Positions 1-52,473 of a stretch of 52,473 bases of DNA are shown here, in pieces. The stretch's first letter is position 1. Each line of letters opens with the position of its first letter. Position numbers and translations under genes: made by a program. The notes under the pieces were generated by a model that was not told where the DNA came from, searched no databases, and saw only the letters and a program-made list of their open reading frames with translations. The stretch covers positions 1 through 52,473 of the forward strand of contig CALBAK010000064.1 in assembly GCA_937926445.1 (NCBI GenBank), in the 5' to 3' direction. Origin of the DNA: an uncultured Alphaproteobacteria bacterium. GTDB lineage: Bacteria; Pseudomonadota; Alphaproteobacteria; Geminicoccales; Geminicoccaceae.

Positions 1-1325
1 GCCGGCCGGTCCGGCTTCGCGACCTTGGCGCCCATGGCGGTCGGGAAGGCGTAGCCGCAATTTCCGAAGCTCATCGCGGCGAAGAAGGATGGTGCTTCGT
101 CGAACTCGAGGTAGCTGTTTGCGACCGAGCAGACATTGCCGATGTCGGTCGTGACCATGCTGCCCTTGGGCAATGCGCGCGCCAGTTCTCGAAGCGCCCG
201 CCGGGGGGCGATCGGCGAGCCCGATGCGGAGGAAATACTCTCGAGCTCCTGGGCCCAGGCCCGCTTCTGCTGCTCCACTTCCGCGAGCCGCTCCGCCGCA
301 TTGGCCCGCGCCGCGATAACGACATTGCCTTGCTCGAGGCGCCGCAGGATCTCGCGCGCCGCACCCTTGGCATCACCGTGTACCGCGACGTCGACGTCTT
401 TCACGAGCCCGAGGACGCGATGATCCGCGTCCACCTGGATGATCTTGGCTCCCTTCGGCCAGTACTCGATGCCGTATTGCGGCAGAGTCCCGAACGGTCC
501 GAGCCGCGAGCCCAGGACGAGGACGACGTCGGCCTGGGCGAGGATGCGCATCGCCGCCTTCGAGCCCTGATAGCCGAGGGGTCCACAGGCCAGCCGGTGC
601 GAGGCCGGGAAAGCATCGTTGTGCAGGTAAGAGCAGACGACCGGCGCCTCGAGATGCTCGGCGAGGGCCACCGCTTCTCGCTGACCGTCCGACATGATCA
701 CGCCGCCGCCCGCCAGGATCACCGGGAACCGCGCGGCGGCGAGCAGGGCGGCGGCCTCGTCCAGGCTCTCGGGCGAGCCCGCGGCTCGACGCACGACGAT
801 CGGCGTCGGGATCGTGTAGTCGAACTCGCCGTAGAAATAGTCCCGCGGGATGTTCACTTGCGTCGGCCCCCGCTCGAGGAGTGCGAGCTGGAAGGCCCGA
901 TGGGTGAGTTCGGCAATCCGCTCGGGACGGTTCACGTGCGCCTGGTAGCGCGTGATCTTGGAGAAGATCGGCAGCTGTTCGGTCTCCTGGAAGCCGCCGA
1001 GGCCGATCGTCATCGAGCCCGTCTCGGGGGTGATCGCGACCACCGGGCTGTGCGCCCAATAGGCGGCGGCGATCGCTGTCACGAAGTTGGTGATACCGGG
1101 CCCGTTCTGGGCGATGCAGACACCGTGGCGGCCGGACGCCCGGCTGTAGCCATCCGCCATGTGGGCCGCGTTCTGCTCGTGGGCGACCGACCAGAAGCGG
1201 ATCCCGGCGGCGGGAAAGATGTCGAGCGCGTCCATGTAGGCCGAGCCCACGATCCCGAATACGTCGGTCACGCGGTGTGCCACGAGGGTCTCGACGAACG
1301 CTTCGGACGGCGACATCCGCGTCAT
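1..1325 (-). CDS. xsc: sulfoacetaldehyde acetyltransferase-like TPP enzyme (Xsc), 3' end cut by window edge
   Basis: Reverse translation from ATG at 1323-1325 gives MTRMSPSEAFVETLVAHRVTDVFGIVGSAYMDALDIFPAAGIRFWSVAHEQNAAHMADGY..., then GPGITNFVTAIAAAYWAHSPVV...NIPRDYFYGEFD...LGYQGSKAAM. This is collinear with Xsc/acetolactate-synthase-family TPP enzymes. No stop before position 1, so it is absent from the ORF track. Confidence 0.7.
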   Translation of the reverse strand, partial: MTRMSPSEAFVETLVAHRVTDVFGIVGSAYMDALDIFPAAGIRFWSVAHEQNAAHMADGYSRASGRHGVCIAQNGPGITNFVTAIAAAYWAHSPVVAITPETGSMTIGLGGFQETEQLPIFSKITRYQAHVNRPERIAELTHRAFQLALLERGPTQVNIPRDYFYGEFDYTIPTPIVVRRAAGSPESLDEAAALLAAARFPVILAGGGVIMSDGQREAVALAEHLEAPVVCSYLHNDAFPASHRLACGPLGYQGSKAAMRILAQADVVLVLGSRLGPFGTLPQYGIEYWPKGAKIIQVDADHRVLGLVKDVDVAVHGDAKGAAREILRRLEQGNVVIAARANAAERLAEVEQQKRAWAQELESISSASGSPIAPRRALRELARALPKGSMVTTDIGNVCSVANSYLEFDEAPSFFAAMSFGNCGYAFPTAMGAKVAKPDRP

Positions 1326-1481
1326 CGCTGAACCTCCCTTCTCCCCGCGCGATGGGCTTGGCACGATCGCAGCCGTTCGCCAAGAGGCCCTTCGGCCCGC
1401 CGCCGGCGCCGCCGACCGGCTGGTCGGCCGGCCGCGACGACGGCATGCGCGCAGCGGCGATGCCCGGGGAGGAGAAAGCTT

Positions 1482-2405
1482 GTGCGACCGCTGTTCATCG
1501 ACTGCCCGCCCTTCTTGAAGCAGCTCTACGAGGAGGGTCTCTCGGGCATCGTCCCCGACCTCGAGGTCCATGTCGGTGATCCGGTCGGCGACGAGCTCGT
1601 CGCCCTTTGTGTCGGTCGCAGCCATATCCTGAACGATCACAGCCGTTTCACGGCTGCGATCCTGGAGCGGTGCCGGGATCTCCGCTGTATCGTGTTCCTC
1701 GGCACGGGCGCCAGCAGCTTCATCGACCTTGAGGCGGCCGCGCGGCTCGGCATTACCGTCCGCAGCTACAAAGGCTACGGCGATCGCAGCGTCGCGGAGC
1801 ACGCTTTCGCGCTCATGCTGGCGGCCGCCCATCGCGTGGCCGAGATGGATCGCGACGTCCGGGCCGGCCGCTTCGAGCCCAAGAACAGTATCGAGCTTCT
1901 CGGCAAGACGATCGGCGTGATCGGCACGGGTGGCATCGGGCGAGAGATGATCCGCATGTGTGCCGGGATCGGCATGAAGGTCCTCGCTTGGAACCGTTCG
2001 GGGATGCCTGCGGGCCTGCCCTGCGAGGCAGCGGACCTCGACGATCTCCTGCGTCGCGCCGACGTGGTGTCGGTCCACCTCGCACTCAACGAGGGCACCC
2101 GCGGCTTGTTGAGCCGAGAGAAGCTCGCGCTGATGAAGCCGGGGGCGATTTTCGTGAACACGGCGCGCGGTGCGATCGTTGACGAGGCGGCGCTGATCGA
2201 GGCCCTGCGCGAGGGACGGATCGGTCACGCCGCCCTCGATGTCTTCACCGAGGAGCCCCTGCCGGCCGACAGCCCGTTGCGCGGCCTCGCCAACGCGACC
2301 CTGACCCCGCACGCGGGTTTCATGAGCCGCGAGGCCTCGATCAACCTCCTCCGCATGGCGCTCGAGATCCTGCGCGAGGAACTCGCGCGTGGCCGAGCTG
2401 GGTAG
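1482..2405 (+). CDS. D-isomer-specific 2-hydroxyacid dehydrogenase, NAD-binding
   Basis: Track ORF 307 aa. Rossmann motif GKTIGVIGTGGIGREM, catalytic region HLALNEGTRGLL and VNTARGAIVDEAAL. GTG start with GGAGGAG RBS 8 nt upstream. Divergent from xsc. Confidence 0.8.
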   Translation: MRPLFIDCPPFLKQLYEEGLSGIVPDLEVHVGDPVGDELVALCVGRSHILNDHSRFTAAILERCRDLRCIVFLGTGASSFIDLEAAARLGITVRSYKGYGDRSVAEHAFALMLAAAHRVAEMDRDVRAGRFEPKNSIELLGKTIGVIGTGGIGREMIRMCAGIGMKVLAWNRSGMPAGLPCEAADLDDLLRRADVVSVHLALNEGTRGLLSREKLALMKPGAIFVNTARGAIVDEAALIEALREGRIGHAALDVFTEEPLPADSPLRGLANATLTPHAGFMSREASINLLRMALEILREELARGRAG

Positions 2406-2494
2406 CCTTTCGAAGAAAGGGTCGCCGATCGGTCGCGAGACGATCGCCGGCCCGTTCTGGCCCCGCTCCGTCGAACGAGCGAGGAGCGGAGGCC

Positions 2495-3858
2495 ATGCGA
2501 AGGTTCGTTCCGAGTTCGTTCGTCGGCGTTCTGCTCGCGACCGCGCTCGCAAGTTCGATCGCCGCGGGCGAGAAAGTGAAAACGACGTATGTCGGTGACG
2601 CCGTTCTGCCCGCGGCGAGCTTTCTTCCGCCCCCGCGTGACGCCGGCCGCGGCTTCGTGGTGTCGGGGCGGTTCGCGGCCGTGCCGAACCGGCGGGTCGA
2701 GGAGATCGCCTCGGTCGAGGGCAAGTCGTTCCTCGATGGTCGAACGACCGGTATCGCCCTTCCGTTCGTCGGGCAGCCGGTGCAGGGTTTTTTTCCGGCA
2801 TCGAGACCTTGGCACGCGACCGCTATCGCGTACTGATCGACAACGGCTTCGGCAGCAAGGGCAACTCGCCCGACGCGCTCCTCTCGTTCCACGAGGTCGC
2901 GATCGACTGGCAGAGCGGTCGAGTTCGGCGCGACAAAACCGTGTTCCTGCACGATCCGAACAAGGTGATCCCCTTCCGAATAGTGAACGAATTCAGCGAA
3001 GAACGCTATCTCACCGGCGCCGACCTCGACGTCGAATTGATCCAGACCGTGGGCGATCTGCACTGGATCGGGGACGAGTTCGGACCGTACCTGATCGCGG
3101 CCGATCGCAACGGCAAGATCGTAGCGTTCGTCGAGACGCAGATCGACGGGAAGGTCGTTCGCTCGCCAGACCACCATGCCATCGGCACGCCCGCGACCCC
3201 GGGCCCGGTTCGGTTCGAAGTACGGCGCTCCCGCGGCTACGAGGGCATGGCCGCCTCGCCGGATGGGCGCTCTCTCCAAGCGATGCTGGAAGGTCCGATC
3301 TATCTCGGCGATCCGCCCGCCGTCGAAACGGCGAACGGCAAGGAGGTGCTTCGGATCCTCGAATTCGACATCCGGGCTCGAAAGTGGAATGGGACGATTT
3401 GGAAATACGCACTCGAGGTCGCTGGTACCAACATCGGCGACTTCAACATGATCGACGCTGCGCGCGCTCTGCTCGTCGAGCGCGACAACGCCAAAGGCGA
3501 CCCGCGGCTCCTCTGCAAGCTGGAGCAGACGTCGGGATGCTTCCCGAAAGTGGCCGATTTCAAACGAGTCCACTTGATCAACATGGCACAGGTGAACGAC
3601 GCCGGTCTCGTCGAAAAGGTGACCCATGTCGATCTGCTCGACATCTGCGACCCCAAAGGCATCGCCAAGGCCGGCACGATCGACGGGCGCTTCGCCTTCC
3701 CCTTCGTGACGATCGAGAACGTCGACATCGTGGACGAGCGCCACATCGACGTCGTCAACGACAACAATCTGCCCTTCTCGACCGGCCGCCTGCCGAACAC
3801 GCAAGACGCCAACGAGTACGTCTTGCTCGACGTCGGCGACCAGCTCGCCCGCCGCTGA
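2495..3858 (+). pseudogene. secreted esterase-like activity of phytase family protein (phytase-like beta-propeller), frameshifted
   Basis: Track ORFs 2495..2836 (signal peptide MRRFVPSSFVGVLLATALASSIAAG) and 2809..3858 are consecutive parts of one protein in different frames. A run of 7 T at 2788-2794 separates them. An 8th T would read ...PVQGFFSGIETLARDRYRVLIDNGFGSKG... continuously. Confidence 0.55.
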
Positions 3859-3917
3859 GCCGAGGATCGGAGGCGAAGCTTCGGGGCGCGGTCCGCCGCG
3901 CCCCTTTTTCCTTTTTT

Positions 3918-5795
3918 TCAGACCGTCGCCGAGCGTCCTTCGAGTGCTTCGATCTCGGCCTCGGCCTCGAGCCAGCGGGCCTCCGCCGCGGCGATCCGCT
4001 CGGCGAGCTCGGCGAGTTCGCGGTGGCGCGCGGCGACCAAGGCGCCGTCGCGATAGATGCGGTCGTCGGCGAGCTCCTCCTCGATCGCCAGGCGGCGGGC
4101 GTGCAGCTTCTCGAGCTCGCGCTCGGCCTCGCGTGCCCGCTGGCGAAGGGGCGCGAGCCGGCTGCGCCGCTCGGCCGCTCCGCGCCGCCCGCCGGTATCG
4201 TGGGGCGCCGTCGCGGGCTCTTGCTGGCGTGGCTCGGCCGAAGTCTCGAGCAAGAGTCGGCGATAATCTTCGACGTCGCCGTCGAAGGTGCGGACCCGAC
4301 CGTTGGCGACGAGCCAGAGACGATCGGCGGTCGCCTCGATCAGGTGACGGTCGTGACTGACGAGGATCACCGCGCCCTCGAAAGCGTTGATCGCCTCGAC
4401 CAGGGCCGCACGCGAATCGATGTCGAGGTGATTGGTCGGTTCGTCGAGGATCAGGAAGTTGGGGGGCTCGAGGCAGACGAGGGCGAGCGCCAGACGGGTG
4501 CGCTCGCCGCCCGAGAGATGGCGGGCCGGCGTCGTCGCCCGCTCCTGGACGAGGCCGAAGCGCGCGAGCCGCTCGCGGAGGCTCTGCTCGCTCTCCCGCG
4601 GCAGATGCCGGGAGACATGCTCGAGAGCGGTCGCTTCCGGGTCGAGCTCCTCGAACTGATGCTGGGCGAAGAAGCCCACGACCAGACCGCGAGCTCGAGT
4701 GACCGTGCCGGCCATGGGCTCGAGCCGGCCCGCCAGGAGTTTGGCGAAGGTGGACTTACCGTTACCGTTGGCGCCGAGTAGCGCGATCCGGTCGTCGGGA
4801 TCGATCCGCAGATCGAGCCGGTCCAGAACGACGGTCGAGCCGTAGCCGACCCGAACGTTCTTGAGCGTGATCAGGGGGGGCGCGGGAACGCGGCCCGCGG
4901 GCAGGCTGAAATGTACCTCGGGCTCGACCAGCGCCTGCGCCACCGGCTCCATGCGGGCCAGCATCTTGAGCCGGCTCTGGGCCTGGCGGGCCTTGCTCCC
5001 CTTGTAGCGGAATCGCTCGACGAAGGCTCGGATCCGGGCCCGCTCGGCCTCCTGGCGGGCGCGCAGCTTGGCGGCCCGCTCGAGCTTGGCCGCCCGCTGG
5101 CGTTCGAACGCGTCGTAGTTGCCGGCGTAGACGGTGAGACGCCCGCCCTCGAGATGGCAGACGCGCTCGGCAACGCCGTTCAAGAGGTCGCGGTCGTGAC
5201 TTACCAGGAGGAGCGTGCGGGGATAGGTGCGGAGATAGGACTCGAGCCACAGCGCCGCCTCGAGGTCGAGATGGTTGGTCGGCTCGTCAAGCAGAAGAAG
5301 GTCCGGCTCGAGGAACAGCACGCCCGCGAGCGCGACCCGCATGCGCCAGCCGCCCGAAAAGCTGTCGAGCGGCCGTGCTCGGGCCGCCTCGTCGAAACCC
5401 AGGCCTTGGAGGATCCGGGCGGCACGAGCCGGTGCCGCACTCGCCCCGATCGTCCGCAACCGCTCCTCGATCTCCACGAGTCGGTCCGCCGCGGCGCGCT
5501 CGCGTTCGGCCAGGAGGGCCGTGCGCTCGCGGTCGGTGGCGAGCACCGCCTCGAGGGGGGTGATAGTCCCGCCGGGCGCCTCCTGGGCCACCGTGCCCAC
5601 GCGTACACCCGCACGCAGGCGGACGGTGCCGGAATCGGGTTGGAGCTCGCCCGCGATCAGCCGCAACAGGCTCGTTTTGCCCGTACCGTTGCGGCCCACG
5701 AGCGCCATCCGCGCTCCGGCCGGAAGGTGCAGCGACGCGCCCGAAAGCAGCGGCCGGCCGGCGATCCGCAGCGTCACGGCGACGAGATCGAGCAT
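3918..5795 (-). CDS. ABC-F family ATPase (Uup-like: two ABC domains plus C-terminal coiled coil)
   Basis: Track ORF 625 aa. Two Walker A motifs (GRNGTGKTSLL, GANGNGKSTFA), two signature motifs (LSGGWRMRVALA, LSGGERTRLALA). No transmembrane domain. Ala/Glu/Arg-rich coiled-coil tail. Confidence 0.8.
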   Translation of the reverse strand: MLDLVAVTLRIAGRPLLSGASLHLPAGARMALVGRNGTGKTSLLRLIAGELQPDSGTVRLRAGVRVGTVAQEAPGGTITPLEAVLATDRERTALLAERERAAADRLVEIEERLRTIGASAAPARAARILQGLGFDEAARARPLDSFSGGWRMRVALAGVLFLEPDLLLLDEPTNHLDLEAALWLESYLRTYPRTLLLVSHDRDLLNGVAERVCHLEGGRLTVYAGNYDAFERQRAAKLERAAKLRARQEAERARIRAFVERFRYKGSKARQAQSRLKMLARMEPVAQALVEPEVHFSLPAGRVPAPPLITLKNVRVGYGSTVVLDRLDLRIDPDDRIALLGANGNGKSTFAKLLAGRLEPMAGTVTRARGLVVGFFAQHQFEELDPEATALEHVSRHLPRESEQSLRERLARFGLVQERATTPARHLSGGERTRLALALVCLEPPNFLILDEPTNHLDIDSRAALVEAINAFEGAVILVSHDRHLIEATADRLWLVANGRVRTFDGDVEDYRRLLLETSAEPRQQEPATAPHDTGGRRGAAERRSRLAPLRQRAREAERELEKLHARRLAIEEELADDRIYRDGALVAARHRELAELAERIAAAEARWLEAEAEIEALEGRSATV

Positions 5796-5813
5796 CGCGC
5801 GTCCGGCGGTCCA

Positions 5814-6875
5814 CTATCGCCCGGCCTCGGGCAGCCGCATCTGGTCGAGGAGATCCGACGCCCTGAGCGTCGCGACACCGGTCGTCGCCAGAAGCGGCGG
5901 CAAAGCCAGCCATTCCAGAGTCCAAGCGGCCCCGGACCGTTCGTTCTCGTGCACCATCGCCTGGTGGACCGCGCCCGCGAGGCTCGCTGCGTAGCGAGCC
6001 AGCGCCACGAGCACCTCGGCTGCCACGGGGTTGACCTTGTGCGGCATCGCCGAAGAACCGCCGCCCACGACGAAGAGCTCGGCGACCTCGTCTTGGGCCA
6101 GGAGCGCCACGTCCTGCCCGAACTTGCCGAGCGAGCCCGCGACGAGCGCGAGCCAGCCGGCGAGTTCGCCGAAGCCGTCCCGCTCGCTGTGGGTCGCCCG
6201 CTCGGCGCGTTTGAGCCCGAGCGCGTCGGCAACCGCATCGGCGATCACTCGGGCCTTCGGACCGAGGGCCGCCCGATCGCCGACCGCACCGCCGAGCTGT
6301 AGGAGAAGGAGCCGCGGGCGCAGCTCGGCCAGCCGTTCGCGATGCCGCACCAGGGGTTCGCGCCAGGATGCGAGTTTGTGCGCCCAAGAGACGGGCTCGG
6401 CACGCCGCATCCGGGTGCGGCCCACGAGCCGCCGGGCGCCCCAGAGCTCCTCGAGCGCGGCGAGACGGCCGATCAGGGCTTCGAGTCTCCGGTCCAGAAT
6501 GGCGAGCGCCCGCCGGAGCCGCACCAAGAGTGCCGTGTCGATCAGGTCCTGGCTCGTCGCCCCCTTGTGAAGATGGACGGCGTGCGGCTCACCAACCGCG
6601 GCGCGGAGCTGGCGCACGAGTTCGGGAACGAGCACCCCGTCGCGGGCCGCGCCGGCTACGAGCCGGTCGCGGTCCGGGTGGAACCGGCCACAGGTCGCCT
6701 CGATCGCGTCGGCCGCCGCGGCCGGGATCAGGCCGGCATCGGCCTCGGCGCGGGCGAGCGCCGCCTCGAAGCGCAGCATTGCCTCGAGTTCGGCCTCGAA
6801 GGAGAGGGCTTCGGCGATGTCCGGATCACCCAGGAGCCCGCCGAGTACCGGATGGTCGAACGCGCAGACGCTCAC
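5814..6875 (-). CDS. class II fumarate-lyase family protein, likely 3-carboxy-cis,cis-muconate cycloisomerase (PcaB-like)
   Basis: GTG at 6873-6875, in frame with track ORF 5814..7511, gives VSVCAFDHPVLGGLLGDPDIAEALSFEAELEAMLRFEAALARAEADAGLIP..., typical of a PcaB N-terminus. Lyase signatures GATSQDLIDTALLV and GGSSAMPHKVNP. The track ORF extends upstream through a tRNA gene, which is an artefact. Confidence 0.65.
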   Translation of the reverse strand: MSVCAFDHPVLGGLLGDPDIAEALSFEAELEAMLRFEAALARAEADAGLIPAAAADAIEATCGRFHPDRDRLVAGAARDGVLVPELVRQLRAAVGEPHAVHLHKGATSQDLIDTALLVRLRRALAILDRRLEALIGRLAALEELWGARRLVGRTRMRRAEPVSWAHKLASWREPLVRHRERLAELRPRLLLLQLGGAVGDRAALGPKARVIADAVADALGLKRAERATHSERDGFGELAGWLALVAGSLGKFGQDVALLAQDEVAELFVVGGGSSAMPHKVNPVAAEVLVALARYAASLAGAVHQAMVHENERSGAAWTLEWLALPPLLATTGVATLRASDLLDQMRLPEAGR

Positions 6876-6930
6876 GGGAACGGATCCTGAACCGAGCCGA
6901 CGGGCGTGGTGCACGAACGACCGCGCGGAC

Positions 6931-7007
6931 TGGCGCGCCCGAGAGGACTCGAACCTCTGACCTTTAGCTCCGGAGGCTAACGCTCTATCCAGCTGAGCTA
7001 CGGGCGC
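6931..7007 (-). tRNA. tRNA-Arg (anticodon CCG)
   Basis: Reverse complement GCGCCCGTAGCTCAGCTGGATAGAGCGTTAGCCTCCGGAGCTAAAGGTCAGAGGTTCGAGTCCTCTCGGGCGCGCCA folds as a cloverleaf: 7-bp acceptor stem, GGTTCGAGTCC T-loop, anticodon loop CTCCGGA, encoded CCA. Confidence 0.9.
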
Positions 7008-7160
7008 CCGCGGTAGATATACCTGGCGGGGCCGCCCTCGCCAAGCGCTCCGTCGACGTCGGATCGCCGTTCGCATCCCTCGGGCAGGCTGCGACGGCGG
7101 CAGGACTTGAGGAAAGGTCGCTGCCCTGGCAGCAAGCGGGCCGGCGAGGGGAGCGATCGC

Positions 7161-7406
7161 ATGGCCGATCAGGTGTTTCTGGTGAACGACCGCGAGGTCG
7201 TCCTGACCACCCAGCGGCACGTCCGCTGCGACGGCGACGGACCGCTCGGCCATCCCCGCGAGTTCATGACGCTCGAGCACGCCGAGGAGGTGGTCTGCAA
7301 ATATTGCGGGCGCCGCTTCGTCCGAGCCGACGGCGCCCTCGCCGAAACGGTTCGCCGCGAGGGTCAGCTTCTGACCCCGGGCGAGGCTTCCGGCCGGGGT
7401 AGGTAG
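7161..7406 (+). CDS. zinc-finger (zf-CHCC, NDUFS6-like) domain protein
   Basis: ATG at 7161 with GGGGAG RBS. MADQVFLVNDREVVLTTQRHVRCDGDGPLGHPREFMTLEHAEEVVCKYCGRRFV carries the C-x-H...C-x2-C pattern of small alphaproteobacterial zf-CHCC proteins. The 3' end overlaps the convergent MATE ORF. Confidence 0.6.
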   Translation: MADQVFLVNDREVVLTTQRHVRCDGDGPLGHPREFMTLEHAEEVVCKYCGRRFVRADGALAETVRREGQLLTPGEASGRGR

Positions 7407-8742
7407 CGGCGGATCAGGCCACCCGTCGCCAACGCTCCGGCCCACGAGATCAGCGGCACGGCGAGCGCGACACCCGAAAAGCCCAGCCCGAGCGCGACGT
7501 CGAGCGACCAAAACACGAGGGGCGGTACCACGATGTGCCGGCCGATCCCCACGAGGAGCGCCGGAAGCGGGCGTCGAAGCCCCTGCAGAACCCCCGCACC
7601 GAGGATCACGACGGCATAGGCCGGGAAAGCCAGGACCACGATCCCGAGATAGAGCGCACCGAGTTCGCGAACAGCCGGATCGTCGGTGAAGACCGCGAGG
7701 AGCGGGGAGCGCGCGAGATAGACGAGGAGTGCGCCTGCGCTCATGAGCCCCACGCCGATCGCGAGGGCGACGCGGACACTCTCGACCACACGATCCGGCT
7801 TTCCCGCTCCGAGATTGCGACCGACCAGAGCGACAGTCGCCGCATTGAGCCCGAGTGTGGGCAAAAGGACGAGCTGCTCGATCCGCAACGCCACGCCTTA
7901 GGCCGCCACCGCTGCCGGGCCGTGGCGGGCGGCGAAGGCCGTGACGATCGCCAGACCGACGCCTGTCGCCATCATCGTCACGGTGTTGGGGACGACCTGG
8001 CGAAGCACGCGGGAAGCGCGCGAGCGGCAGGGCACGATATCGCGTAGGCCAAGTCCGCGGGCGAGGGCCGTGCGTCCTGCCCGCCAGCCCAGCCAGGCGA
8101 GCTGGGCCGTCTGAACGACCAGATGCGAGGCGGCGACGCCTACGACTCCGAGCGGAGGGAGAGAGCCCGCTCCGTACATCAGGAGGGGAACCAGGCCGGC
8201 GTTGACGAGCGTGGCCGAGGCCACGGCGTCACGCAGACTGCGGGTGTCGCCTTGGGCCGTGAGCGCGGCGTTCACCACTGCCGCAAGGAGGAAGAGCGGG
8301 CCCACGGCGAGGAGGGGCACGATGTAGGCGACGACCTGCTCGCATACGACATCCCGCGCGCCCAGCAGCGCCGCCAGGATCGGCGCACCGGCCGAACCGG
8401 TGAGCGCCACGATCAGGCCCGCGAGTCCGGCAAGAAGCAGCGCCTGCCTCCAGAGCCGGCGGGCCTCCCCGTCTCGCCGACACCCAGAGTATGGGCGAGG
8501 AGCGCGGCCGTTCCCTGGCCGAAGCCGAAGCTCGCGGCGATGATCACGAAGAAGATCGGAAAGGCGGTCGCCACCGCTGCGAGGGCTTCGGTCGACCAGC
8601 TCGCCGCCCAATAACTGTTGGTCATGTTGAAGACGGTCTGCAACGCCATGGCGGTGGCCGAGGGCAGGGCGAGCCGGCGGACGAGCGTGGGGATCGGGGC
8701 CCGGGTGAGCCAGTCCGCTCCGCCGCGCTCCGGCCCGCTCAA
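7364..8742 (-). pseudogene. MATE family efflux transporter, disrupted (frameshift plus in-frame TAA)
   Basis: Three pieces read as MATE. The N-terminus LTRAPIPTLVRRLALPSATAMALQTVFNMTNSYWAASWSTEALAAVAT is in the frame of track ORF 8413..9264. The middle (...RQALLLAGLAGLIVALTG...HGPAAVAA) and the C-terminus (ALRIEQLVLLPTLGLNAATVALVGRNLGAGKP...) share a frame but are split by TAA at 7898-7900. The frame switches near 8461-8475. Confidence 0.6.
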
Positions 8743-9404
8743 AGGACGCGCCAGCCCTGCTCCCAGAGTCGCTCGCCACCCACGAAGGCCCGAGCATTGT
8801 CGCCGCGCCGGGCGCCGGCGGGCAAAGGCTCGAGGCGGCGTACATTGCCGCCCCCGAGGACCACCTCGTCCGCGACCATGGCGGCCTTGAGGCGCGCCAC
8901 GACGTCCGCCACGGCGGCCGCCCAGCGCTTCTTGCCGAGACGTTTCAGCCCGCGCGTTCCGACCCAATCCTCGAACGTCCGCTTGCGGCGGTAGGGCAGG
9001 TGCGCGAGCTCGAGCCCGAGCACGAGCCCCTCGACCACGAGCGCCGCGCCGAGCCCGGTCCCGAGGCCCAGGAAAAGCATCTTGCCGCCCTCCCACGAGC
9101 CGAGGGCCTGCATGGCCGCGTCGTTGGCCACGCGCGTGGGCAAACCGAACGCCCGGGTGAGGTCGAAGGCGAGCCAGCCCCCGCCGAGATTGACCGGCTC
9201 GTCGATGAGCCGCCCGTTCTTGACCGGACCGGGTACGCCCACGCTCACGCGGTCGAACCGCCAATCGGCGGTGGCGGCGCGGACCCGCTCGACCATCGTA
9301 CCGGGCCGCAGATCCGGGCCCGAGGGAACGCGGCGGATCTCCGGGCCGGTAGAGAGCTTGAGCTTGACATTGTTGCCGCCCACGTCGACCACGAGCACGG
9401 CCAT
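8739..9404 (-). CDS. ROK family kinase, polyphosphate glucokinase-like
   Basis: ATG at 9402-9404 (residue 138 of track ORF 8739..9815). MAVLVVDVGGNNVKLKL...VSVGVPGPV...ANDAAMQALG...LGLGTGLGAALV...VVLGGGN matches the ROK/PPGK pattern. The rest of the track ORF overlaps the upstream gene. Confidence 0.55.
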   Translation of the reverse strand: MAVLVVDVGGNNVKLKLSTGPEIRRVPSGPDLRPGTMVERVRAATADWRFDRVSVGVPGPVKNGRLIDEPVNLGGGWLAFDLTRAFGLPTRVANDAAMQALGSWEGGKMLFLGLGTGLGAALVVEGLVLGLELAHLPYRRKRTFEDWVGTRGLKRLGKKRWAAAVADVVARLKAAMVADEVVLGGGNVRRLEPLPAGARRGDNARAFVGGERLWEQGWRVL

Positions 9405-9478
9405 CGCGCGATCCCGTCCAGCCGCGGACCGCGCCGGGTTATCGAGCGCCGAGAACGGGCGGGCAAGAGCGGCCGGTG

Positions 9479-10759
9479 TCACGCTCCCGAGCGGCCGGCC
9501 CGTGCGGCTCGCCAGCGCTCCCGTAGCCGCCGGGCGAGCGCCGAGACGGCGAGCACCGTCGGCCAGGGCGGCCGGCGCGCGGCGATCAGGAGATGGCCGA
9601 GGCGGCGCTCGTCGAGCCAGATCCGCCGGTAGAAGCTGTCGGTCGGCGCGGCGCAGGAATCGACCCAGGCGGGCGCGTCCTCGGTCGCGTGACGCTCGCT
9701 CAGGAGGGCGAGCTGGAGCTGAACGCCCGGGCTCTGCCTGGCCAGTCGCTCGTCGAAGGCGATCTTGAAGACGAACTCGGCCGCTCGAGGCGATGCGTCC
9801 GCGCGCAGCGAACAAGCGATCGCGATCGGCCGTCCGTCGAGCTCGAGCGCGTCAAATGCGAGCCTGTTCACGGCGTGTAGCGCCCCGCACATCGCCACGA
9901 AGAAGGCCCGATCGGCGGGGTCGCAGGCGAGCGCGGTGCCGCTGCGGCCCTTCCAGCCCGAGGCCTCGAGCTCGAGAAAGGCCTCGACCCAGGGAGCGAC
10001 CGGCTCCCCCGCGGCGAGCCGGCGCAGCGTCGGCACACCGAGCCGCTCGAGCTGCCGCCGCTGGCGGCGCAGCTCCGCTCGGTGGCGCGTCCCGAGGGCC
10101 TCCGCGAGGTACGCCTCGGCCGAGGCGCGGCGCCGGAAGAGCCTTCGGCTCCACCCGGGTAGCACGAGGACGGGCTGCCGGCGGGCGGCGAGCCGCCGTT
10201 CGAGCAGTTCGGCGACCGGTCCGTCCTCCGCGTGCCCGATGAGCTCGAGGAGCCCGCCGCTCGGAAGGCCGCGGTCGAGCGCGTCGAGCAGCCGGTCCAG
10301 CGCGTCGCCGGCCCGATCGCGGCGGACCAGCGGCGTGCCGAGAAAGCCGTGCGGCTGGGCCGGCGTGTAGGCGCTCCGTAGCGTCGGTACCGAGGAGCCG
10401 GGACCGAGACCCGAACGCATCACGGGCAGGAAGGTGAGGAGCTCTCCGTCCGGGTCGCGACAGAGGAGGACCCGGAGCCCGGGGAGCCAACCCCGCGCCT
10501 CGAGCAGAGGCAAGAGAAAACCCGGACCGAAGAAGGGGTTGGGCTCGAGAGCCCGGGCCTCGAGCTCGGCCCACCGGCGCGCGACCGCGTGCAGCTCGGC
10601 GAGCGAGCGCAGCACCTCCACCGGGCCTCGACCGACGCGGCCCCACCGCAAGGGCTCCGGTCCGGCCGTTTCGACCTCGCGGCCGGGGCCGTCGGCTCCG
10701 GCCGCGCCGACGCTCCGCGCCGGCGCAGCCGTGACGGCGGATGCCCGCGCCTCAGCCAC
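9479..10759 (-). CDS. GNAT-fold acetyltransferase, CelD/BioF2-like (Acetyltransf_6-type) protein
   Basis: Track ORF 426 aa, GTG start. The N-terminus VEVLRSLAELHAVARRWAELEARALEPNPFFGPGFLLPLLEA resembles CelD-like proteins; the C-terminal half has a FemAB/GNAT-like fold pattern. Family assignment by memory only. Confidence 0.45.
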   Translation of the reverse strand: MAEARASAVTAAPARSVGAAGADGPGREVETAGPEPLRWGRVGRGPVEVLRSLAELHAVARRWAELEARALEPNPFFGPGFLLPLLEARGWLPGLRVLLCRDPDGELLTFLPVMRSGLGPGSSVPTLRSAYTPAQPHGFLGTPLVRRDRAGDALDRLLDALDRGLPSGGLLELIGHAEDGPVAELLERRLAARRQPVLVLPGWSRRLFRRRASAEAYLAEALGTRHRAELRRQRRQLERLGVPTLRRLAAGEPVAPWVEAFLELEASGWKGRSGTALACDPADRAFFVAMCGALHAVNRLAFDALELDGRPIAIACSLRADASPRAAEFVFKIAFDERLARQSPGVQLQLALLSERHATEDAPAWVDSCAAPTDSFYRRIWLDERRLGHLLIAARRPPWPTVLAVSALARRLRERWRAARAGRSGA

Positions 10760-11010
10760 TACTCATCTGGCCGGCCACGATCAGCGCGATCGCGGCGGCG
10801 ACGGCGGCCACGAGAACGACGGTACCGAAGTCGTAGAGCTTCACGGGGTCTCCCGATCGCGTGCTTCCGCGTTTCCTGCCCGACAGCTTTGATAGACCAC
10901 GGACCCGGTATTGCCTAGCGGCTGTGACCATGCGCCGGCGACTCGGAAGGTTGGCGCGCGCCGCCTGTCGCCTAACTGAGGGAAGGGCAGGGTATCGGGG
11001 GAGGTTGGCG

Positions 11011-12852
11011 ATGGCGGCGACGGTATTGCGGGCGAGCGAAGCGAACGCACGAACCGAGGCGGGTCGGCCCGCCGAAGCGTCTGCGGCAGCGGTGCCGGTG
11101 CGGCGAGCCGAGCCGGCGCGGACCGACTCCGAACTCCAGCGCTACGCCAATCTGGACAGGCTCCTCCACGCCTTCCAGGCACGGCTCACGGCGAGCATCT
11201 CGCCGGCGGCGGTTCAGGCCGCGCGGATGGACTGGTGGGCTCATTTCCTGAACGCACCCGGTCTTCAGCTGGCCCTTGCCCAGAAGGCCGCGGTCGACGC
11301 GTTCCGCCTCGGGCTCTACGTGCTTCGAGCCGCCACCGGCCAGGACGGCGAACCGTTCGCGCTCGGCACCGACCACGACCGTCGGTTCGCCGCACCCCAA
11401 TGGCGAAGCTTCCCCTTCAACGTCATGGCAGAGGGCTTCCTCGCAGTCCAAAGCTGGTGGGACGCCGCGACCAACGCGCTGCGCGGCCCGACCCGCCAGC
11501 ACATTCGCCAGATGGCGTTCATGCGCCGGCAGATCCTTGACATGTTGGCGCCTTCCAACTTTCCCTGGACGAACCCGGAGGTGATCGAAAGGACGATCGC
11601 CGAACAAGGCCGGAATCTGGTTCGCGGTTTCGAATATTACTTCGACGACCTCGAGCGGTGGCTCACGGGTCGGCCGCCGGCCGGTACGGAGGCTTGGCGG
11701 GTCGGCGAGAATCTGGCGATCACTCGAGGCTCGGTGATTTACCGCAACGAGCTCATGGAGTTGATCCAGTACGCGCCGTCTACCGAGCGCGTACGGCCCG
11801 AGCCGATCCTCATCGTGCCCGCCTGGATCATGAAATATTACGTCCTAGATCTCCGTCCCGAGAACTCTCTAGTCAAATATCTCGTCGACCAAGGCCACAC
11901 AGTCTTCTGCATATCTTGGAAAAACCCAGAGGCCAAGGACCGGGAAACCTCTCTCGACGACTATCGTAGGCTAGGCGTGGAGAAGGCACTCGACGTCATC
12001 GAAGCGGTCACCGGCCAGCGCAAGGTGCACGCTTGCGGCTACTGCCTGGGCGGGACGTTGCTCGCGATCGCGGTCGCCAAGCTCGCGCGCGACAGTGACG
12101 ACCGGGTCGCGAGCATGACGCTTCTGGCCGCCCAGACCGACTTCTCGGAAGCCGGCGAGCTCATGTTGTTCATCGACGAGAACGAGCTCGCCTATCTTGA
12201 GGACATGATGTGGGACCAGGGCTATCTGGACACGAGCCAGATGGCCGGAGCCTTCCAGATGCTCCGCTCGGCCGATCTGATCTGGTCGCGCATGGTGCGC
12301 CAATATCTCCTGGGCGAGCGCGAGCCGATGACGGATCTCATGGCCTGGAACGCCGACGGCACGCGCATGCCGGCGCGCATGCACAGTCAGTATCTGCGCG
12401 ACCTCTTCCTCGACAATCGGCTGAGCCGTGGCCGCTACGCCGTCGAGGGTCGACCGGTGGCCCTCACCGACATCCGCTGCCCGATCTTCGCGGTCGGAAC
12501 CGAGACCGACCACATTGCGCCCTGGCAGTCGGTCTACAAGATCCGCCTCTTGACCGACACCGAGGTCACCTTCGTGCTGACGAGCGGTGGCCACAACGCC
12601 GGGATCGTCAGCCCGCCCACCCGTACCGACCGTCGTCATCGGATCACGACCATGGCGGCCGACGAAGCCTACTCGCCGCCCGATCTTTGGGCCGTCCAGG
12701 CGCCGGTCCGGCAGGGCTCCTGGTGGCCGGCCTGGCAAGCGTGGCTCGCCGAGCGCAGCGGGCCGCCGGTGCCACCGCCGCCCATGGGCGCACCGGAGAA
12801 AGGCTACCCGGAGCTCCTGCCCGCACCCGGCTGCTACGTGTTGCAGCCCTGA
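11011..12852 (+). CDS. phaC: class I poly(3-hydroxyalkanoate) synthase
   Basis: ATG at 11011 (M51 of track ORF 10861), GGGGGAGG RBS 6 nt upstream. Lipase box GYCLGG, PILIVPAWIMKYYVLDL and FNVMAEGF motifs. 613 aa. Confidence 0.85.
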   Translation: MAATVLRASEANARTEAGRPAEASAAAVPVRRAEPARTDSELQRYANLDRLLHAFQARLTASISPAAVQAARMDWWAHFLNAPGLQLALAQKAAVDAFRLGLYVLRAATGQDGEPFALGTDHDRRFAAPQWRSFPFNVMAEGFLAVQSWWDAATNALRGPTRQHIRQMAFMRRQILDMLAPSNFPWTNPEVIERTIAEQGRNLVRGFEYYFDDLERWLTGRPPAGTEAWRVGENLAITRGSVIYRNELMELIQYAPSTERVRPEPILIVPAWIMKYYVLDLRPENSLVKYLVDQGHTVFCISWKNPEAKDRETSLDDYRRLGVEKALDVIEAVTGQRKVHACGYCLGGTLLAIAVAKLARDSDDRVASMTLLAAQTDFSEAGELMLFIDENELAYLEDMMWDQGYLDTSQMAGAFQMLRSADLIWSRMVRQYLLGEREPMTDLMAWNADGTRMPARMHSQYLRDLFLDNRLSRGRYAVEGRPVALTDIRCPIFAVGTETDHIAPWQSVYKIRLLTDTEVTFVLTSGGHNAGIVSPPTRTDRRHRITTMAADEAYSPPDLWAVQAPVRQGSWWPAWQAWLAERSGPPVPPPPMGAPEKGYPELLPAPGCYVLQP

Positions 12853-12925
12853 GCGGAGGGCGGGAGGCGGGGCTGCGGCGCCCCCGCTTGTCGGCGCTGC
12901 CGCCGGCCTTCAGACAGCCGCCACC

Positions 12926-13849
12926 ATGAGCGGCGAAACCCGAACCGCGAGCAGCACGGCCGCCCTCACCCCGCGCGAACTCGCGATCGGGCTCGCCGCC
13001 GGCGCCGTCGTGGTCGCGATCTGGACGGCGTTCCTGCTCGTCTCCCGCGCCGGTGTGCTGGGCCCGCTCCTGCCGACCGACATCGCCGGGCTCAGGCTCA
13101 GCGTCGCCGTGCTCGCCGCGGCCCCCATCGCCTGGCGATACGGCTTGGCCGGCCTGAGCCTGGCCCGGGCGGCACTCTTGGTAGCAACCGCCGGCCTCGG
13201 CTTCCCGCTCCTCGCCTATTGGGGGTTCGCCTTCGCGCCCGCGGCGCACGCCTCGATCATGATGACGAGCACGCTGCCGCTCTGGACCGCGCTTCTCGCG
13301 CGCCTCGTCCTGGGCGAGCCGCTGGGCGGGCGCCGGCTGTTGAGCCTCGCCCTGATCGTGGCCGGGATCTCGGCGCTCGCGAGTGGCCTCGAGGAGGCGC
13401 CGCCGGGTGCCTGGCGGGGCGATCTCCTGTTCGCCGCCGCATCCCTCTCCTGGGCCGTCTTCACGATCGCGGCACGGGCCTGGAAGGTCCCGCCGCTCGC
13501 GGCCGCGGGCGTGGTCGGGCTCGGTGCCGGGCTCGTCTATCTCCCACCTTGGCTGCTGCTCTTGCCGAAGGGGATCGCCGCCGCGTCCTGGCCGGAGCTC
13601 CTCTTCCAGGGCATCTATCACGGGCTCTTGGCCTTTCTCCTGGCCTTCGTGGCCTATACGCGCTGCGTGGCGGCCCTGGGCCCGGGTCCGACGACCATGC
13701 TCACCGCGCTAGTCCCCGGTCTGGGTGCCCTCTTGGCCGTCCCGATCCTGGGCGAGCCGCTGTCGCTCGAGGCGGTGGCCGGGCTGACCTTCGTGACCGC
13801 CGGGATGCTCGCGACCGTCGCCGGCCTGCGCACCGGCCGGCCCGCCTGA
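12926..13849 (+). CDS. DMT superfamily (EamA-type) transporter
   Basis: ATG at 12926 (M114 of track ORF 12587). About 10 hydrophobic helices in two EamA-like halves. 307 aa. Confidence 0.65.
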   Translation: MSGETRTASSTAALTPRELAIGLAAGAVVVAIWTAFLLVSRAGVLGPLLPTDIAGLRLSVAVLAAAPIAWRYGLAGLSLARAALLVATAGLGFPLLAYWGFAFAPAAHASIMMTSTLPLWTALLARLVLGEPLGGRRLLSLALIVAGISALASGLEEAPPGAWRGDLLFAAASLSWAVFTIAARAWKVPPLAAAGVVGLGAGLVYLPPWLLLLPKGIAAASWPELLFQGIYHGLLAFLLAFVAYTRCVAALGPGPTTMLTALVPGLGALLAVPILGEPLSLEAVAGLTFVTAGMLATVAGLRTGRPA

Positions 13850-13851
13850 GC

Positions 13852-14847
13852 TCAGTCGGCACCGTTCGACCGCATCTCGGGCGAAGGCCGCGGGGCCGCC
13901 GCGCGGCGCAGACGGTCACGGATCGCCTCACCGAGGCCATCGCCGGGGATCGGCATGACCGCGATCTGGCGGGCGCCACTCCGGTCGGCGGCGCGGAGGA
14001 GCGCGTAGAGGCGGCGTGCGGCCTCGGTCGTGTCACCCGCCGGGCTCAGATTGAACGTCGCGAAGGCGCCGCTCGGAACCCGCGGGCCGAACGCCAGCAG
14101 CGCCTCGTCCGGCTCGACCTCGAGGGCGTCCAGTCGCACCGGTAGGCTCGGCGCGTAGTGGCTCGCGAGCCGGCCGGGCGCGCGCGGCCGCGCTTCGCCG
14201 TCTCCCGCCTCGGCCAACGGACCCAGGACTTCCTCGATCGCCGCCCGCGGCACGCCTCCGGGCCGCAGGAGGACCGGTCGGTCGGGCTCGGAGAGATCCA
14301 CGATCGTGCTCTCGACCCCGACTCGACACGGTCCGGCATCCAGGATCAGCGCGATCGCATCGCCGAGCTCAAGAGCGACGTCCTCCGCGCTGGTCGGGCT
14401 CACCCGGCCCGAGCGGTTGGCAGAAGGAGCCACGATCGGCTGCCCTGCGGCCTCCAATAGGGCCAGGGCCACGGGATGGGCGGGGACCCGGACCGCCACG
14501 GTCGAAAGCCCGGCAGTGGCGAGCGGCGAGACCGGGGCGGTGGGTCGGCGTGGTAGGACGAAGGTCAAAGGCCCCGGCCAGAACCGTTCGGCGAGCCGCT
14601 CGGCCCGCGCGTCGAGGCGCGCCAGGGGCTCGAGCGCCGCGCGCCCGGCGATGTGCACGATCAGCGGATTGTGGGCGGGCCGGCGCTTGGCCGCGTAGAG
14701 CGCCGCGACCGCGGCGTCGCTCGTGGCGTCCGCCCCGAGCCCGTAGACCGTCTCGGTCGGGAAGGCGACGAGCTCGCCCGCGCGCAGAACCTCGGCCGCC
14801 TCGGCGATCGCCCGGTCGCCGGCCTCGAGAAGGCGCGCCCGGCTCAT
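13852..14847 (-). CDS. L-threonylcarbamoyladenylate synthase (Sua5/YrdC/TsaC family with Sua5 C-terminal domain)
   Basis: ATG at 14845-14847 (M234 of track ORF 13852..15546). AFPTETVYGLGADATSDAAVAALYAAKRRPAHNPLIVHI is the YrdC signature. 331 aa. Its ATG overlaps the purD TGA (ATGA). Confidence 0.8.
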   Translation of the reverse strand: MSRARLLEAGDRAIAEAAEVLRAGELVAFPTETVYGLGADATSDAAVAALYAAKRRPAHNPLIVHIAGRAALEPLARLDARAERLAERFWPGPLTFVLPRRPTAPVSPLATAGLSTVAVRVPAHPVALALLEAAGQPIVAPSANRSGRVSPTSAEDVALELGDAIALILDAGPCRVGVESTIVDLSEPDRPVLLRPGGVPRAAIEEVLGPLAEAGDGEARPRAPGRLASHYAPSLPVRLDALEVEPDEALLAFGPRVPSGAFATFNLSPAGDTTEAARRLYALLRAADRSGARQIAVMPIPGDGLGEAIRDRLRRAAAPRPSPEMRSNGAD

Positions 14848-16142
14848 CCGTTCCCCGACCGGTCGGCCGAGGCGTCGAGGGCGCGCGCACCGATGTCCCG
14901 CCGACAGAAGCCTTCCGGCCAGTCGATCTTGTCGACTGCGGCATAGGCCCGCGCGCGCGCCTCGGCGAGCGAAGCGCCGCTGCCGACCACCGTGAGCACC
15001 CGACCGCCGTCGGCGACCCAGCGTCCGCCCTCGCGCCGGGTGGCGGCGTGGAAAAGGAGCACGTCTTCGCAGGCCTCGGCCGCTTCGAGCCCGCGCAGCT
15101 CGCTGCCGCGTTCGACCGGTCCCGGATAGCCGCGGGTGGCCAGCACGACGCCGAGCGTGTGGCGGGGGTAGAAACGGGCGCTCATCCGGCGGAGCACGCC
15201 GTCGGCAGCGCCCAACAGGAGCTGGCCGAGATCGCTCATGAGCCGGGGCAGCACGACCTGGCATTCGGGATCGCCCATGCGGACATTGTACTCGACCAGG
15301 CGGGGGCCGGTGCGGCCGATCATCAGCCCGGCATAGAGAATTCCGCGGAAGGGCGCGCCCTCGCTCGCCATCGCGGCGAGCGTGGGCCGTACGATCTCGG
15401 CCATCGCCCGCTCCACGAGCGCGGGCGTGAGCGGTGGAGCCGGCGAGCAGGCGCCCATGCCACCCGTGTTCGGCCCCCGATCGCCGTCGAAGGCCCGCTT
15501 GTGATCCTGTGCGGTACCGAGCACGAGGGCGTCCTGACCGTCGCAAAGGGCGAACAGGCTCGCCTCCACCCCTTCGAGGAACTCCTCGATCACGATCCGC
15601 GCGCCGGCCTCACCGAAGGCCCCGTCGAAAGCGGCGTCCACCGCGGCGAGGGCCTCCTCGACCGTGGCGGCGACGGTGACACCCTTGCCGGCGGCGAGAC
15701 CGTCCGCCTTGACGACGACCGGCATCGGCTGCGCCACGACATGGGTGCGGGCGGCGGCCCGCTCGCTCGCCTCGAAGACCCGAAACGCCGCGGTGGGGAT
15801 GCCGTGGCGAGCGCAGAGCGCTTTGGTGAACGCCTTCGAGCCCTCGAGGCGGGCCGCGGCAGCGGTGGGCCCGATCGCCCGGATGCCGGCGTCCGCCAGG
15901 CGGTCGACGAGACCGAGGACGAGCGGCCGCTCGGGTCCCACCACCACGAGATCGATGCGCTCGCTGCGCGTGTAGACGACGAGCTCGTCCACCGCATCGG
16001 CGGCGATCGGGACGAGCTCGGCGTCTCGGGCGATACCGGCATTGCCCGGCGCACAGAACACGGTCTTGACGAGCGGCGAGGCGGCGAGCGACCAGCAGAG
16101 TGCATGCTCGCGTGCGCCCGAGCCGACAACGAGCACCCGCAT
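14844..16142 (-). CDS. purD: phosphoribosylamine--glycine ligase
   Basis: ATG at 16140-16142 (M102 of track ORF). MRVLVVGSGAREHALCWSLAASP, ATP-grasp core and C-terminal domain typical of PurD. 432 aa. Confidence 0.9.
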   Translation of the reverse strand: MRVLVVGSGAREHALCWSLAASPLVKTVFCAPGNAGIARDAELVPIAADAVDELVVYTRSERIDLVVVGPERPLVLGLVDRLADAGIRAIGPTAAAARLEGSKAFTKALCARHGIPTAAFRVFEASERAAARTHVVAQPMPVVVKADGLAAGKGVTVAATVEEALAAVDAAFDGAFGEAGARIVIEEFLEGVEASLFALCDGQDALVLGTAQDHKRAFDGDRGPNTGGMGACSPAPPLTPALVERAMAEIVRPTLAAMASEGAPFRGILYAGLMIGRTGPRLVEYNVRMGDPECQVVLPRLMSDLGQLLLGAADGVLRRMSARFYPRHTLGVVLATRGYPGPVERGSELRGLEAAEACEDVLLFHAATRREGGRWVADGGRVLTVVGSGASLAEARARAYAAVDKIDWPEGFCRRDIGARALDASADRSGNG

Positions 16143-16257
16143 GTCCGAACCTCGGCCGTTGGGTAGGGTGGGGTCAGATAGGCCCGAGGAGCGCTCGCGG
16201 GCAACCGCCGAGCCGGGCGCCGGTGCCCGGTTCGTGCCGCTGCGCGGAAGCGTATCG

Positions 16258-17490
16258 GTGCCCCCGGCGCCGGATCTCCCGAGCCTCGAGGACATCCAGG
16301 CGGCCGCCCAACGGATCGCTGGTCGGGTGATCGAGACGCCCTGCCTCGAGAGCCGGACGCTCGGCGAGATCCTGGGCTGCCGGGTGTGGCTCAAGTTCGA
16401 GAACCTGCAATACACGGCCTCGTTCAAGGAGCGCGGCGCCCTCAACCACCTCTTGCTTCTCCCGCCCGCGCGGGCCGCGAAAGGCGTTGTCGCGATGTCC
16501 GCCGGGAACCACGCCCAGGGCGTGGCCTACCACGCGCGCAGGCTCGGCATTCCGGTCAGCATCGTGATGCCGCTCGCCACGCCCTTCGTAAAGATCGACA
16601 ATACCGACAAGCTCGGCGCCGAGGTCATCCTCGCGGGCTCCTCGGTTGAGGAGGCCGCGGCCGAGGCGCTGGCCCTCTGTGCCCGGACCGGGCGAAGCTT
16701 CGTCCACCCTTACGACGACCCCGCCGTGATTGCGGGTCAAGGGACGATCGCCCTCGAGATGCTCAGGGCCGTGCCGGAGCTCGAGGTCCTCGTCGTTCCG
16801 GTCGGCGGCGGCGGGCTCGTCTCGGGGATTGCGATCGTCGCCAAGGCGCTTCGACCCGACATCGAGGTCGTGGGTGTGCAGGCCGCGAGCCATCCGGGCG
16901 TGCTCCACCGACTGGGTCTGGTGCCGGACATCCCGGGCGGCGCCACGATCGCCGACGGCATCGCGGTCAAGGCCCCGGGCGCGCTGACCGCGGCGGCGAT
17001 CGCGAGCCGGGTCGACGCCCTAGCGCTGGTCGAGGAGCCGGCCATCGAGCGGGCCGTGGTCCTCCTCCTCGAGATCGAGAAGACGGTGGTCGAGGGCGCG
17101 GGTGCGGTCGGGATCGCCGCCCTCGAGGGGCTCGCCGAACGGTTCGCCGGCCGGTCGATCGGGGTCGTACTCTCGGGCGGCAACATCGACAGTCGCCTGC
17201 TCTCCGGGGTAATCCTGCGTGGGCTCGTGCGGTCCGATCGGATGGTGCGGCTTCGCGTCGCGGTGCCGGACAGTCCGGGCGGCCTCGCTCGGGTCACCGC
17301 GCTCATTGCCGAAGCGCGGGGCAACATCGTCGACGTCGTCCATCAGCGCGCCTTCTCGCGCCGCTCCGCCCGTCAGGCGGACGTGGACTTCACCGTCGAG
17401 ACCCGAAACGCCGCGCACGCGCGGGAGATCGAGCGGGCGCTGGCGGTGGCGGGTCTGCCTGTGGAGCGGTGGACGCCGGACGATCCATAG
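16258..17490 (+). CDS. ilvA: threonine ammonia-lyase (PLP-dependent, with C-terminal ACT regulatory domain)
   Basis: Track ORF 16042..17490, same frame. LEDIQAAAQRIAGRVIETP, PLP-lysine motif TASFKERGA, glycine-rich loop, C-terminal ACT-like segment. Start placed at GTG 16258 (GGAAG 7 nt upstream); GTG 16234 or an ATG abutting the purD start are alternatives. Confidence 0.75.
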   Translation: MPPAPDLPSLEDIQAAAQRIAGRVIETPCLESRTLGEILGCRVWLKFENLQYTASFKERGALNHLLLLPPARAAKGVVAMSAGNHAQGVAYHARRLGIPVSIVMPLATPFVKIDNTDKLGAEVILAGSSVEEAAAEALALCARTGRSFVHPYDDPAVIAGQGTIALEMLRAVPELEVLVVPVGGGGLVSGIAIVAKALRPDIEVVGVQAASHPGVLHRLGLVPDIPGGATIADGIAVKAPGALTAAAIASRVDALALVEEPAIERAVVLLLEIEKTVVEGAGAVGIAALEGLAERFAGRSIGVVLSGGNIDSRLLSGVILRGLVRSDRMVRLRVAVPDSPGGLARVTALIAEARGNIVDVVHQRAFSRRSARQADVDFTVETRNAAHAREIERALAVAGLPVERWTPDDP

Positions 17491-17503
17491 AGGCAAATCG
17501 TCC

Positions 17504-17532
17504 TTTACATCAGCTTTTAATCCTAATATGGT
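17504..17532 (+). promoter_or_regulatory. putative sigma70-type promoter (TTTACA - 17 nt - TATGGT) in an AT-rich island
   Basis: The only AT-rich stretch nearby (about 17495-17535): ctTTACAtcagcttttaatcctaaTATGGTtcc, roughly 50 nt upstream of the 17584 gene start. Confidence 0.3.
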
Positions 17533-17583
17533 TCCGCCACGCCGCCCCCACGGCCGGCCGACAGCCCGAGAGGAACGCCGGAC

Positions 17584-18216
17584 TTGCGCCTGCTCGTCTG
17601 CGATGTCGACGCCGTCAAGGCGCTGGCCCTCGAGCGGGCGCTCGGCTCCCGGTTCGACCTTCGGGTTGCGAGCACGCTTGCCGATGCCGAGCGCGAACTG
17701 GAGCGCCCCGAATGGCGGCCGGACATCATCGTGGCCTCGAGCGAACTGCCCGACGGCGGCGGCGCGACGCTCCTGCGCCTCGGCTCCTTGGCCGGGCCGA
17801 TTCCGATCCTCGTGAGCACCGGGACCTCGGTCGAGACCCTGCGCAAGCAGGTCGAGGCGGTCGGGGGGGGCGGCCGGAGCGAGCCCGAAACCCTGACGGT
17901 GCTGCGAACCGTCGTCCAGCAGCAGCAGCTCTTCCATCAGACGCTCGCCGCCAACAGGACGCAGCTCCTCGCCGAGCTCGAGCGGATAGCCACCAACGCC
18001 GCCGAGGCCGCGGTCTCCAGAGCCGTGGAGCGGCTCATGAGCCGCCTCGGCCTCGACGACACCGAGGGGGTTCGCCTCGCTGTCCGCCTCGCCCGCGCCT
18101 GGGAAGCGGCCAAGGGCAAGTTCGTCTCGGCGCTGGCGACTGGCATCGCTTCGGCCTTCCTCCTGGCGCTCGGCGCGGGCTTCGTGGCCCTGCTCAAAGG
18201 GGGCAGCTCGAAATGA
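17584..18216 (+). CDS. receiver-like (pseudo-receiver) domain protein with coiled coil and C-terminal membrane anchor
   Basis: TTG start with GAGAGGAA RBS and strong GC3 bias. The N-terminus MRLLVCDVD...PDIIVASSELPDGGG...PIPILVSTGT follows the CheY beta1/beta3/beta4 pattern, but the phospho-acceptor Asp position reads Ser. The C-terminus FVSALATGIASAFLLALGAGFVALL is hydrophobic. Confidence 0.5.
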   Translation: MRLLVCDVDAVKALALERALGSRFDLRVASTLADAERELERPEWRPDIIVASSELPDGGGATLLRLGSLAGPIPILVSTGTSVETLRKQVEAVGGGGRSEPETLTVLRTVVQQQQLFHQTLAANRTQLLAELERIATNAAEAAVSRAVERLMSRLGLDDTEGVRLAVRLARAWEAAKGKFVSALATGIASAFLLALGAGFVALLKGGSSK

Positions 18217-18363
18217 GGGGGTGCGCGCCCGCGCACTGATCCGCAAGCCGGCGAAAAGCGTAGGGGCGCGCGAGAGGATCCGATGACGACCACTGCGCCC
18301 CTCTGCGAGGCTGCTCCGTCGGCCGGGCTTGTCATCCGGCGCCCTCGGCGTTTGACTGCGGCC

Positions 18364-18951
18364 ATGGTGGAGGAACGCGATGACCGATCGCGACAGGAAC
18401 CGGCCGAGCGAGCCCGTGTTCGAGACTTGGCTCTCGTCGCGCGGACGCGGGATCGGGACGCGTTCCGACGCCTGTTCGAGCACTACGGGCCTCGGGTCAA
18501 AGCCTATCTCCGCCGCCTGGGCGCGGACGAGGACGCAGCCGAGGATCTGACCCAGGAAGTGTTCGTCTCGATCTGGCGGCGGGCGGCGCAGTTCGATCCC
18601 GCGAAGGCTTCGGTCTCCACATGGGTCTACACGATCGCCCGCAACAAGCGAATCGACTCCCTCCGTCGCGACCGGACGGTCCTCGGCGAGGGGGACGAGC
18701 TCGATCTCGAGGTCGATCCGGCGCCGTGCGGCGATGCGGTTGCCGAATTCAACCAGATGAGCGCCCGGATCATGCGGGCTGTCGAGACGCTTCCCGAGGA
18801 ACAGAAGAGGTTGCTCAAGATTTTTTATTTCGACGAAAAGCCCCACAGCACCATCGCAGCCGAGCTCGGCTTGCCGCTCGGTACGGTCAAGTCCCGCCTG
18901 CGCCTCGCCATCGGAAAGCTTCGCGCGCTGCTCGGGGACGATCGGGAATGA
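18364..18951 (+). CDS. rpoE: ECF sigma factor, sigmaE (RpoE) of the ChrR-regulated type
   Basis: ATG at 18364 (M28 of track ORF 18283). Region 2 (DAFRRLFEHYGPRVKAYLRR, EDLTQEVFVSIW) and region 4 (TLPEEQKRLLKIFYFDEKPHSTIAAELGLPLGTVKSRL). Confidence 0.8.
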   Translation: MVEERDDRSRQEPAERARVRDLALVARTRDRDAFRRLFEHYGPRVKAYLRRLGADEDAAEDLTQEVFVSIWRRAAQFDPAKASVSTWVYTIARNKRIDSLRRDRTVLGEGDELDLEVDPAPCGDAVAEFNQMSARIMRAVETLPEEQKRLLKIFYFDEKPHSTIAAELGLPLGTVKSRLRLAIGKLRALLGDDRE

Positions 18952-19589
18952 ACACCGAGCTGACGCGTGACGACCTGCTGTTCGAGCACGCGGCCGGGCA
19001 TCTCCCGGAGCCGATCGCGCTCGTGGTCGACACTCACTTGGCACTCTCGGCCGAGGCCCGGGCGCGCTTCGCCGCTTGCCTGGCACTCGGTGGCGCGCTC
19101 CTCGAGGAGGTGGAGCCCGAGCCCCTGGCGGCGGGCGCCTGGCAGCGCCTGGAGCGTAAGTTGGAGCGGGAAAGAGCTCTGCCTCGGCGCGAGTCGGAGC
19201 CCGTCGACCCGCGCGTCCCGCGGCCGCTCCGCCGGCTCGTCCCGCGCGGCTTCGACGCGCTGCCTTGGCGTAATCTCGGACCCGCGCAAGAGGTCGTCCT
19301 GCCGATCGGACCGCCCGGCTACCGGACTCGCCTGTTGCGTCTAAAGGCCGGTAAGAGCGTGCCTCGTCACACCCACGAGGGCCACGAGCTCACTGTGGTG
19401 ATCGAGGGCGGCTTCACTGACGTCCAAGGCCACCACGTCCGGGGCGATCTCGTGATCGCCGATCCCAGCGTCGAGCATCGGCCCATCGCCGATCCGGACG
19501 GCGATTGCCTGTGCCTCGCCGTCACCGACGCCCCGCTCCGGCTCACCGGGCCCATCGGCCGGCTTCTCAACCCGCTGTTGCGCATCTGA
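18948..19589 (+). CDS. chrR: anti-sigma factor ChrR (N-terminal zinc anti-sigma domain plus C-terminal cupin)
   Basis: ATG 18948 overlaps the rpoE TGA (ATGA). MNTELTRDDLLFEHAAGHLPEP...HTHEGHELTVVIEG cupin motif. 213 aa, in frame with track ORF 18621..19589. Confidence 0.8.
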   Translation: MNTELTRDDLLFEHAAGHLPEPIALVVDTHLALSAEARARFAACLALGGALLEEVEPEPLAAGAWQRLERKLERERALPRRESEPVDPRVPRPLRRLVPRGFDALPWRNLGPAQEVVLPIGPPGYRTRLLRLKAGKSVPRHTHEGHELTVVIEGGFTDVQGHHVRGDLVIADPSVEHRPIADPDGDCLCLAVTDAPLRLTGPIGRLLNPLLRI

Positions 19590-19697
19590 GTTCGCCTGGC
19601 GTGCGCGGGGCTTGACCGGGCGGCCGCGCCGGTCGATCACGGCCGCGACCCGCCGGCCCTAGCCGGTGCCGCGCTCCGCCGCTCGCCGGGAGGGCTC

Positions 19698-20504
19698 ATG
19701 GCCGACTCGAGCTTGCTGCACGCCCTGATCCTCGGGGTGGTCGAGGGCCTGACGGAGTTCCTCCCTGTCTCCTCGACCGGCCATCTGATCCTCGCCGGCT
19801 GGTTGCTGGGCTTCGCCGGTCCGCCCGGCAAGGTTTTCGAGGTGGCGATCCAGCTCGGCGCGATCGTCGCGGTCTGTATCCTCTATTTCCGCCGCCTCTG
19901 GCGGGTCGCCGCAGCACTGCCTTCGAGTGTCGCCGCCCGCCGCTTCGTGATGGCTCTCCTCCTGGGCTTCCTGCCGGCCATGGTCCTCGGGTTCCTGTTC
20001 CACGGCTTCATCAAGGGGGTGCTGTTCTCCCCCTGGGTCGTGGTCACCACCCTCGTGGCCGGTGGCATCGCGATCCTCTCGATCGAGCGGCTGCGGCCGA
20101 GGGTCCGGGTCGAGCGCGCCGAGGACGTGCCGCCGCGCACCGCCCTCGCGGTCGGCTTCTGCCAGGCGCTCGCCATGATCCCCGGTGTGTCGCGCTCCGG
20201 GGCCACCATTCTTGGAGGCGTGCTGCTCGGACTGGAGCGACGGGCGGCGGCCGAATTCTCCTTCTTCCTCGCGATCCCGACCATGCTCGCCGCCACGGTC
20301 TTCGATCTCTACAAAAACCGTGCTCTGCTGGCCGCGGACGACCTCGTCACGATCGCGGTCGGTTTCCTCGCCGCCATGATCACGGCGATGATCGTCGTCG
20401 AGGGCCTGCTGCGCTGGTTGCAGCGGCACACCTTCGAGCTCTTCGGCTGGTACCGGATCGCGGTCGGGCTCGTGATGGCGGCCCTGCTCGCGCTTTCGGC
20501 CTGA
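19698..20504 (+). CDS. uppP: undecaprenyl-diphosphate phosphatase
   Basis: Track ORF 268 aa. VSSTGHLIL and PGVSRSGATI motifs of the BacA/UppP family. GGGAGGG RBS. Confidence 0.9.
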   Translation: MADSSLLHALILGVVEGLTEFLPVSSTGHLILAGWLLGFAGPPGKVFEVAIQLGAIVAVCILYFRRLWRVAAALPSSVAARRFVMALLLGFLPAMVLGFLFHGFIKGVLFSPWVVVTTLVAGGIAILSIERLRPRVRVERAEDVPPRTALAVGFCQALAMIPGVSRSGATILGGVLLGLERRAAAEFSFFLAIPTMLAATVFDLYKNRALLAADDLVTIAVGFLAAMITAMIVVEGLLRWLQRHTFELFGWYRIAVGLVMAALLALSA

Positions 20505-20511
20505 GACCCGC

Positions 20512-20754
20512 TCAGTCTCGCTGCTCGATCCGGCAGACCGGGTCGCCGACCCCGAGGTCCGAGCCGGCCGCGGCCAGGATCTCGAGCAGCACCCCGTTGC
20601 AGGGCGCGGTCACCTCGCTCGTCACTTTCTCGGTTTTGACCTCGTAGAGCACGTCGCCCGCCGCGAAGCTGGCGCCGGCGGCGACCCGCCAGGCGACGAT
20701 CGTGCCCTCCTGCATGTTCATCGAGATCCGCGGGAGCTTGAGGAAGATCTTCAT
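20512..20754 (-). CDS. stand-alone lipoyl-attachment domain protein (about 80 aa)
   Basis: C-terminal 80 codons of track ORF 20512..21960: MKIFLKLPRISMNMQEGTIVAWRVAAGASFAAGDVLYEVKTEKVTSEVTAPCNGVLLEILAAAGSDLGVGDPVCRIEQRD, with the lipoyl-lysine context EVKTEKV. Its ATG overlaps the E1beta TGA (ATGA). Confidence 0.6.
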   Translation of the reverse strand: MKIFLKLPRISMNMQEGTIVAWRVAAGASFAAGDVLYEVKTEKVTSEVTAPCNGVLLEILAAAGSDLGVGDPVCRIEQRD

Positions 20755-21734
20755 GTCCCCCTCCGCCACCCGAGCGTCGCTCGCACCGCCTCCTCGATCC
20801 GGTCTACGCCGGGCAGGACCGCGCGCTCGAGCACGGGCGCGTAGGGGATGCAGCAGTCCGGCACGGTCACCCGCCGGATCGGCGCCACGAGCGCATCGAA
20901 CGCCCGCTCGACCACGAGTGCAGCCAGATGGCTCGCGACCGAGCAGGTGTCCCGCGCTTCGTCGACCACCACGAGCCGCCGCGTTCGCCGCACCGAGGCG
21001 AGGATGGCCTCGAGATCGAGCGGCACGACGGTCCGCGGGTCGACGACCTCGACCTCGATCCCCTCGCACGCGAGCACCTCGGCGGTCTTGAGGGCCGGGC
21101 GCACCATGGGACCGATCGCCACGAGGGTGAGATCGCGCCCGCTTCGCCGAACGGCCGCGTGCCCGAGCGGAATGACGTACTCTTCGTCCGGCACCTCGCC
21201 CGGTTCGCCGCCGCGACCGGCCGCTTGCAGGAAGAACACCGGGTCGTCGTCGCGGATGGCGGCCTTGAGCAGCCCTTTGGCGTCGGCCGGTGAGCCCGGC
21301 ATCACCACCTTGATCCCGCCGAGGTTGGCGAGCACGGGATGGATCGCATCCGAATGCTGCGCCGCCGCCGAACGTCCGCCGCCCGAGACTGCCAGATAGG
21401 TGATCGGCAGCTTGATCTGACCATTGGTCATGTAACGCAGCTTCGCCGCCTGGTTGGCGATCCCGTCCATGCCCGTATAGACGAAATTGCCGAACATCAT
21501 GTGACAGACGACACGCCACCCGGCCGCGGCGGCGCCCACCGCCATCCCGGAGATGAGGGCCTCGCAGATCGGCGTGTCGCGCACTCGGTCCGGCCCGAAG
21601 CGCTTCCAAAGCCCCTTGGTATCGCCGAACAGGCTCGCTTTCACGTCCTCGCCGAACAGGACGATCCGCGGATCCCGTTCCATCTCCTCGAGGAGCGCCT
21701 CGTTCATCGCTTGGATCATGCGCTTTCGGCTCAC
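20751..21734 (-). CDS. 2-oxoacid (acetoin/pyruvate-type) dehydrogenase E1 component beta subunit
   Basis: Track ORF 327 aa. Transketolase-like Pyr and C-terminal domains (MIQAMNEALLEEMERDPRIVLFGEDV...). GTG start overlaps the E1alpha TGA (GTGA). Confidence 0.85.
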   Translation of the reverse strand: MSRKRMIQAMNEALLEEMERDPRIVLFGEDVKASLFGDTKGLWKRFGPDRVRDTPICEALISGMAVGAAAAGWRVVCHMMFGNFVYTGMDGIANQAAKLRYMTNGQIKLPITYLAVSGGGRSAAAQHSDAIHPVLANLGGIKVVMPGSPADAKGLLKAAIRDDDPVFFLQAAGRGGEPGEVPDEEYVIPLGHAAVRRSGRDLTLVAIGPMVRPALKTAEVLACEGIEVEVVDPRTVVPLDLEAILASVRRTRRLVVVDEARDTCSVASHLAALVVERAFDALVAPIRRVTVPDCCIPYAPVLERAVLPGVDRIEEAVRATLGWRRGT

Positions 21735-22738
21735 GGCTCGACTCCTCGGGCGACCGCTGCGAACATGTGCCCACGCGCCGAAGCCGGCTCGGGCTCGGGC
21801 GAGGCTTCGGCGAAGTGCACCGCCTCGAGCACGATCGCCTCGATCTCGCGGTCGATCCGCGCGAGCTCGTCGGCGATCCCCGGCTCCCCCTCGCGTAGCC
21901 GGCGCGCAAAACGGTCGATCGGGTCGCGGGCTCGCCAGGCCTCGACCTCGGCCTCGCCACGATAGGGCTCGGTGATGAACGTCACCTCATACTCGACGTG
22001 ACCGCGGGTTCGGTAGGTGCGCGCCTCGATAAGGCTCGGTCCCTGCCCATCTCGTGCCCGTCGCACGGCCGCGTTCGCCGCCTGCCAGACCGCCACCACG
22101 TCGTTGCCGTCGATCTCCACGAAGGGCACTCCGAAGGGCCGGGCGCGCTCGGCGATCGAGCCCGAAGTCACCGTCGCGGTCGGAGAAAACTCGGAAAAGC
22201 CGTTGTTCTCGCACACCAGGATCAAGGGCAGCTTCCAGAGAGAGGCGACATTGAGCGCCTCCATGAGCACGCCCTGATTGGCGGCTCCGTCGCCGAAGAA
22301 GGCCACCGCCACCCGGCCGTCGCCGTCGAGCTGGGAGGCGAGTGCCGCGCCGGTCGCGAGCGCGATCCCGCCGCCTACGATGCCGTTCGCGCCGATGATC
22401 CCCTTCGAGAAATCGGCCACGTGCATCGAGCCGCCGAAGCCGCCGCAAATCCCGTCCGCCCGGCCGTAGATCTCCGCCATCATCCGTGCCGGATCGCCCC
22501 CTTTGGCGAGGAAATGGCCGTGACCGCGGTGCGTGCTCGTGATCCAATCGCGATCGGAGAGGTGCTGGCAGACACCGACCGCGATCGCCTCCTCACCGAC
22601 GTAGAGATGGACCGGTCCGGGTAGCTTGCCGGCGGCACAATCGCGGGCGAGCTGTTCCTCCATCCGGCGGATCAGCATCATCCGCCGGTACATTTCGAGG
22701 AGCTCTTCACGCGGAAGATTGCTGCCGGCTGCCGCCAT
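21731..22738 (-). CDS. 2-oxoacid dehydrogenase E1 component alpha subunit (TPP-binding)
   Basis: ATG at 22738 (M64 of track ORF 21731..22927). YRRMMLIRRMEE..., TPP motif GDGAANQGVLMEALNVASLWKLPLILVCENN. 335 aa. Confidence 0.85.
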   Translation of the reverse strand: MAAAGSNLPREELLEMYRRMMLIRRMEEQLARDCAAGKLPGPVHLYVGEEAIAVGVCQHLSDRDWITSTHRGHGHFLAKGGDPARMMAEIYGRADGICGGFGGSMHVADFSKGIIGANGIVGGGIALATGAALASQLDGDGRVAVAFFGDGAANQGVLMEALNVASLWKLPLILVCENNGFSEFSPTATVTSGSIAERARPFGVPFVEIDGNDVVAVWQAANAAVRRARDGQGPSLIEARTYRTRGHVEYEVTFITEPYRGEAEVEAWRARDPIDRFARRLREGEPGIADELARIDREIEAIVLEAVHFAEASPEPEPASARGHMFAAVARGVEP

Positions 22739-23558
22739 CGTCTCGACCTCGCACGGGCTCGGGTCGCGGCCCGAGATCGTCGCCCGGGTCGCCGCGCATC
22801 GTCCAGCCGCCGTCGACCGGCCAGACTGCGCCGGTGATGAACGCCGAATCCGGTTCGCACAGGAACGCGATGACGCGTGCGACCTCCTCGGGCCGTCCCC
22901 ACCGGCCGACCGGTGTCCGCTCTGCATAGCGGTCGTAATCGAGAATACCCTTGCGGATCCGCTCCTCGAGGACCGGGGTCAGGATGTAGCCCGGGGCCAC
23001 GGCGTTCACGGTGATGCCGTAACGAGCGTTCTCGAGCGCGAGCGCCCGGGTGAGACCGACGAGCGCGTGCTTGGCCGTCGTGTAGCCGGCCCGCCAGGGC
23101 AGGGCCACGAGCCCCAGGATCGACGAGATGTGGACGATCCGGCCGAAGCGCTGCGCCCGCATCGCCGGCACGCAGAGCGCCGCCATCCGCGCCGAGCCGT
23201 GCACGTGGATCGCAATCATCCGCTCGAAATGTGCGAACGACTGCTCGTGCAGGGGCTTGATCTCCTGCGCGTTGATCCCGGCGCAGCTCACGAGCACGCT
23301 CGGCGGGCCGACCGCCCGCTCGAGGGCGGCGTGCGCGCTGGCGCAGGTCTCGGGATCGGCGACGTCGCAGGCTTCACCCACGGCATCCACGGCGAGCTCC
23401 GCGCGGAGCTGCGCGGCGGTCGCGGCGATCCTATCCGCGTCGAGATCGACCAGCGCAAGCGCCGCCCCCATCCGACCGAGCGCACGGGCGGTGGCGAGCC
23501 CGATGCCCGAGGCGGCACCGGTCACGAGCGCCACCCGTCCCGCGAGCGTCCCTGCCAT
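22707..23558 (-). CDS. SDR family oxidoreductase (3-hydroxybutyrate / butanediol dehydrogenase-like)
   Basis: ATG at 23558 (M104 of track ORF 22707..23867), GGGGAGG RBS. TGAASGIG NAD motif, YTTAKHALVGLT catalytic Y-x3-K, NAVAPGYILTP. Overlaps the E1alpha start by about 30 nt. Confidence 0.75.
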   Translation of the reverse strand: MAGTLAGRVALVTGAASGIGLATARALGRMGAALALVDLDADRIAATAAQLRAELAVDAVGEACDVADPETCASAHAALERAVGPPSVLVSCAGINAQEIKPLHEQSFAHFERMIAIHVHGSARMAALCVPAMRAQRFGRIVHISSILGLVALPWRAGYTTAKHALVGLTRALALENARYGITVNAVAPGYILTPVLEERIRKGILDYDRYAERTPVGRWGRPEEVARVIAFLCEPDSAFITGAVWPVDGGWTMRGDPGDDLGPRPEPVRGRDDGGSRQQSSA

Positions 23559-23766
23559 GCTGCCTCCCCGTTCGACGCTAGCGAGCCTCGCCACCCGCCG
23601 AAGAGGCGTCAAGGCGGCCCGCGGGGCTCGTTCCGCAGGGCAGCGCTGCGGGTCGGGCGGGCCTGCGCCCGCTCTTGTCGCGGGAGCCCGCGGGCGGCAC
23701 TCTCGACGGCGAAGGCTCCCGCGTCCGTCCTGGGCGCCCGAGCGAGCCGTAGCCGGAGGAACGTTC

Positions 23767-24846
23767 ATGATCCGGAGCCCGACCCGCCGCCGCCTGCTCG
23801 CGCTGGCCGGTGCCGCGCTCGGTGCGAGTGCGCTGCCCGGCGGTCTCCGGGCCGCCGATCCGCTCAAGATCGGCTTTGTCTATGTCGGCCCGATCGGCGA
23901 TCACGGCTGGACCTATCGCCACGATCTCGGCCGGCAGGCGATCGAGAAGGCGCTCGGCGACAAGGTCCGCACGAGCTATGTCGAGAACGTCTCGGAGGGG
24001 CCCGACGCGGAGCGGGTCATTCGCCAGCTCGCGAGCTCCGGTCACGGGCTCGTCTTCGCGACCTCCTTCGGCTTCATGAATGCGACCGAGAAGGTCGCGC
24101 GCGCCTTTCCGAAGGTTAAGTTCGAGCACGCCACCGGCTACAAGCGGCTCGAGAACCTCGCGACCTACGACGCCCGCTTCTACGAGGGTCGGGCGGTGAT
24201 CGGCACGATCGCCGGTCATATGAGCAAGACCAAGAAGATCGGCTATATCGGCAGCTTCCCGATCCCCGAGGTCGTGATGGGCATCAACGCCTTCACGCTC
24301 GCCGCCCACAAGATCGACCCCTCGATCCGGGTCCGCGTGATCTGGGTCAACAGCTGGTACGACCCGGGCAAGGAGGCGGACGCCGCCAAGGCCCATATCG
24401 ACCAGGGTGCGGACATCATCGTCCAGCACACCGACAGCCCGGCCGCCGTCCAGGTCGCCGAGGAGCGCGACCTCATGGCCTTCGGCCAGGCCTCCGACAT
24501 GCGCCGCTTCGGCCCCAACGCCCAGCTCACAGCGATCGTCGACAATTGGGACGCGTATTACGTGAGCCGGGCCGAGGCGTTGCTCGATGGCACCTGGAAG
24601 AGCCACGCGGTCTGGATGGGGCTCAAGGACGGCGCTGTCGAGATCGCGCCTTACGGCCCCAAGGTGCCGCAGGCCGTGCGCGAGGCGGCCGACGCGGTCA
24701 AGAACGGCATCGTAGCCGGCACGCTGCATCCCTTCACCGGCCCCATCGAGGATCGAAAGGGCACCGTTCGCATTCCCGCCGGCCGGCACGCGACCGACGA
24801 GGAACTCCACAAGATGGACTGGTACGTCCCCGGCGTGACCGCCTGA
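23767..24846 (+). CDS. BMP family (basic membrane lipoprotein / PnrA-like) ABC transporter substrate-binding protein
   Basis: ATG at 23767 (GGAGGAA RBS), in frame with track ORF 23128..24846. Signal RRRLLALAGAALGASALPGGLRAADP, then PLKIGFVYVGPIGDHGWTY...typical of the BMP family. 359 aa. Confidence 0.8.
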   Translation: MIRSPTRRRLLALAGAALGASALPGGLRAADPLKIGFVYVGPIGDHGWTYRHDLGRQAIEKALGDKVRTSYVENVSEGPDAERVIRQLASSGHGLVFATSFGFMNATEKVARAFPKVKFEHATGYKRLENLATYDARFYEGRAVIGTIAGHMSKTKKIGYIGSFPIPEVVMGINAFTLAAHKIDPSIRVRVIWVNSWYDPGKEADAAKAHIDQGADIIVQHTDSPAAVQVAEERDLMAFGQASDMRRFGPNAQLTAIVDNWDAYYVSRAEALLDGTWKSHAVWMGLKDGAVEIAPYGPKVPQAVREAADAVKNGIVAGTLHPFTGPIEDRKGTVRIPAGRHATDEELHKMDWYVPGVTA

Positions 24847-24877
24847 CGGGTCCTCGTTGGCGCGCTCGAGCGTTCGG

Positions 24878-24902
24878 AAAAAAAGGCCGCCCGAAGGCGG
24901 CC
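24878..24902 (-). terminator. rho-independent terminator hairpin (GGCCGCC-cgaa-GGCGGCC) with an 8-U tail on the minus strand
   Basis: Perfect 7-bp GC stem at 24885-24902, preceded on the plus strand by a run of 7 A (24878-24884). Read on the minus strand this is hairpin plus T-tract, downstream of the MBL gene. It also lies 39 nt past the BMP stop, so it may act bidirectionally. Confidence 0.55.
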
Positions 24903-25075
24903 GAGTGAAAGGGGAGGCATCACAACGTCAGGGAGGACAGTGACCCGGCGCTGGCCTTTCCGGGTGTTCGCCCGGTGCGGTCGCCACCGCGTCACGAGCG
25001 ACAACCTACACCGGCAGGGCTGAAGAAATCGTTAACGGCACGCGCATATTTCCGGCTACTCGTGGCGGGTTCCGT

Positions 25076-26113
25076 TCAGGCATCCCCGGGTAGATCCGCC
25101 ACCGTGTGGCCTTCGAACGCGGCCTCGACCTCTGCTGCCAACAGCTCGTAACGCTCCGTGTAGCGCGGGGAGAAGTGGAAGGGGATCACCCTGCGAACGC
25201 CGGCGAGCCGAGCAAGGGTGCCCGCTTGCCGCGCAGTGAGGTGGCGCCGCGCCCGGGCCTGCGTCCGATCGCGGTCGAGGAAGGGAGCTTCTATCAGGAG
25301 CGTGTCCGCCCCGCGCGCGAGGCTCAAGATCCGCTCGATGTTCCGGCGCGTCCAGGCGCAGTCGGTGACGTAGACGATTCGCTGGCCCGCGACCACATCC
25401 AAAGTCTCCCGCCGCAACCTGCCGACCGGCACCACCCGTTCGCGCAGTCCCTCGGCCGTCCGCCAGCGCGCGACGATCGGGGTATCGTCGGGAACGGCCT
25501 CAAGTACCGCCTCCTTGAGATCGCGCAGCCACGGCCCGATGCCGAGGCCGAGCGCCTCGAGGTGGTTGCGCCGGATCTGCACGTGCTGCCGTTCCTCGAC
25601 CGAATAGGCGAGGCAGGATATCTCGTGATCCAACGGCACGGCCCGGAGAATGAGCCGCGGCTCCTCGCGGAGGAGGTCGCCTTCGACCCGCCACGCCTCG
25701 ATCGGGCTCGGGTGGAACCGGTCGCGAAGCGCCAGCCGGGCGCGGCGCCGATGGCCCTCTTCCAGGACCTCGATCACCTCGAACGTTACGCCCTCGCGAA
25801 AGCTTGCGGCCAGATTCCAACTGTAGGAGGCGAGCCGATGCGCGAGACGGTCGATCGTGCCCTCGGGGCCGACGAGCCGGATCGTCCGCTCGCGCCCGAG
25901 AACGACCCGCAACAGGCGCTCGAAGCCGCAGAAATGGTCGAGGTGGGTGTAGCTCAAGAGGATATCGCTCACGCGCAGGAGCTTGCGGGGCGAGAGGCCG
26001 CCCAGTTCGCCGAGGTCGAAGAGGAACGCCCGGCCGTCGCCGATCAGATCGGCGAACACTGCCGGATCGCCGACCGGTCCGTTGACGAGTTCGAGGTCGA
26101 AGGTGCTGCGCAT
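25076..26113 (-). CDS. MBL-fold metallo-hydrolase (RNase Z / beta-lactamase-like)
   Basis: ATG at 26113 (M139 of track ORF 25076..26527). The upstream part of the track ORF runs into a tRNA. YTHLDHFCG metal-binding motif. 345 aa. No clear SD. Confidence 0.6.
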   Translation of the reverse strand: MRSTFDLELVNGPVGDPAVFADLIGDGRAFLFDLGELGGLSPRKLLRVSDILLSYTHLDHFCGFERLLRVVLGRERTIRLVGPEGTIDRLAHRLASYSWNLAASFREGVTFEVIEVLEEGHRRRARLALRDRFHPSPIEAWRVEGDLLREEPRLILRAVPLDHEISCLAYSVEERQHVQIRRNHLEALGLGIGPWLRDLKEAVLEAVPDDTPIVARWRTAEGLRERVVPVGRLRRETLDVVAGQRIVYVTDCAWTRRNIERILSLARGADTLLIEAPFLDRDRTQARARRHLTARQAGTLARLAGVRRVIPFHFSPRYTERYELLAAEVEAAFEGHTVADLPGDA

Positions 26114-26483
26114 CGGTTTCGTGCGGCGGCGGGAGCGAGCTTCGGGGTCACGTCTTCGCAGGCCCCGATCGGGCCGGGGTGGGGCGCGTGGGAGCCTTGC
26201 GCCGCGACCTCTCGTCTCGATGATTCCGATCGGCCGGGTCGGGCATCGGTCGGCCGCGGGGCGGAGCCGGGGCGCTCGGCCGACGGGACCCGACCGCGCC
26301 CCGCTCGAAAGCCTTTTCCAAAGAACCTCGCCACCGGGCCGGCGTTCGGTCACGGTCCGTGGCGACAACGGGCGAGGCGCAGGTGCGCGAACGCGCTCCC
26401 TCCCGCGTACCCAGCCGCCGGCAACCAGGAAAGCGTAGTCGACCCCGGTGAGGGAGAAGAAGCATCGGTTCCGCGTGGATCTC

Positions 26484-26570
26484 TGGTGCCCCAGGAGGGA
26501 CTCGAACCCCCACGCCCGAGCGGGCAACAGATTTTGAGTCTGCCGCGTCTACCGGTTCCGCCACTGGGGC
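26484..26570 (-). tRNA. tRNA-Leu (anticodon CAA)
   Basis: Reverse complement GCCCCAGTGGCGGAACCGGTAGACGCGGCAGACTCAAAATCTGTTGCCCGCTCGGGCGTGGGGGTTCGAGTCCCTCCTGGGGCACCA: long variable arm, anticodon loop ACTCAAA, encoded CCA. 87 nt. Confidence 0.9.
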
Positions 26571-26604
26571 ACGTTCGCGGCTCTAGAACCCGGCTTCGGG
26601 CCGG

Positions 26605-28023
26605 TCAAGAATCGCGCGCGATCGGTGCGACCTCGAGGAGCGCACCGTATGCGGCCACCACCCGGACCCGGCGCCTCGCGGGCTGGTCCGGCCCGCTCGC
26701 GAGCCACAGCGTGTCACCGATCCGTACCTTGCCGCGACCGTCGAGGATGGGCTCGACCAGGGCCACGACAAGCCCGATCCGGGCCTCGGCCCGCCGGTTC
26801 AGAGACGACTCCTCCGGTTCCGTGGCCGCGGCCCGTCGCCGCGCTGGCCAAATGTCCGCCGAGACGAGGTCGAGCAGCGAGAAGAGGGAGATCTGCCAGG
26901 GCCGAGCGAGTTCGGGCATCAGCGAGAGTACGCTCCCGGTCGCGAGGACCGCGAGCCCGAGCCAGATCGGCACGAAGCCTGGTGCGACGGCCTCGAGCAG
27001 CACCGGAAGACCACCGACAAGCCACCAATCCCAAGGTTGCGGGCTCACGAGGGAGGTTGCTCCCCGGTACGCGACTGTAGGGCCTCGAGCCGCTCGCCGG
27101 GGCCCGCCCGGCCGACCACAGGCCTCGCGGGCGAGCTCGGCGATGCCGGCAAGCGAGCCGAGCACCCGCAGCGCCTCGACCGGCAGCACGAGCGTCTTCT
27201 GGTTCCGGCTGGTCCCGATCGTCTCGAGAGCTTTCTGATATTTTTCGGCAACGAAATAGTTGACCGCGAGCGGGCTGCCTTCGGCGATCGCCTCGGAGAG
27301 CATGGCCGCCGCCCAAGCCTCGGCTTCGGCCAGCGGCTCGCGCGCCTCGGCGTCGCGGAAGGCGGCCTCGCGCCGGTCCTCGACCTCGAGGATCGCCGCC
27401 TGCTTCTCGCCTTCCGCTTCGAGGATCGCGGCCTGTCGCTCGCCCCAGGCCTGCAGAACGGCGGCCCCCTTGGCCCGCTCGGCCTTCATCTGCCGGGCCA
27501 TTGCGTCGACCGGATCCTGGGGTGGTGTGATGTCCTCGATCTCGATCGGCGTGACCTTCACACCCCACGGCCGGGTCGCCTCGTCGACCACCGCGAGCAG
27601 TCGGGCGTCGATATCGTCGCGGCGAGAAAGCAGCTCGTCCAGGCCCATCGAGGCGTTCGCCGTGCGCATATTGGTACTCGTGAGGTTCAAGATCGCGCTC
27701 GACAGCTCGCGTACCTCGTAGGCCGCCTTGGTCGTATCGAGCACTTGGAAGAAGACGATCGCACCCACCGTGACGACCGCCTTGTCGCGGACGATCGCCT
27801 GCTGTGAGGGAACGTCGAGCACCTGCCCCATCATCTTGAGTTTGGCGATGATCGGCTCGACGAAAGGCTCGATGATTCTGGAGCCTGGGCCGAGGCCGCG
27901 GACGTAGCGGCCGAACCGCTCGACCGCGTATTCGTGACCCTGGGGCACCGACCGCACACCCATGAGCACGAGGAGGAGCGCGATCGCGAACAGCGTGAGC
28001 GATAGCGACGCGAAGGGATCCAT
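26605..28023 (-). CDS. SPFH/Band-7 (stomatin-like) domain fused in frame to an NfeD-like C-terminal domain
   Basis: ATG at 28023 (M25 of track ORF, GGGAGG RBS). N-terminal TM, then SPFH domain (RSVPQGHEYAVERFGRYVRGLGPGSRII...). The same frame continues without a stop through ...AREACGRPGGPRRAARGPTVAYRGATSLVSPQPWDWW into two TM helices and an NfeD OB-fold (IGLVVALVEPILDGRGKVRIGDTLWLASG...RVRVVAAYGALLEV). Continuity was checked directly on the DNA. Confidence 0.6.
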   Translation of the reverse strand: MDPFASLSLTLFAIALLLVLMGVRSVPQGHEYAVERFGRYVRGLGPGSRIIEPFVEPIIAKLKMMGQVLDVPSQQAIVRDKAVVTVGAIVFFQVLDTTKAAYEVRELSSAILNLTSTNMRTANASMGLDELLSRRDDIDARLLAVVDEATRPWGVKVTPIEIEDITPPQDPVDAMARQMKAERAKGAAVLQAWGERQAAILEAEGEKQAAILEVEDRREAAFRDAEAREPLAEAEAWAAAMLSEAIAEGSPLAVNYFVAEKYQKALETIGTSRNQKTLVLPVEALRVLGSLAGIAELAREACGRPGGPRRAARGPTVAYRGATSLVSPQPWDWWLVGGLPVLLEAVAPGFVPIWLGLAVLATGSVLSLMPELARPWQISLFSLLDLVSADIWPARRRAAATEPEESSLNRRAEARIGLVVALVEPILDGRGKVRIGDTLWLASGPDQPARRRVRVVAAYGALLEVAPIARDS

Positions 28024-28194
28024 CCCGACCTCCCGGGCCACGCCCGGCGCGGCCGCCATCCCGTCGCACGGCGAGGGTTGACGCTTCGTCAACAACGTTC
28101 GGTGCCGCTGCTTGTGCGACCACGGCCGCTCGTCTATCCCGGCCGGCGACCGCGTGTCGGGAGAGCGGGCGTGCTGCGCGCCGGCTACGATTGG

Positions 28195-28749
28195 ATGATG
28201 CGGCTGGCGGCTTCGCCGCGCGCCGGCCTGGCGCTCGCGGTCGTGGCCTTCCTCGAGAGCTCGATCTTTCCGATCCCGCCCGATGCCATGATCGTGCCGA
28301 TGGTGCTCTCCCGGCCCGAGCGGGCCTGGCGGATCGTGCTGATCGCGACCGTGGCCTCGGTGCTGGGGGGGCTCGCCGGTTACGCGATCGGCTATTTCCT
28401 CTACGAGACGCTCGGCCGCTGGGTCATCGAACTCTACGGCCTCGCCGAGAGGGCCGAGCAGTACCGGCTGGCCTACGCCGAGTGGGGCCTTTGGATCATT
28501 CTCGTCAAAGGCCTCACACCCATCCCCTACAAGCTCGTGACGATCGCGAGCGGCCTAGCGGCCTTCGACCTCTGGGTGTTCACCCTCGCTTCGATCGTCA
28601 CGCGCGGTGCGCGCTTTCTCCTGGTGGCGGCGCTTCTGCGCGCCTTCGGCTCTCCGATCCGCCGCTTCATCGAGGAGCGTTTGACGCTCGTCACGACCGC
28701 CTTCGCCGCGGCGATAGTTCTCGGATTCGTGGCGCTGCGCTATCTTTGA
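28195..28749 (+). CDS. YqaA/DedA-related small inner-membrane protein
   Basis: In frame with track ORF 28078. ATG 28195 chosen; GTG 28171 is an alternative. ESSIFPIPPDAMIVPMVL motif of YqaA family proteins. Confidence 0.55.
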   Translation: MMRLAASPRAGLALAVVAFLESSIFPIPPDAMIVPMVLSRPERAWRIVLIATVASVLGGLAGYAIGYFLYETLGRWVIELYGLAERAEQYRLAYAEWGLWIILVKGLTPIPYKLVTIASGLAAFDLWVFTLASIVTRGARFLLVAALLRAFGSPIRRFIEERLTLVTTAFAAAIVLGFVALRYL

Positions 28750-28789
28750 TGGGCCGTCTTCGAGAGCTCGAGAGCCGGAGGGACCGCCC

Positions 28790-29299
28790 GTGCGGACACG
28801 TGCCGGGATCATCGAGGCAGCTTCGCCGTCGGAGGAAGGGCATACGGTCCCGATCGTGGCCCTCGCCGCGGCGATCGCCCTCGCGACTGCCTTCGCCCTG
28901 GAGCATCTCGGCGGTTACGCACCCTGCTCGCTCTGCCTGTATGAGCGTTGGCCCTGGGCCCTCGCCCTGATCGCGGCACTCGGCGGCCAGCTGATCGGCC
29001 GGCCCCGCCCGGCACTCCTGATCGCGGGTCTTCTCCTCCTTGGCAACGCCGGGCTCTCCGCCTACCACGTCGGCGTCGAGGCCGGTTGGTTCGCTCTGCC
29101 CGGCACCTGTACGGCCGGCGGTGCCGTCACCACGCTCGAGGAGCTGCGCGCCCAGCTCGAGGCGGCCCGCCCCACCTGCGACCGGGTCGCGCTGAGCGTC
29201 TTCGGTCTGTCGCTGGCCGCCTGGAACGGGATCGCCGCTGCCGGGATCGCCGTCCTTGCGGTCCTGACCCTCGTCCGGGCGCCTCGGCTCAGCAGCTGA
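28790..29299 (+). CDS. DsbB-family disulfide bond formation protein
   Basis: Track ORF 169 aa, GTG start with GGAGGGA RBS. Membrane protein with paired cysteines CSLCLYER and a second pair TCTAGG...TCDR in loops. Confidence 0.5.
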   Translation: MRTRAGIIEAASPSEEGHTVPIVALAAAIALATAFALEHLGGYAPCSLCLYERWPWALALIAALGGQLIGRPRPALLIAGLLLLGNAGLSAYHVGVEAGWFALPGTCTAGGAVTTLEELRAQLEAARPTCDRVALSVFGLSLAAWNGIAAAGIAVLAVLTLVRAPRLSS

Positions 29300-30107
29300 A
29301 CAGCGTGGCCCCGGTCGCGTGCTGGAGCACGTGCCGGGTGGCGCCGCCGAGCACGAGCTGCCGCAGCCGCGAGTGGCTGTACAAGCCCATCACCAGGAGA
29401 TCGGCACCGAGCTCGCCCATACGCACCAGCAGATCCGCGCCGACATTGCCGGAGGCCGGCAGGCGCCGGCCGGCCGCCGCGATCCCGTGCCGATCGAGAA
29501 GGGCGAGCGCGCCGTCGAGGCTGTCCGCGCCCTCGTCGCCGACAGTCACAACCTCCACCGCGACCGCTGTCTGCAGGAACGGCAGCGCATCCTTGAGCGC
29601 GCGGGCCGCCTCCTTGCGGCCGTTCCAGCCCACGAGGACCTTCCGACCGAGATCGGCCGCGAACCCGCTGGGAGGCACCAGTAGCACCGGGCCGCCGGCA
29701 CCGAGTGCAGCCTGTTCGATCGGCTGCAGGGCGAGCGCGTCGATCCCTTGCACCCCGAAGCGTGGCCCGATCGTGAGATCCGCGGTGCGCGCCAGCTGCG
29801 AGAGGCACTCGCCAGGATCACCCTCGAGATGGCGCCAGAGCGCGCCTGAGGCGGGCTCGCACACCTGTCGGAAAGTCGCCTCGAGCCGCTCGGTCACGAA
29901 CTTCGCGGCCTCGCGCTGGGCCTCGATGATCTCGGGTCCGACATAGGCGGCACCCTCGCCGTAGCCGACTGGCACGATCGGCGGCGGTGTGACGTGCACG
30001 GCGACGAGCCGGGCGCCGAAGCGTCGCGCGAACTCGAGGGCGGACCGCAGGCGCACCTCGTTGCCGGCGTCGTCAGCGAGCTGGAGCAGGATCGTCCGAT
30101 AGGTCAT
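29289..30107 (-). CDS. universal stress protein (tandem UspA domains)
   Basis: Track ORF 272 aa. Two Usp-like halves, each ending in a G-x2-G-x9-G-S motif context (LVMGLYSHSRLRQLVLGGATRHVLQHA). Confidence 0.7.
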   Translation of the reverse strand: MTYRTILLQLADDAGNEVRLRSALEFARRFGARLVAVHVTPPPIVPVGYGEGAAYVGPEIIEAQREAAKFVTERLEATFRQVCEPASGALWRHLEGDPGECLSQLARTADLTIGPRFGVQGIDALALQPIEQAALGAGGPVLLVPPSGFAADLGRKVLVGWNGRKEAARALKDALPFLQTAVAVEVVTVGDEGADSLDGALALLDRHGIAAAGRRLPASGNVGADLLVRMGELGADLLVMGLYSHSRLRQLVLGGATRHVLQHATGATLFSC

Positions 30108-30152
30108 GGGCTGCCGCGTCCCCCCTGTTGCACGGGCCGAGCTTCGGCGCGC

Positions 30153-30758
30153 TCAACGTAGCAGCCGCCAGCCGGCGGCGATACGGGCGGCGGTCGTCAC
30201 CCAGCACATGGCGGCGAAGACGAGAGCGAGGGTAGGGAACCAGGCAGGCGAGAGACAGACCATCACGAAGAAGGCGATCGTCTCGCTGCCCTCGGTGAGC
30301 CCACCGAGGTAGTACAGCGACTTCTTGCCGCGTGCCTCGGTCTCGAGGCCGCGCCGGCTCGCCATAACGGCGAAAGCCAGAAAGGAGCTGCCGGTGCCCA
30401 TGAAGGCGAACAGTAGAAACGCGGCGGCGTGCGCGTTCCCGGCCGGATCGAAGAACGCGAAGGCGTAAGCCATGGCCGCGTAGACGATGAAGTCGAAGAC
30501 GATGTCAAGGAAGCCGCCGCGGTCCGTGATCCGGCTGTGCCGGGCCACCGCACCGTCGAGCCCGTCGGCGAGCCGGTTCACCAGGAAAAGGACGAGTCCC
30601 AGAAGCGGCCGGCCCGCGGCGACGAGCGAGGCCGCGAGGAGGCCCGTCAGGAAGCCCGCGATGCTCACCGTGTCGGCGGCGATACCGGTCCCGGCCAGCC
30701 GACGGCCGACCCGGTCCAGAGGGGGACCGACCAGACGGCGCGCCGCCGCGTCCAGCAT
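30153..30758 (-). CDS. CDP-alcohol phosphatidyltransferase family protein
   Basis: Track ORF 201 aa. Signature D-G-x2-A-R-x7-G-x3-D-x3-D present (DGLDGAVARHSRITDRGGFLDIVFDFIV). Confidence 0.7.
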   Translation of the reverse strand: MLDAAARRLVGPPLDRVGRRLAGTGIAADTVSIAGFLTGLLAASLVAAGRPLLGLVLFLVNRLADGLDGAVARHSRITDRGGFLDIVFDFIVYAAMAYAFAFFDPAGNAHAAAFLLFAFMGTGSSFLAFAVMASRRGLETEARGKKSLYYLGGLTEGSETIAFFVMVCLSPAWFPTLALVFAAMCWVTTAARIAAGWRLLR

Positions 30759-30785
30759 CCGACGAGCCGGGGACGAGCGGTCGGC

Positions 30786-31667
30786 TCAGGAGCGTCCCTG
30801 GCGCGGCTCGAAAGGCACTACCCGCTCCTTCCCCGGCGGGGCCGAGGCCGCGCCCGTCGCGAGCGGCTCCGCCGGGGACTCGCCGGGCGTCACGGCGCCG
30901 GTCACGGCTTCCTCGCGTCGCATCCGCGCCGCGAGCACGAAGCCGAAAGGCAGCGAGGCGACGTAGAGCAGGGCCAGGAGCGAGAGGGTGAGCCAGGGCT
31001 CGGTCACCAGAAGCGCCATGAGGAGGCCGGCCATCGCGAGCGTGGGCACGATCTGCTCGGGCCGCAGCCGCAGCCGCTTGAGCGAGAGGGTCGGCACACG
31101 GCTGACCATCAACATCGCCACGGCGGCCAGCGTCGCGGCGTTCACCCAGGCGCTCTGCCATATCCCGTGACCGAACGCGAACCAGGCGATCATGGGCGAG
31201 AGCGCGAGGCCCGCGGCTGCCGGCGCCGGCACACCCGTGAAGAAATGCTGGGACCAGCGGGGGCGGTTCGGGTCGTCGGCCTCGGTGTTGAAGCGGGCGA
31301 GCCGCAGGGCACAGCAGACACAGAACAGGAGTGCCACGGCCCAGCCGAGCCCACGGATCGGTTGCAGCGCCCAGAGATAGACCAAGAGCGCGGGTGCGAC
31401 GCCGAAATTGAAGAAGTCGGCGAGGCTGTCGAGTTCGGCACCGAGCTTGCTCTGGATGTTCAACAGCCGCGCCGCCCGCCCGTCGAGGCCGTCGAGGACG
31501 GCGGCCGCGACGATCAGCGCCACGGCGACCTCGTAGCGGCCGTCGAGCCCGTAGCGCAGCCCGGTAAAACCGGCGCACAGGCTCAGGATCGTGAACAGGT
31601 TCGGCACCATGTGCAGCAAGGGACGACGCGTCCGCTGCCGCTGCCGGCGCCGGCTACGCAGCATCAT
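30786..31667 (-). CDS. pssA: CDP-diacylglycerol--serine O-phosphatidyltransferase
   Basis: ATG at 31667 (M42 of track ORF, GGAGA RBS). [34 protein letters not shown] motif. 293 aa. Start overlaps the psd stop (ATGA). Confidence 0.8.
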
Positions 31668-32386
31668 GTCATTCGTCTCCGCCGGGGGACATGCTCCACA
31701 TCCAGCTCCGCGAGCACCGTCTCGCCGGCGATCGTGCGCTGCCCCAGGAGCACGAGCGGCCTCGTTCCGGCAGGCAGATAGACATCGCATCGGCTGCCGA
31801 AGCGAATCAAGCCCACGCGATCACCGGCGCCGAGCGTGCTACCGACCTCTACGAACGGCACGATCCGCCGCGCCACGAGCCCGGCGATCTGGACGAGCCC
31901 GACCTTTCGCCCGTCGGCCGTCTCGAGGACCCAGGCGAGCCGCTCGTTCTCCTCCGAGGCCTTGTCGAGAGAGGCGTTGAGGAAGCGGCCCGGATGGTGG
32001 TGGCGGACGAGGACCCGGCCCGGGACCGGCGTACGGTTCACGTGGACGTCGAAAACGTTCATGAAGATGCCGACACAGGGCAGGGGCTCGCTGCCCAGGC
32101 CGAGCTCCGGCGGCGGCCGCCGCGGGTGGACCGCGACCACCCGGCCGTCCGCCGGGCTCACCACGATTCCCGGCGCATCCGGCGTGACCCGTGCCGGATC
32201 GCGGAAGAACCAGGCGCACCAGCCGGTGAGCGCGAGACCCACCCAGAAGAGCGGACCCCAGAGCAGTCCGAGCAGGAGGGCGCCCACGAGAAAGGCCGCC
32301 ACGAACTTCCAGCCGTCAGGATGGATCGTTGGCAGAAGGCCCGGGATCGCTTCGTCCGCTCGCGTCCCCCGCTCGGCTCCGATCAT
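31664..32386 (-). CDS. psd: phosphatidylserine decarboxylase proenzyme (short alphaproteobacterial type)
   Basis: ATG at 32386 (M34 of track ORF 31664..32485). ...[44 protein letters not shown]..., GST self-cleavage region ([11 protein letters not shown]). Confidence 0.8.
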
Positions 32387-33113
32387 CGTCCCCGACCCTA
32401 TCGGCGCGCAGGAACACGCCGTCCATCTGCAGCTCGCGCCCCGTCCCCGGATCCACATAGCCCGGGAGGAAGAGCCAGGGAACATAGCCCATGGCTTCCA
32501 CCTGCTCGATCAGGCTGCGCCACGGGGTCTCGCCCTCGTAAAGGGGCACGAGGGCGAGCTCGAGCTGCAGCCCCAGGATCCGGGGAAGCAGGCCGCGCGC
32601 GCCCTCGAGCGCCGGGCTCTCGTAGCCTTGCAGGTCGAGCTTCAGGAAGATCCGTGACGCCGGCGATCCAACCAGCTCGGGCAGAGCATCGAGCCGGACG
32701 ACCGGCACCTCGATTCGCCGCACCGGCCGCGAACTCGGCGAGAGCCGGTCGAGCCGGGTGGTGCGCGGCAGGAGCGAGCTCATGTCGCTCTCCGCCGAGA
32801 CCTCGAGCACCGTCCGTCCGGCCTCGGCACCGAGTGCCACGGCGGGGGCGATCCGCCAGGCCGGGTCGGAGGCGGCCCGTCGGGCGAGCTCGGCCCTGAG
32901 CTCGGGGATCGGCTCGATCGAGAGGACGGGTCCGCGCCACCCCGACCCACGCAGGAGTGTGGCATACTGGCCGCGGTTCGCCCCGCCGTCGACGACGAGG
33001 TCGACGCCCCACCGTTCGAAGAGGTTCACCAGTCGCCGGGTCGGTTCGCGTGCCTTTCGCAGCGGCACGAGCTCGAAGCCCAGGGCCCGGGCGAGCCGGC
33101 GCAAGGTTCTCAA
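32316..33113 (-). CDS. FkbM family methyltransferase
   Basis: C-terminal part of track ORF 32316..34289. [12 protein letters not shown] (SAM-binding), IEP..., [10 protein letters not shown] motifs. Start provisionally TTG 33111-33113 overlapping the cyclase TGA; TTG 33104 is an alternative. The 3' end overlaps psd by about 70 nt. Confidence 0.5.
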
Positions 33114-34309
33114 GACCGGTCGACCAGCGCCAAGACCTCGACCGGGTCGGGCACGCCGCGCAGCGGGAAGCGGCCGAGCGGCTCGAGGAATTCGGCATCG
33201 CAGGAACACATCGCGGCGAACGACCCGGACAGGACAACGTCGCGGTCGAGCTCCTTGGCGAGCTGCTGGAGGCGGGCGGCGACGTTGACCGCCGGGCCGA
33301 TCACCGTGAAGTCGAGGCGTGTGGGCGTGCCTATGTTGCCGTACATCACGTCGCCCACGTGCAGGGCGAGGGCGAAGCGGAGCGGTTCCTGCCCGCGCCC
33401 CCGACGTTCCGCGTTGAGGCGCGCGAGGCCGCGCCGGGCCTCGACCGCAGCGCGCAGCGCCCGATGGCAGGCGGCCTCGGCCTCGAGCGGGAAGATCGCG
33501 AGCATTCCGTCGCCGATGAACTTGAGGATCTCGCCACCCTGTGCCTCGACTGGCGCGCCCATGCACTCGAAGAAGCCGTTGAGGCATTCGATCACCGCAT
33601 CGCGCGGCAGGCTCTCGACGATCGTCGTGAAGTCGCGGAGGTCGGACTGCCAGATCGCCGCCCGCACGGTGGCGCCGCTGCCGCGGCGGATCTCGCCCGC
33701 GAGGATGCGGGCCCCGGCGTGGCGGCCGACATAGGCGTCGAGCAGATTGCGCGCGATCCGGCGGCTGAGCCGGATCTCGGTGGCCATCGCGAGGGCCGGG
33801 AGGAGCTGGCCGAGGGCCGCGAGGTCCGCCGCGCGGAAGCCGCCCGGGCGCCGGGTGGCCCAGGTGCAGGCGTGTCGCGTGCCGTCGGTGAAGGTCATCG
33901 GCATGGCCACGTAGTCGGTCATGCCCGCGGCCCTGAGCTCGTCGTAAACCGGATATTCCCGAGGCGCCGGCGCCTCGAGGTCGAGCCGTTGGTGGATCGC
34001 CTCGGCACCCTCGTAGAGCGCGCGGACCGGGCTGTCGAGGAAGCGCCGTTCGCTGGTCGTGTGGTGGCCGAAGAAGCCGATCTCGGCTTCCTCCATACCG
34101 GGTCGCCAGACCAACCGCGCGCCGAAGAACTGTGGATGGAGGGTCCGCAGGTGCAGGGTCGAGCGCGCGATCGGCAGCCCGTCCTGGAGCAGGTTCGCGC
34201 ACAGGGTGGCGAACAGACGTTCGAGGAAGCGCTCGCGTCCGCTCTCGAGGACGAGCCAGTCGAGGGCGAGAAGGCGGCGTGTCGGCCAACGGCCGCGCTC
34301 TTCGCTCAT
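33110..34309 (-). CDS. class III adenylate/guanylate cyclase with a roughly 200-aa N-terminal uncharacterised domain
   Basis: ATG at 34309 (M70 of track ORF 33110..34516). Catalytic core AAIWQSDLRDFTTI...KFIGDGMLAIF...HVGDVMYGNIG...DFTVIGPAVNVAARL. Confidence 0.75.
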   Translation of the reverse strand: MSEERGRWPTRRLLALDWLVLESGRERFLERLFATLCANLLQDGLPIARSTLHLRTLHPQFFGARLVWRPGMEEAEIGFFGHHTTSERRFLDSPVRALYEGAEAIHQRLDLEAPAPREYPVYDELRAAGMTDYVAMPMTFTDGTRHACTWATRRPGGFRAADLAALGQLLPALAMATEIRLSRRIARNLLDAYVGRHAGARILAGEIRRGSGATVRAAIWQSDLRDFTTIVESLPRDAVIECLNGFFECMGAPVEAQGGEILKFIGDGMLAIFPLEAEAACHRALRAAVEARRGLARLNAERRGRGQEPLRFALALHVGDVMYGNIGTPTRLDFTVIGPAVNVAARLQQLAKELDRDVVLSGSFAAMCSCDAEFLEPLGRFPLRGVPDPVEVLALVDRS

Positions 34310-34779
34310 GTTTCGCGGGCCTCGAGCTCGCCGAGCTTGAGCGAGACGTCGGTCAGCCGCTGCGTCGTATGGTGCAACCGCGCCGCAAGCTCGTGCATGA
34401 TTTCGATGCCCACCTGCGGGAACTGGGTCACGAGATTGAAGAAGCCGTCCTTGGAGATCCGCAGCGTGTGCAGCCGGGTGGCGGCTACCACCGTCGCTGT
34501 ACGCGGGACGTCGCACAGGATCGCGATCTCGCCCACGATGTCGTTCTTGCCGAGTGTGGCGACCTTGACCCGGCCTCTGGACGTGTCGACAAGTACGTCG
34601 GCGGTGCCCTCGAGGATGATGAAGGCGGCATCACCCGGCTCGCCCTGACGGCAGAGCACCTCGCCCGGCTCGTAGTCGAGATGCTCGGAGGTGAAGGCCA
34701 GGAGCTTGAGCCGGGCCGGTTCGACCTTGGCGAAGAGGGGAATCGCGCGCAGCGCGTCGACGTCGCGTTGCAGGCTCAC
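34306..34779 (-). CDS. stand-alone cyclic-nucleotide-binding (CAP effector-type) domain protein
   Basis: In frame with track ORF 34306..34911. GTG 34779 preceded by GGAGAAGGAG; an alternative TTG at 34800 overlaps the ABC-like stop. IPLFAKVEPARLKLLAFTSEHLDYEPGEVLCRQGEPGDAAFIILEGTADV...GEIAIL...RTATVVA. Stop overlaps the cyclase ATG (ATGA). Confidence 0.65.
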   Translation of the reverse strand: MSLQRDVDALRAIPLFAKVEPARLKLLAFTSEHLDYEPGEVLCRQGEPGDAAFIILEGTADVLVDTSRGRVKVATLGKNDIVGEIAILCDVPRTATVVAATRLHTLRISKDGFFNLVTQFPQVGIEIMHELAARLHHTTQRLTDVSLKLGELEARET

Positions 34780-34796
34780 GGCTCCTTCTCCATCGC

Positions 34797-37439
34797 TCAA
34801 CCCGCCACCGCCGCGGGCTCGCGCTGGGGACCGCCGAGCTGGGCGAAGCTTCCGTCGGCCACTACCCGGCCGCGCTCGATCACGAGCACGCGCTCGAACC
34901 GACCGGCCCAATCCTGGTCCTGCAGAGACCAGATCACCGAGCGGTCGCGGAAGGTCTCGAGCAACGCCTCGCGGACGAGCGGTTGGTCGGCGGCATCCAG
35001 CGCCAACATCGGCTCATGCAGGATGACGAGCTCGGGCCGGCGCAGCACTTCACGGGCGATCGCGAGTTTCTGGCGCTGCGCCAGGGTCAGTCGCGCGCCG
35101 CCGATCCCGCATTCGGCCCCGAGGCCCACCTCGATCACCGCATCGCGCAGGCCGTGCGCATCGACGACCTCTCCCAGGAGCGCGGCCACCCGCGTGGCAG
35201 CCCGGGCCTGGCCGTAGGCGACCTTGCCGAACAAGATGTTCTCCTGGACCGAGGCGGCCGGATTGACGTGGTTGGGATCGAAGAAGGCGACCGCGCCCAC
35301 GAGCCCGGCCGGCAGGCCTTCGCGGAAGCGCTTGCGGGCCTCGAGGACCCGGGCCTGGAGTGCTTCGTCGATCAACCCGAGACGATGGCGGGCCACGACG
35401 AGCTTGAACGGAAGGTCGAGGAGGTGGTCGCGCTCGGCGGCCGACAGGCGGTCGAGCCGATCGACAGTCGTCTTTCCCAGGATCGCCTTGAATTTCGGCA
35501 GATTCTCCGGTGCGATGAACGCGAACTGCCGGTAATATTCGTGGTCCGCCGGCAGGTCGGCGAACAGCTCGACCATGGTCTGCGCGAGCCGGTAGCCGAC
35601 CCGCTGCAGTTCGGCCACGAGCCCGGTCTCCTCGAGCACGGAGCGGACATAGGGATGGCTCGCGAGATGCTCGAGGTCGAAGACGCGACCCACGGGCATG
35701 CCGAAGAGCAGGTTCTCGGCGAGCGTGGCGTTGCCGTTGTAGCGATCGGGATCGAACGGCTCGACCAGCCGGGCGAGCCGCTCGTCGCCGGCCAGTCGCG
35801 CGCGCATCGCGCGACGGGCCTCGAGGATCCGACCGGCGAGCTCGGGGCGGTTCGCGGGCAGCTGCCCCCGCAGACCGAAGGCGTAGACGTCGGCCGTCAG
35901 GCGCGCGACGTCGAGTGCTCGGATCATCGCCGGCAGCCGCTCCGCCGGCTCGCGCACTCCCGCCGCTTCCCAATCGACCCAGTCGGCGTCGACCGGATCC
36001 GGCGAGTTGCCTGAAGCCAGGGCCTCGTGCCGGTCGCGGGCGTGCCGGACGCGGTCGGCGGCCGTCGGTTCGATCAGGCGCAGCGGTCGATGCTTGAGCC
36101 CGTAGAGGAGGTTGTCCTCGACCGTGCCGGCAATCAGTGCCGGCTGGCTGCCGATATAGGCGATCTTCCGGCCGAGCACCGATTCCGGCAGCTCGTGGAA
36201 GGCCATATCGTCGATCAGGACGCGCCCCGCATGCGGCACGAGGAGCCCCGCGAGCAGCAGGGTTAGCTCCTCGCGGCCACCCCCGGCGGGGCCGATGAGC
36301 GCCACCCTGCAGGGGAGCTCGAGGTCGAGCTCGATCCGGTCGAGCACGGGCTCGCCGCCGTCGTCGAGCAGCGTGACACCGGTCAAGCGAAGGTGCGTGG
36401 CGGTAAAGGAGGGGACGCGCTGCGGCTCGCCGGTCAGAAGCTCGGCGGGCTTGAGGCCGGGCGGTGCGAACTGGGACACGGTCTGCTCGTATTTGATCCG
36501 GACATCGTACATCGTCTGATAATAGGTCAAGAGCTCTTTCCACGGCGCGGACAGGTCCTTGTGCGCCCCTACCACGGCCACGAGTGCACCCAGCGTAATG
36601 TCTCCGTGGATCACGAGCCAGCCGCCGATCGAGAAGAAGAAGAACGGGCCGAGCTGCGCGATGAAGTTGTTCAGAAATTTGATCAGGAACTTCTTCTTGT
36701 AGATCGCGAACCGGATCCAGAACACGGCCCCGAGTTGCTCGCTGAAGCGGGCGAGCTCGTAGCGTGCCGTGTCGTGGGCGTGGATCTCGCGGATCGTGGC
36801 GCAGGTCTCGCTGATCCGCTCGGCGTTGCGACGGACCTGGCGGACCCGTTGCTTGGCGAGCTCGTTGACCTGCCGCTGCAGGCGCGGGATCAGCCAGATC
36901 TGCAGCGGATAGAGCGCGATCGCTGCGAAGCCGAGAACCGGGTCCTGCATGAACATGAAGGTCAGGATCGTGAGCAGCGTCCCGCCCTGGAACGCCGGCA
37001 CGGCGAGGGCGTCGCCCACGAACCCGCCGAGCGCTTCGGTCTCGGCGTTGATCATCTGCACGAGTTCGCCCTGGCTCACCTTCCGGAAGTGTGGGAGAGG
37101 GAAGCGCAGGACGTGCTCGTAGAGCTGATAGCGCAGCCGTCGCAGCATGCGCTCGGCGACGATCCCGGCGTAGACATTCAAGACGTACTTCAGCCCACCG
37201 CCGATCAGCACGAGCAGCAGGAACAGACCGCACAGCGCGAACAGGTAAGTGGTACGCTCGAGGTCTTGGCCGAACAGGACCCACGGACCATCTGGGTCGC
37301 CAAGAGCTCGGTTGATGATCGTCTTCGGCAGCTCGAGCGAGAAGTAGAGCGGCGGGAAAGACAGCGCGGTCAGCCCCAGGATGAGAAGCTGCTGTCGCCA
37401 GCTGTACTTTCGGATGAACGCATAGATCGACTGTTCCAT
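34797..37439 (-). CDS. ABC exporter-like protein: type-I ABC transmembrane domain fused to an enlarged, degenerate nucleotide-binding domain
   Basis: ATG 37439 = M92 of track ORF 34797..37712 (MEQSIYAFIRKYSWRQQLLILGL..., 880 aa). About 6 TM helices, then an NBD with Walker A GPAGGGREEL (no Lys-Ser/Thr), Q-loop GSQ, a roughly 300-aa insertion, signature LTLAQRQK (not LSGGQ), Walker B LVILHEP (Asp to His), and no H-loop His. Three repeated segments TVEDNLLYG / TLAENLLFG / SVQENILFG. Confidence 0.65.
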   Translation of the reverse strand: MEQSIYAFIRKYSWRQQLLILGLTALSFPPLYFSLELPKTIINRALGDPDGPWVLFGQDLERTTYLFALCGLFLLLVLIGGGLKYVLNVYAGIVAERMLRRLRYQLYEHVLRFPLPHFRKVSQGELVQMINAETEALGGFVGDALAVPAFQGGTLLTILTFMFMQDPVLGFAAIALYPLQIWLIPRLQRQVNELAKQRVRQVRRNAERISETCATIREIHAHDTARYELARFSEQLGAVFWIRFAIYKKKFLIKFLNNFIAQLGPFFFFSIGGWLVIHGDITLGALVAVVGAHKDLSAPWKELLTYYQTMYDVRIKYEQTVSQFAPPGLKPAELLTGEPQRVPSFTATHLRLTGVTLLDDGGEPVLDRIELDLELPCRVALIGPAGGGREELTLLLAGLLVPHAGRVLIDDMAFHELPESVLGRKIAYIGSQPALIAGTVEDNLLYGLKHRPLRLIEPTAADRVRHARDRHEALASGNSPDPVDADWVDWEAAGVREPAERLPAMIRALDVARLTADVYAFGLRGQLPANRPELAGRILEARRAMRARLAGDERLARLVEPFDPDRYNGNATLAENLLFGMPVGRVFDLEHLASHPYVRSVLEETGLVAELQRVGYRLAQTMVELFADLPADHEYYRQFAFIAPENLPKFKAILGKTTVDRLDRLSAAERDHLLDLPFKLVVARHRLGLIDEALQARVLEARKRFREGLPAGLVGAVAFFDPNHVNPAASVQENILFGKVAYGQARAATRVAALLGEVVDAHGLRDAVIEVGLGAECGIGGARLTLAQRQKLAIAREVLRRPELVILHEPMLALDAADQPLVREALLETFRDRSVIWSLQDQDWAGRFERVLVIERGRVVADGSFAQLGGPQREPAAVAG

Positions 37440-37515
37440 CCGCCCCGCCTGGCTGCCCGTCCAGGAGAGCCTAGTCGAGGACGATAGCTCGTGCAAAAGG
37501 TGACGTCGATGCTGA

Positions 37516-38898
37516 TCAGGTCGGTTGCGAAGCGCCCGCGGGCGCGACGGGCAGCCGCAGACGCGCCCGGAGGCCGCCCGTGGGCCGGTTAGAGAGATCG
37601 ACGTCGCCGCCATGGCTGCGAGTGATGCCGCGAGCGATCGCCAGCCCGAGCCCGACCCCGCCGGTCTCGCGCGAGCGCGAGGTCTCGAGCCGGATGAACG
37701 GCTCGAACACATCCTCGATCCGGTCCTCGGGAATCCCGGGGCCCTCGTCGTCGATCGTGACGATCGCCTCGTTGCCCTCGCGGCTGAGGCTCACACTTGC
37801 TCGCTTGCCGTAGGCGAGAGCGTTCTCCACGAGGTTGCGAATCGCCCGCTTGAACGCCGCAGGGCGGATCCGGGCGACCAGTGGCTCGGCGGCGACCAGC
37901 CGTGCATCGCCGCCGAGTTGGGCCGTGTCCTCGACCACGCTCTCGACGAGGGCCGCGAGATCGACCTCGCGAACCGGTTCGCCTGTCGCCTCGTCGCGGG
38001 CGAAAGCGAGGGTCGCTTCGACCATCCGCTGCATCTCGTCCAGGGTGGCGCACATCCGCGCCCGCGCCTCCTCGTCGTCGAGCAGCTCGACGCGCAGCCG
38101 CAGGCTCGTGATCGGCGTGCGCAGATCGTGGCCGAGGGCAGCGAGCAGGCGGGTCCGATCGGCGATGAAGCGAGCGAGCCGCTCCTGCATCCGATTGAAG
38201 GCGGCGATGGCCCGGCGCACTTCCTCTGGACCCTGCTCGGGAAGCGGCGTGCCCGCCTCGCCGCGCCCGAGCCGCTCGGCTGCCGAGGCGAGGCCGGCGA
38301 GCGGCCGGGTCGCGCGCCGGGTGCCGACCAGCACCGCCACCACCAGGAGTCCAGCCAGCAGCAACAGCATGATCGCGTAGGGTCGGGCGAAGCCTGGCGT
38401 CGGCGGCGGCAGATCGCCCCGGGCATTCAGCCACCCACCATCGGGCAGGGCGATGGACACCGCGGCCACCAGTCGCGAGCGCCGCCAGGGAACGCCCTCG
38501 GCGTCGTCGTCGGTTTCCATCCAGCGACGCTCGCGTGGCACGGGTTGAACGCGGACCGCCCGCGCCGCTGGTCCCAGCTCGCGCAGGAGGCGGCGGGCGA
38601 GAGGGTGACGGTCGGCCCGGCCGTGCTCGGCCACCGCTGGTTCATGATCGAGCGAGAGAGCAAGCGGTCGGCCGGCCAGCGCCGCAACGATCGCGGAATG
38701 GCTCGCGGCCGGCGTGGCGGCGAGCACTCGGACGAGCGGGACGAGCTGCTCGACCACCCGCTCGCCACGCACCTGCTCGAAGGCCAGCCGCCGCTCGTCG
38801 GCGAAGATCCAGAGGGCGATCGCCTGGGCGCTCAGCACGGCGAGCATCACGAGCATCACGAGCCGGCCTGCGAGCGTCCTGGGCCAACGGCGGATCAT
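37516..38898 (-). CDS. sensor histidine kinase (EnvZ-like: 2 TM, HAMP, HisKA, HATPase_c)
   Basis: Track ORF 460 aa. H-box LGHDLRTPITSLRLRVELL, N-box VENALAYG, G-boxes IDDEGPGIP and GGVGLGLAIARGI. ATG overlaps the response-regulator TGA (ATGA). Confidence 0.85.
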   Translation of the reverse strand: MIRRWPRTLAGRLVMLVMLAVLSAQAIALWIFADERRLAFEQVRGERVVEQLVPLVRVLAATPAASHSAIVAALAGRPLALSLDHEPAVAEHGRADRHPLARRLLRELGPAARAVRVQPVPRERRWMETDDDAEGVPWRRSRLVAAVSIALPDGGWLNARGDLPPPTPGFARPYAIMLLLLAGLLVVAVLVGTRRATRPLAGLASAAERLGRGEAGTPLPEQGPEEVRRAIAAFNRMQERLARFIADRTRLLAALGHDLRTPITSLRLRVELLDDEEARARMCATLDEMQRMVEATLAFARDEATGEPVREVDLAALVESVVEDTAQLGGDARLVAAEPLVARIRPAAFKRAIRNLVENALAYGKRASVSLSREGNEAIVTIDDEGPGIPEDRIEDVFEPFIRLETSRSRETGGVGLGLAIARGITRSHGGDVDLSNRPTGGLRARLRLPVAPAGASQPT

Positions 38899-39614
38899 TC
38901 GCGGGTCACCTCGGCCTCGAAGCTGTAGCCGCCGCCCCAGTGCGTGCGGATCAGCTCGGGCCGCCGTGCGTCGCGCTCGATCTTGCGCCGCAGCCGCAGC
39001 ACTTGGTTGTCGATCGCTCGGTCGAACGGCGCCGCCTCGCGGCCGCGCGTGAGATCGAGGAGCTGGTCGCGCGAGAGCACCATGCGCGGATGGTCGAGGA
39101 AGGCGGAGAGCAGCAGGAACTCGCCGGTACTCAGCGGTACCGCGACGCCGTCCGGGCCGACCAGGTCGCGCCGGCCGACCTCGAGCGTCCAGCGGTCGAA
39201 ACGGATCCGCTCGCCGGCCGGGCGCCCGCGGCGCGGTGGCAGCGCGCGGGCGCGCCGCAGCACCGCCTTGATGCGAGCCAGGAGCTCGCGGGGATTGAAC
39301 GGCTTCGCGACATAGTCGTCGGCGCCCATCTCGAGGCCGACGATCCGGTCGGTCTCCTCGCCGAGCGCGGTGAGCAGCACGATCGGCACGTCGCCTTGCG
39401 CCCGCAGCTGTCGGCAGAGTGACAGCCCGTCCTCGCCCGGCATCATGATGTCGAGGACGACGAGGTCGATCGCTGCGGTCTGCAGGACGCGGCGGCCGGC
39501 CTGCGCGTTCTCGGCCGTACTCACCCGGAAGCCGTGCTTGGCGAGATAGCGGGCGAGCGGTTCGCGGATGTCGCGGTGGTCGTCGACCACGAGAAGATGC
39601 GGCTCGTTCTCCAT
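38895..39614 (-). CDS. OmpR-family response regulator (receiver plus winged-helix)
   Basis: C-terminal 239 codons of track ORF 38895..40469 starting MENEPHLLVVDDHRDIREPL..., phospho-Asp context DLVVLDIMMPGEDG, winged-helix C-terminus ...IRTHWGGGYSFEA. Confidence 0.85.
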   Translation of the reverse strand: MENEPHLLVVDDHRDIREPLARYLAKHGFRVSTAENAQAGRRVLQTAAIDLVVLDIMMPGEDGLSLCRQLRAQGDVPIVLLTALGEETDRIVGLEMGADDYVAKPFNPRELLARIKAVLRRARALPPRRGRPAGERIRFDRWTLEVGRRDLVGPDGVAVPLSTGEFLLLSAFLDHPRMVLSRDQLLDLTRGREAAPFDRAIDNQVLRLRRKIERDARRPELIRTHWGGGYSFEAEVTRE

Positions 39615-39786
39615 GGCGCTGATTCTACCGAAGGCGCCTCCGCTCGGCACCCGCTCGACTGTAACAGCTGATCGCAGAGATCGGCACGCGCCAGAACTGG
39701 CGACCGATCGGTCGGCCGCTCGACAAACTCTCGCGACAGGCGGATGGTCTAGGGTGGACGTGCGCAAAGAGCGGAGGATCGGTGGG

Positions 39787-40347
39787 ATGACGGAGAACGA
39801 TCGGGAGGACCGCGGAAGCGGCCGGCCGACCGGCCGTGGCCGGCGGCTCCTGCTAGCGGGCGCGGGTCTGGTAGCGCTCGGTACCACCCTGGCCTGGGCC
39901 GGGACGAGCCTGGCGGACGCTTGGTGCGGCGGCCCCGGTCCCTGGGGGCGCGGACCGGGCACGATGGGGACGATGATGTTCGACCAGCTCGACGCCGACG
40001 GCGACGGGCGGGTCTCGCGCGCCGAGATGGAGAGCTTCCGCGCCGATCGGTCGCGCAGCGCCGACCGCAACGGCGACGGCCGGCTCGACCAGCAGGAGTT
40101 CGAGACCTTCTGGCTCGAGGTCACCCGGCCAATGCGGATCCGCGCCTTCCAGTTCCTGGACTCGGACGGCGACGGTGTCGTCACGGCGGGCGAGCTGCAG
40201 CGGCAGACCGATCGCATGTTCGCCCGAATGGACCGCGACGGCGACGGCTTCCTCGCGCCGCTCGCGCCGGCCGAGCGCGACCGCATGCGCGAGCGGATGC
40301 GGGAGCGCGACCGGAACCGCGACCATCGGGGGCCACATCGCGACTGA
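39787..40347 (+). CDS. EF-hand calcium-binding protein with twin-arginine-like signal peptide
   Basis: ATG 39787 (M74 of track ORF 39568, GGAGGA RBS 8 nt upstream). GRGRRLLLAGAGLVALGTTLAWAG signal. Four DxDGDG EF-hand loops (DADGDGRVSRAE, DRNGDGRLDQQE, DSDGDGVVTAGE, DRDGDGFL). Confidence 0.6.
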   Translation: MTENDREDRGSGRPTGRGRRLLLAGAGLVALGTTLAWAGTSLADAWCGGPGPWGRGPGTMGTMMFDQLDADGDGRVSRAEMESFRADRSRSADRNGDGRLDQQEFETFWLEVTRPMRIRAFQFLDSDGDGVVTAGELQRQTDRMFARMDRDGDGFLAPLAPAERDRMRERMRERDRNRDHRGPHRD

Positions 40348-40461
40348 TCCGGTTCGCCCGACCGGAGCCGGCTCTCGTGCCGGCTCCGGTCATCGCGCCG
40401 CGTTGCGGCAGCCCCGCGCGGGGCTATCGTTGGGCGGTCCGCGCAGGAGGGAGGGCCGGCC

Positions 40462-42366
40462 ATGAGCATCTACAGGGCGATCTGGCGGCGTAGCCTCGAG
40501 GATCCCGAGGGCTTCTGGGCCGAGGCGGCCGAGGCGCTGCACTGGGACCGGCGCTGGGACCGTGTGCTCGATTCCTCGCGCCCGCCATTCTATCGCTGGT
40601 TCACCGGCGGCATGCTCAACACCTGCTGGAATGCGGTCGACCGCCACGTCGTGGCGGGCCGCGGCGCGCAGCCGGCGCTGATCCACGACAGCCCGGTCAG
40701 CGGCACGATCTGCACGCTCACCTACGCCGAGCTGCAGGATGCGGTGGCTCGGTTCGCGGGGGCGCTCGTTCGCCTGGGCACACGCAAGGGCGATCGAGTG
40801 ATCGTCTACATGCCGATGGTGCCGGAGGCGATCGTCGCCATGCTGGCCTGCGCGCGGATCGGCGCGATCCATTCGGTCGTCTTCGGCGGCTTCGCGAGCC
40901 ACGAGCTCGCCAAGCGCATCGACGACGCGAAGCCCACGCTCGTCGTCTCAGCCTCCTGCGGCATCGAGCCCGGTCGGGTGGTGGCCTACAAGCCGCTGCT
41001 CGATGCCGCGATCGACCAGGCCAAGCACAAGCCGCGCCACTGCATCGTCCTCCAGCGGCCGCAGCTGCGGGCCGAGCTCGTGCCCGGCCGCGATCTCGAC
41101 TGGCAGGAGGCGGTGGCCGGTGCTCATGCCGTGGACTGCGTGCCCGTCGCCGCCACCGACCCGCTTTACATCCTCTACACTTCCGGCACCACCGGACAGC
41201 CCAAGGGCATCGTCCGCGACAACGGCGGCCACGCTGTGGCACTGCTCTGGAGCATGCGCAACATCTACGGTGTTCAGCCGGGCGAGGTCTACTGGGCGGC
41301 TTCGGACGTGGGCTGGGTCGTGGGCCACAGCTACATCTGCTACGCGCCGCTCCTGAACGGCAACACGACCGTGGTCTACGAGGGCAAGCCGGTCGGTACC
41401 CCCGATCCCGGTGCCTTTTGGCGAGTCATCGCCCAGCACGACGTCAAAGTGCTGTTCACCGCGCCTACGGCCTTCCGCGCCATCCGCAAAGAGGATCCCG
41501 AAGGAGCGTATCTGAAGCGCTACGACCTTTCTCGCTTCCGGGCGCTCTTCCTGGCGGGCGAGCGTTGCGACCCGGACACGCTCTTGTGGGCCGAGGCGCA
41601 GCTCGGCGTGCCCGTGATCGACCATTGGTGGCAGACCGAGACCGGCTGGGCGATCTGCGCCAACCCGCTCGGCGTCGAGCGCTTGCCGGTCAAGCCGGGC
41701 TCGCCCACCCTGCCTATGCCCGGTTACGACGTGCGGGTGCTAAACGAGGAAGGTCGCGAGGTCGAGCCCGGGAAACTCGGCGCCATCTGCGTCAAGTTGC
41801 CTTTGCCACCCTCCTGCTTGCCGACGCTCTGGAACGCCGACGACCGCTTCGTGCAGTCCTATCTGTCGCGTTATCCCGGATACTATCTCACCGGCGACGC
41901 CGGCTTCGTCGACGAGGACGGCTACCTTTTCATCATGAGCCGGATCGACGACGTCATCAACGTCGCCGGCCACCGGCTGTCGACCGGCGCGATTGAGGAG
42001 GTTCTGGCTTCGCACAAGGACGTCGCGGAATGCGCGGTGATCGGTGTGGCAGACGAACTCAAAGGGGAGCTGCCGCTCGGCTTCATCGTGTTGAAAGCCG
42101 GGGTCGATCGGCCGCACGGCGAGATCGAGAAGGAACTCGTCCAGAAAGTGCGCGACGAGATCGGCCCGGTCGCAGCGTTCAAGCTGGTGGCCGTCGTCAA
42201 ACGTCTGCCCAAGACGCGCTCCGGAAAGATCCTCCGCGGTACCATGAAGAAGATCGCCGACGGTGCACCCTGGACCATTCCGGCGACGATCGACGATCCC
42301 GCGATCCTCGACGAAATCGTGGAAGCACTGGCTCGATTGGGCTATCCGCGCAGGACTCGCGGCTGA
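40462..42366 (+). CDS. prpE: propionate--CoA ligase (AMP-forming acyl-CoA synthetase, PrpE-like)
   Basis: Track ORF 634 aa. Near-collinear with PrpE: DPEGFWAEAA...YMPMVPEAIVAMLACARIGAIHSVVFGGFAS...YTSGTTGQPKG...LPKTRSGKILR. GGAGGGAGGG RBS. Confidence 0.8.
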   Translation: MSIYRAIWRRSLEDPEGFWAEAAEALHWDRRWDRVLDSSRPPFYRWFTGGMLNTCWNAVDRHVVAGRGAQPALIHDSPVSGTICTLTYAELQDAVARFAGALVRLGTRKGDRVIVYMPMVPEAIVAMLACARIGAIHSVVFGGFASHELAKRIDDAKPTLVVSASCGIEPGRVVAYKPLLDAAIDQAKHKPRHCIVLQRPQLRAELVPGRDLDWQEAVAGAHAVDCVPVAATDPLYILYTSGTTGQPKGIVRDNGGHAVALLWSMRNIYGVQPGEVYWAASDVGWVVGHSYICYAPLLNGNTTVVYEGKPVGTPDPGAFWRVIAQHDVKVLFTAPTAFRAIRKEDPEGAYLKRYDLSRFRALFLAGERCDPDTLLWAEAQLGVPVIDHWWQTETGWAICANPLGVERLPVKPGSPTLPMPGYDVRVLNEEGREVEPGKLGAICVKLPLPPSCLPTLWNADDRFVQSYLSRYPGYYLTGDAGFVDEDGYLFIMSRIDDVINVAGHRLSTGAIEEVLASHKDVAECAVIGVADELKGELPLGFIVLKAGVDRPHGEIEKELVQKVRDEIGPVAAFKLVAVVKRLPKTRSGKILRGTMKKIADGAPWTIPATIDDPAILDEIVEALARLGYPRRTRG

Positions 42367-42507
42367 GCGCCGACCTTTTGGATCAAGAGAATCACGATAT
42401 GCGGCGGCGTGCCGCATCGATCGCGTCATCCCCCCCATGCGTCTTGCGCAACGCAGCCTTTCCGGTATTTTCGCAATCCCCGATGTACCCGCATGGAGGG
42501 AGGCGTC

Positions 42508-43032
42508 ATGCGAGCTTGCAAGCAGCTCGTCGAAGTCGGCCGCCGGCAGTTTCTGCGTGGCGGCGGGAGCGTCGCGGTCGGTGCGGCCGCTGCGATGGTC
42601 GGCGGTGGCGAGGCACAGGCGGCGAGCCCTGCTCTGGCTCGCGCCAACTATCCGAGCACGCGTCTCGCGAACATCAAAGATCTCAAGGTCAACGAGCCGA
42701 AGGACGTGACCTATCCCGATGCCGACATGCCGGGCGTGCTTTTGAAGCTCGGCAAGAAGGTGCCGGGTGGCGTCGGTCCAGACGGCGATATCGTCGGCTT
42801 CACGACTATTTGCCCGCACAAGGGTTTCCCGCTCTTCTATCGGGCCGACGACCGCACACTCAACTGCCCCGGCCACTATTCGCGCTTCGACTGTGAGGCG
42901 GGTGGCCAGCAGATTTGGGGTCAGGCTACGCAGAACTTGCCGCAGTACATCCTGCGGGTCGACGCCAAGGGCGACATCTATGCCGAAGGTGTCGACGAGC
43001 TCCTCTATGGCAGGCTCAGCAACGTGCTCTGA
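42508..43032 (+). CDS. aioB: arsenite oxidase small (Rieske) subunit
   Basis: ATG 42508 (M34 of track ORF 42409, GGAGGGAGG RBS). Tat motif GRRQFLRGG. Rieske boxes CPHKGFP and CPGHYSRF. C-terminus ...GDIYAEGVDELLYGRLSNVL matches AioB/AoxA. Confidence 0.85.
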   Translation: MRACKQLVEVGRRQFLRGGGSVAVGAAAAMVGGGEAQAASPALARANYPSTRLANIKDLKVNEPKDVTYPDADMPGVLLKLGKKVPGGVGPDGDIVGFTTICPHKGFPLFYRADDRTLNCPGHYSRFDCEAGGQQIWGQATQNLPQYILRVDAKGDIYAEGVDELLYGRLSNVL

Positions 43033-43046
43033 AGGGAGGAACGCCC

Positions 43047-45584
43047 ATGGCATTCAAGCGCTTCGTCGACCGCCTCCCGATCATCCCCAACGATGCCAAG
43101 GAGCACACCGCGGTCTGCCACTACTGTATCGTCGGATGTGGCTACAAGGCCTACACCTGGGACGTCAACCGCCAGGGCGGCCCCGCGCCGGGTGAGAACA
43201 AGTTCGGCGTCGACCTCGCGAAGCAGCAAGCCGCCGAGACACCGGCTTGGTACAGCCCGTCGATGTACAACATCGTCAAGCAGAACGGGCGCGACGTCCA
43301 TCTCGTCATCAAGCCCGATCCGAACTGCGTCGTGAACTCCGGGCTCGGCTCGATCCGGGGTGCTCGGATGGCCGAGATGTCCTACAGCCGGACGACCCAG
43401 ACCCAGCAGCAGCGCCTGACCGATCCGATGGTCTGGCGCTACGGCCAAATGCAGCCGACCTCGTGGGACGACGCCCTCGATCTCGTCGCCCGGGTGACGG
43501 CGGCCGTCATCAAGGAGCAAGGGGAAGACGGCGTCTTCGTGTCGGTGTTCGACCATGGTGGCGCGGGCGGTGGCTACGAGAACACCTGGGGCACCGGCAA
43601 GCTCTATTTCGGCGCCATGAAAATCAGGAACATCCGTATCCACAACCGTCCGGCCTACAATTCCGAGGTCCACGCGAGCCGCGACATGGGCGTGGGCGAA
43701 CTCAACAACGCCTACGAGGACGCCGAACTCTGCGACACGATCGTGGCGATCGGCTGCAACCCGCTCGAGACGCAGACCAACTATTTCCTGAACCACTGGG
43801 TTCCGAATCTTCGGGGCGCCACGCTCGACAAGAAAAAGCGGCTCATGCCCGACGAGCCGCACGACAAGGCCAAGATCATCATCGTCGACCCACGCCGCAC
43901 CGTCACCGTGTCGGCCTGCGAGGCCGAGGCCGGCAAGGAGAACGTCCTCCACCTAGCGCTGAAGTCGGGTACCGACCTGGCGCTGTTCAACGCTATTTTT
44001 ACGTACATCGCCGACAAAGGGTGGGTCGACAGAGAGTTCATCGAGAAGAGCACGCTGCGCACCCCGGCGGCGCGGCCGCCGCTCTTCCCGGCACGCGGTG
44101 TGAGCGACGAGAAGCCCGGCCATCTCACGAGCTTCGAGGCGGCCGTCGAGGGCTGTCGGATCTCGATCGAAGAGGCCGCCAAGATCACCGGCCTCGCACC
44201 CGCCGACATCGTCAAGGCGGCCGAGTGGATCGCCATGCCCAAGGCCGGTGGCAAGCGGCGCCGGACGATGTTCGGGTACGAGAAGGGCATCATTTGGGGT
44301 AACGACAACTACCGCACCAACGGTGCCATCGTGAACGTGGCGCTCGCGACCGGTAATGTCGGTCGTCTGGGTGGCGGCGTCGTTCGTCTCGGCGGCCACC
44401 AGGAGGGTTATGTTCGCCCGTCCGATGCGCACGTCGGGCGGCCGGCGGCCTACGTCGACCAGCTCCTGATCAGCGGCCGCGGCGGCGTCCATCACATCTG
44501 GGGCTGCGACCACTACAAGACCACCCTCAATGCGGACCAGTTCAAGCGCGTCTACAAGCGCCGCACCGACATGGTGAAGGATGCCATGAACTCGGTCCCC
44601 GCCGGCGATCGCGACGCCCTCGTCAACGCGATCATGGTGGCGATCCGGCAGGGTGGCCTGTTCGCGGTCGACGTCGACATCGTGCCGTCGAAGATCGGCC
44701 AGGCCTGCCACGTCTGGCTGCCCGCGGCGACCCAGGGCGAGATGAATCTCACCTCGATGAACGGCGAGCGCCGGATGCGGATCACCGAACGGTACATGGA
44801 TCCTCCGGGCCAGGCGATGCCGGACTGCCTGATCGCAGCACGGCTCGCAAATCACCTGGAGCGCGTCTTCCGGGCCATGGGCGACGCCGCCTATGCAGAC
44901 AAATTCAAGGGTTTCGACTGGAAGACCGAGGAAGACGCGTTCATGGACGGCTACCACCAGCACGCGCCGGGTGGGAAGTTCGTCACCTACGAGCGGCTGC
45001 GGGCGATGGGGACCAACGGCTTCCAAGAGCCGGCGGTCGATTTCAAGGACGGCAAGATCATCGGGACTCCGCGTCTTTACGTCGACGGCGTCTTCTCGAC
45101 ACCCGACGGCAAGGCGCGGTTCATGGACGCGCCCTGGCGCGGTCTCCAGGCGGCCGGCAAAACCGAACAGCAGGCGCGCTTCCCGTTCCTGATCAACAAC
45201 GGGCGTGCCAACCACGTCTGGCAAAGCGCGTACCTCGATCAGAAGAACGACCTGGTCATCGACCGGTGGCCGCATGCCTTCATCGAAATGAATCCCGACG
45301 ACATGAAGGAGCTCGGTATCCAGGCGGGTGATCTGGTCGAAATCGTCAACGATGCCGGCTCGACTCAGGCAATGGCCTACCCGACGCCGACGGCCAAGCG
45401 GCGCGAGACCTTCATGCTGTTCGGCTACCCGAACGGCGTGATGGGCAACGTCACGAACGCCGGCGTCAACGAGCTAGTCATTCCCAACTACAAGCAGACC
45501 TGGGCGAACATTCGGAAGCTCGCCTCGGCACCGGAAGGTGCCCGCCACATCAGTTTCAAAGATCAGCATTACCGTTCTGCCTGA
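43047..45584 (+). CDS. aioA: arsenite oxidase large (molybdopterin, 3Fe-4S) subunit
   Basis: ATG 43047 (M45 of track ORF 42915, GGGAGGAA RBS). MAFKRFVDRLPIIPNDAKEHTAVCHYCIVGCGY..., collinear with AioA to the C-terminus ...HISFKDQHYRSA. 845 aa. Confidence 0.9.
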   Translation: MAFKRFVDRLPIIPNDAKEHTAVCHYCIVGCGYKAYTWDVNRQGGPAPGENKFGVDLAKQQAAETPAWYSPSMYNIVKQNGRDVHLVIKPDPNCVVNSGLGSIRGARMAEMSYSRTTQTQQQRLTDPMVWRYGQMQPTSWDDALDLVARVTAAVIKEQGEDGVFVSVFDHGGAGGGYENTWGTGKLYFGAMKIRNIRIHNRPAYNSEVHASRDMGVGELNNAYEDAELCDTIVAIGCNPLETQTNYFLNHWVPNLRGATLDKKKRLMPDEPHDKAKIIIVDPRRTVTVSACEAEAGKENVLHLALKSGTDLALFNAIFTYIADKGWVDREFIEKSTLRTPAARPPLFPARGVSDEKPGHLTSFEAAVEGCRISIEEAAKITGLAPADIVKAAEWIAMPKAGGKRRRTMFGYEKGIIWGNDNYRTNGAIVNVALATGNVGRLGGGVVRLGGHQEGYVRPSDAHVGRPAAYVDQLLISGRGGVHHIWGCDHYKTTLNADQFKRVYKRRTDMVKDAMNSVPAGDRDALVNAIMVAIRQGGLFAVDVDIVPSKIGQACHVWLPAATQGEMNLTSMNGERRMRITERYMDPPGQAMPDCLIAARLANHLERVFRAMGDAAYADKFKGFDWKTEEDAFMDGYHQHAPGGKFVTYERLRAMGTNGFQEPAVDFKDGKIIGTPRLYVDGVFSTPDGKARFMDAPWRGLQAAGKTEQQARFPFLINNGRANHVWQSAYLDQKNDLVIDRWPHAFIEMNPDDMKELGIQAGDLVEIVNDAGSTQAMAYPTPTAKRRETFMLFGYPNGVMGNVTNAGVNELVIPNYKQTWANIRKLASAPEGARHISFKDQHYRSA

Positions 45585-45623
45585 TCGCCTCTCGGCAATC
45601 GTGGTTCGTTAGGGTAAGTATGG

Positions 45624-45658
45624 CAGCGGCCCGGGTCTCGGGCCGCTGTCAACGTTTT
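45624..45658 (+). terminator. candidate rho-independent terminator downstream of aioA
   Basis: Perfect 10-bp stem CAGCGGCCCG-ggtct-CGGGCCGCTG at 45624-45648, followed by tcaacgTTTTg. The U-tract is short and 6 nt away from the stem. Confidence 0.4.
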
Positions 45659-45701
45659 GCAACCCTGGCCTTTTAGCGGGATTCCGTCCGAAGGGGGTCG
45701 A

Positions 45702-46075
45702 ATGCACGATCGAGCGGCGGTCGAAGCCTCGGCGGTACTCGCGCAGGAAACGAGGCTCTGGGTTGGTCGAACCCCGATCGGCGCCGGACGCGGCGGGTAT
45801 CGGCGAGCGAGCTCGCGCAGAGGGCCGCGGTTCCCGCCTCGACCCTCTCGTTCCACCTGGAGCGTCTCGAGCGGGCGGGTCTCTTCGGCGCCTGTCGGCG
45901 GGGCCGCCAGATCCTCTACACCGCGGAACTCGAGAAGATGCGCCGGCTGCTCGCCTTCCTGACCGGTAATTGTCGCGGCGGCCGTCCGGAGCTCTGCGGC
46001 GGGCTCGTGCGGGCCTTCGAGGCGTCCGGTCCCGCCGCAACGCACCTGCCCGCCAAAGCGAGGAGTTGCAGCTGA
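45702..46075 (+). pseudogene. ArsR/SmtB-family regulator, apparently frameshifted
   Basis: ATG 45702 (AAGGGGG RBS) opens MHDRAAVEASAVLAQETRL (compare ArsR ALADPTRL). About 50 nt later the recognisable wHTH continues in another frame: SELAQRAAVPASTLSFHLERLERAGLFGACRRGRQILY...NCRGGRPELCGG, ending at TGA 46073-46075, which overlaps the arsC ATG. No single frame spans both parts, and the second frame has no start codon. Confidence 0.35.
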
Positions 46076-46584
46076 TGGATCGGCCCTACAACGTCCTTTT
46101 CCTATGCACCGGCAACTCTGCCCGCTCGATCATGGCCGAGTGTGCACTCGGCCGCTGGGGCGCCGGCCGCTTCAAAGCTTATTCCGCGGGAAGCCACCCG
46201 ACCGGCATCGTTCACCCGCTCACCATCGAGACGCTGCGGAGCCTCAATTACGACACGAGCGGCCTTCGCTCGAAGAGCTGGGACGAGTTCTCGGCTCCCG
46301 GCGCACCTCAAATCGACTTCGTGTTTACCGTCTGCGATCGAGCCTCGGCGGAGGTCTGCCCGGTCTGGCCCGGCCGGCCGCTCACTGCACATTGGGGCGT
46401 GGAAGACCCGGTCGCTTTCGAGGGAACCGAAGCCGAACGCCTCGCCTTTTTCCGCCGCGTCTACGGTCATCTCGAGAACCGCATCAAGATCTTCGTGAGT
46501 CTCCCGATCGCCTCGCTCGATCGGCCCTCGCTCCAGAAGCGACTCGACGAGATCGGTCGCACCGCACCAACCGCCGAAGCCTGA
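46075..46584 (+). CDS. arsC: arsenate reductase, LMW-PTP/thioredoxin-coupled type
   Basis: ATG 46075 (M36 of track ORF 45970, GAGGAG RBS). CTGNSARSIMAE P-loop (CX5R), CDRASAEVCP second cysteine pair. 169 aa. Confidence 0.85.
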   Translation: MDRPYNVLFLCTGNSARSIMAECALGRWGAGRFKAYSAGSHPTGIVHPLTIETLRSLNYDTSGLRSKSWDEFSAPGAPQIDFVFTVCDRASAEVCPVWPGRPLTAHWGVEDPVAFEGTEAERLAFFRRVYGHLENRIKIFVSLPIASLDRPSLQKRLDEIGRTAPTAEA

Positions 46585-46674
46585 AGCGTCGTACCTGGCT
46601 TCGACCTTCCCCGTTGCCTCGCACCCGGCCTCCTCGGCACCGGGTCGCTCGTCTGCGCCCTCGGCTCCGGGACG

Positions 46675-47283
46675 ATGGCCGAGCGGCTCGCAGCCGGGAA
46701 CCCAGCCCTCGCGCTGGTCGGCAACACCGCGGCGACGGGCGCGATCCTCGCGGTCCTCATTTTGATCTTGGGGCTCACCTCGGGCGCGCGCATGAGTTCG
46801 GCCGTCTCGCGCGCCATGGCAGGGCGTGGGGCGATCCCGGCGCGCGAGGCCGCGGCCTATGTCGTCGTGCAGGCGCTCGATGGGGTCGCGGGCACGATGG
46901 CGGCGCATTTCGTGTTCGAGCTGCCGCTCCCCCAGCTCGGCGGTGCCGTCAGGACCGGGTTCGGCCAGTGGGCCGCCGAGTTCGTAGCGAGCTTCGGCCT
47001 GCTCGCGACGATCCTGGGCTGTCTGCGCTTCGCACTGGACACGGTCGCCCCGGCAGTCGCGCTCTACATCACCTCGGCGTCCTGGTTCACGAGTTCGACG
47101 AGCTTCGCCGATCAGGCAGTCACCCTCGCCGGCGCCCTCTCCGACACCTTAACGGGGATCCGGCCGGTCGACCTTCCCGCCTTCTGGCTCCCGCAGATCG
47201 CCGGTGCCGCGGCCGCCGTCGTCGTCTTCGAATGGTTGCTCGCAGACCGTCGCGCCACGGACCCTCGCGCCGACGGCGGCTGA
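46675..47283 (+). CDS. MIP/aquaporin-like channel with degenerate NPA motifs; reading frame open from the arsC stop codon
   Basis: Track ORF 202 aa. It aligns to AqpZ from helix 2 onward, with SGARMSSAVS in place of SGxHxNPAVT and TSSTSFADQ in place of NPAR. The 30 codons upstream (46585-46674) are open in the same frame, have no start codon, and encode an AqpZ-like helix 1 (RCLAPGLLGTGSLVCALGSG). That frame is also the arsC frame, separated only by TGA 46582-46584. Confidence 0.5.
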   Translation: MAERLAAGNPALALVGNTAATGAILAVLILILGLTSGARMSSAVSRAMAGRGAIPAREAAAYVVVQALDGVAGTMAAHFVFELPLPQLGGAVRTGFGQWAAEFVASFGLLATILGCLRFALDTVAPAVALYITSASWFTSSTSFADQAVTLAGALSDTLTGIRPVDLPAFWLPQIAGAAAAVVVFEWLLADRRATDPRADGG

Positions 47284-47421
47284 TTCTCGCCACGCTCCCG
47301 ACGGGCTGCGTGCCGCTTCGCTGCTCGCCGGCTTGAAGCGACCGGGGATATCCTGCCTCGAGCCCCGAGCCGAACTTAGGGGCCCCGATCGCCGCACTCT
47401 GGCGCAACGGCTGCCGACCCC

Positions 47422-48626
47422 TCACTCCCTTCGCAGCGCCTCGATCGGATCCAGCCGCGCCGCCCGGCGGGCGGGCACAAAGCCGAAGAGGATCCCTATC
47501 GCCGCGGAGAAGGCGAAGGCGCCCGCTAGCACGGTCGGATCGACTCGCAGCGGCACCGAAAGCGCCTCCGTCACCCCCCAAGCGACCACCAGGCCGAGCA
47601 CCACCCCGATCACCCCGCCCACGGCCGAGAGCGCGACCGCCTCTACCAGAAATTGCGCCATCACCTGGCCCTCGAGCGCGCCGATCGCCAAGCGAATGCC
47701 AATCTCGCGTGTGCGCTCGGTGACCGAGACCAGCATGATGTTCATGATTCCGATCCCGCCCACCACGAGGCTCACCGCCGCCACGAAGCCCAGGACTGCG
47801 GTGAGTGCCCCGCTCGTCGTCTGCACGGTGCGGACGAGCTCGCGCATGTCGCGCACCGAGAAATCGTCCTCCTCGAGCGGGCCGATCTTGCGCCGCTCGC
47901 GCAACAGCCGCTCGAGCTCGCCCTGCACGCGTGCGGTGTCGACCCCCTCCTTGGCTGCCACGTAAATCCTCGGGATCTCGGTATTGCCGGAAAGTCTGCG
48001 CTGGAAGGCGCGCAACGGCATCACCACCGTATCGTCCAGGTCTGTGCCGAAGCTCGACTGGCCTTTCGATTCGAGCACGCCCACGACCTCGCACGGTACC
48101 TTCTTGACCCGGATCGTCCGGCCGATCGGGTCGCCTCCGCCGAAGAGCGCCTCCTTCACGGTCGTACCGAGGACGCACGCGGCGCGGCCGGAGCGAATCT
48201 CGCCGTCCAGGAAGAACCGGCCCGAATCGAGCTCCCAGTCTTGCACGGTGAACAAGGCGTTGTCGGTGCCGGTCACGGTCGTGATCCTGCTGTTGCCGCC
48301 CCAGAGCACGGTCGCCGGCAACTGCGCCACCGGGGCCACGGCCTCGATCCCGCCAACTTGCTCGCGGATCGCCTGCACGTCGCGGTCGGTGAAGGAGCGT
48401 GCCGACACGCTCGCGCGCCCGGGCCCGACCTGGCCGGGCAGCACGAAGAGCACGTTGGTGCCGAGGCGAGCGAGATCGGCCGTCACCCGCGCCTGCGTGC
48501 CGCGGCCGATCGTGACCATCGCGATCACGGCTGCCACCCCGATCACGATCCCGAGCACGGTCAGGAACGAGCGCAGCGTGTTGCGCCGGATCGCCCGCAG
48601 TGCCAGCCGCAGCGCTTCCGCCAGCA

Positions 48627-48627
<1 letters not shown>
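47422..48627 (-). CDS. MacB/FtsX-type ABC transporter permease (stand-alone permease with large periplasmic domain)
   Basis: Track ORF 401 aa. N-terminal TM, a roughly 200-aa periplasmic MacB_PCD-like domain, then 3 TM helices of an FtsX domain. Confidence 0.8.
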
Positions 48628-49330
<703 letters not shown>

Positions 49331-49334
<4 letters not shown>

Positions 49335-50611
49335 CCCTGCCGACGCGGCATGACCGCGTCCGTCACCACCCGATCCCCGGGCCCGAGGCCGCTCGCTACC
49401 ATCGTCCTTCTGCCGTCGGTGGGTCCGATGACGACCCGAACCGCCTCCGGACGCTCGCCTCTGAGTATCCAAAGCGTACGCTCGGGGCCCGTCTCCTCGG
49501 GTCGGCTCGCCTGGCGGAAGCGCGGCATCATCGGCATGAAGGCCCGTAGCAAGCTGGGCCGCTCGGCCGCTTCTTCGGCCGGCGGGGTGAACCGGAGCGC
49601 GGCGTTCGGCACGAGCACCGCGTCCTCGACCCGCTGCACCGCGATCTCGGCCGTGGCGGTCATGCCCGGTCGCAACAGGAGCTCGCGATTGTCGACATCG
49701 AGAACGGCCATGTAGGTCACCACCCCGGCCCGGATCTCGGAGGCGAAGCGGACATCGCGAATCGTGGCCGGGAACTTGCGATCAGGAAAGGCATCGACCG
49801 TGAAGGTTGCGGGCTGGCCGGGCCGCACCTGGCCGACATCCGCCTCGTCGACATCGACCTGCACCTCCACCTGCGCGAGATCCTCGGCGATCGTGAACAG
49901 CCTCGGGGCCTGCAGGGTCGCCGCCACGGTCTGGCCGGGATCGACGGTCTTCTGCAGCACGACCCCGTCGATCGGCGCCACGATCGCGGCCTTGTCGAGG
50001 TCGACCTCGGCGAGCCGGAGCTCGGCTTCGGCGACCGCGACGTCCGCCGTTGCCGTCGCGAGCGCCGCCTTCGCCCGGGCGTACGCAGCTTCGGCGAGGT
50101 CGAGCTCGGACGGCGGGGCGACCCGGCGCGTCACGAGTTCCCGCTTGCGCTCGAGATCGCGCGTCTTCTCGGCGAGTGTCGCCTCGGCCTCGATCACCTT
50201 GGCGCGCGCCGCCTCGAGCCGGGCGGAGGCGCTCGCCCGCCGAGCCTCGAGCCGAGCGGTATCGAGCCGAGCCAACACCTGACCCTTCTCGACCCGACTG
50301 TTGAAGTCGACGAACACCTCGCGGACGATGCCGGAGAGCTCGCTCGAAACTTCGACGACCCGCCGCGGCTGCACGGTGCCGGTCGCGGTCACGGTCACGG
50401 TGAGCGTGCCCTTCTCGGCCGGCACCGCCACCCAGCGGATCCCGCCATCGGCCGGTCGGGCGAGCCACCAGGCCAGAGCGCCGACCAGCAGGAGGCCGAG
50501 GACCGCGAGCAGGACCCGCCGGAGCCGCCGCCGGCGCAGTCGGGCGAGTGCCGCATCGCCCAGCACCGCCTCGATCTTCGCATCGAGCTCTTCGGCCGTC
50601 GCGACCGCCAT
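49331..50611 (-). CDS. HlyD/MacA-family periplasmic adaptor subunit
   Basis: ATG 50611 (M50 of track ORF 49331..50758, GAGGGG RBS). N-terminal TM anchor, long coiled coil (EARRASASARLEAARAKVIEAEATLAEK...), beta-barrel/MP domains. Confidence 0.8.
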
Positions 50612-50802
50612 CGCACCCCTCGCCGGCGACCGTCGGGCCTGCGCACCCGCGGCGCTTCGCGATCTCCTCATATAGGATCCGGGCCAGCGTTCCGTCGACC
50701 GCCCCATTGCCGCGGCGGACGGCGGCGAGGACGGCGCGGTTGCGGCCCGGGCCGCCACCTTCTAGGACGCCTGGAGAGCCGTGTCGGGAGGGATGAGGCC
50801 CG

Positions 50803-51870
50803 ATGGCCCGCAGCGACCTTCTGGTCTCGCTCGTCCGCGCCGCTGTCGCCGGCGATCAGGGACGCATCCGCGCGACGGCCGAGGCGCTGGCCGCCGACGA
50901 GCGCGCCAAGAACCACCATCTCCTCGCCGATCGCCTGCAGCAGGCCCTCTCGGCGGTCGCGCTGAGCAGCGCGCCTGCAGGTGCTGCAGCGACCCCGGCG
51001 CACGGCAAAGAGGCGATCCTCGAGAGCACACCCCGCATCCGGCTCGACGAGCTCTTCCTGACGCTTCCGGTACGCGAGGCCGCGCGCCAGCTCGTGGAGG
51101 AGCACGCCCGCGCCGATGTGTTGCGCGCGCACGGGCTCGAGCCGCGGCATCGGGTGCTGCTTTCGGGGCCGCCCGGCAACGGCAAGACCTCCTTCGCGGA
51201 AGCCGTCGCGGAGGCCCTTGCGCTGCCGATGTTCGTCGTGCGTTACGATGTCCTCGTCGGGAGTTATCTGGGTGAAACGAACTCCCGGCTCCGACGGCTG
51301 TTCGATTACGTCAGGACGACGCCTTGTGTCCTATTCTTCGACGAATTCGATGCGCTCGGCAAAGAACGCGGCGACATCCACGAGACCGGCGAGATCAAGC
51401 GCGTCGTGTCCTTCCTCTTGATGCAGATCGACCAGCTGCCGAGCTGGACGATCGTGGTCGCCGCCACCAACCACGCCGAGCTCCTGGACCGCGCGGTCTG
51501 GCGTCGGTTCCAGCTCCGGCTCGCCTTCCCCGCCCCGGGCCCCGCCGAGATCGCGGACTTCCTGGGCAAGGTGATGGCCTCCTGGCCGGAGCGGCCCCGC
51601 GCCGCGCCCGCTGCGATCGCGCGTAGGCTCGGTGCGGTGAGCTACGCCGAAGCCCGCGATTTCTGCCTCGACGTCCGTCGGCGCGTCGTCCTCGGCCTCG
51701 GCGAGGTCGGGATCGACGCGGCGCTCGAGGCGGAACTGCGGACCTGGGAGGCTCGCGTGCGACCGGAGAGCGGCGATGGCGGAGGAACCCGCGTTTCCAC
51801 CCCTGCGCGTCGAGCCCGGAAGCGAGAAACCGAGGGAAAAGGGGAAACCTCGCGGGGTCCAGGGACCTGA
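50803..51870 (+). CDS. classical-clade AAA+ ATPase with about 120-aa N-terminal helical domain
   Basis: Track ORF 355 aa. Walker A GPPGNGKTSFA, GSYLGETNSRLRRLFD, Walker B VLFFDEFDALG, second region of homology IVVAATNHAELLDRAVWRRFQLRLAFPAP. Low-complexity C-terminal tail. Confidence 0.75.
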   Translation: MARSDLLVSLVRAAVAGDQGRIRATAEALAADERAKNHHLLADRLQQALSAVALSSAPAGAAATPAHGKEAILESTPRIRLDELFLTLPVREAARQLVEEHARADVLRAHGLEPRHRVLLSGPPGNGKTSFAEAVAEALALPMFVVRYDVLVGSYLGETNSRLRRLFDYVRTTPCVLFFDEFDALGKERGDIHETGEIKRVVSFLLMQIDQLPSWTIVVAATNHAELLDRAVWRRFQLRLAFPAPGPAEIADFLGKVMASWPERPRAAPAAIARRLGAVSYAEARDFCLDVRRRVVLGLGEVGIDAALEAELRTWEARVRPESGDGGGTRVSTPARRARKRETEGKGETSRGPGT

Positions 51871-52473
51871 GCCTTTTCCGGCCGATCGCCAACGAACGGA
51901 GATTGGCTCGAAGTTCGCGCGTCTCGCGGAAGTCCTGGCCCGCGACCCCTCGGGCCTCGAGCTCAAAGCCGATCCAACGGGCCTTGCACCCGAACGGCTT
52001 CTCGTCCTCGAAGTCCGCGGAGCGATCGCGGATTTCGCCAACGCCGTCCGACGCATCCAGGGGCTCGAATTGTTCGACGAGGAAGAGCTCGACGGCGACG
52101 AGCTCGACAAGGCGCCGGTGCTCTATCTCCTGTTCCCCGACGTGCGGGCACTACGCGAACTCTGCTCGCTGTGGCTGCGCTGGTCGCGCGGCGAGGAACT
52201 CGGGTGGGGCTTCGGTCCGTGGAAAGATTTGTTCGAGCTCTTGCGGGATCTCCGGCCCTGGGGTCCGAAAGATCGCCTTACCGACCAGGAACGCGCCCGC
52301 ATCCTGGAAGCGATCGAAGGAGCCGATGCGGACACCCGCACCCGCCTCGAGATCGAACTCGTCTTCCGTCCCGAGCCCGACGCGTCGAAAGCGCGCGACG
52401 AGATCTTGGGGCTGGTGCTGCGCTCGGACGGACGCGTGGTCGACAAAGCGCGCATCGAGGAGATCGCCTACGA
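51776..52473 (+). CDS. hypothetical protein (N-terminal 232 aa only; continues beyond window)
   Basis: ATG 51776 with GGAGAG RBS and good GC3 bias. The frame stays open to the window end, so it is not in the ORF track: MAEEPAFPPLRVEPGSEKPREKGKP...LELFDEEELDGDELDKAPVLYLLFPDVRALRELCSLWLRW...GWGFGPWKDLFELL.... No family recognised. Overlaps the AAA gene 3' end by 95 nt in the +1 frame. Confidence 0.4.
   Translation, partial: MAEEPAFPPLRVEPGSEKPREKGKPRGVQGPEPFPADRQRTEIGSKFARLAEVLARDPSGLELKADPTGLAPERLLVLEVRGAIADFANAVRRIQGLELFDEEELDGDELDKAPVLYLLFPDVRALRELCSLWLRWSRGEELGWGFGPWKDLFELLRDLRPWGPKDRLTDQERARILEAIEGADADTRTRLEIELVFRPEPDASKARDEILGLVLRSDGRVVDKARIEEIAY

What the first reader, a model, noticed from the sequence alone, without database searches (positions are those of the whole stretch)
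33110..39614. Translationally coupled cNMP signalling module built around a degenerate, internally triplicated ABC-like protein
Seen in sequence: on the minus strand a histidine kinase / OmpR regulator pair is followed 77 nt later by four genes. They are an ABC-exporter-like protein (880 aa), a stand-alone cNMP-binding domain protein, a class III nucleotidyl cyclase and an FkbM methyltransferase. The gene junctions are 4-nt start/stop overlaps: TTGA at 34797-34800 if the TTG start is used, ATGA at 34306-34309, and TTGA at 33110-33113.

The ABC-like protein keeps a normal type-I transmembrane domain, but its NBD cannot be a canonical ATPase. Walker A reads GPAGGGRE (no Lys, no Ser/Thr). The signature reads LTLAQ (not LSGGQ). 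Walker B reads ILHEP (Asp to His). The H-loop His is absent. Three spaced copies of the post-Q-loop element (TVEDNLLYG, TLAENLLFG, SVQENILFG) indicate the helical subdomain has been triplicated inside a roughly 300-aa insertion.

Established knowledge: cNMP-binding domains fused to ABC exporters are a recognised architecture. A split version with a catalytically dead, repeat-expanded NBD, encoded next to its own cyclase, is not one I recognise.

Inference: the cyclase makes cAMP/cGMP, the small cNMP-binding protein reads it, and the ABC-like protein is a non-hydrolytic membrane effector or scaffold. The two-component system may control the unit.
Basis: partly seen in the sequence, partly recalled or inferred. 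Interest (0 to 1): 0.75.

Follow-up and report, generated by a model that had tools for sequence, protein, structure and literature searches.

The report
Cyclic-nucleotide-partnered ABC-like protein, dead ATPase
The window encodes a member of a large, unstudied family of ABC-exporter-like membrane proteins that lack the ATPase motifs, carry two extra copies of one sub-domain, and are always fused to or followed by a cyclic-nucleotide-binding domain, which suggests control by cAMP or cGMP rather than ATP hydrolysis.

Summary

This is a family trait, not local decay. None of 304 full-length relatives has a complete motif set.

The interpretation needs re-centring. The conserved unit is ABC-like protein plus CNB domain. 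The CNB gene lies directly downstream in 84/84 genome loci, and is fused or adjacent in 80/81 metagenome loci. About 30 of these are C-terminal fusions, some with an added GGDEF domain.

The cyclase is an accessory confined to Geminicoccaceae-like genomes. The two-component system occurs only in the closest relatives. FkbM is replaced elsewhere by an unrelated small methyltransferase (Methyltransf_17). The CNB gene starts at GTG 34779, not TTG 34800.

Most likely this is a cNMP-controlled, non-hydrolytic ABC-fold membrane effector. What it moves or signals is unknown. I found no literature on it.

The parts
34797..37439 (-). ABC-exporter-like protein, 880 aa (stop codon included). This is the core component.
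   Evidence: Pfam ABC_membrane 3.4e-22 and ABC_tran 3.2e-11 on the N-terminal half only. More than 120 full-length homologues at 56-100% identity.
36450..37439 (-). Transmembrane domain, residues 1-330 (type-I-exporter / ABC_membrane fold).
   Evidence: It is the most conserved part of the protein in alignment A1.
36171..36422 (-). N-terminal part of the NBD, residues 340-423, with degenerate Walker A GPAGGGRE at 36270-36293.
35775..36170 (-). Repeat 1, residues 424-555. It runs from the Q-loop strand through TVEDNLLYG and a helical-subdomain-like segment to the 'LEAR' helix. It carries an internal family-specific insert (SGNS...ADWVDW).
   Evidence: HHalign R1 vs R3 95.6% and R1 vs R2 92.3%. 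Tail helix R1 vs R2 88%.
35298..35774 (-). Repeat 2, residues 556-714. It runs from VEPFDP through TLAENLLFG and a helical segment, then an extra helical elaboration, to the 'LEAR' helix.
   Evidence: HHalign R2 vs R3 98.2%, E 2.9e-14. N576 and G580 are invariant in 77/77 diverse relatives.
34800..35297 (-). Repeat 3 plus the C-terminal NBD, residues 715-880. It contains SVQENILFG, signature LTLAQ (35076-35090), Walker B LVILHE (35013-35030) and no H-loop His (SVIWSL 34923-34940).
34306..34779 (-). Stand-alone cNMP-binding protein, 157 aa from GTG 34779 (stop codon included). It is the obligate partner of the ABC-like protein.
   Evidence: Pfam cNMP_binding 5.9e-22. The PBC residues GE...PRTA are conserved in at least 90% of 82 orthologues. 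The start is supported. Fusion forms are shown.
33110..34309 (-). Class III (IIIb-like) adenylate cyclase, 399 aa, with an N-terminal domain of about 210 aa of unclear type. It is a lineage-specific accessory.
   Evidence: Guanylate_cyc 3.4e-9. Best PDB relatives are OaPAC, bPAC, CyaB and CyaC, with the metal Asp residues, the Lys, DFTVIG...N...R all aligned. It is adjacent only in Geminicoccaceae-type loci.
32316..33113 (-). FkbM-family methyltransferase, 265 aa. It is an accessory that follows the cyclase in 15 of about 20 cyclase-bearing loci.
   Evidence: Methyltransf_21 2.7e-15 and TIGR01444 above cut-off..
37516..39614 (-). EnvZ-like histidine kinase (37516-38898) and OmpR-like regulator (38895-39614). 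They are neighbours, not a conserved part of the module.
   Evidence: They are present upstream only in L006-L010 and in L087.

Best explanation
The conserved unit is a two-part membrane complex. One part is an ABC-exporter-fold half-transporter. Its NBD keeps the ABC fold but has lost the catalytic motifs, and its helical subdomain has been triplicated. The other part is a cyclic-nucleotide-binding domain that sits at, or docks to, the C-terminal end of that NBD.

The proposed mechanism is as follows. cNMP binding to the CNB domain, rather than ATP hydrolysis, sets the conformation of the NBD pair. Through the coupling interface it then sets the state of the well-conserved transmembrane domain. 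That would open, close or bias a translocation or signalling pathway.

In this Geminicoccaceae-type genome a co-transcribed class IIIb adenylate cyclase supplies the ligand locally, most likely cAMP. The FkbM methyltransferase is a clade-specific addition of unknown role. The upstream two-component system is only a recent neighbour.

Shown here: the architecture, the family-wide motif loss, the repeat homology, the obligate CNB partnership and fusions, the intact cNMP site and the intact cyclase catalytic residues.

Inferred, not shown: physical docking in the split form, independence from ATP, homodimeric assembly, the direction of signal flow, and the cargo.
For: - Repeat homology.
- Motif loss across the family. 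Walker A Lys is present in 30/77 diverse members. xSGGQ occurs in 0/304. Walker B DE occurs in 3/304. The three ENLLFG elements are near-invariant.
- Partnership: the CNB gene is directly downstream on the same strand in 84/84 genome loci. It is fused (30) or adjacent (50) in 80 of 81 informative metagenome loci. The fused architecture ABC_membrane+ABC_tran+cNMP_binding(+GGDEF) is seen. The fused CNB shares the LKLLAFTSE and PRT motifs with the window's protein.
- The CNB phosphate-binding cassette is conserved.
- Cyclase residues.
- Tight gene spacing with no terminator-like site between genes.
Against: - No biochemical data exist, and I found no paper on the family.
- A Gly-rich P-loop with Lys or Arg persists in most members (KE 99, RE 88 of 304). 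Nucleotide binding, or a non-canonical catalytic arrangement, therefore cannot be excluded.
- Assembly with a canonical ABC partner encoded elsewhere was not testable.
- GGDEF-fused variants suggest that in some lineages the module may act as a signal input rather than an effector.
- Most genomes with the pair have no adjacent cyclase, so the ligand and its source are unknown there.
- CNB domains can bind non-cNMP ligands. The HetC CNB domain binds ppGpp (PMC10986499).
Confidence: 0.55

Rival explanations
1. It is still an ATP-dependent exporter. The unusual motifs (Walker A GxxGxG[KR]E, Walker B [HNY][DE]) form a non-canonical but working site, or an ATP-binding 'glue' site. The CNB domain merely modulates an ATP-driven cycle, as regulatory domains do in other ABC transporters.
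For: The NBD fold is intact. The Gly-rich loop plus Lys/Arg is retained in most members, and an acidic residue regularly follows it. Degenerate sites in known exporters still bind ATP (PMC7756269).
Against: Known degenerate sites are always paired with one consensus site (PMC7756269). Here a single half-transporter gene offers no consensus site. The Walker B and catalytic positions vary freely (NE, YD, ND, HD, DD, SD and others). Walker A Lys is Ala, Gly or Gln in many members. There is no LSGGQ in 304 sequences and no H-loop His.
Confidence: 0.2
2. It is a transmembrane signalling device rather than a transporter. The ABC-fold TMD senses a membrane or periplasmic cue. The expanded NBD is a scaffold that passes this signal to cytoplasmic domains: CNB as co-input and GGDEF as output where present.
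For: Fusions carry a C-terminal GGDEF after the CNB domain. The catalytic motifs are lost, yet the TMD and the repeat elements are strongly conserved.
Against: Most members (all split forms and most fusions) have no recognisable output domain. CNB is normally an input domain.
Confidence: 0.12
3. It heterodimerises with a canonical ABC half-transporter encoded elsewhere and provides the degenerate half of an asymmetric exporter.
For: This is a general precedent for degenerate NBDs (PMC7756269).
Against: No second ABC_membrane gene is conserved next to it in about 165 loci. Even in a heterodimer, the lost signature motif would cripple the partner's consensus site.
Confidence: 0.08
4. It is a Pycsar-like anti-phage system: a cyclase, a CNB domain and a membrane effector.
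For: In PADLOC the cyclase matches PycC models (5e-24). The CNB protein matches the CNB part of PycTIR (3e-16). The logic, cyclase to cNMP to CNB to membrane protein, is the same.
Against: The matches are to generic domains. The cyclase has the Lys and the DFTVIG Thr typical of purine class IIIb cyclases and aligns best to adenylate cyclases. The ABC-CNB pair is vertically conserved in housekeeping synteny across alphaproteobacterial families and mostly lacks any adjacent cyclase. No TIR or short-TM effector is present.
Confidence: 0.03
5. It is a decaying pseudogene or a chance motif resemblance.
For: None beyond the loss of the motifs.
Against: There are 929 50%-identity cluster representatives of the insert alone. 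The length is conserved, many columns are invariant, and AF2 confidence is very high. Controls for the repeat alignments are negative.
Confidence: 0.01

Closest known systems
Homodimeric type-I-fold (type IV) ABC exporters such as Sav1866 and MsbA
   Different: All catalytic motifs are degenerate. A ~290-aa insertion made of two extra helical-subdomain copies lies between the Q-loop region and the signature. NCBIfam scores are far below every family cut-off (160 vs 602 for MsbA). The protein has an obligate CNB partner.
CNB-domain ABC exporters: HetC of Nostoc (PMC10986499) and the NHLP bacteriocin exporter subunit TIGR03797
   Same: An ABC exporter is combined with a cNMP_binding-type domain that is needed for function or regulation.
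   Different: In those proteins the CNB domain is N-terminal and the ATPase is canonical and essential. HetC also has a C39 peptidase, and its CNB domain binds ppGpp. Here the CNB domain is C-terminal or a separate protein, the ATPase motifs are lost and the NBD is expanded. The TIGR03797 score is 78 vs a cut-off of 709.
Degenerate nucleotide-binding sites of heterodimeric or full-length ABC exporters (TM287/288, TmrAB, CFTR, SUR; review PMC7756269)
   Same: Walker B/catalytic Glu, signature and H-loop are substituted while the fold is retained. The degenerate site is used for regulation rather than turnover.
   Different: Those proteins always keep one consensus site. Here the only NBD encoded is degenerate, so a homodimer would have none.
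Insertions between Walker A/Q-loop and signature in other ABC-type ATPases (Rad50/SMC coiled coils, UvrA insertion domains); from general knowledge, not tested here
   Same: The large insertion is at the same topological position in the ABC fold.
   Different: Those inserts are coiled coils or unrelated domains in active ATPases. Here the insert is an internal duplication of the helical subdomain itself, in a protein without the catalytic motifs.
Pycsar and cNMP-gated membrane effectors (MloK1/SthK-type CNB-gated channels)
   Same: The signalling logic is the same: a CNB domain controls a membrane protein. The closest solved CNB relatives include PKG/PKA, MloK1 and SthK domains.
   Different: The effector here is an ABC-exporter fold, not a channel, TIR or short TM effector. 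It is not in a defence-island context.

Membership tests
ABC exporter superfamily (structural membership) | ABC_membrane 6-TM domain | tested here: met
   PF00664 E 3.4e-22, 79.9 bits vs cut-off 28.
ABC exporter superfamily (structural membership) | NBD with the ABC ATPase fold | tested here: met
Catalytically competent ABC ATPase | Walker A GxxGxGK[ST] | tested here: not met
   GPAGGGRE in the window. Canonical in only 8/304 relatives.
Catalytically competent ABC ATPase | ABC signature LSGGQ | tested here: not met
   LTLAQ in the window. 0/304 relatives have xSGGQ.
Catalytically competent ABC ATPase | Walker B hhhhD followed by the catalytic E | tested here: not met
   LVILHE in the window (Asp to His). 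The DE pair occurs in 3/304, and the position varies freely.
Catalytically competent ABC ATPase | H-loop His and Q-loop Gln | tested here: not met
   The H-loop position is Trp (39/77) or other residues and no His is conserved. The Q-loop column is not conserved.
MsbA / named NCBIfam exporter families | Score above the curated cut-off | tested here: not met
   The best hit is TIGR02203 at 160.8 bits vs 602. All 137 hits are below their cut-offs.
N-terminal-CNB ABC exporters (HetC / TIGR03797) | CNB domain N-terminal to the TMD, with a canonical ATPase | tested here: not met
   The CNB domain is a separate downstream gene or a C-terminal fusion. TIGR03797 scores 78.5 vs 709.
cNMP_binding domain with a functional phosphate-binding cassette | PF00027 match plus the PBC Gly-Glu and Arg-Thr/Ser | tested here: met
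   PF00027 5.9e-22. GEIAIL..PRTA is conserved in at least 90% of 82 orthologues. Ligand identity was not tested.
Class III nucleotidyl cyclase, adenylate-specific (IIIb-like) | Two metal Asp residues, substrate Lys, Thr/Asp partner, and transition-state Asn and Arg | tested here: met
   In the alignment to OaPAC (5x4t), SDLRDFT, LKFIGDG and LDFTVIGPAVNVAARL all match. Activity and specificity were not measured.
Pycsar defence system | A pyrimidine cyclase plus an effector in which CNB is fused to TIR or TM, with patchy defence-island distribution | tested here: not met
   Only generic domain hits to PycC and PycTIR. The cyclase has purine-type residues. The context is vertically conserved housekeeping synteny, and the pair mostly lacks a cyclase.
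FkbM methyltransferase family | Methyltransf_21 / TIGR01444 above cut-off | tested here: met
   57.3 bits vs 22.7, and 60.1 vs 37.7.

The most novel reading that the evidence does not exclude
This family is a new functional class of ABC-fold membrane proteins. In it the ATP-hydrolysis engine has been replaced by second-messenger control. Cyclic-nucleotide binding to an obligate C-terminal or partner CNB domain acts through a triplicated helical subdomain. It gates a passive translocation pathway (channel, facilitator or lipid scramblase) or relays a transmembrane signal, with no consensus ATP site at all.
Probability: 0.3. Interest if true: 0.85.

Novelty: new variant of a known kind. Interest (0 to 1): 0.68.

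Why it matters
Every characterised ABC transporter keeps at least one consensus ATP site. A large family that keeps the exporter fold but has no consensus site would be a natural experiment. It has at least 929 50%-identity clusters and is widespread in Rhodospirillales-type Alphaproteobacteria. The names on a few fused clusters also point to Xanthomonadales/Lysobacterales Gammaproteobacteria. The family could show what the ABC scaffold does without ATP hydrolysis.

The family would also add a new type of bacterial cNMP effector. Few are known beyond CRP-type regulators and CNB-gated channels. The GGDEF fusions link cNMP and c-di-GMP signalling at the membrane.

The triplicated helical subdomain is also a new way of elaborating the NBD. 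Cultured hosts (Azospirillum, Thalassobaculum, Nisaea, Sneathiella) make the family experimentally accessible.

Tried and rejected
- Literature: six full-text searches found no description of the family. Only HetC and general reviews served as comparators.
- Curated families: NCBIfam and Pfam have no dedicated model.
- Extended repeat homology: I tested whether the second half of repeat 2 (residues 618-712) is a cryptic signature/Walker B copy. HHalign gave 0.8% probability, so this was rejected. Only its terminal 'LEAR' helix matches the tail of repeat 1.
- Methyltransferases: I tested whether the small methyltransferase of other lineages is an FkbM orthologue. BLASTP found no similarity, and it is Methyltransf_17.
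- Other neighbours: ORF clustering of flanks for further conserved partners returned only housekeeping synteny (histidine phosphatase, oligopeptide ABC ATPase, exonuclease III) and spurious high-GC ORFs.
- Regulatory elements: Rfam found nothing in the region. The promoter/terminator scan was uninformative.
- Pycsar was considered and rejected.
- Docking: I could not inspect how the CNB domain docks, because model coordinates are not exposed and no multimer prediction is available.

Full report
**What is in the window**

On the minus strand, ORF listing and profile searches give the following genes:
- An OmpR-type regulator at 38895-39614.
- An EnvZ-like histidine kinase at 37516-38898.
- A 77-nt gap.
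- An 880-aa ABC-exporter-like protein at 34797-37439.
- A small cNMP-binding (CNB) protein.
- A class III cyclase at 33110-34309.
- An FkbM-family methyltransferase at 32316-33113.

Downstream on the same strand come psd, pssA, a CDP-alcohol phosphatidyltransferase and an ORF (29289-30107) aligned with the Usp-domain gene of the syntenic locus L002.

The ATGA overlap between the CNB gene and the cyclase is present. So is the TTGA overlap between the cyclase and FkbM. FkbM orthologues start at a Met aligned with residue 1-2 of the TTG-start product.

The ABC-to-CNB junction needs correcting. TTGA is there, but 82 orthologues begin at a Met aligned with Val8 of the TTG-start product. Public gene calls give a 157-aa protein that starts 17 nt after the ABC stop. 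The start is therefore GTG 34779, preceded by GGAG.

**The ABC-like protein**

Pfam recognises ABC_membrane and only the N-terminal half of ABC_tran. NCBIfam exporter models match in two blocks, roughly residues 37-450 and 723-869. Every hit is far below its cut-off.

- Walker A GPAGGGRE.
- Signature LTLAQ.
- Walker B LVILHE.
- SVIWSL in place of the H-loop.
- The three elements TVEDNLLYG, TLAENLLFG and SVQENILFG.

**Decay or design**

The protein has more than 120 full-length homologues at 56-100% identity and about 880 aa, mostly from Geminicoccaceae. The insert alone (residues 448-745) finds 929 50%-identity cluster representatives at E<=1e-3, and 250 at E<=1e-30.

In a 77-sequence alignment spanning 26-63% identity:
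- Walker A Lys is kept in 30 sequences; it is Arg in 18 and Ala in 17.
- The Walker B Asp column reads N32/D21/H7.
- The catalytic Glu column reads E21/D20.
- The H-loop column is Trp or variable.
- N576, G580 and G738 of the repeated elements are invariant. E575, F579, N734 and F737 are nearly so.

Among 304 full-length members, none has xSGGQ. Eight have a canonical Walker A, three have Walker B DE, and none has a complete set. It is not met, so degeneracy is a family trait.

**The triplication**

Profile-profile alignment of family sub-alignments gives:
- Repeat 2 (553-712) vs repeat 3 (713-880): 98.2%, E 2.9e-14.
- Repeat 1 (415-552) vs repeat 3: 95.6%, E 1.2e-8. This alignment extends into the signature helix.
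- Repeat 1 vs repeat 2: 92.3%, E 5.5e-7.
- Controls against the TMD: 0.1-0.2%.

Repeats 1 and 2 both end in a homologous 'LEAR' helix (88%). The rest of repeat 2 is not a cryptic signature/Walker B copy (0.8%).

AlphaFold2 on residues 335-880, with a 100-sequence alignment, gives pLDDT 95.2 and pTM 0.92. The model shows a thrice-repeated pattern of strand, short helix and helices.

**What is conserved around it**

I ran tblastn of the window's proteins against 85 loci, drawn from one-genome-per-species contigs and from contigs that carry close homologues. The taxa include Geminicoccaceae, Azospirillum, Nisaea, Thalassobaculum, Sneathiella, Defluviicoccus, Stellaceae and Minwuia:
- The CNB gene lies directly downstream on the same strand in 84 of 84 loci that have downstream DNA.
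- The cyclase is present in about 20 loci, all of the Geminicoccaceae type.
- FkbM is present in 15 of those.
- The HK/RR pair is present only in the five closest loci.

In 46 of the 85 loci the gene after CNB is instead a ~162-aa Methyltransf_17 protein (PF12692, E 1e-56). It has no sequence similarity to FkbM.

Many insert-bearing proteins are 1020-1200 aa long. They are fusions of the form ABC_membrane-NBD(insert)-cNMP_binding, and some carry a further C-terminal GGDEF domain. The few named clusters are labelled Xanthomonadales, Lysobacterales and Rhodospirillaceae.

Of 82 metagenome loci:
- 30 are fused and 50 are split.
- One is truncated and one lacks a detectable CNB domain.
- Methyltransf_17 follows 30 of the split forms and none of the fused forms.
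- A two-component system lies upstream in only one locus, L087.

The fused CNB domain shares the LKLLAFTSE and PRT motifs with the window's protein. The small protein is therefore the detached C-terminal domain of the ABC-like protein.

**The other parts**

The CNB phosphate-binding cassette (GE...PRTA) is conserved in at least 90% of orthologues. Its closest solved relatives are PKG and PKA CNB domains.

The cyclase aligns best to the adenylate cyclases OaPAC, bPAC, CyaB and CyaC. The metal-binding Asp residues, the substrate Lys, the DFTVIG Thr, the Asn and the Arg are all in place. From general knowledge of class III cyclases, this is the class IIIb adenylate-cyclase pattern.

PADLOC gives generic PycC and PycTIR domain hits. 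The purine-type residues, the housekeeping synteny and the frequent absence of a cyclase all argue against a Pycsar system.

**Interpretation**

The best-supported reading is a CNB-controlled, non-hydrolytic ABC-fold membrane effector. Here it has its own adenylate cyclase. Known degenerate ABC sites always accompany one consensus site (PMC7756269). A single half-transporter gene with a degenerate NBD offers none.

Several things remain open:
- Whether ATP is still bound.
- Whether the protein is homodimeric.
- Whether signal flows inward or outward; the GGDEF fusions raise this question.
- What the transmembrane domain handles.

Neighbouring lipid and envelope genes are only weak hints. These are psd and pssA here, and lpxK, a glycosyltransferase and a lipid kinase near one fused form.

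I found no paper on the family. The nearest described system is HetC. It has an N-terminal CNB domain that binds ppGpp and an essential canonical ATPase (PMC10986499).

**Verdict**

- Observation: confirmed, with one start-codon correction.
- Interpretation: partly supported. The conserved unit is the ABC-CNB pair, not the four genes plus the two-component system.
- Novelty: a new variant of a known kind. The family is widespread and unannotated.
- Interest: 0.68.

Noticed in passing
L023-L085 (e.g. L050:11198-11689, L025:11133-11621); L103-L164: In most split-form loci outside the Geminicoccaceae, the gene directly after the CNB gene is a ~162-aa Methyltransf_17 (PF12692) protein. This holds for 46/85 genome loci and 30/50 split metagenome loci, and for none of the fused forms. 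It is unrelated in sequence to the window's FkbM, so a methyltransferase of some kind recurs next to the pair.
   Followed up: partly
P0244, P0257, P0322, P0327, P0331 and others; L086:6001-9549: Some family members are four-domain fusions of the form ABC_membrane-NBD(insert)-cNMP_binding-GGDEF. This links the module to c-di-GMP synthesis.
   Followed up: partly
L170:1539-4953, L171:1113-4081: A divergent ~830-850-aa subfamily (P0193, P0210; about 28% identity) carries the insert. It is followed by a metallo-beta-lactamase-fold gene (Lactamase_B_2) instead of a CNB gene. Pfam does not recognise any ABC domain in P0193.
   Followed up: partly
L087:3682-9102: A distant fused homologue also has an OmpR-type regulator and a histidine kinase directly upstream on the same strand, as in the window. 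This is the only such case among 82 metagenome loci.
   Followed up: no
window 42409-45584 (+): Arsenite oxidase genes are present: the small Rieske subunit (TIGR02694, 196 bits) and the large molybdopterin subunit (TIGR02693, 1319 bits).
   Followed up: partly
window 29289-32485 (-): psd, pssA, a CDP-alcohol phosphatidyltransferase and an ORF aligned with the Usp-domain gene of syntenic L002 follow FkbM on the same strand. If psd uses the Met at about 32386, the non-conserved C-terminal tail of FkbM overlaps the psd start. The same order occurs in L002, so the signalling genes sit at the head of a phospholipid-synthesis gene string.
   Followed up: partly
window 44321-44402 (+): ARAGORN calls a tRNA-Ile(aat) inside the arsenite oxidase large-subunit ORF. 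Rfam does not report it, so it is probably a false positive.
   Followed up: no
window 40462-42366 (+): A propionate/acetate-CoA ligase gene runs divergently from the regulator. In L002 the same gene directly abuts the ABC-like gene. The HK/RR pair therefore looks like an insertion between them in the window's lineage.
   Followed up: partly
window 33110-34309 (-), residues 1-210 of the cyclase: The N-terminal ~210 residues of the cyclase give only a weak GAF_2 hit (E 0.006). The sensor domain is unidentified.
   Followed up: no

What the first reader, a model, noticed from the sequence alone, without database searches (positions are those of the whole stretch)
46075..47283. Aquaporin-like ORF lies in the arsC frame behind a single TGA and has degenerate NPA boxes and no start codon of its own
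Seen: arsC (46075..46584) ends with TGA at 46582-46584. The same frame stays open for 232 further codons to 47283.

The first 30 codons after the TGA contain no ATG/GTG/TTG, yet they encode an AqpZ-like helix 1 (RCLAPGLLGTGSLVCALGSG). The first in-frame ATG (46675) would yield a channel lacking helix 1.

Both NPA boxes are replaced: SGARMSSAVS for NPA-1 and TSSTSFADQ for NPAR.

Established: channel-enzyme fusions of the AqpS-ArsC type (MIP N-terminal, ArsC C-terminal) exist in actinobacteria. The reverse order is not one I know.

Inference: this is either an ArsC-MIP fusion interrupted by a nonsense mutation (or dependent on TGA readthrough), a decaying pseudogene, or a sequencing error at the stop.
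Basis: partly seen in the sequence, partly recalled or inferred. Interest (0 to 1): 0.55.

Follow-up and report, generated by a model that had tools for sequence, protein, structure and literature searches.

The report
Decayed AqpS-type arsenite channel gene
The aquaporin-like reading frame behind arsC is a dead copy of an AqpS-type arsenite channel gene. It was always a separate gene. It has lost its own start codon and its pore motifs, while the arsenate reductase gene next to it stays intact. This is ordinary gene decay, not a new fusion protein.

Summary
arsC (46075..46584) ends in TGA, and the same frame stays open to 47283. That frame has no start-like codon in its first 30 codons, and both NPA boxes are replaced.

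The fusion reading fails. In the syntenic orthologous locus L001 (about 87% nucleotide identity, aioB-aioA-arsR-arsC-MIP) the same TGA is followed by the same 6-nt spacer and a GTG start. The window has GTA at that codon (46591-46593). The shared frame is therefore inherited by chance from a 6-nt spacer. In more distant loci the two genes lie in different frames (40 of 52).

The channel gene also has:
- a 3-nt deletion in helix 1;
- changes at 15 of 80 family-invariant columns (other members average 0.6);
- substitutions that hit conserved and variable columns equally often;
- a 4-6-fold faster protein rate than its sisters.

ArsC shows no acceleration. arsR upstream carries a frameshift.

Six other assemblies from other sequencing runs share every lesion, so this is not a sequencing error.

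Verdict: a pseudogenised AqpS-family channel, and a dead arsR, flanking a live arsC. Interest is low.

Noticed in passing: single ORFs in the order ArsC then MIP do exist in public metagenomes.

The parts
45702..46075 (+). arsR remnant (pseudogene). It is 374 nt long. A 1-nt deletion near 45797 shifts the frame, and the reading from the ATG stops at 45960-45962. The C-terminal CC pair is now CR.
   Evidence: DNA alignment to L001 and L002. Frame-corrected translation and comparison with 27 homologues. No arsR gene was called in the sister assemblies L005, L006 and L100-L103, whereas a 124-aa arsR is called in L001.
46075..46584 (+). arsC, an intact arsenate reductase of the low-molecular-weight phosphatase type (169 aa). 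Its ATG overlaps the arsR stop (TGATG). Its TGA is at 46582-46584.
   Evidence: Pfam LMWPc 57 bits. CX5R loop and the two downstream cysteines are present. Window-branch dN 0.023 against dS 0.354. Relative-rate test 7 vs 6 changes, p=0.78.
46585..46590 (+). 6-nt spacer between the arsC stop and the former channel start. Its length is why the two genes share a frame.
   Evidence: The same 6-nt spacing occurs in L001 and L009-L013. It is 8 nt in L007 and L008, and ranges from -23 to +210 nt elsewhere.
46591..46593 (+). Former start codon of the channel gene: GTA here, GTG in the closest orthologues.
   Evidence: DNA alignment A2 and start codons in L001 and L009-L013. All 22 aligned homologues begin within a residue or two of this position.
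46591..47283 (+). AqpS-family MIP pseudogene (230 codons plus stop). The frame is open but there is no usable start.
   Evidence: 76% identical to the intact 231-aa orthologues P0002 and P0003. Pfam MIP 26 bits, against 82-102 bits in orthologues. 15 of 80 invariant columns changed. Substitutions are spread without regard to conservation. Relative-rate test p between 1e-6 and 7e-4.
46657..46662 (+). Site of a 3-nt deletion in helix 1 (CAVVGSG becomes CA-LGSG).
46675..46677 (+). First in-frame ATG. This is the family-invariant internal Met31 (GSGIMAE), not an evolved start. Gene callers used it to call a 202-aa product that lacks helix 1.
   Evidence: M31 is invariant in alignment A1. Gene calls.
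46789..46800 (+). Remnant of NPA box 1: H-M-N-P has become R-M-S-S (CGC ATG AGT TCG).
   Evidence: All 117 other family members have NPA, NPV or NPT here.
47110..47133 (+). Remnant of NPA box 2 and the selectivity-filter arginine: NPAVTLAR has become DQAVTLAG.
   Evidence: All 117 other members have NPA here.

Best explanation
The frame 46591..47283 is a pseudogene of an AqpS-type MIP channel. AqpS is the arsenic-operon aquaglyceroporin that lets As(OH)3, made by ArsC, leave the cell down its gradient.

**Ancestral state.** The locus was aioB-aioA-arsR-arsC-aqpS, with three separate ars genes. The channel gene began at a GTG 6 nt after the arsC TGA. I infer that it was translated by coupling to arsC termination.

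**What changed in this lineage.**
- The GTG became GTA.
- One codon was deleted from helix 1.
- The helix-1 glutamate, both NPA boxes and the filter arginine were replaced.
- Amino-acid changes accumulated without regard to conservation.
- arsR was also inactivated, by a 1-nt deletion.
- arsC stayed under strong purifying selection.

**Why the frame looks fused.** The shared frame with arsC is an inherited accident of the 6-nt spacer. The long open frame survives because stop codons arise rarely in DNA of 70% G+C.

**Shown:** ancestral separateness, the lesions, gene-specific acceleration and loss of constraint, and presence in several assemblies.

**Inferred:**
- No functional channel is made.
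- arsC is now expressed without ArsR control.
- As(III) leaves by a transporter encoded outside this window.
For: **Ancestry and gene separateness**
- Syntenic orthologue L001 (acs-aioB-aioA-arsR-arsC-MIP-macB...) is about 87% identical in DNA. It has TGA, then 6 nt, then GTG.
- The same junction occurs in L009-L013.
- arsC lies directly upstream of the MIP in 52 of 88 loci. They are always two genes, and in different frames in 40 of the 52.

**Loss of family features**
- The window deviates at 15 of 80 columns that are at least 95% conserved. The 117 other members average 0.58 deviations, with a maximum of 5.
- Pfam MIP score is 26 bits, against 82-102 bits in orthologues.

**Loss of constraint**
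- Window-lineage changes hit conserved columns (15 of 80) as often as variable ones (27 of 126), Fisher p=0.72. The sisters P0002 and P0003 have 0 of 65 changes in conserved columns.
- Pairwise dN/dS is 0.39 for the MIP, against 0.04-0.16 for eight neighbouring genes.
- Window-branch omega is about 0.4-0.5. That fits about one third of the branch having evolved neutrally.
- Relative-rate test: 31-35 window-specific changes against 3-10 in the sister, p between 1e-6 and 7e-4. ArsC gives 7 against 6, p=0.78.

**Translation**
- No canonical or near-cognate start occurs in the 30 codons after the TGA.
- RNA fold z-score is -0.15 and there is no Rfam match, so no SECIS-like element.

**Other support**
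- An open frame after this many random changes is not unlikely: simulation gives P=0.12 for all 90 changes.
- arsR carries a frameshift.
- All lesions are identical in L005, L006 and L100-L103, which come from other runs.
Against: - Window-branch omega is about 0.4-0.5, not 1, and the excess of synonymous changes over the neutral simulation is significant. So constraint acted on part of the branch. I read this as the time before inactivation, but weak residual constraint cannot be excluded.
- There is no frameshift or internal stop in 230 codons.
- Six of the 15 conserved-site changes fall in the 13 NPA-box columns (P=0.013, a post hoc test). This is more clustered than pure drift predicts. 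It could mean selection on the pore, either closing it or retuning it, before or instead of simple decay.
- No expression data are available.
Confidence: 0.88

Rival explanations
1. A functional ArsC-MIP fusion is made by readthrough of the TGA at 46582-46584. Alternatively, the locus is a fusion recently interrupted by a nonsense mutation. The channel part would be tethered to the reductase.
For: - The two frames coincide, and the TGA is followed by A.
- The channel has no start of its own.
- Both ends of a MIP are cytoplasmic (established knowledge), so an N-terminal ArsC is topologically possible.
- Single ORFs in the order ArsC then MIP exist in public data. P0125 has identical DNA in five JGI samples.
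Against: - The TGA, the 6-nt spacer and a separate GTG start are present in the closest orthologues. The stop is therefore ancestral and not a new nonsense mutation.
- The channel part has lost both NPA boxes, the filter arginine, the helix-1 glutamate and a helix-1 residue, and it evolves without regard to conservation.
- There is no recoding signal.
- The database fusions are only 45-60% identical to this locus and keep both NPA boxes.
Confidence: 0.03
2. A shortened 202-aa protein starting at ATG 46675 is made and has a new function that does not need NPA boxes (neofunctionalisation). Public gene callers annotate this product.
For: - The frame is open, with GC3 of 0.87-0.88.
- Window-branch omega is below 1.
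- Changes cluster in the pore boxes (P=0.013).
Against: - The ATG is the invariant internal Met31 of the family. It has only a GGGA 2 nt upstream, read directly from the sequence.
- The product would lack helix 1 of a six-helix fold.
- Codons 1-30 (7 of 25 changed) and the rest (35 of 183 changed) diverged at similar rates. So there is no sign that only the downstream part is protected.
- Conserved structural residues outside the pore are also hit: G99D, Y166S, F189L and M110V.
Confidence: 0.05
3. Sequencing or assembly error at the stop, at the start, or in arsR.
For: None beyond the prior probability for metagenome assemblies.
Against: - Six other contigs assembled from other runs or analyses are identical across 45690-47300 apart from differences at three positions, none of which touches a lesion. 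The sources are ERZ6863697, ERZ6863929, ERR9287625, ERR9287617, ERR9287890 and ERR9287621.
- The lesions are about 50 amino-acid substitutions, not one base call.
Confidence: 0.01

Closest known systems
AqpS, the ars-operon aquaglyceroporin of Sinorhizobium meliloti (Yang et al. 2005, as summarised in PMC6205960)
   Same: Same protein family. The annotated S. meliloti AqpS (CP090106.1, 233 aa) is 60% identical to the intact orthologue P0003 and 51% identical to the window remnant over almost its full length. Like AqpS, the family sits in an arsR/arsC operon.
   Different: - Gene order here is arsR-arsC-aqpS. In S. meliloti it is arsR-aqpS-arsC-arsH.
- The partner ArsC here is the LMW-phosphatase type, not the glutaredoxin type.
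- The window copy is dead: no start, no NPA boxes and no filter arginine.
AqpS-ArsC channel-enzyme fusions of actinobacteria (Wu, Song and Beitz 2010, as described in PMC6205960 and PMC9775063)
   Same: The same two domains are involved: a MIP channel and an LMW-phosphatase-type ArsC. The same logic applies, of reducing As(V) next to the exit channel.
   Different: - Those are single polypeptides with the channel at the N-terminus and ArsC at the C-terminus.
- Here the order is ArsC then MIP.
- A conserved stop separates the two genes.
- The orthologues are two genes.
ArsC(N)-MIP(C) single ORFs in public metagenomes (for example P0121-P0126 and P0125)
   Same: Same domain order as a hypothetical readthrough product of this locus. 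They are 45-60% identical to it over 90-99% of its length.
   Different: - They are continuous ORFs that keep both NPA boxes and the CX5R loop.
- They are not close relatives of this lineage.
- In P0125 the junction contains TGATG in another frame, which points to a frame change near the arsC 3' end rather than loss of an in-frame stop.
- Many are singletons, and some have a scrambled ArsC tail, so part of the set may be assembly artefacts.

Membership tests
MIP / aquaporin superfamily (PF00230), as a functional channel | Profile match above the curated threshold | tested here: inconclusive
   26.3 bits against a cut-off of 25. Intact orthologues score 82-102 bits. Descent from the family is clear (E about 1e-94 to P0002), but the score has collapsed.
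MIP / aquaporin superfamily (PF00230), as a functional channel | First NPA box (SGAHxNPAV) | tested here: not met
   It reads SGARMSSAV. All 117 other family members have NPA, NPV or NPT.
MIP / aquaporin superfamily (PF00230), as a functional channel | Second NPA box followed by the selectivity-filter arginine (NPAVxxAR) | tested here: not met
   It reads DQAVTLAG. All 117 others have NPA, and R183 is 100% conserved.
MIP / aquaporin superfamily (PF00230), as a functional channel | Complete helix 1 with its conserved glutamate, and a start codon ahead of it | tested here: not met
   E15G, A14P, a one-codon deletion, GTG changed to GTA, and no start-like codon for 30 codons.
AqpS-type ars-operon MIP (by descent) | Closest similarity to AqpS-family proteins, and a position next to arsR and arsC | tested here: met
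   76% identical to the syntenic orthologues. 51% (window) and 60% (orthologue) identical to the annotated S. meliloti AqpS. arsC lies directly upstream in 52 of 88 related loci.
AqpS-type ars-operon MIP (by descent) | As(OH)3 conductance | not testable with these tools
   This needs transport assays. It has not been shown even for the intact orthologues of this clade.
LMW-phosphatase-type arsenate reductase (ArsC, pI258 type) | LMWPc fold, a CX5R(S/T) loop and two downstream cysteines | tested here: met
   Pfam LMWPc 57 bits. CTGNSARS, VCD and VCPVWPG are present and align with invariant columns. Purifying selection acts on the window branch. The NCBIfam equivalog cut-off is not reached: TIGR02691 scores 74.7 against 174.3. 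It is therefore a relative of the pI258 subfamily, not a member of it.
Channel-enzyme fusion (one polypeptide carrying MIP and ArsC) | A single uninterrupted ORF spanning both domains | tested here: not met
   A TGA at 46582-46584 is present in seven assemblies of this lineage and in the orthologues L001-L004 and L009-L013.
Programmed stop-codon recoding (selenocysteine or readthrough) | A recoding signal such as a SECIS-like hairpin just downstream of the UGA, with conservation of the recoded arrangement | tested here: not met
   Fold z-score -0.15. No Rfam match at E up to 1. Related loci use other frames and spacings.
Pseudogene | A disabling lesion plus gene-specific loss of constraint relative to intact orthologues | tested here: met
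   Start loss, an indel, 15 of 80 invariant columns changed, substitutions independent of conservation, and a 4-6-fold rate acceleration that is absent from the adjacent arsC.

The most novel reading that the evidence does not exclude
The pore-dead MIP body is still made at a low level by readthrough of the arsC UGA, or by reinitiation. It would serve as a membrane anchor that places ArsC at the membrane. On this reading the lineage is an intermediate on the path to the ArsC-MIP single ORFs seen elsewhere.

A milder variant is that the pore was closed by selection. The support for that is the excess of hits in the NPA boxes (P=0.013). The rationale is that an As(OH)3-permeable channel is a liability for an arsenite oxidiser living in As(III).
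Probability: 0.04. Interest if true: 0.5.

Novelty: already known. Interest (0 to 1): 0.14.

Why it matters
It matters little beyond correct annotation.

- Public gene calls list a 202-aa "MIP" at this position. It should be labelled a pseudogene, and the arsR remnant should be too.
- The locus illustrates how an in-frame stop and a long open frame in GC-rich DNA can mimic an interrupted fusion.
- For the biology of this organism, it suggests that this arsenite-oxidiser lineage has given up the AqpS exit and entry route and ArsR control, while keeping ArsC.
- The side observation may deserve its own look: reductase-first ArsC-MIP single ORFs occur in metagenomes, and the papers I could search describe only the channel-first order.

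Tried and rejected
- **Fusion interrupted by a nonsense mutation:** rejected, because the orthologues have the same TGA and their own GTG.
- **Selenocysteine or structured recoding signal:** no stable hairpin (z -0.15) and no Rfam family.
- **Alternative start codons:** none of ATG, GTG, TTG, CTG, ATT, ATC or ATA occurs in the 30 codons after the TGA.
- **Sequencing error:** rejected by six further assemblies.
- **Exhaustive representative search with the conceptual readthrough protein:** I used the search for homologous proteins instead.
- **The search for related loci on genome contigs:** its patterns came from the degenerate window peptide, so it returned only relatives at 45-57% identity and not the organism itself. 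The loci were still useful for the spacing and frame survey.
- **Search for another arsenite transporter in the window:** Pfam scans of 30 ORFs found no Acr3, ArsB, ArsH or ArsM.
- **Literature:** Wu et al. 2010 is not held. The run accessions are not mentioned in any paper. No paper was found that describes reductase-first fusions.
- **First arsR analysis:** it used a start coordinate one base off and was redone.

Full report
**1. Observation**

- arsC occupies 46075..46584. It matches Pfam LMWPc at 57 bits and ends in TGA at 46582-46584.
- The same frame then stays open for 232 codons, to the TGA at 47281-47283.
- None of the first 30 codons is ATG, GTG or TTG. None is CTG, ATT, ATC or ATA either.
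- The first ATG is at 46675.

The conceptual product is a real relative of MIP channels and not a chance GC-rich ORF. It matches thousands of proteins of about 230 aa. The best intact ones, P0002 and P0003, are 76% identical over 99% of its length, with E about 1e-94. The stretch before the first ATG aligns to their helix 1.

Both NPA boxes are replaced:
- SGAHxNPAV has become SGARMSSAV.
- SFANPAVTLAR has become SFADQAVTLAG.

**2. Is it a broken fusion?**

No. The protein P0003 is encoded on a JGI metagenome contig (L001). That contig is syntenic with the window over 10 kb at about 87% nucleotide identity. Its gene order is acetyl-CoA synthetase, aioB, aioA, arsR (124 aa), arsC (169 aa), MIP (231 aa), then macB, an ABC ATPase and a membrane-fusion protein on the other strand.

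The junctions compare as follows:
- L001 reads GCC TGA GCG CCC GTG TCC GGC TTC GAT.
- The window reads GCC TGA AGC GTC GTA CCT GGC TTC GAC.

So the TGA and a 6-nt spacer are ancestral. The orthologue's channel gene starts at a GTG. The window has GTA at exactly that codon (46591-46593).

The other close relative, P0002 (L009-L013), also has TGA, then 6 nt, then GTG. In a Geminicoccaceae MAG (L007, L008) the spacer is 8 nt, so the genes lie in different frames.

I surveyed 88 related loci. arsC lies directly upstream of the MIP in 52 of them. They are always two genes, spaced from -23 to +210 nt, and in different frames in 40 of the 52. The common frame is an inherited accident of a 6-nt spacer.

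**3. State of the channel gene**

Besides the lost start there is a 3-nt deletion in helix 1: CAVVGSG has become CA-LGSG.

I aligned the window product with 117 family members.
- It departs from the consensus at 15 of 80 columns that are at least 95% conserved.
- The other members average 0.58 departures, with a maximum of 5.
- The 15 changes are A14P, E15G, V25del, I30T, L45V, H69R, N71S, P72S, G99D, M110V, Y166S, N176D, P177Q, R183G and F189L.
- The Pfam MIP score is 26 bits, against 82-102 bits for the orthologues.

Changes specific to the window lineage fall on conserved columns (15 of 80) as often as on variable ones (27 of 126), Fisher p=0.72. The two sister sequences have no lineage-specific change in 65 conserved columns.

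| Measure | MIP remnant | Comparison |
|---|---|---|
| Pairwise dN/dS against L001 | 0.39 | 0.04-0.16 for eight neighbouring genes, including arsC at 0.12 |
| Window-branch omega | about 0.4-0.5 | about 0.065 for arsC (dN 0.023, dS 0.354) |
| Tajima relative-rate test | 31-35 window-specific changes vs 3-10 in the sister, p 1e-6 to 7e-4 | arsC: 7 vs 6, p=0.78 |

An omega of 0.4-0.5 together with 19% of invariant columns changed fits a gene that was constrained for about two thirds of the branch and neutral for the last third. That split is my inference.

The open frame is not evidence of function. Random placement of the observed 90 nucleotide changes leaves the frame open in 12% of simulations, and more often if only the neutral fraction is counted.

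**4. Neighbours**

*arsR.* The arsR upstream (45702..46075) is 374 nt long.
- A 1-nt deletion near 45797 shifts the frame, and the reading stops at 45960-45962.
- The frame-corrected translation has RVFRLLIQ changed to WVGRTPIG.
- The C-terminal Cys-Cys pair is changed to Cys-Arg.
- Gene callers found no arsR in the sister assemblies.

*arsC.* It is intact: the CX5R loop and both downstream cysteines are present, and it is under purifying selection.

*Rest of the window.* No other arsenic transporter is encoded in the 52-kb window. If ArsC is still useful, the As(III) exit must therefore be encoded elsewhere. This is an inference.

**5. Not an error, and no recoding signal**

Six other contigs from other runs or analyses are identical to the window over 45690-47300 apart from differences at three positions, described in section 8. 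None of them touches a lesion. The sources are ERZ6863697, ERZ6863929, ERR9287625, ERR9287617, ERR9287890 and ERR9287621.

The RNA downstream of the UGA folds no better than shuffled sequence (z -0.15). No Rfam family matches.

**6. What it is and how it worked**

The intact family is the AqpS family. The annotated aquaglyceroporin AqpS of Sinorhizobium meliloti is 60% identical to P0003 and 51% identical to the window remnant. According to PMC6205960:
- AqpS lets internally produced As(III) leave the cell.
- It makes cells sensitive to external arsenite.
- Channel-first AqpS-ArsC fusions exist in actinobacteria. PMC9775063 describes these too.

In the clade studied here the module is arsR-arsC-aqpS, with an ArsC of the low-molecular-weight phosphatase type. 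Start and stop are very close or overlap, which suggests translational coupling (an inference).

The window lineage has lost the channel and the repressor and kept the reductase.

**7. What remains unexplained**

Six of the 15 conserved-site changes lie in the 13 conserved NPA-box columns (hypergeometric P=0.013). The test is post hoc, because these boxes were what drew attention to the locus. It may nonetheless mean that the pore was closed by selection before the gene decayed. That would be plausible in an arsenite oxidiser exposed to As(III). I cannot separate this from chance.

**8. Side observations**

*Reductase-first ORFs.* A search with the conceptual readthrough protein returned 57 clusters of single ORFs in the order ArsC then MIP among the best 120 hits, and two in the order MIP then ArsC.
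- 22 of the 59 have both domains essentially complete.
- One, P0125, is encoded by identical DNA in five JGI samples. Its junction holds TGATG in another frame, which suggests a frame change near the arsC 3' end.
- Others have scrambled ArsC tails or are singletons, and may be artefacts.
- None of the 52 adjacent arsC-MIP pairs I examined, which include species-representative genomes, is fused.
- I found no paper describing this order.

*Polymorphism in this lineage*.
- 46511 C/A changes ArsC A146 to D.
- 46810 C/T changes R76 to C in the MIP remnant.
- One assembly has an extra 1-nt deletion at 46049, in the arsR remnant.

**9. Verdict**

The fusion and error readings are refuted, and the pseudogene reading is supported. 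This is ordinary gene decay in a known family, and interest is low.

Noticed in passing
proteins P0121-P0231; loci L094-L098 (P0125) and L099 (P0170): Many public metagenome ORFs of about 380-430 aa carry an LMW-phosphatase ArsC at the N-terminus and an AqpS-like MIP at the C-terminus. There are 57 such clusters among the best 120 hits, and 22 of the 59 two-domain hits have both domains complete. This is the reverse of the published AqpS-ArsC order. P0125 has identical DNA in five JGI samples, and its junction contains TGATG in another frame. Several others have scrambled ArsC tails or are singletons, so some may be artefacts. No paper describing this order was found.
   Followed up: partly
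window 45702-46075: The arsR upstream of arsC is itself a pseudogene. A 1-nt deletion near 45797 leads to a premature stop at 45960-45962. The first helices are scrambled (RVFRLLIQ to WVGRTPIG), and the C-terminal Cys-Cys pair is reduced to Cys-Arg.
   Followed up: yes
window 46511, 46810 and 46049 (against L005, L006, L100-L103): There is population polymorphism within this lineage. 46511 C/A changes ArsC A146 to D in the C-terminal tail. 46810 C/T changes R76 to C in the MIP remnant. One assembly (L101) has an extra 1-nt deletion at 46049 in the arsR remnant. All are non-synonymous changes or indels.
   Followed up: partly
window 42508-45584; L007 1-4976: The arsR-arsC-aqpS trio follows arsenite oxidase genes aioB and aioA here and in L001. 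In a Geminicoccaceae MAG (L007) it instead follows a different molybdopterin oxidoreductase cluster: a catalytic subunit, a 4Fe-4S subunit, an NrfD-like membrane subunit and a TorD-like chaperone. The trio may therefore travel as a module attached to different arsenic redox enzymes. In the window, the mechanical ORF 42915-45584 over-extends aioA. Gene calls in the sister contigs start at the position equivalent to 43047.
   Followed up: no
window 50624-50802 against L001 10044-11093: L001 has about 1 kb here, including a 225-aa ORF with no Pfam match (L001 10219-10896, minus strand), between the membrane-fusion protein gene and the AAA ATPase gene. The window has only about 180 nt at the same place. 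This is an insertion or deletion difference between the two lineages.
   Followed up: no
proteins P0139, P0148, P0187, P0192, P0204 and P0128-P0138: The same search returned ArsR-ArsC fusion ORFs (HTH_20 plus LMWPc, 443-473 aa) and proteins of about 325-350 aa. The latter carry only LMWPc hits and look like tandem double ArsC. ArsR-ArsC fusions are mentioned in PMC6205960.
   Followed up: no
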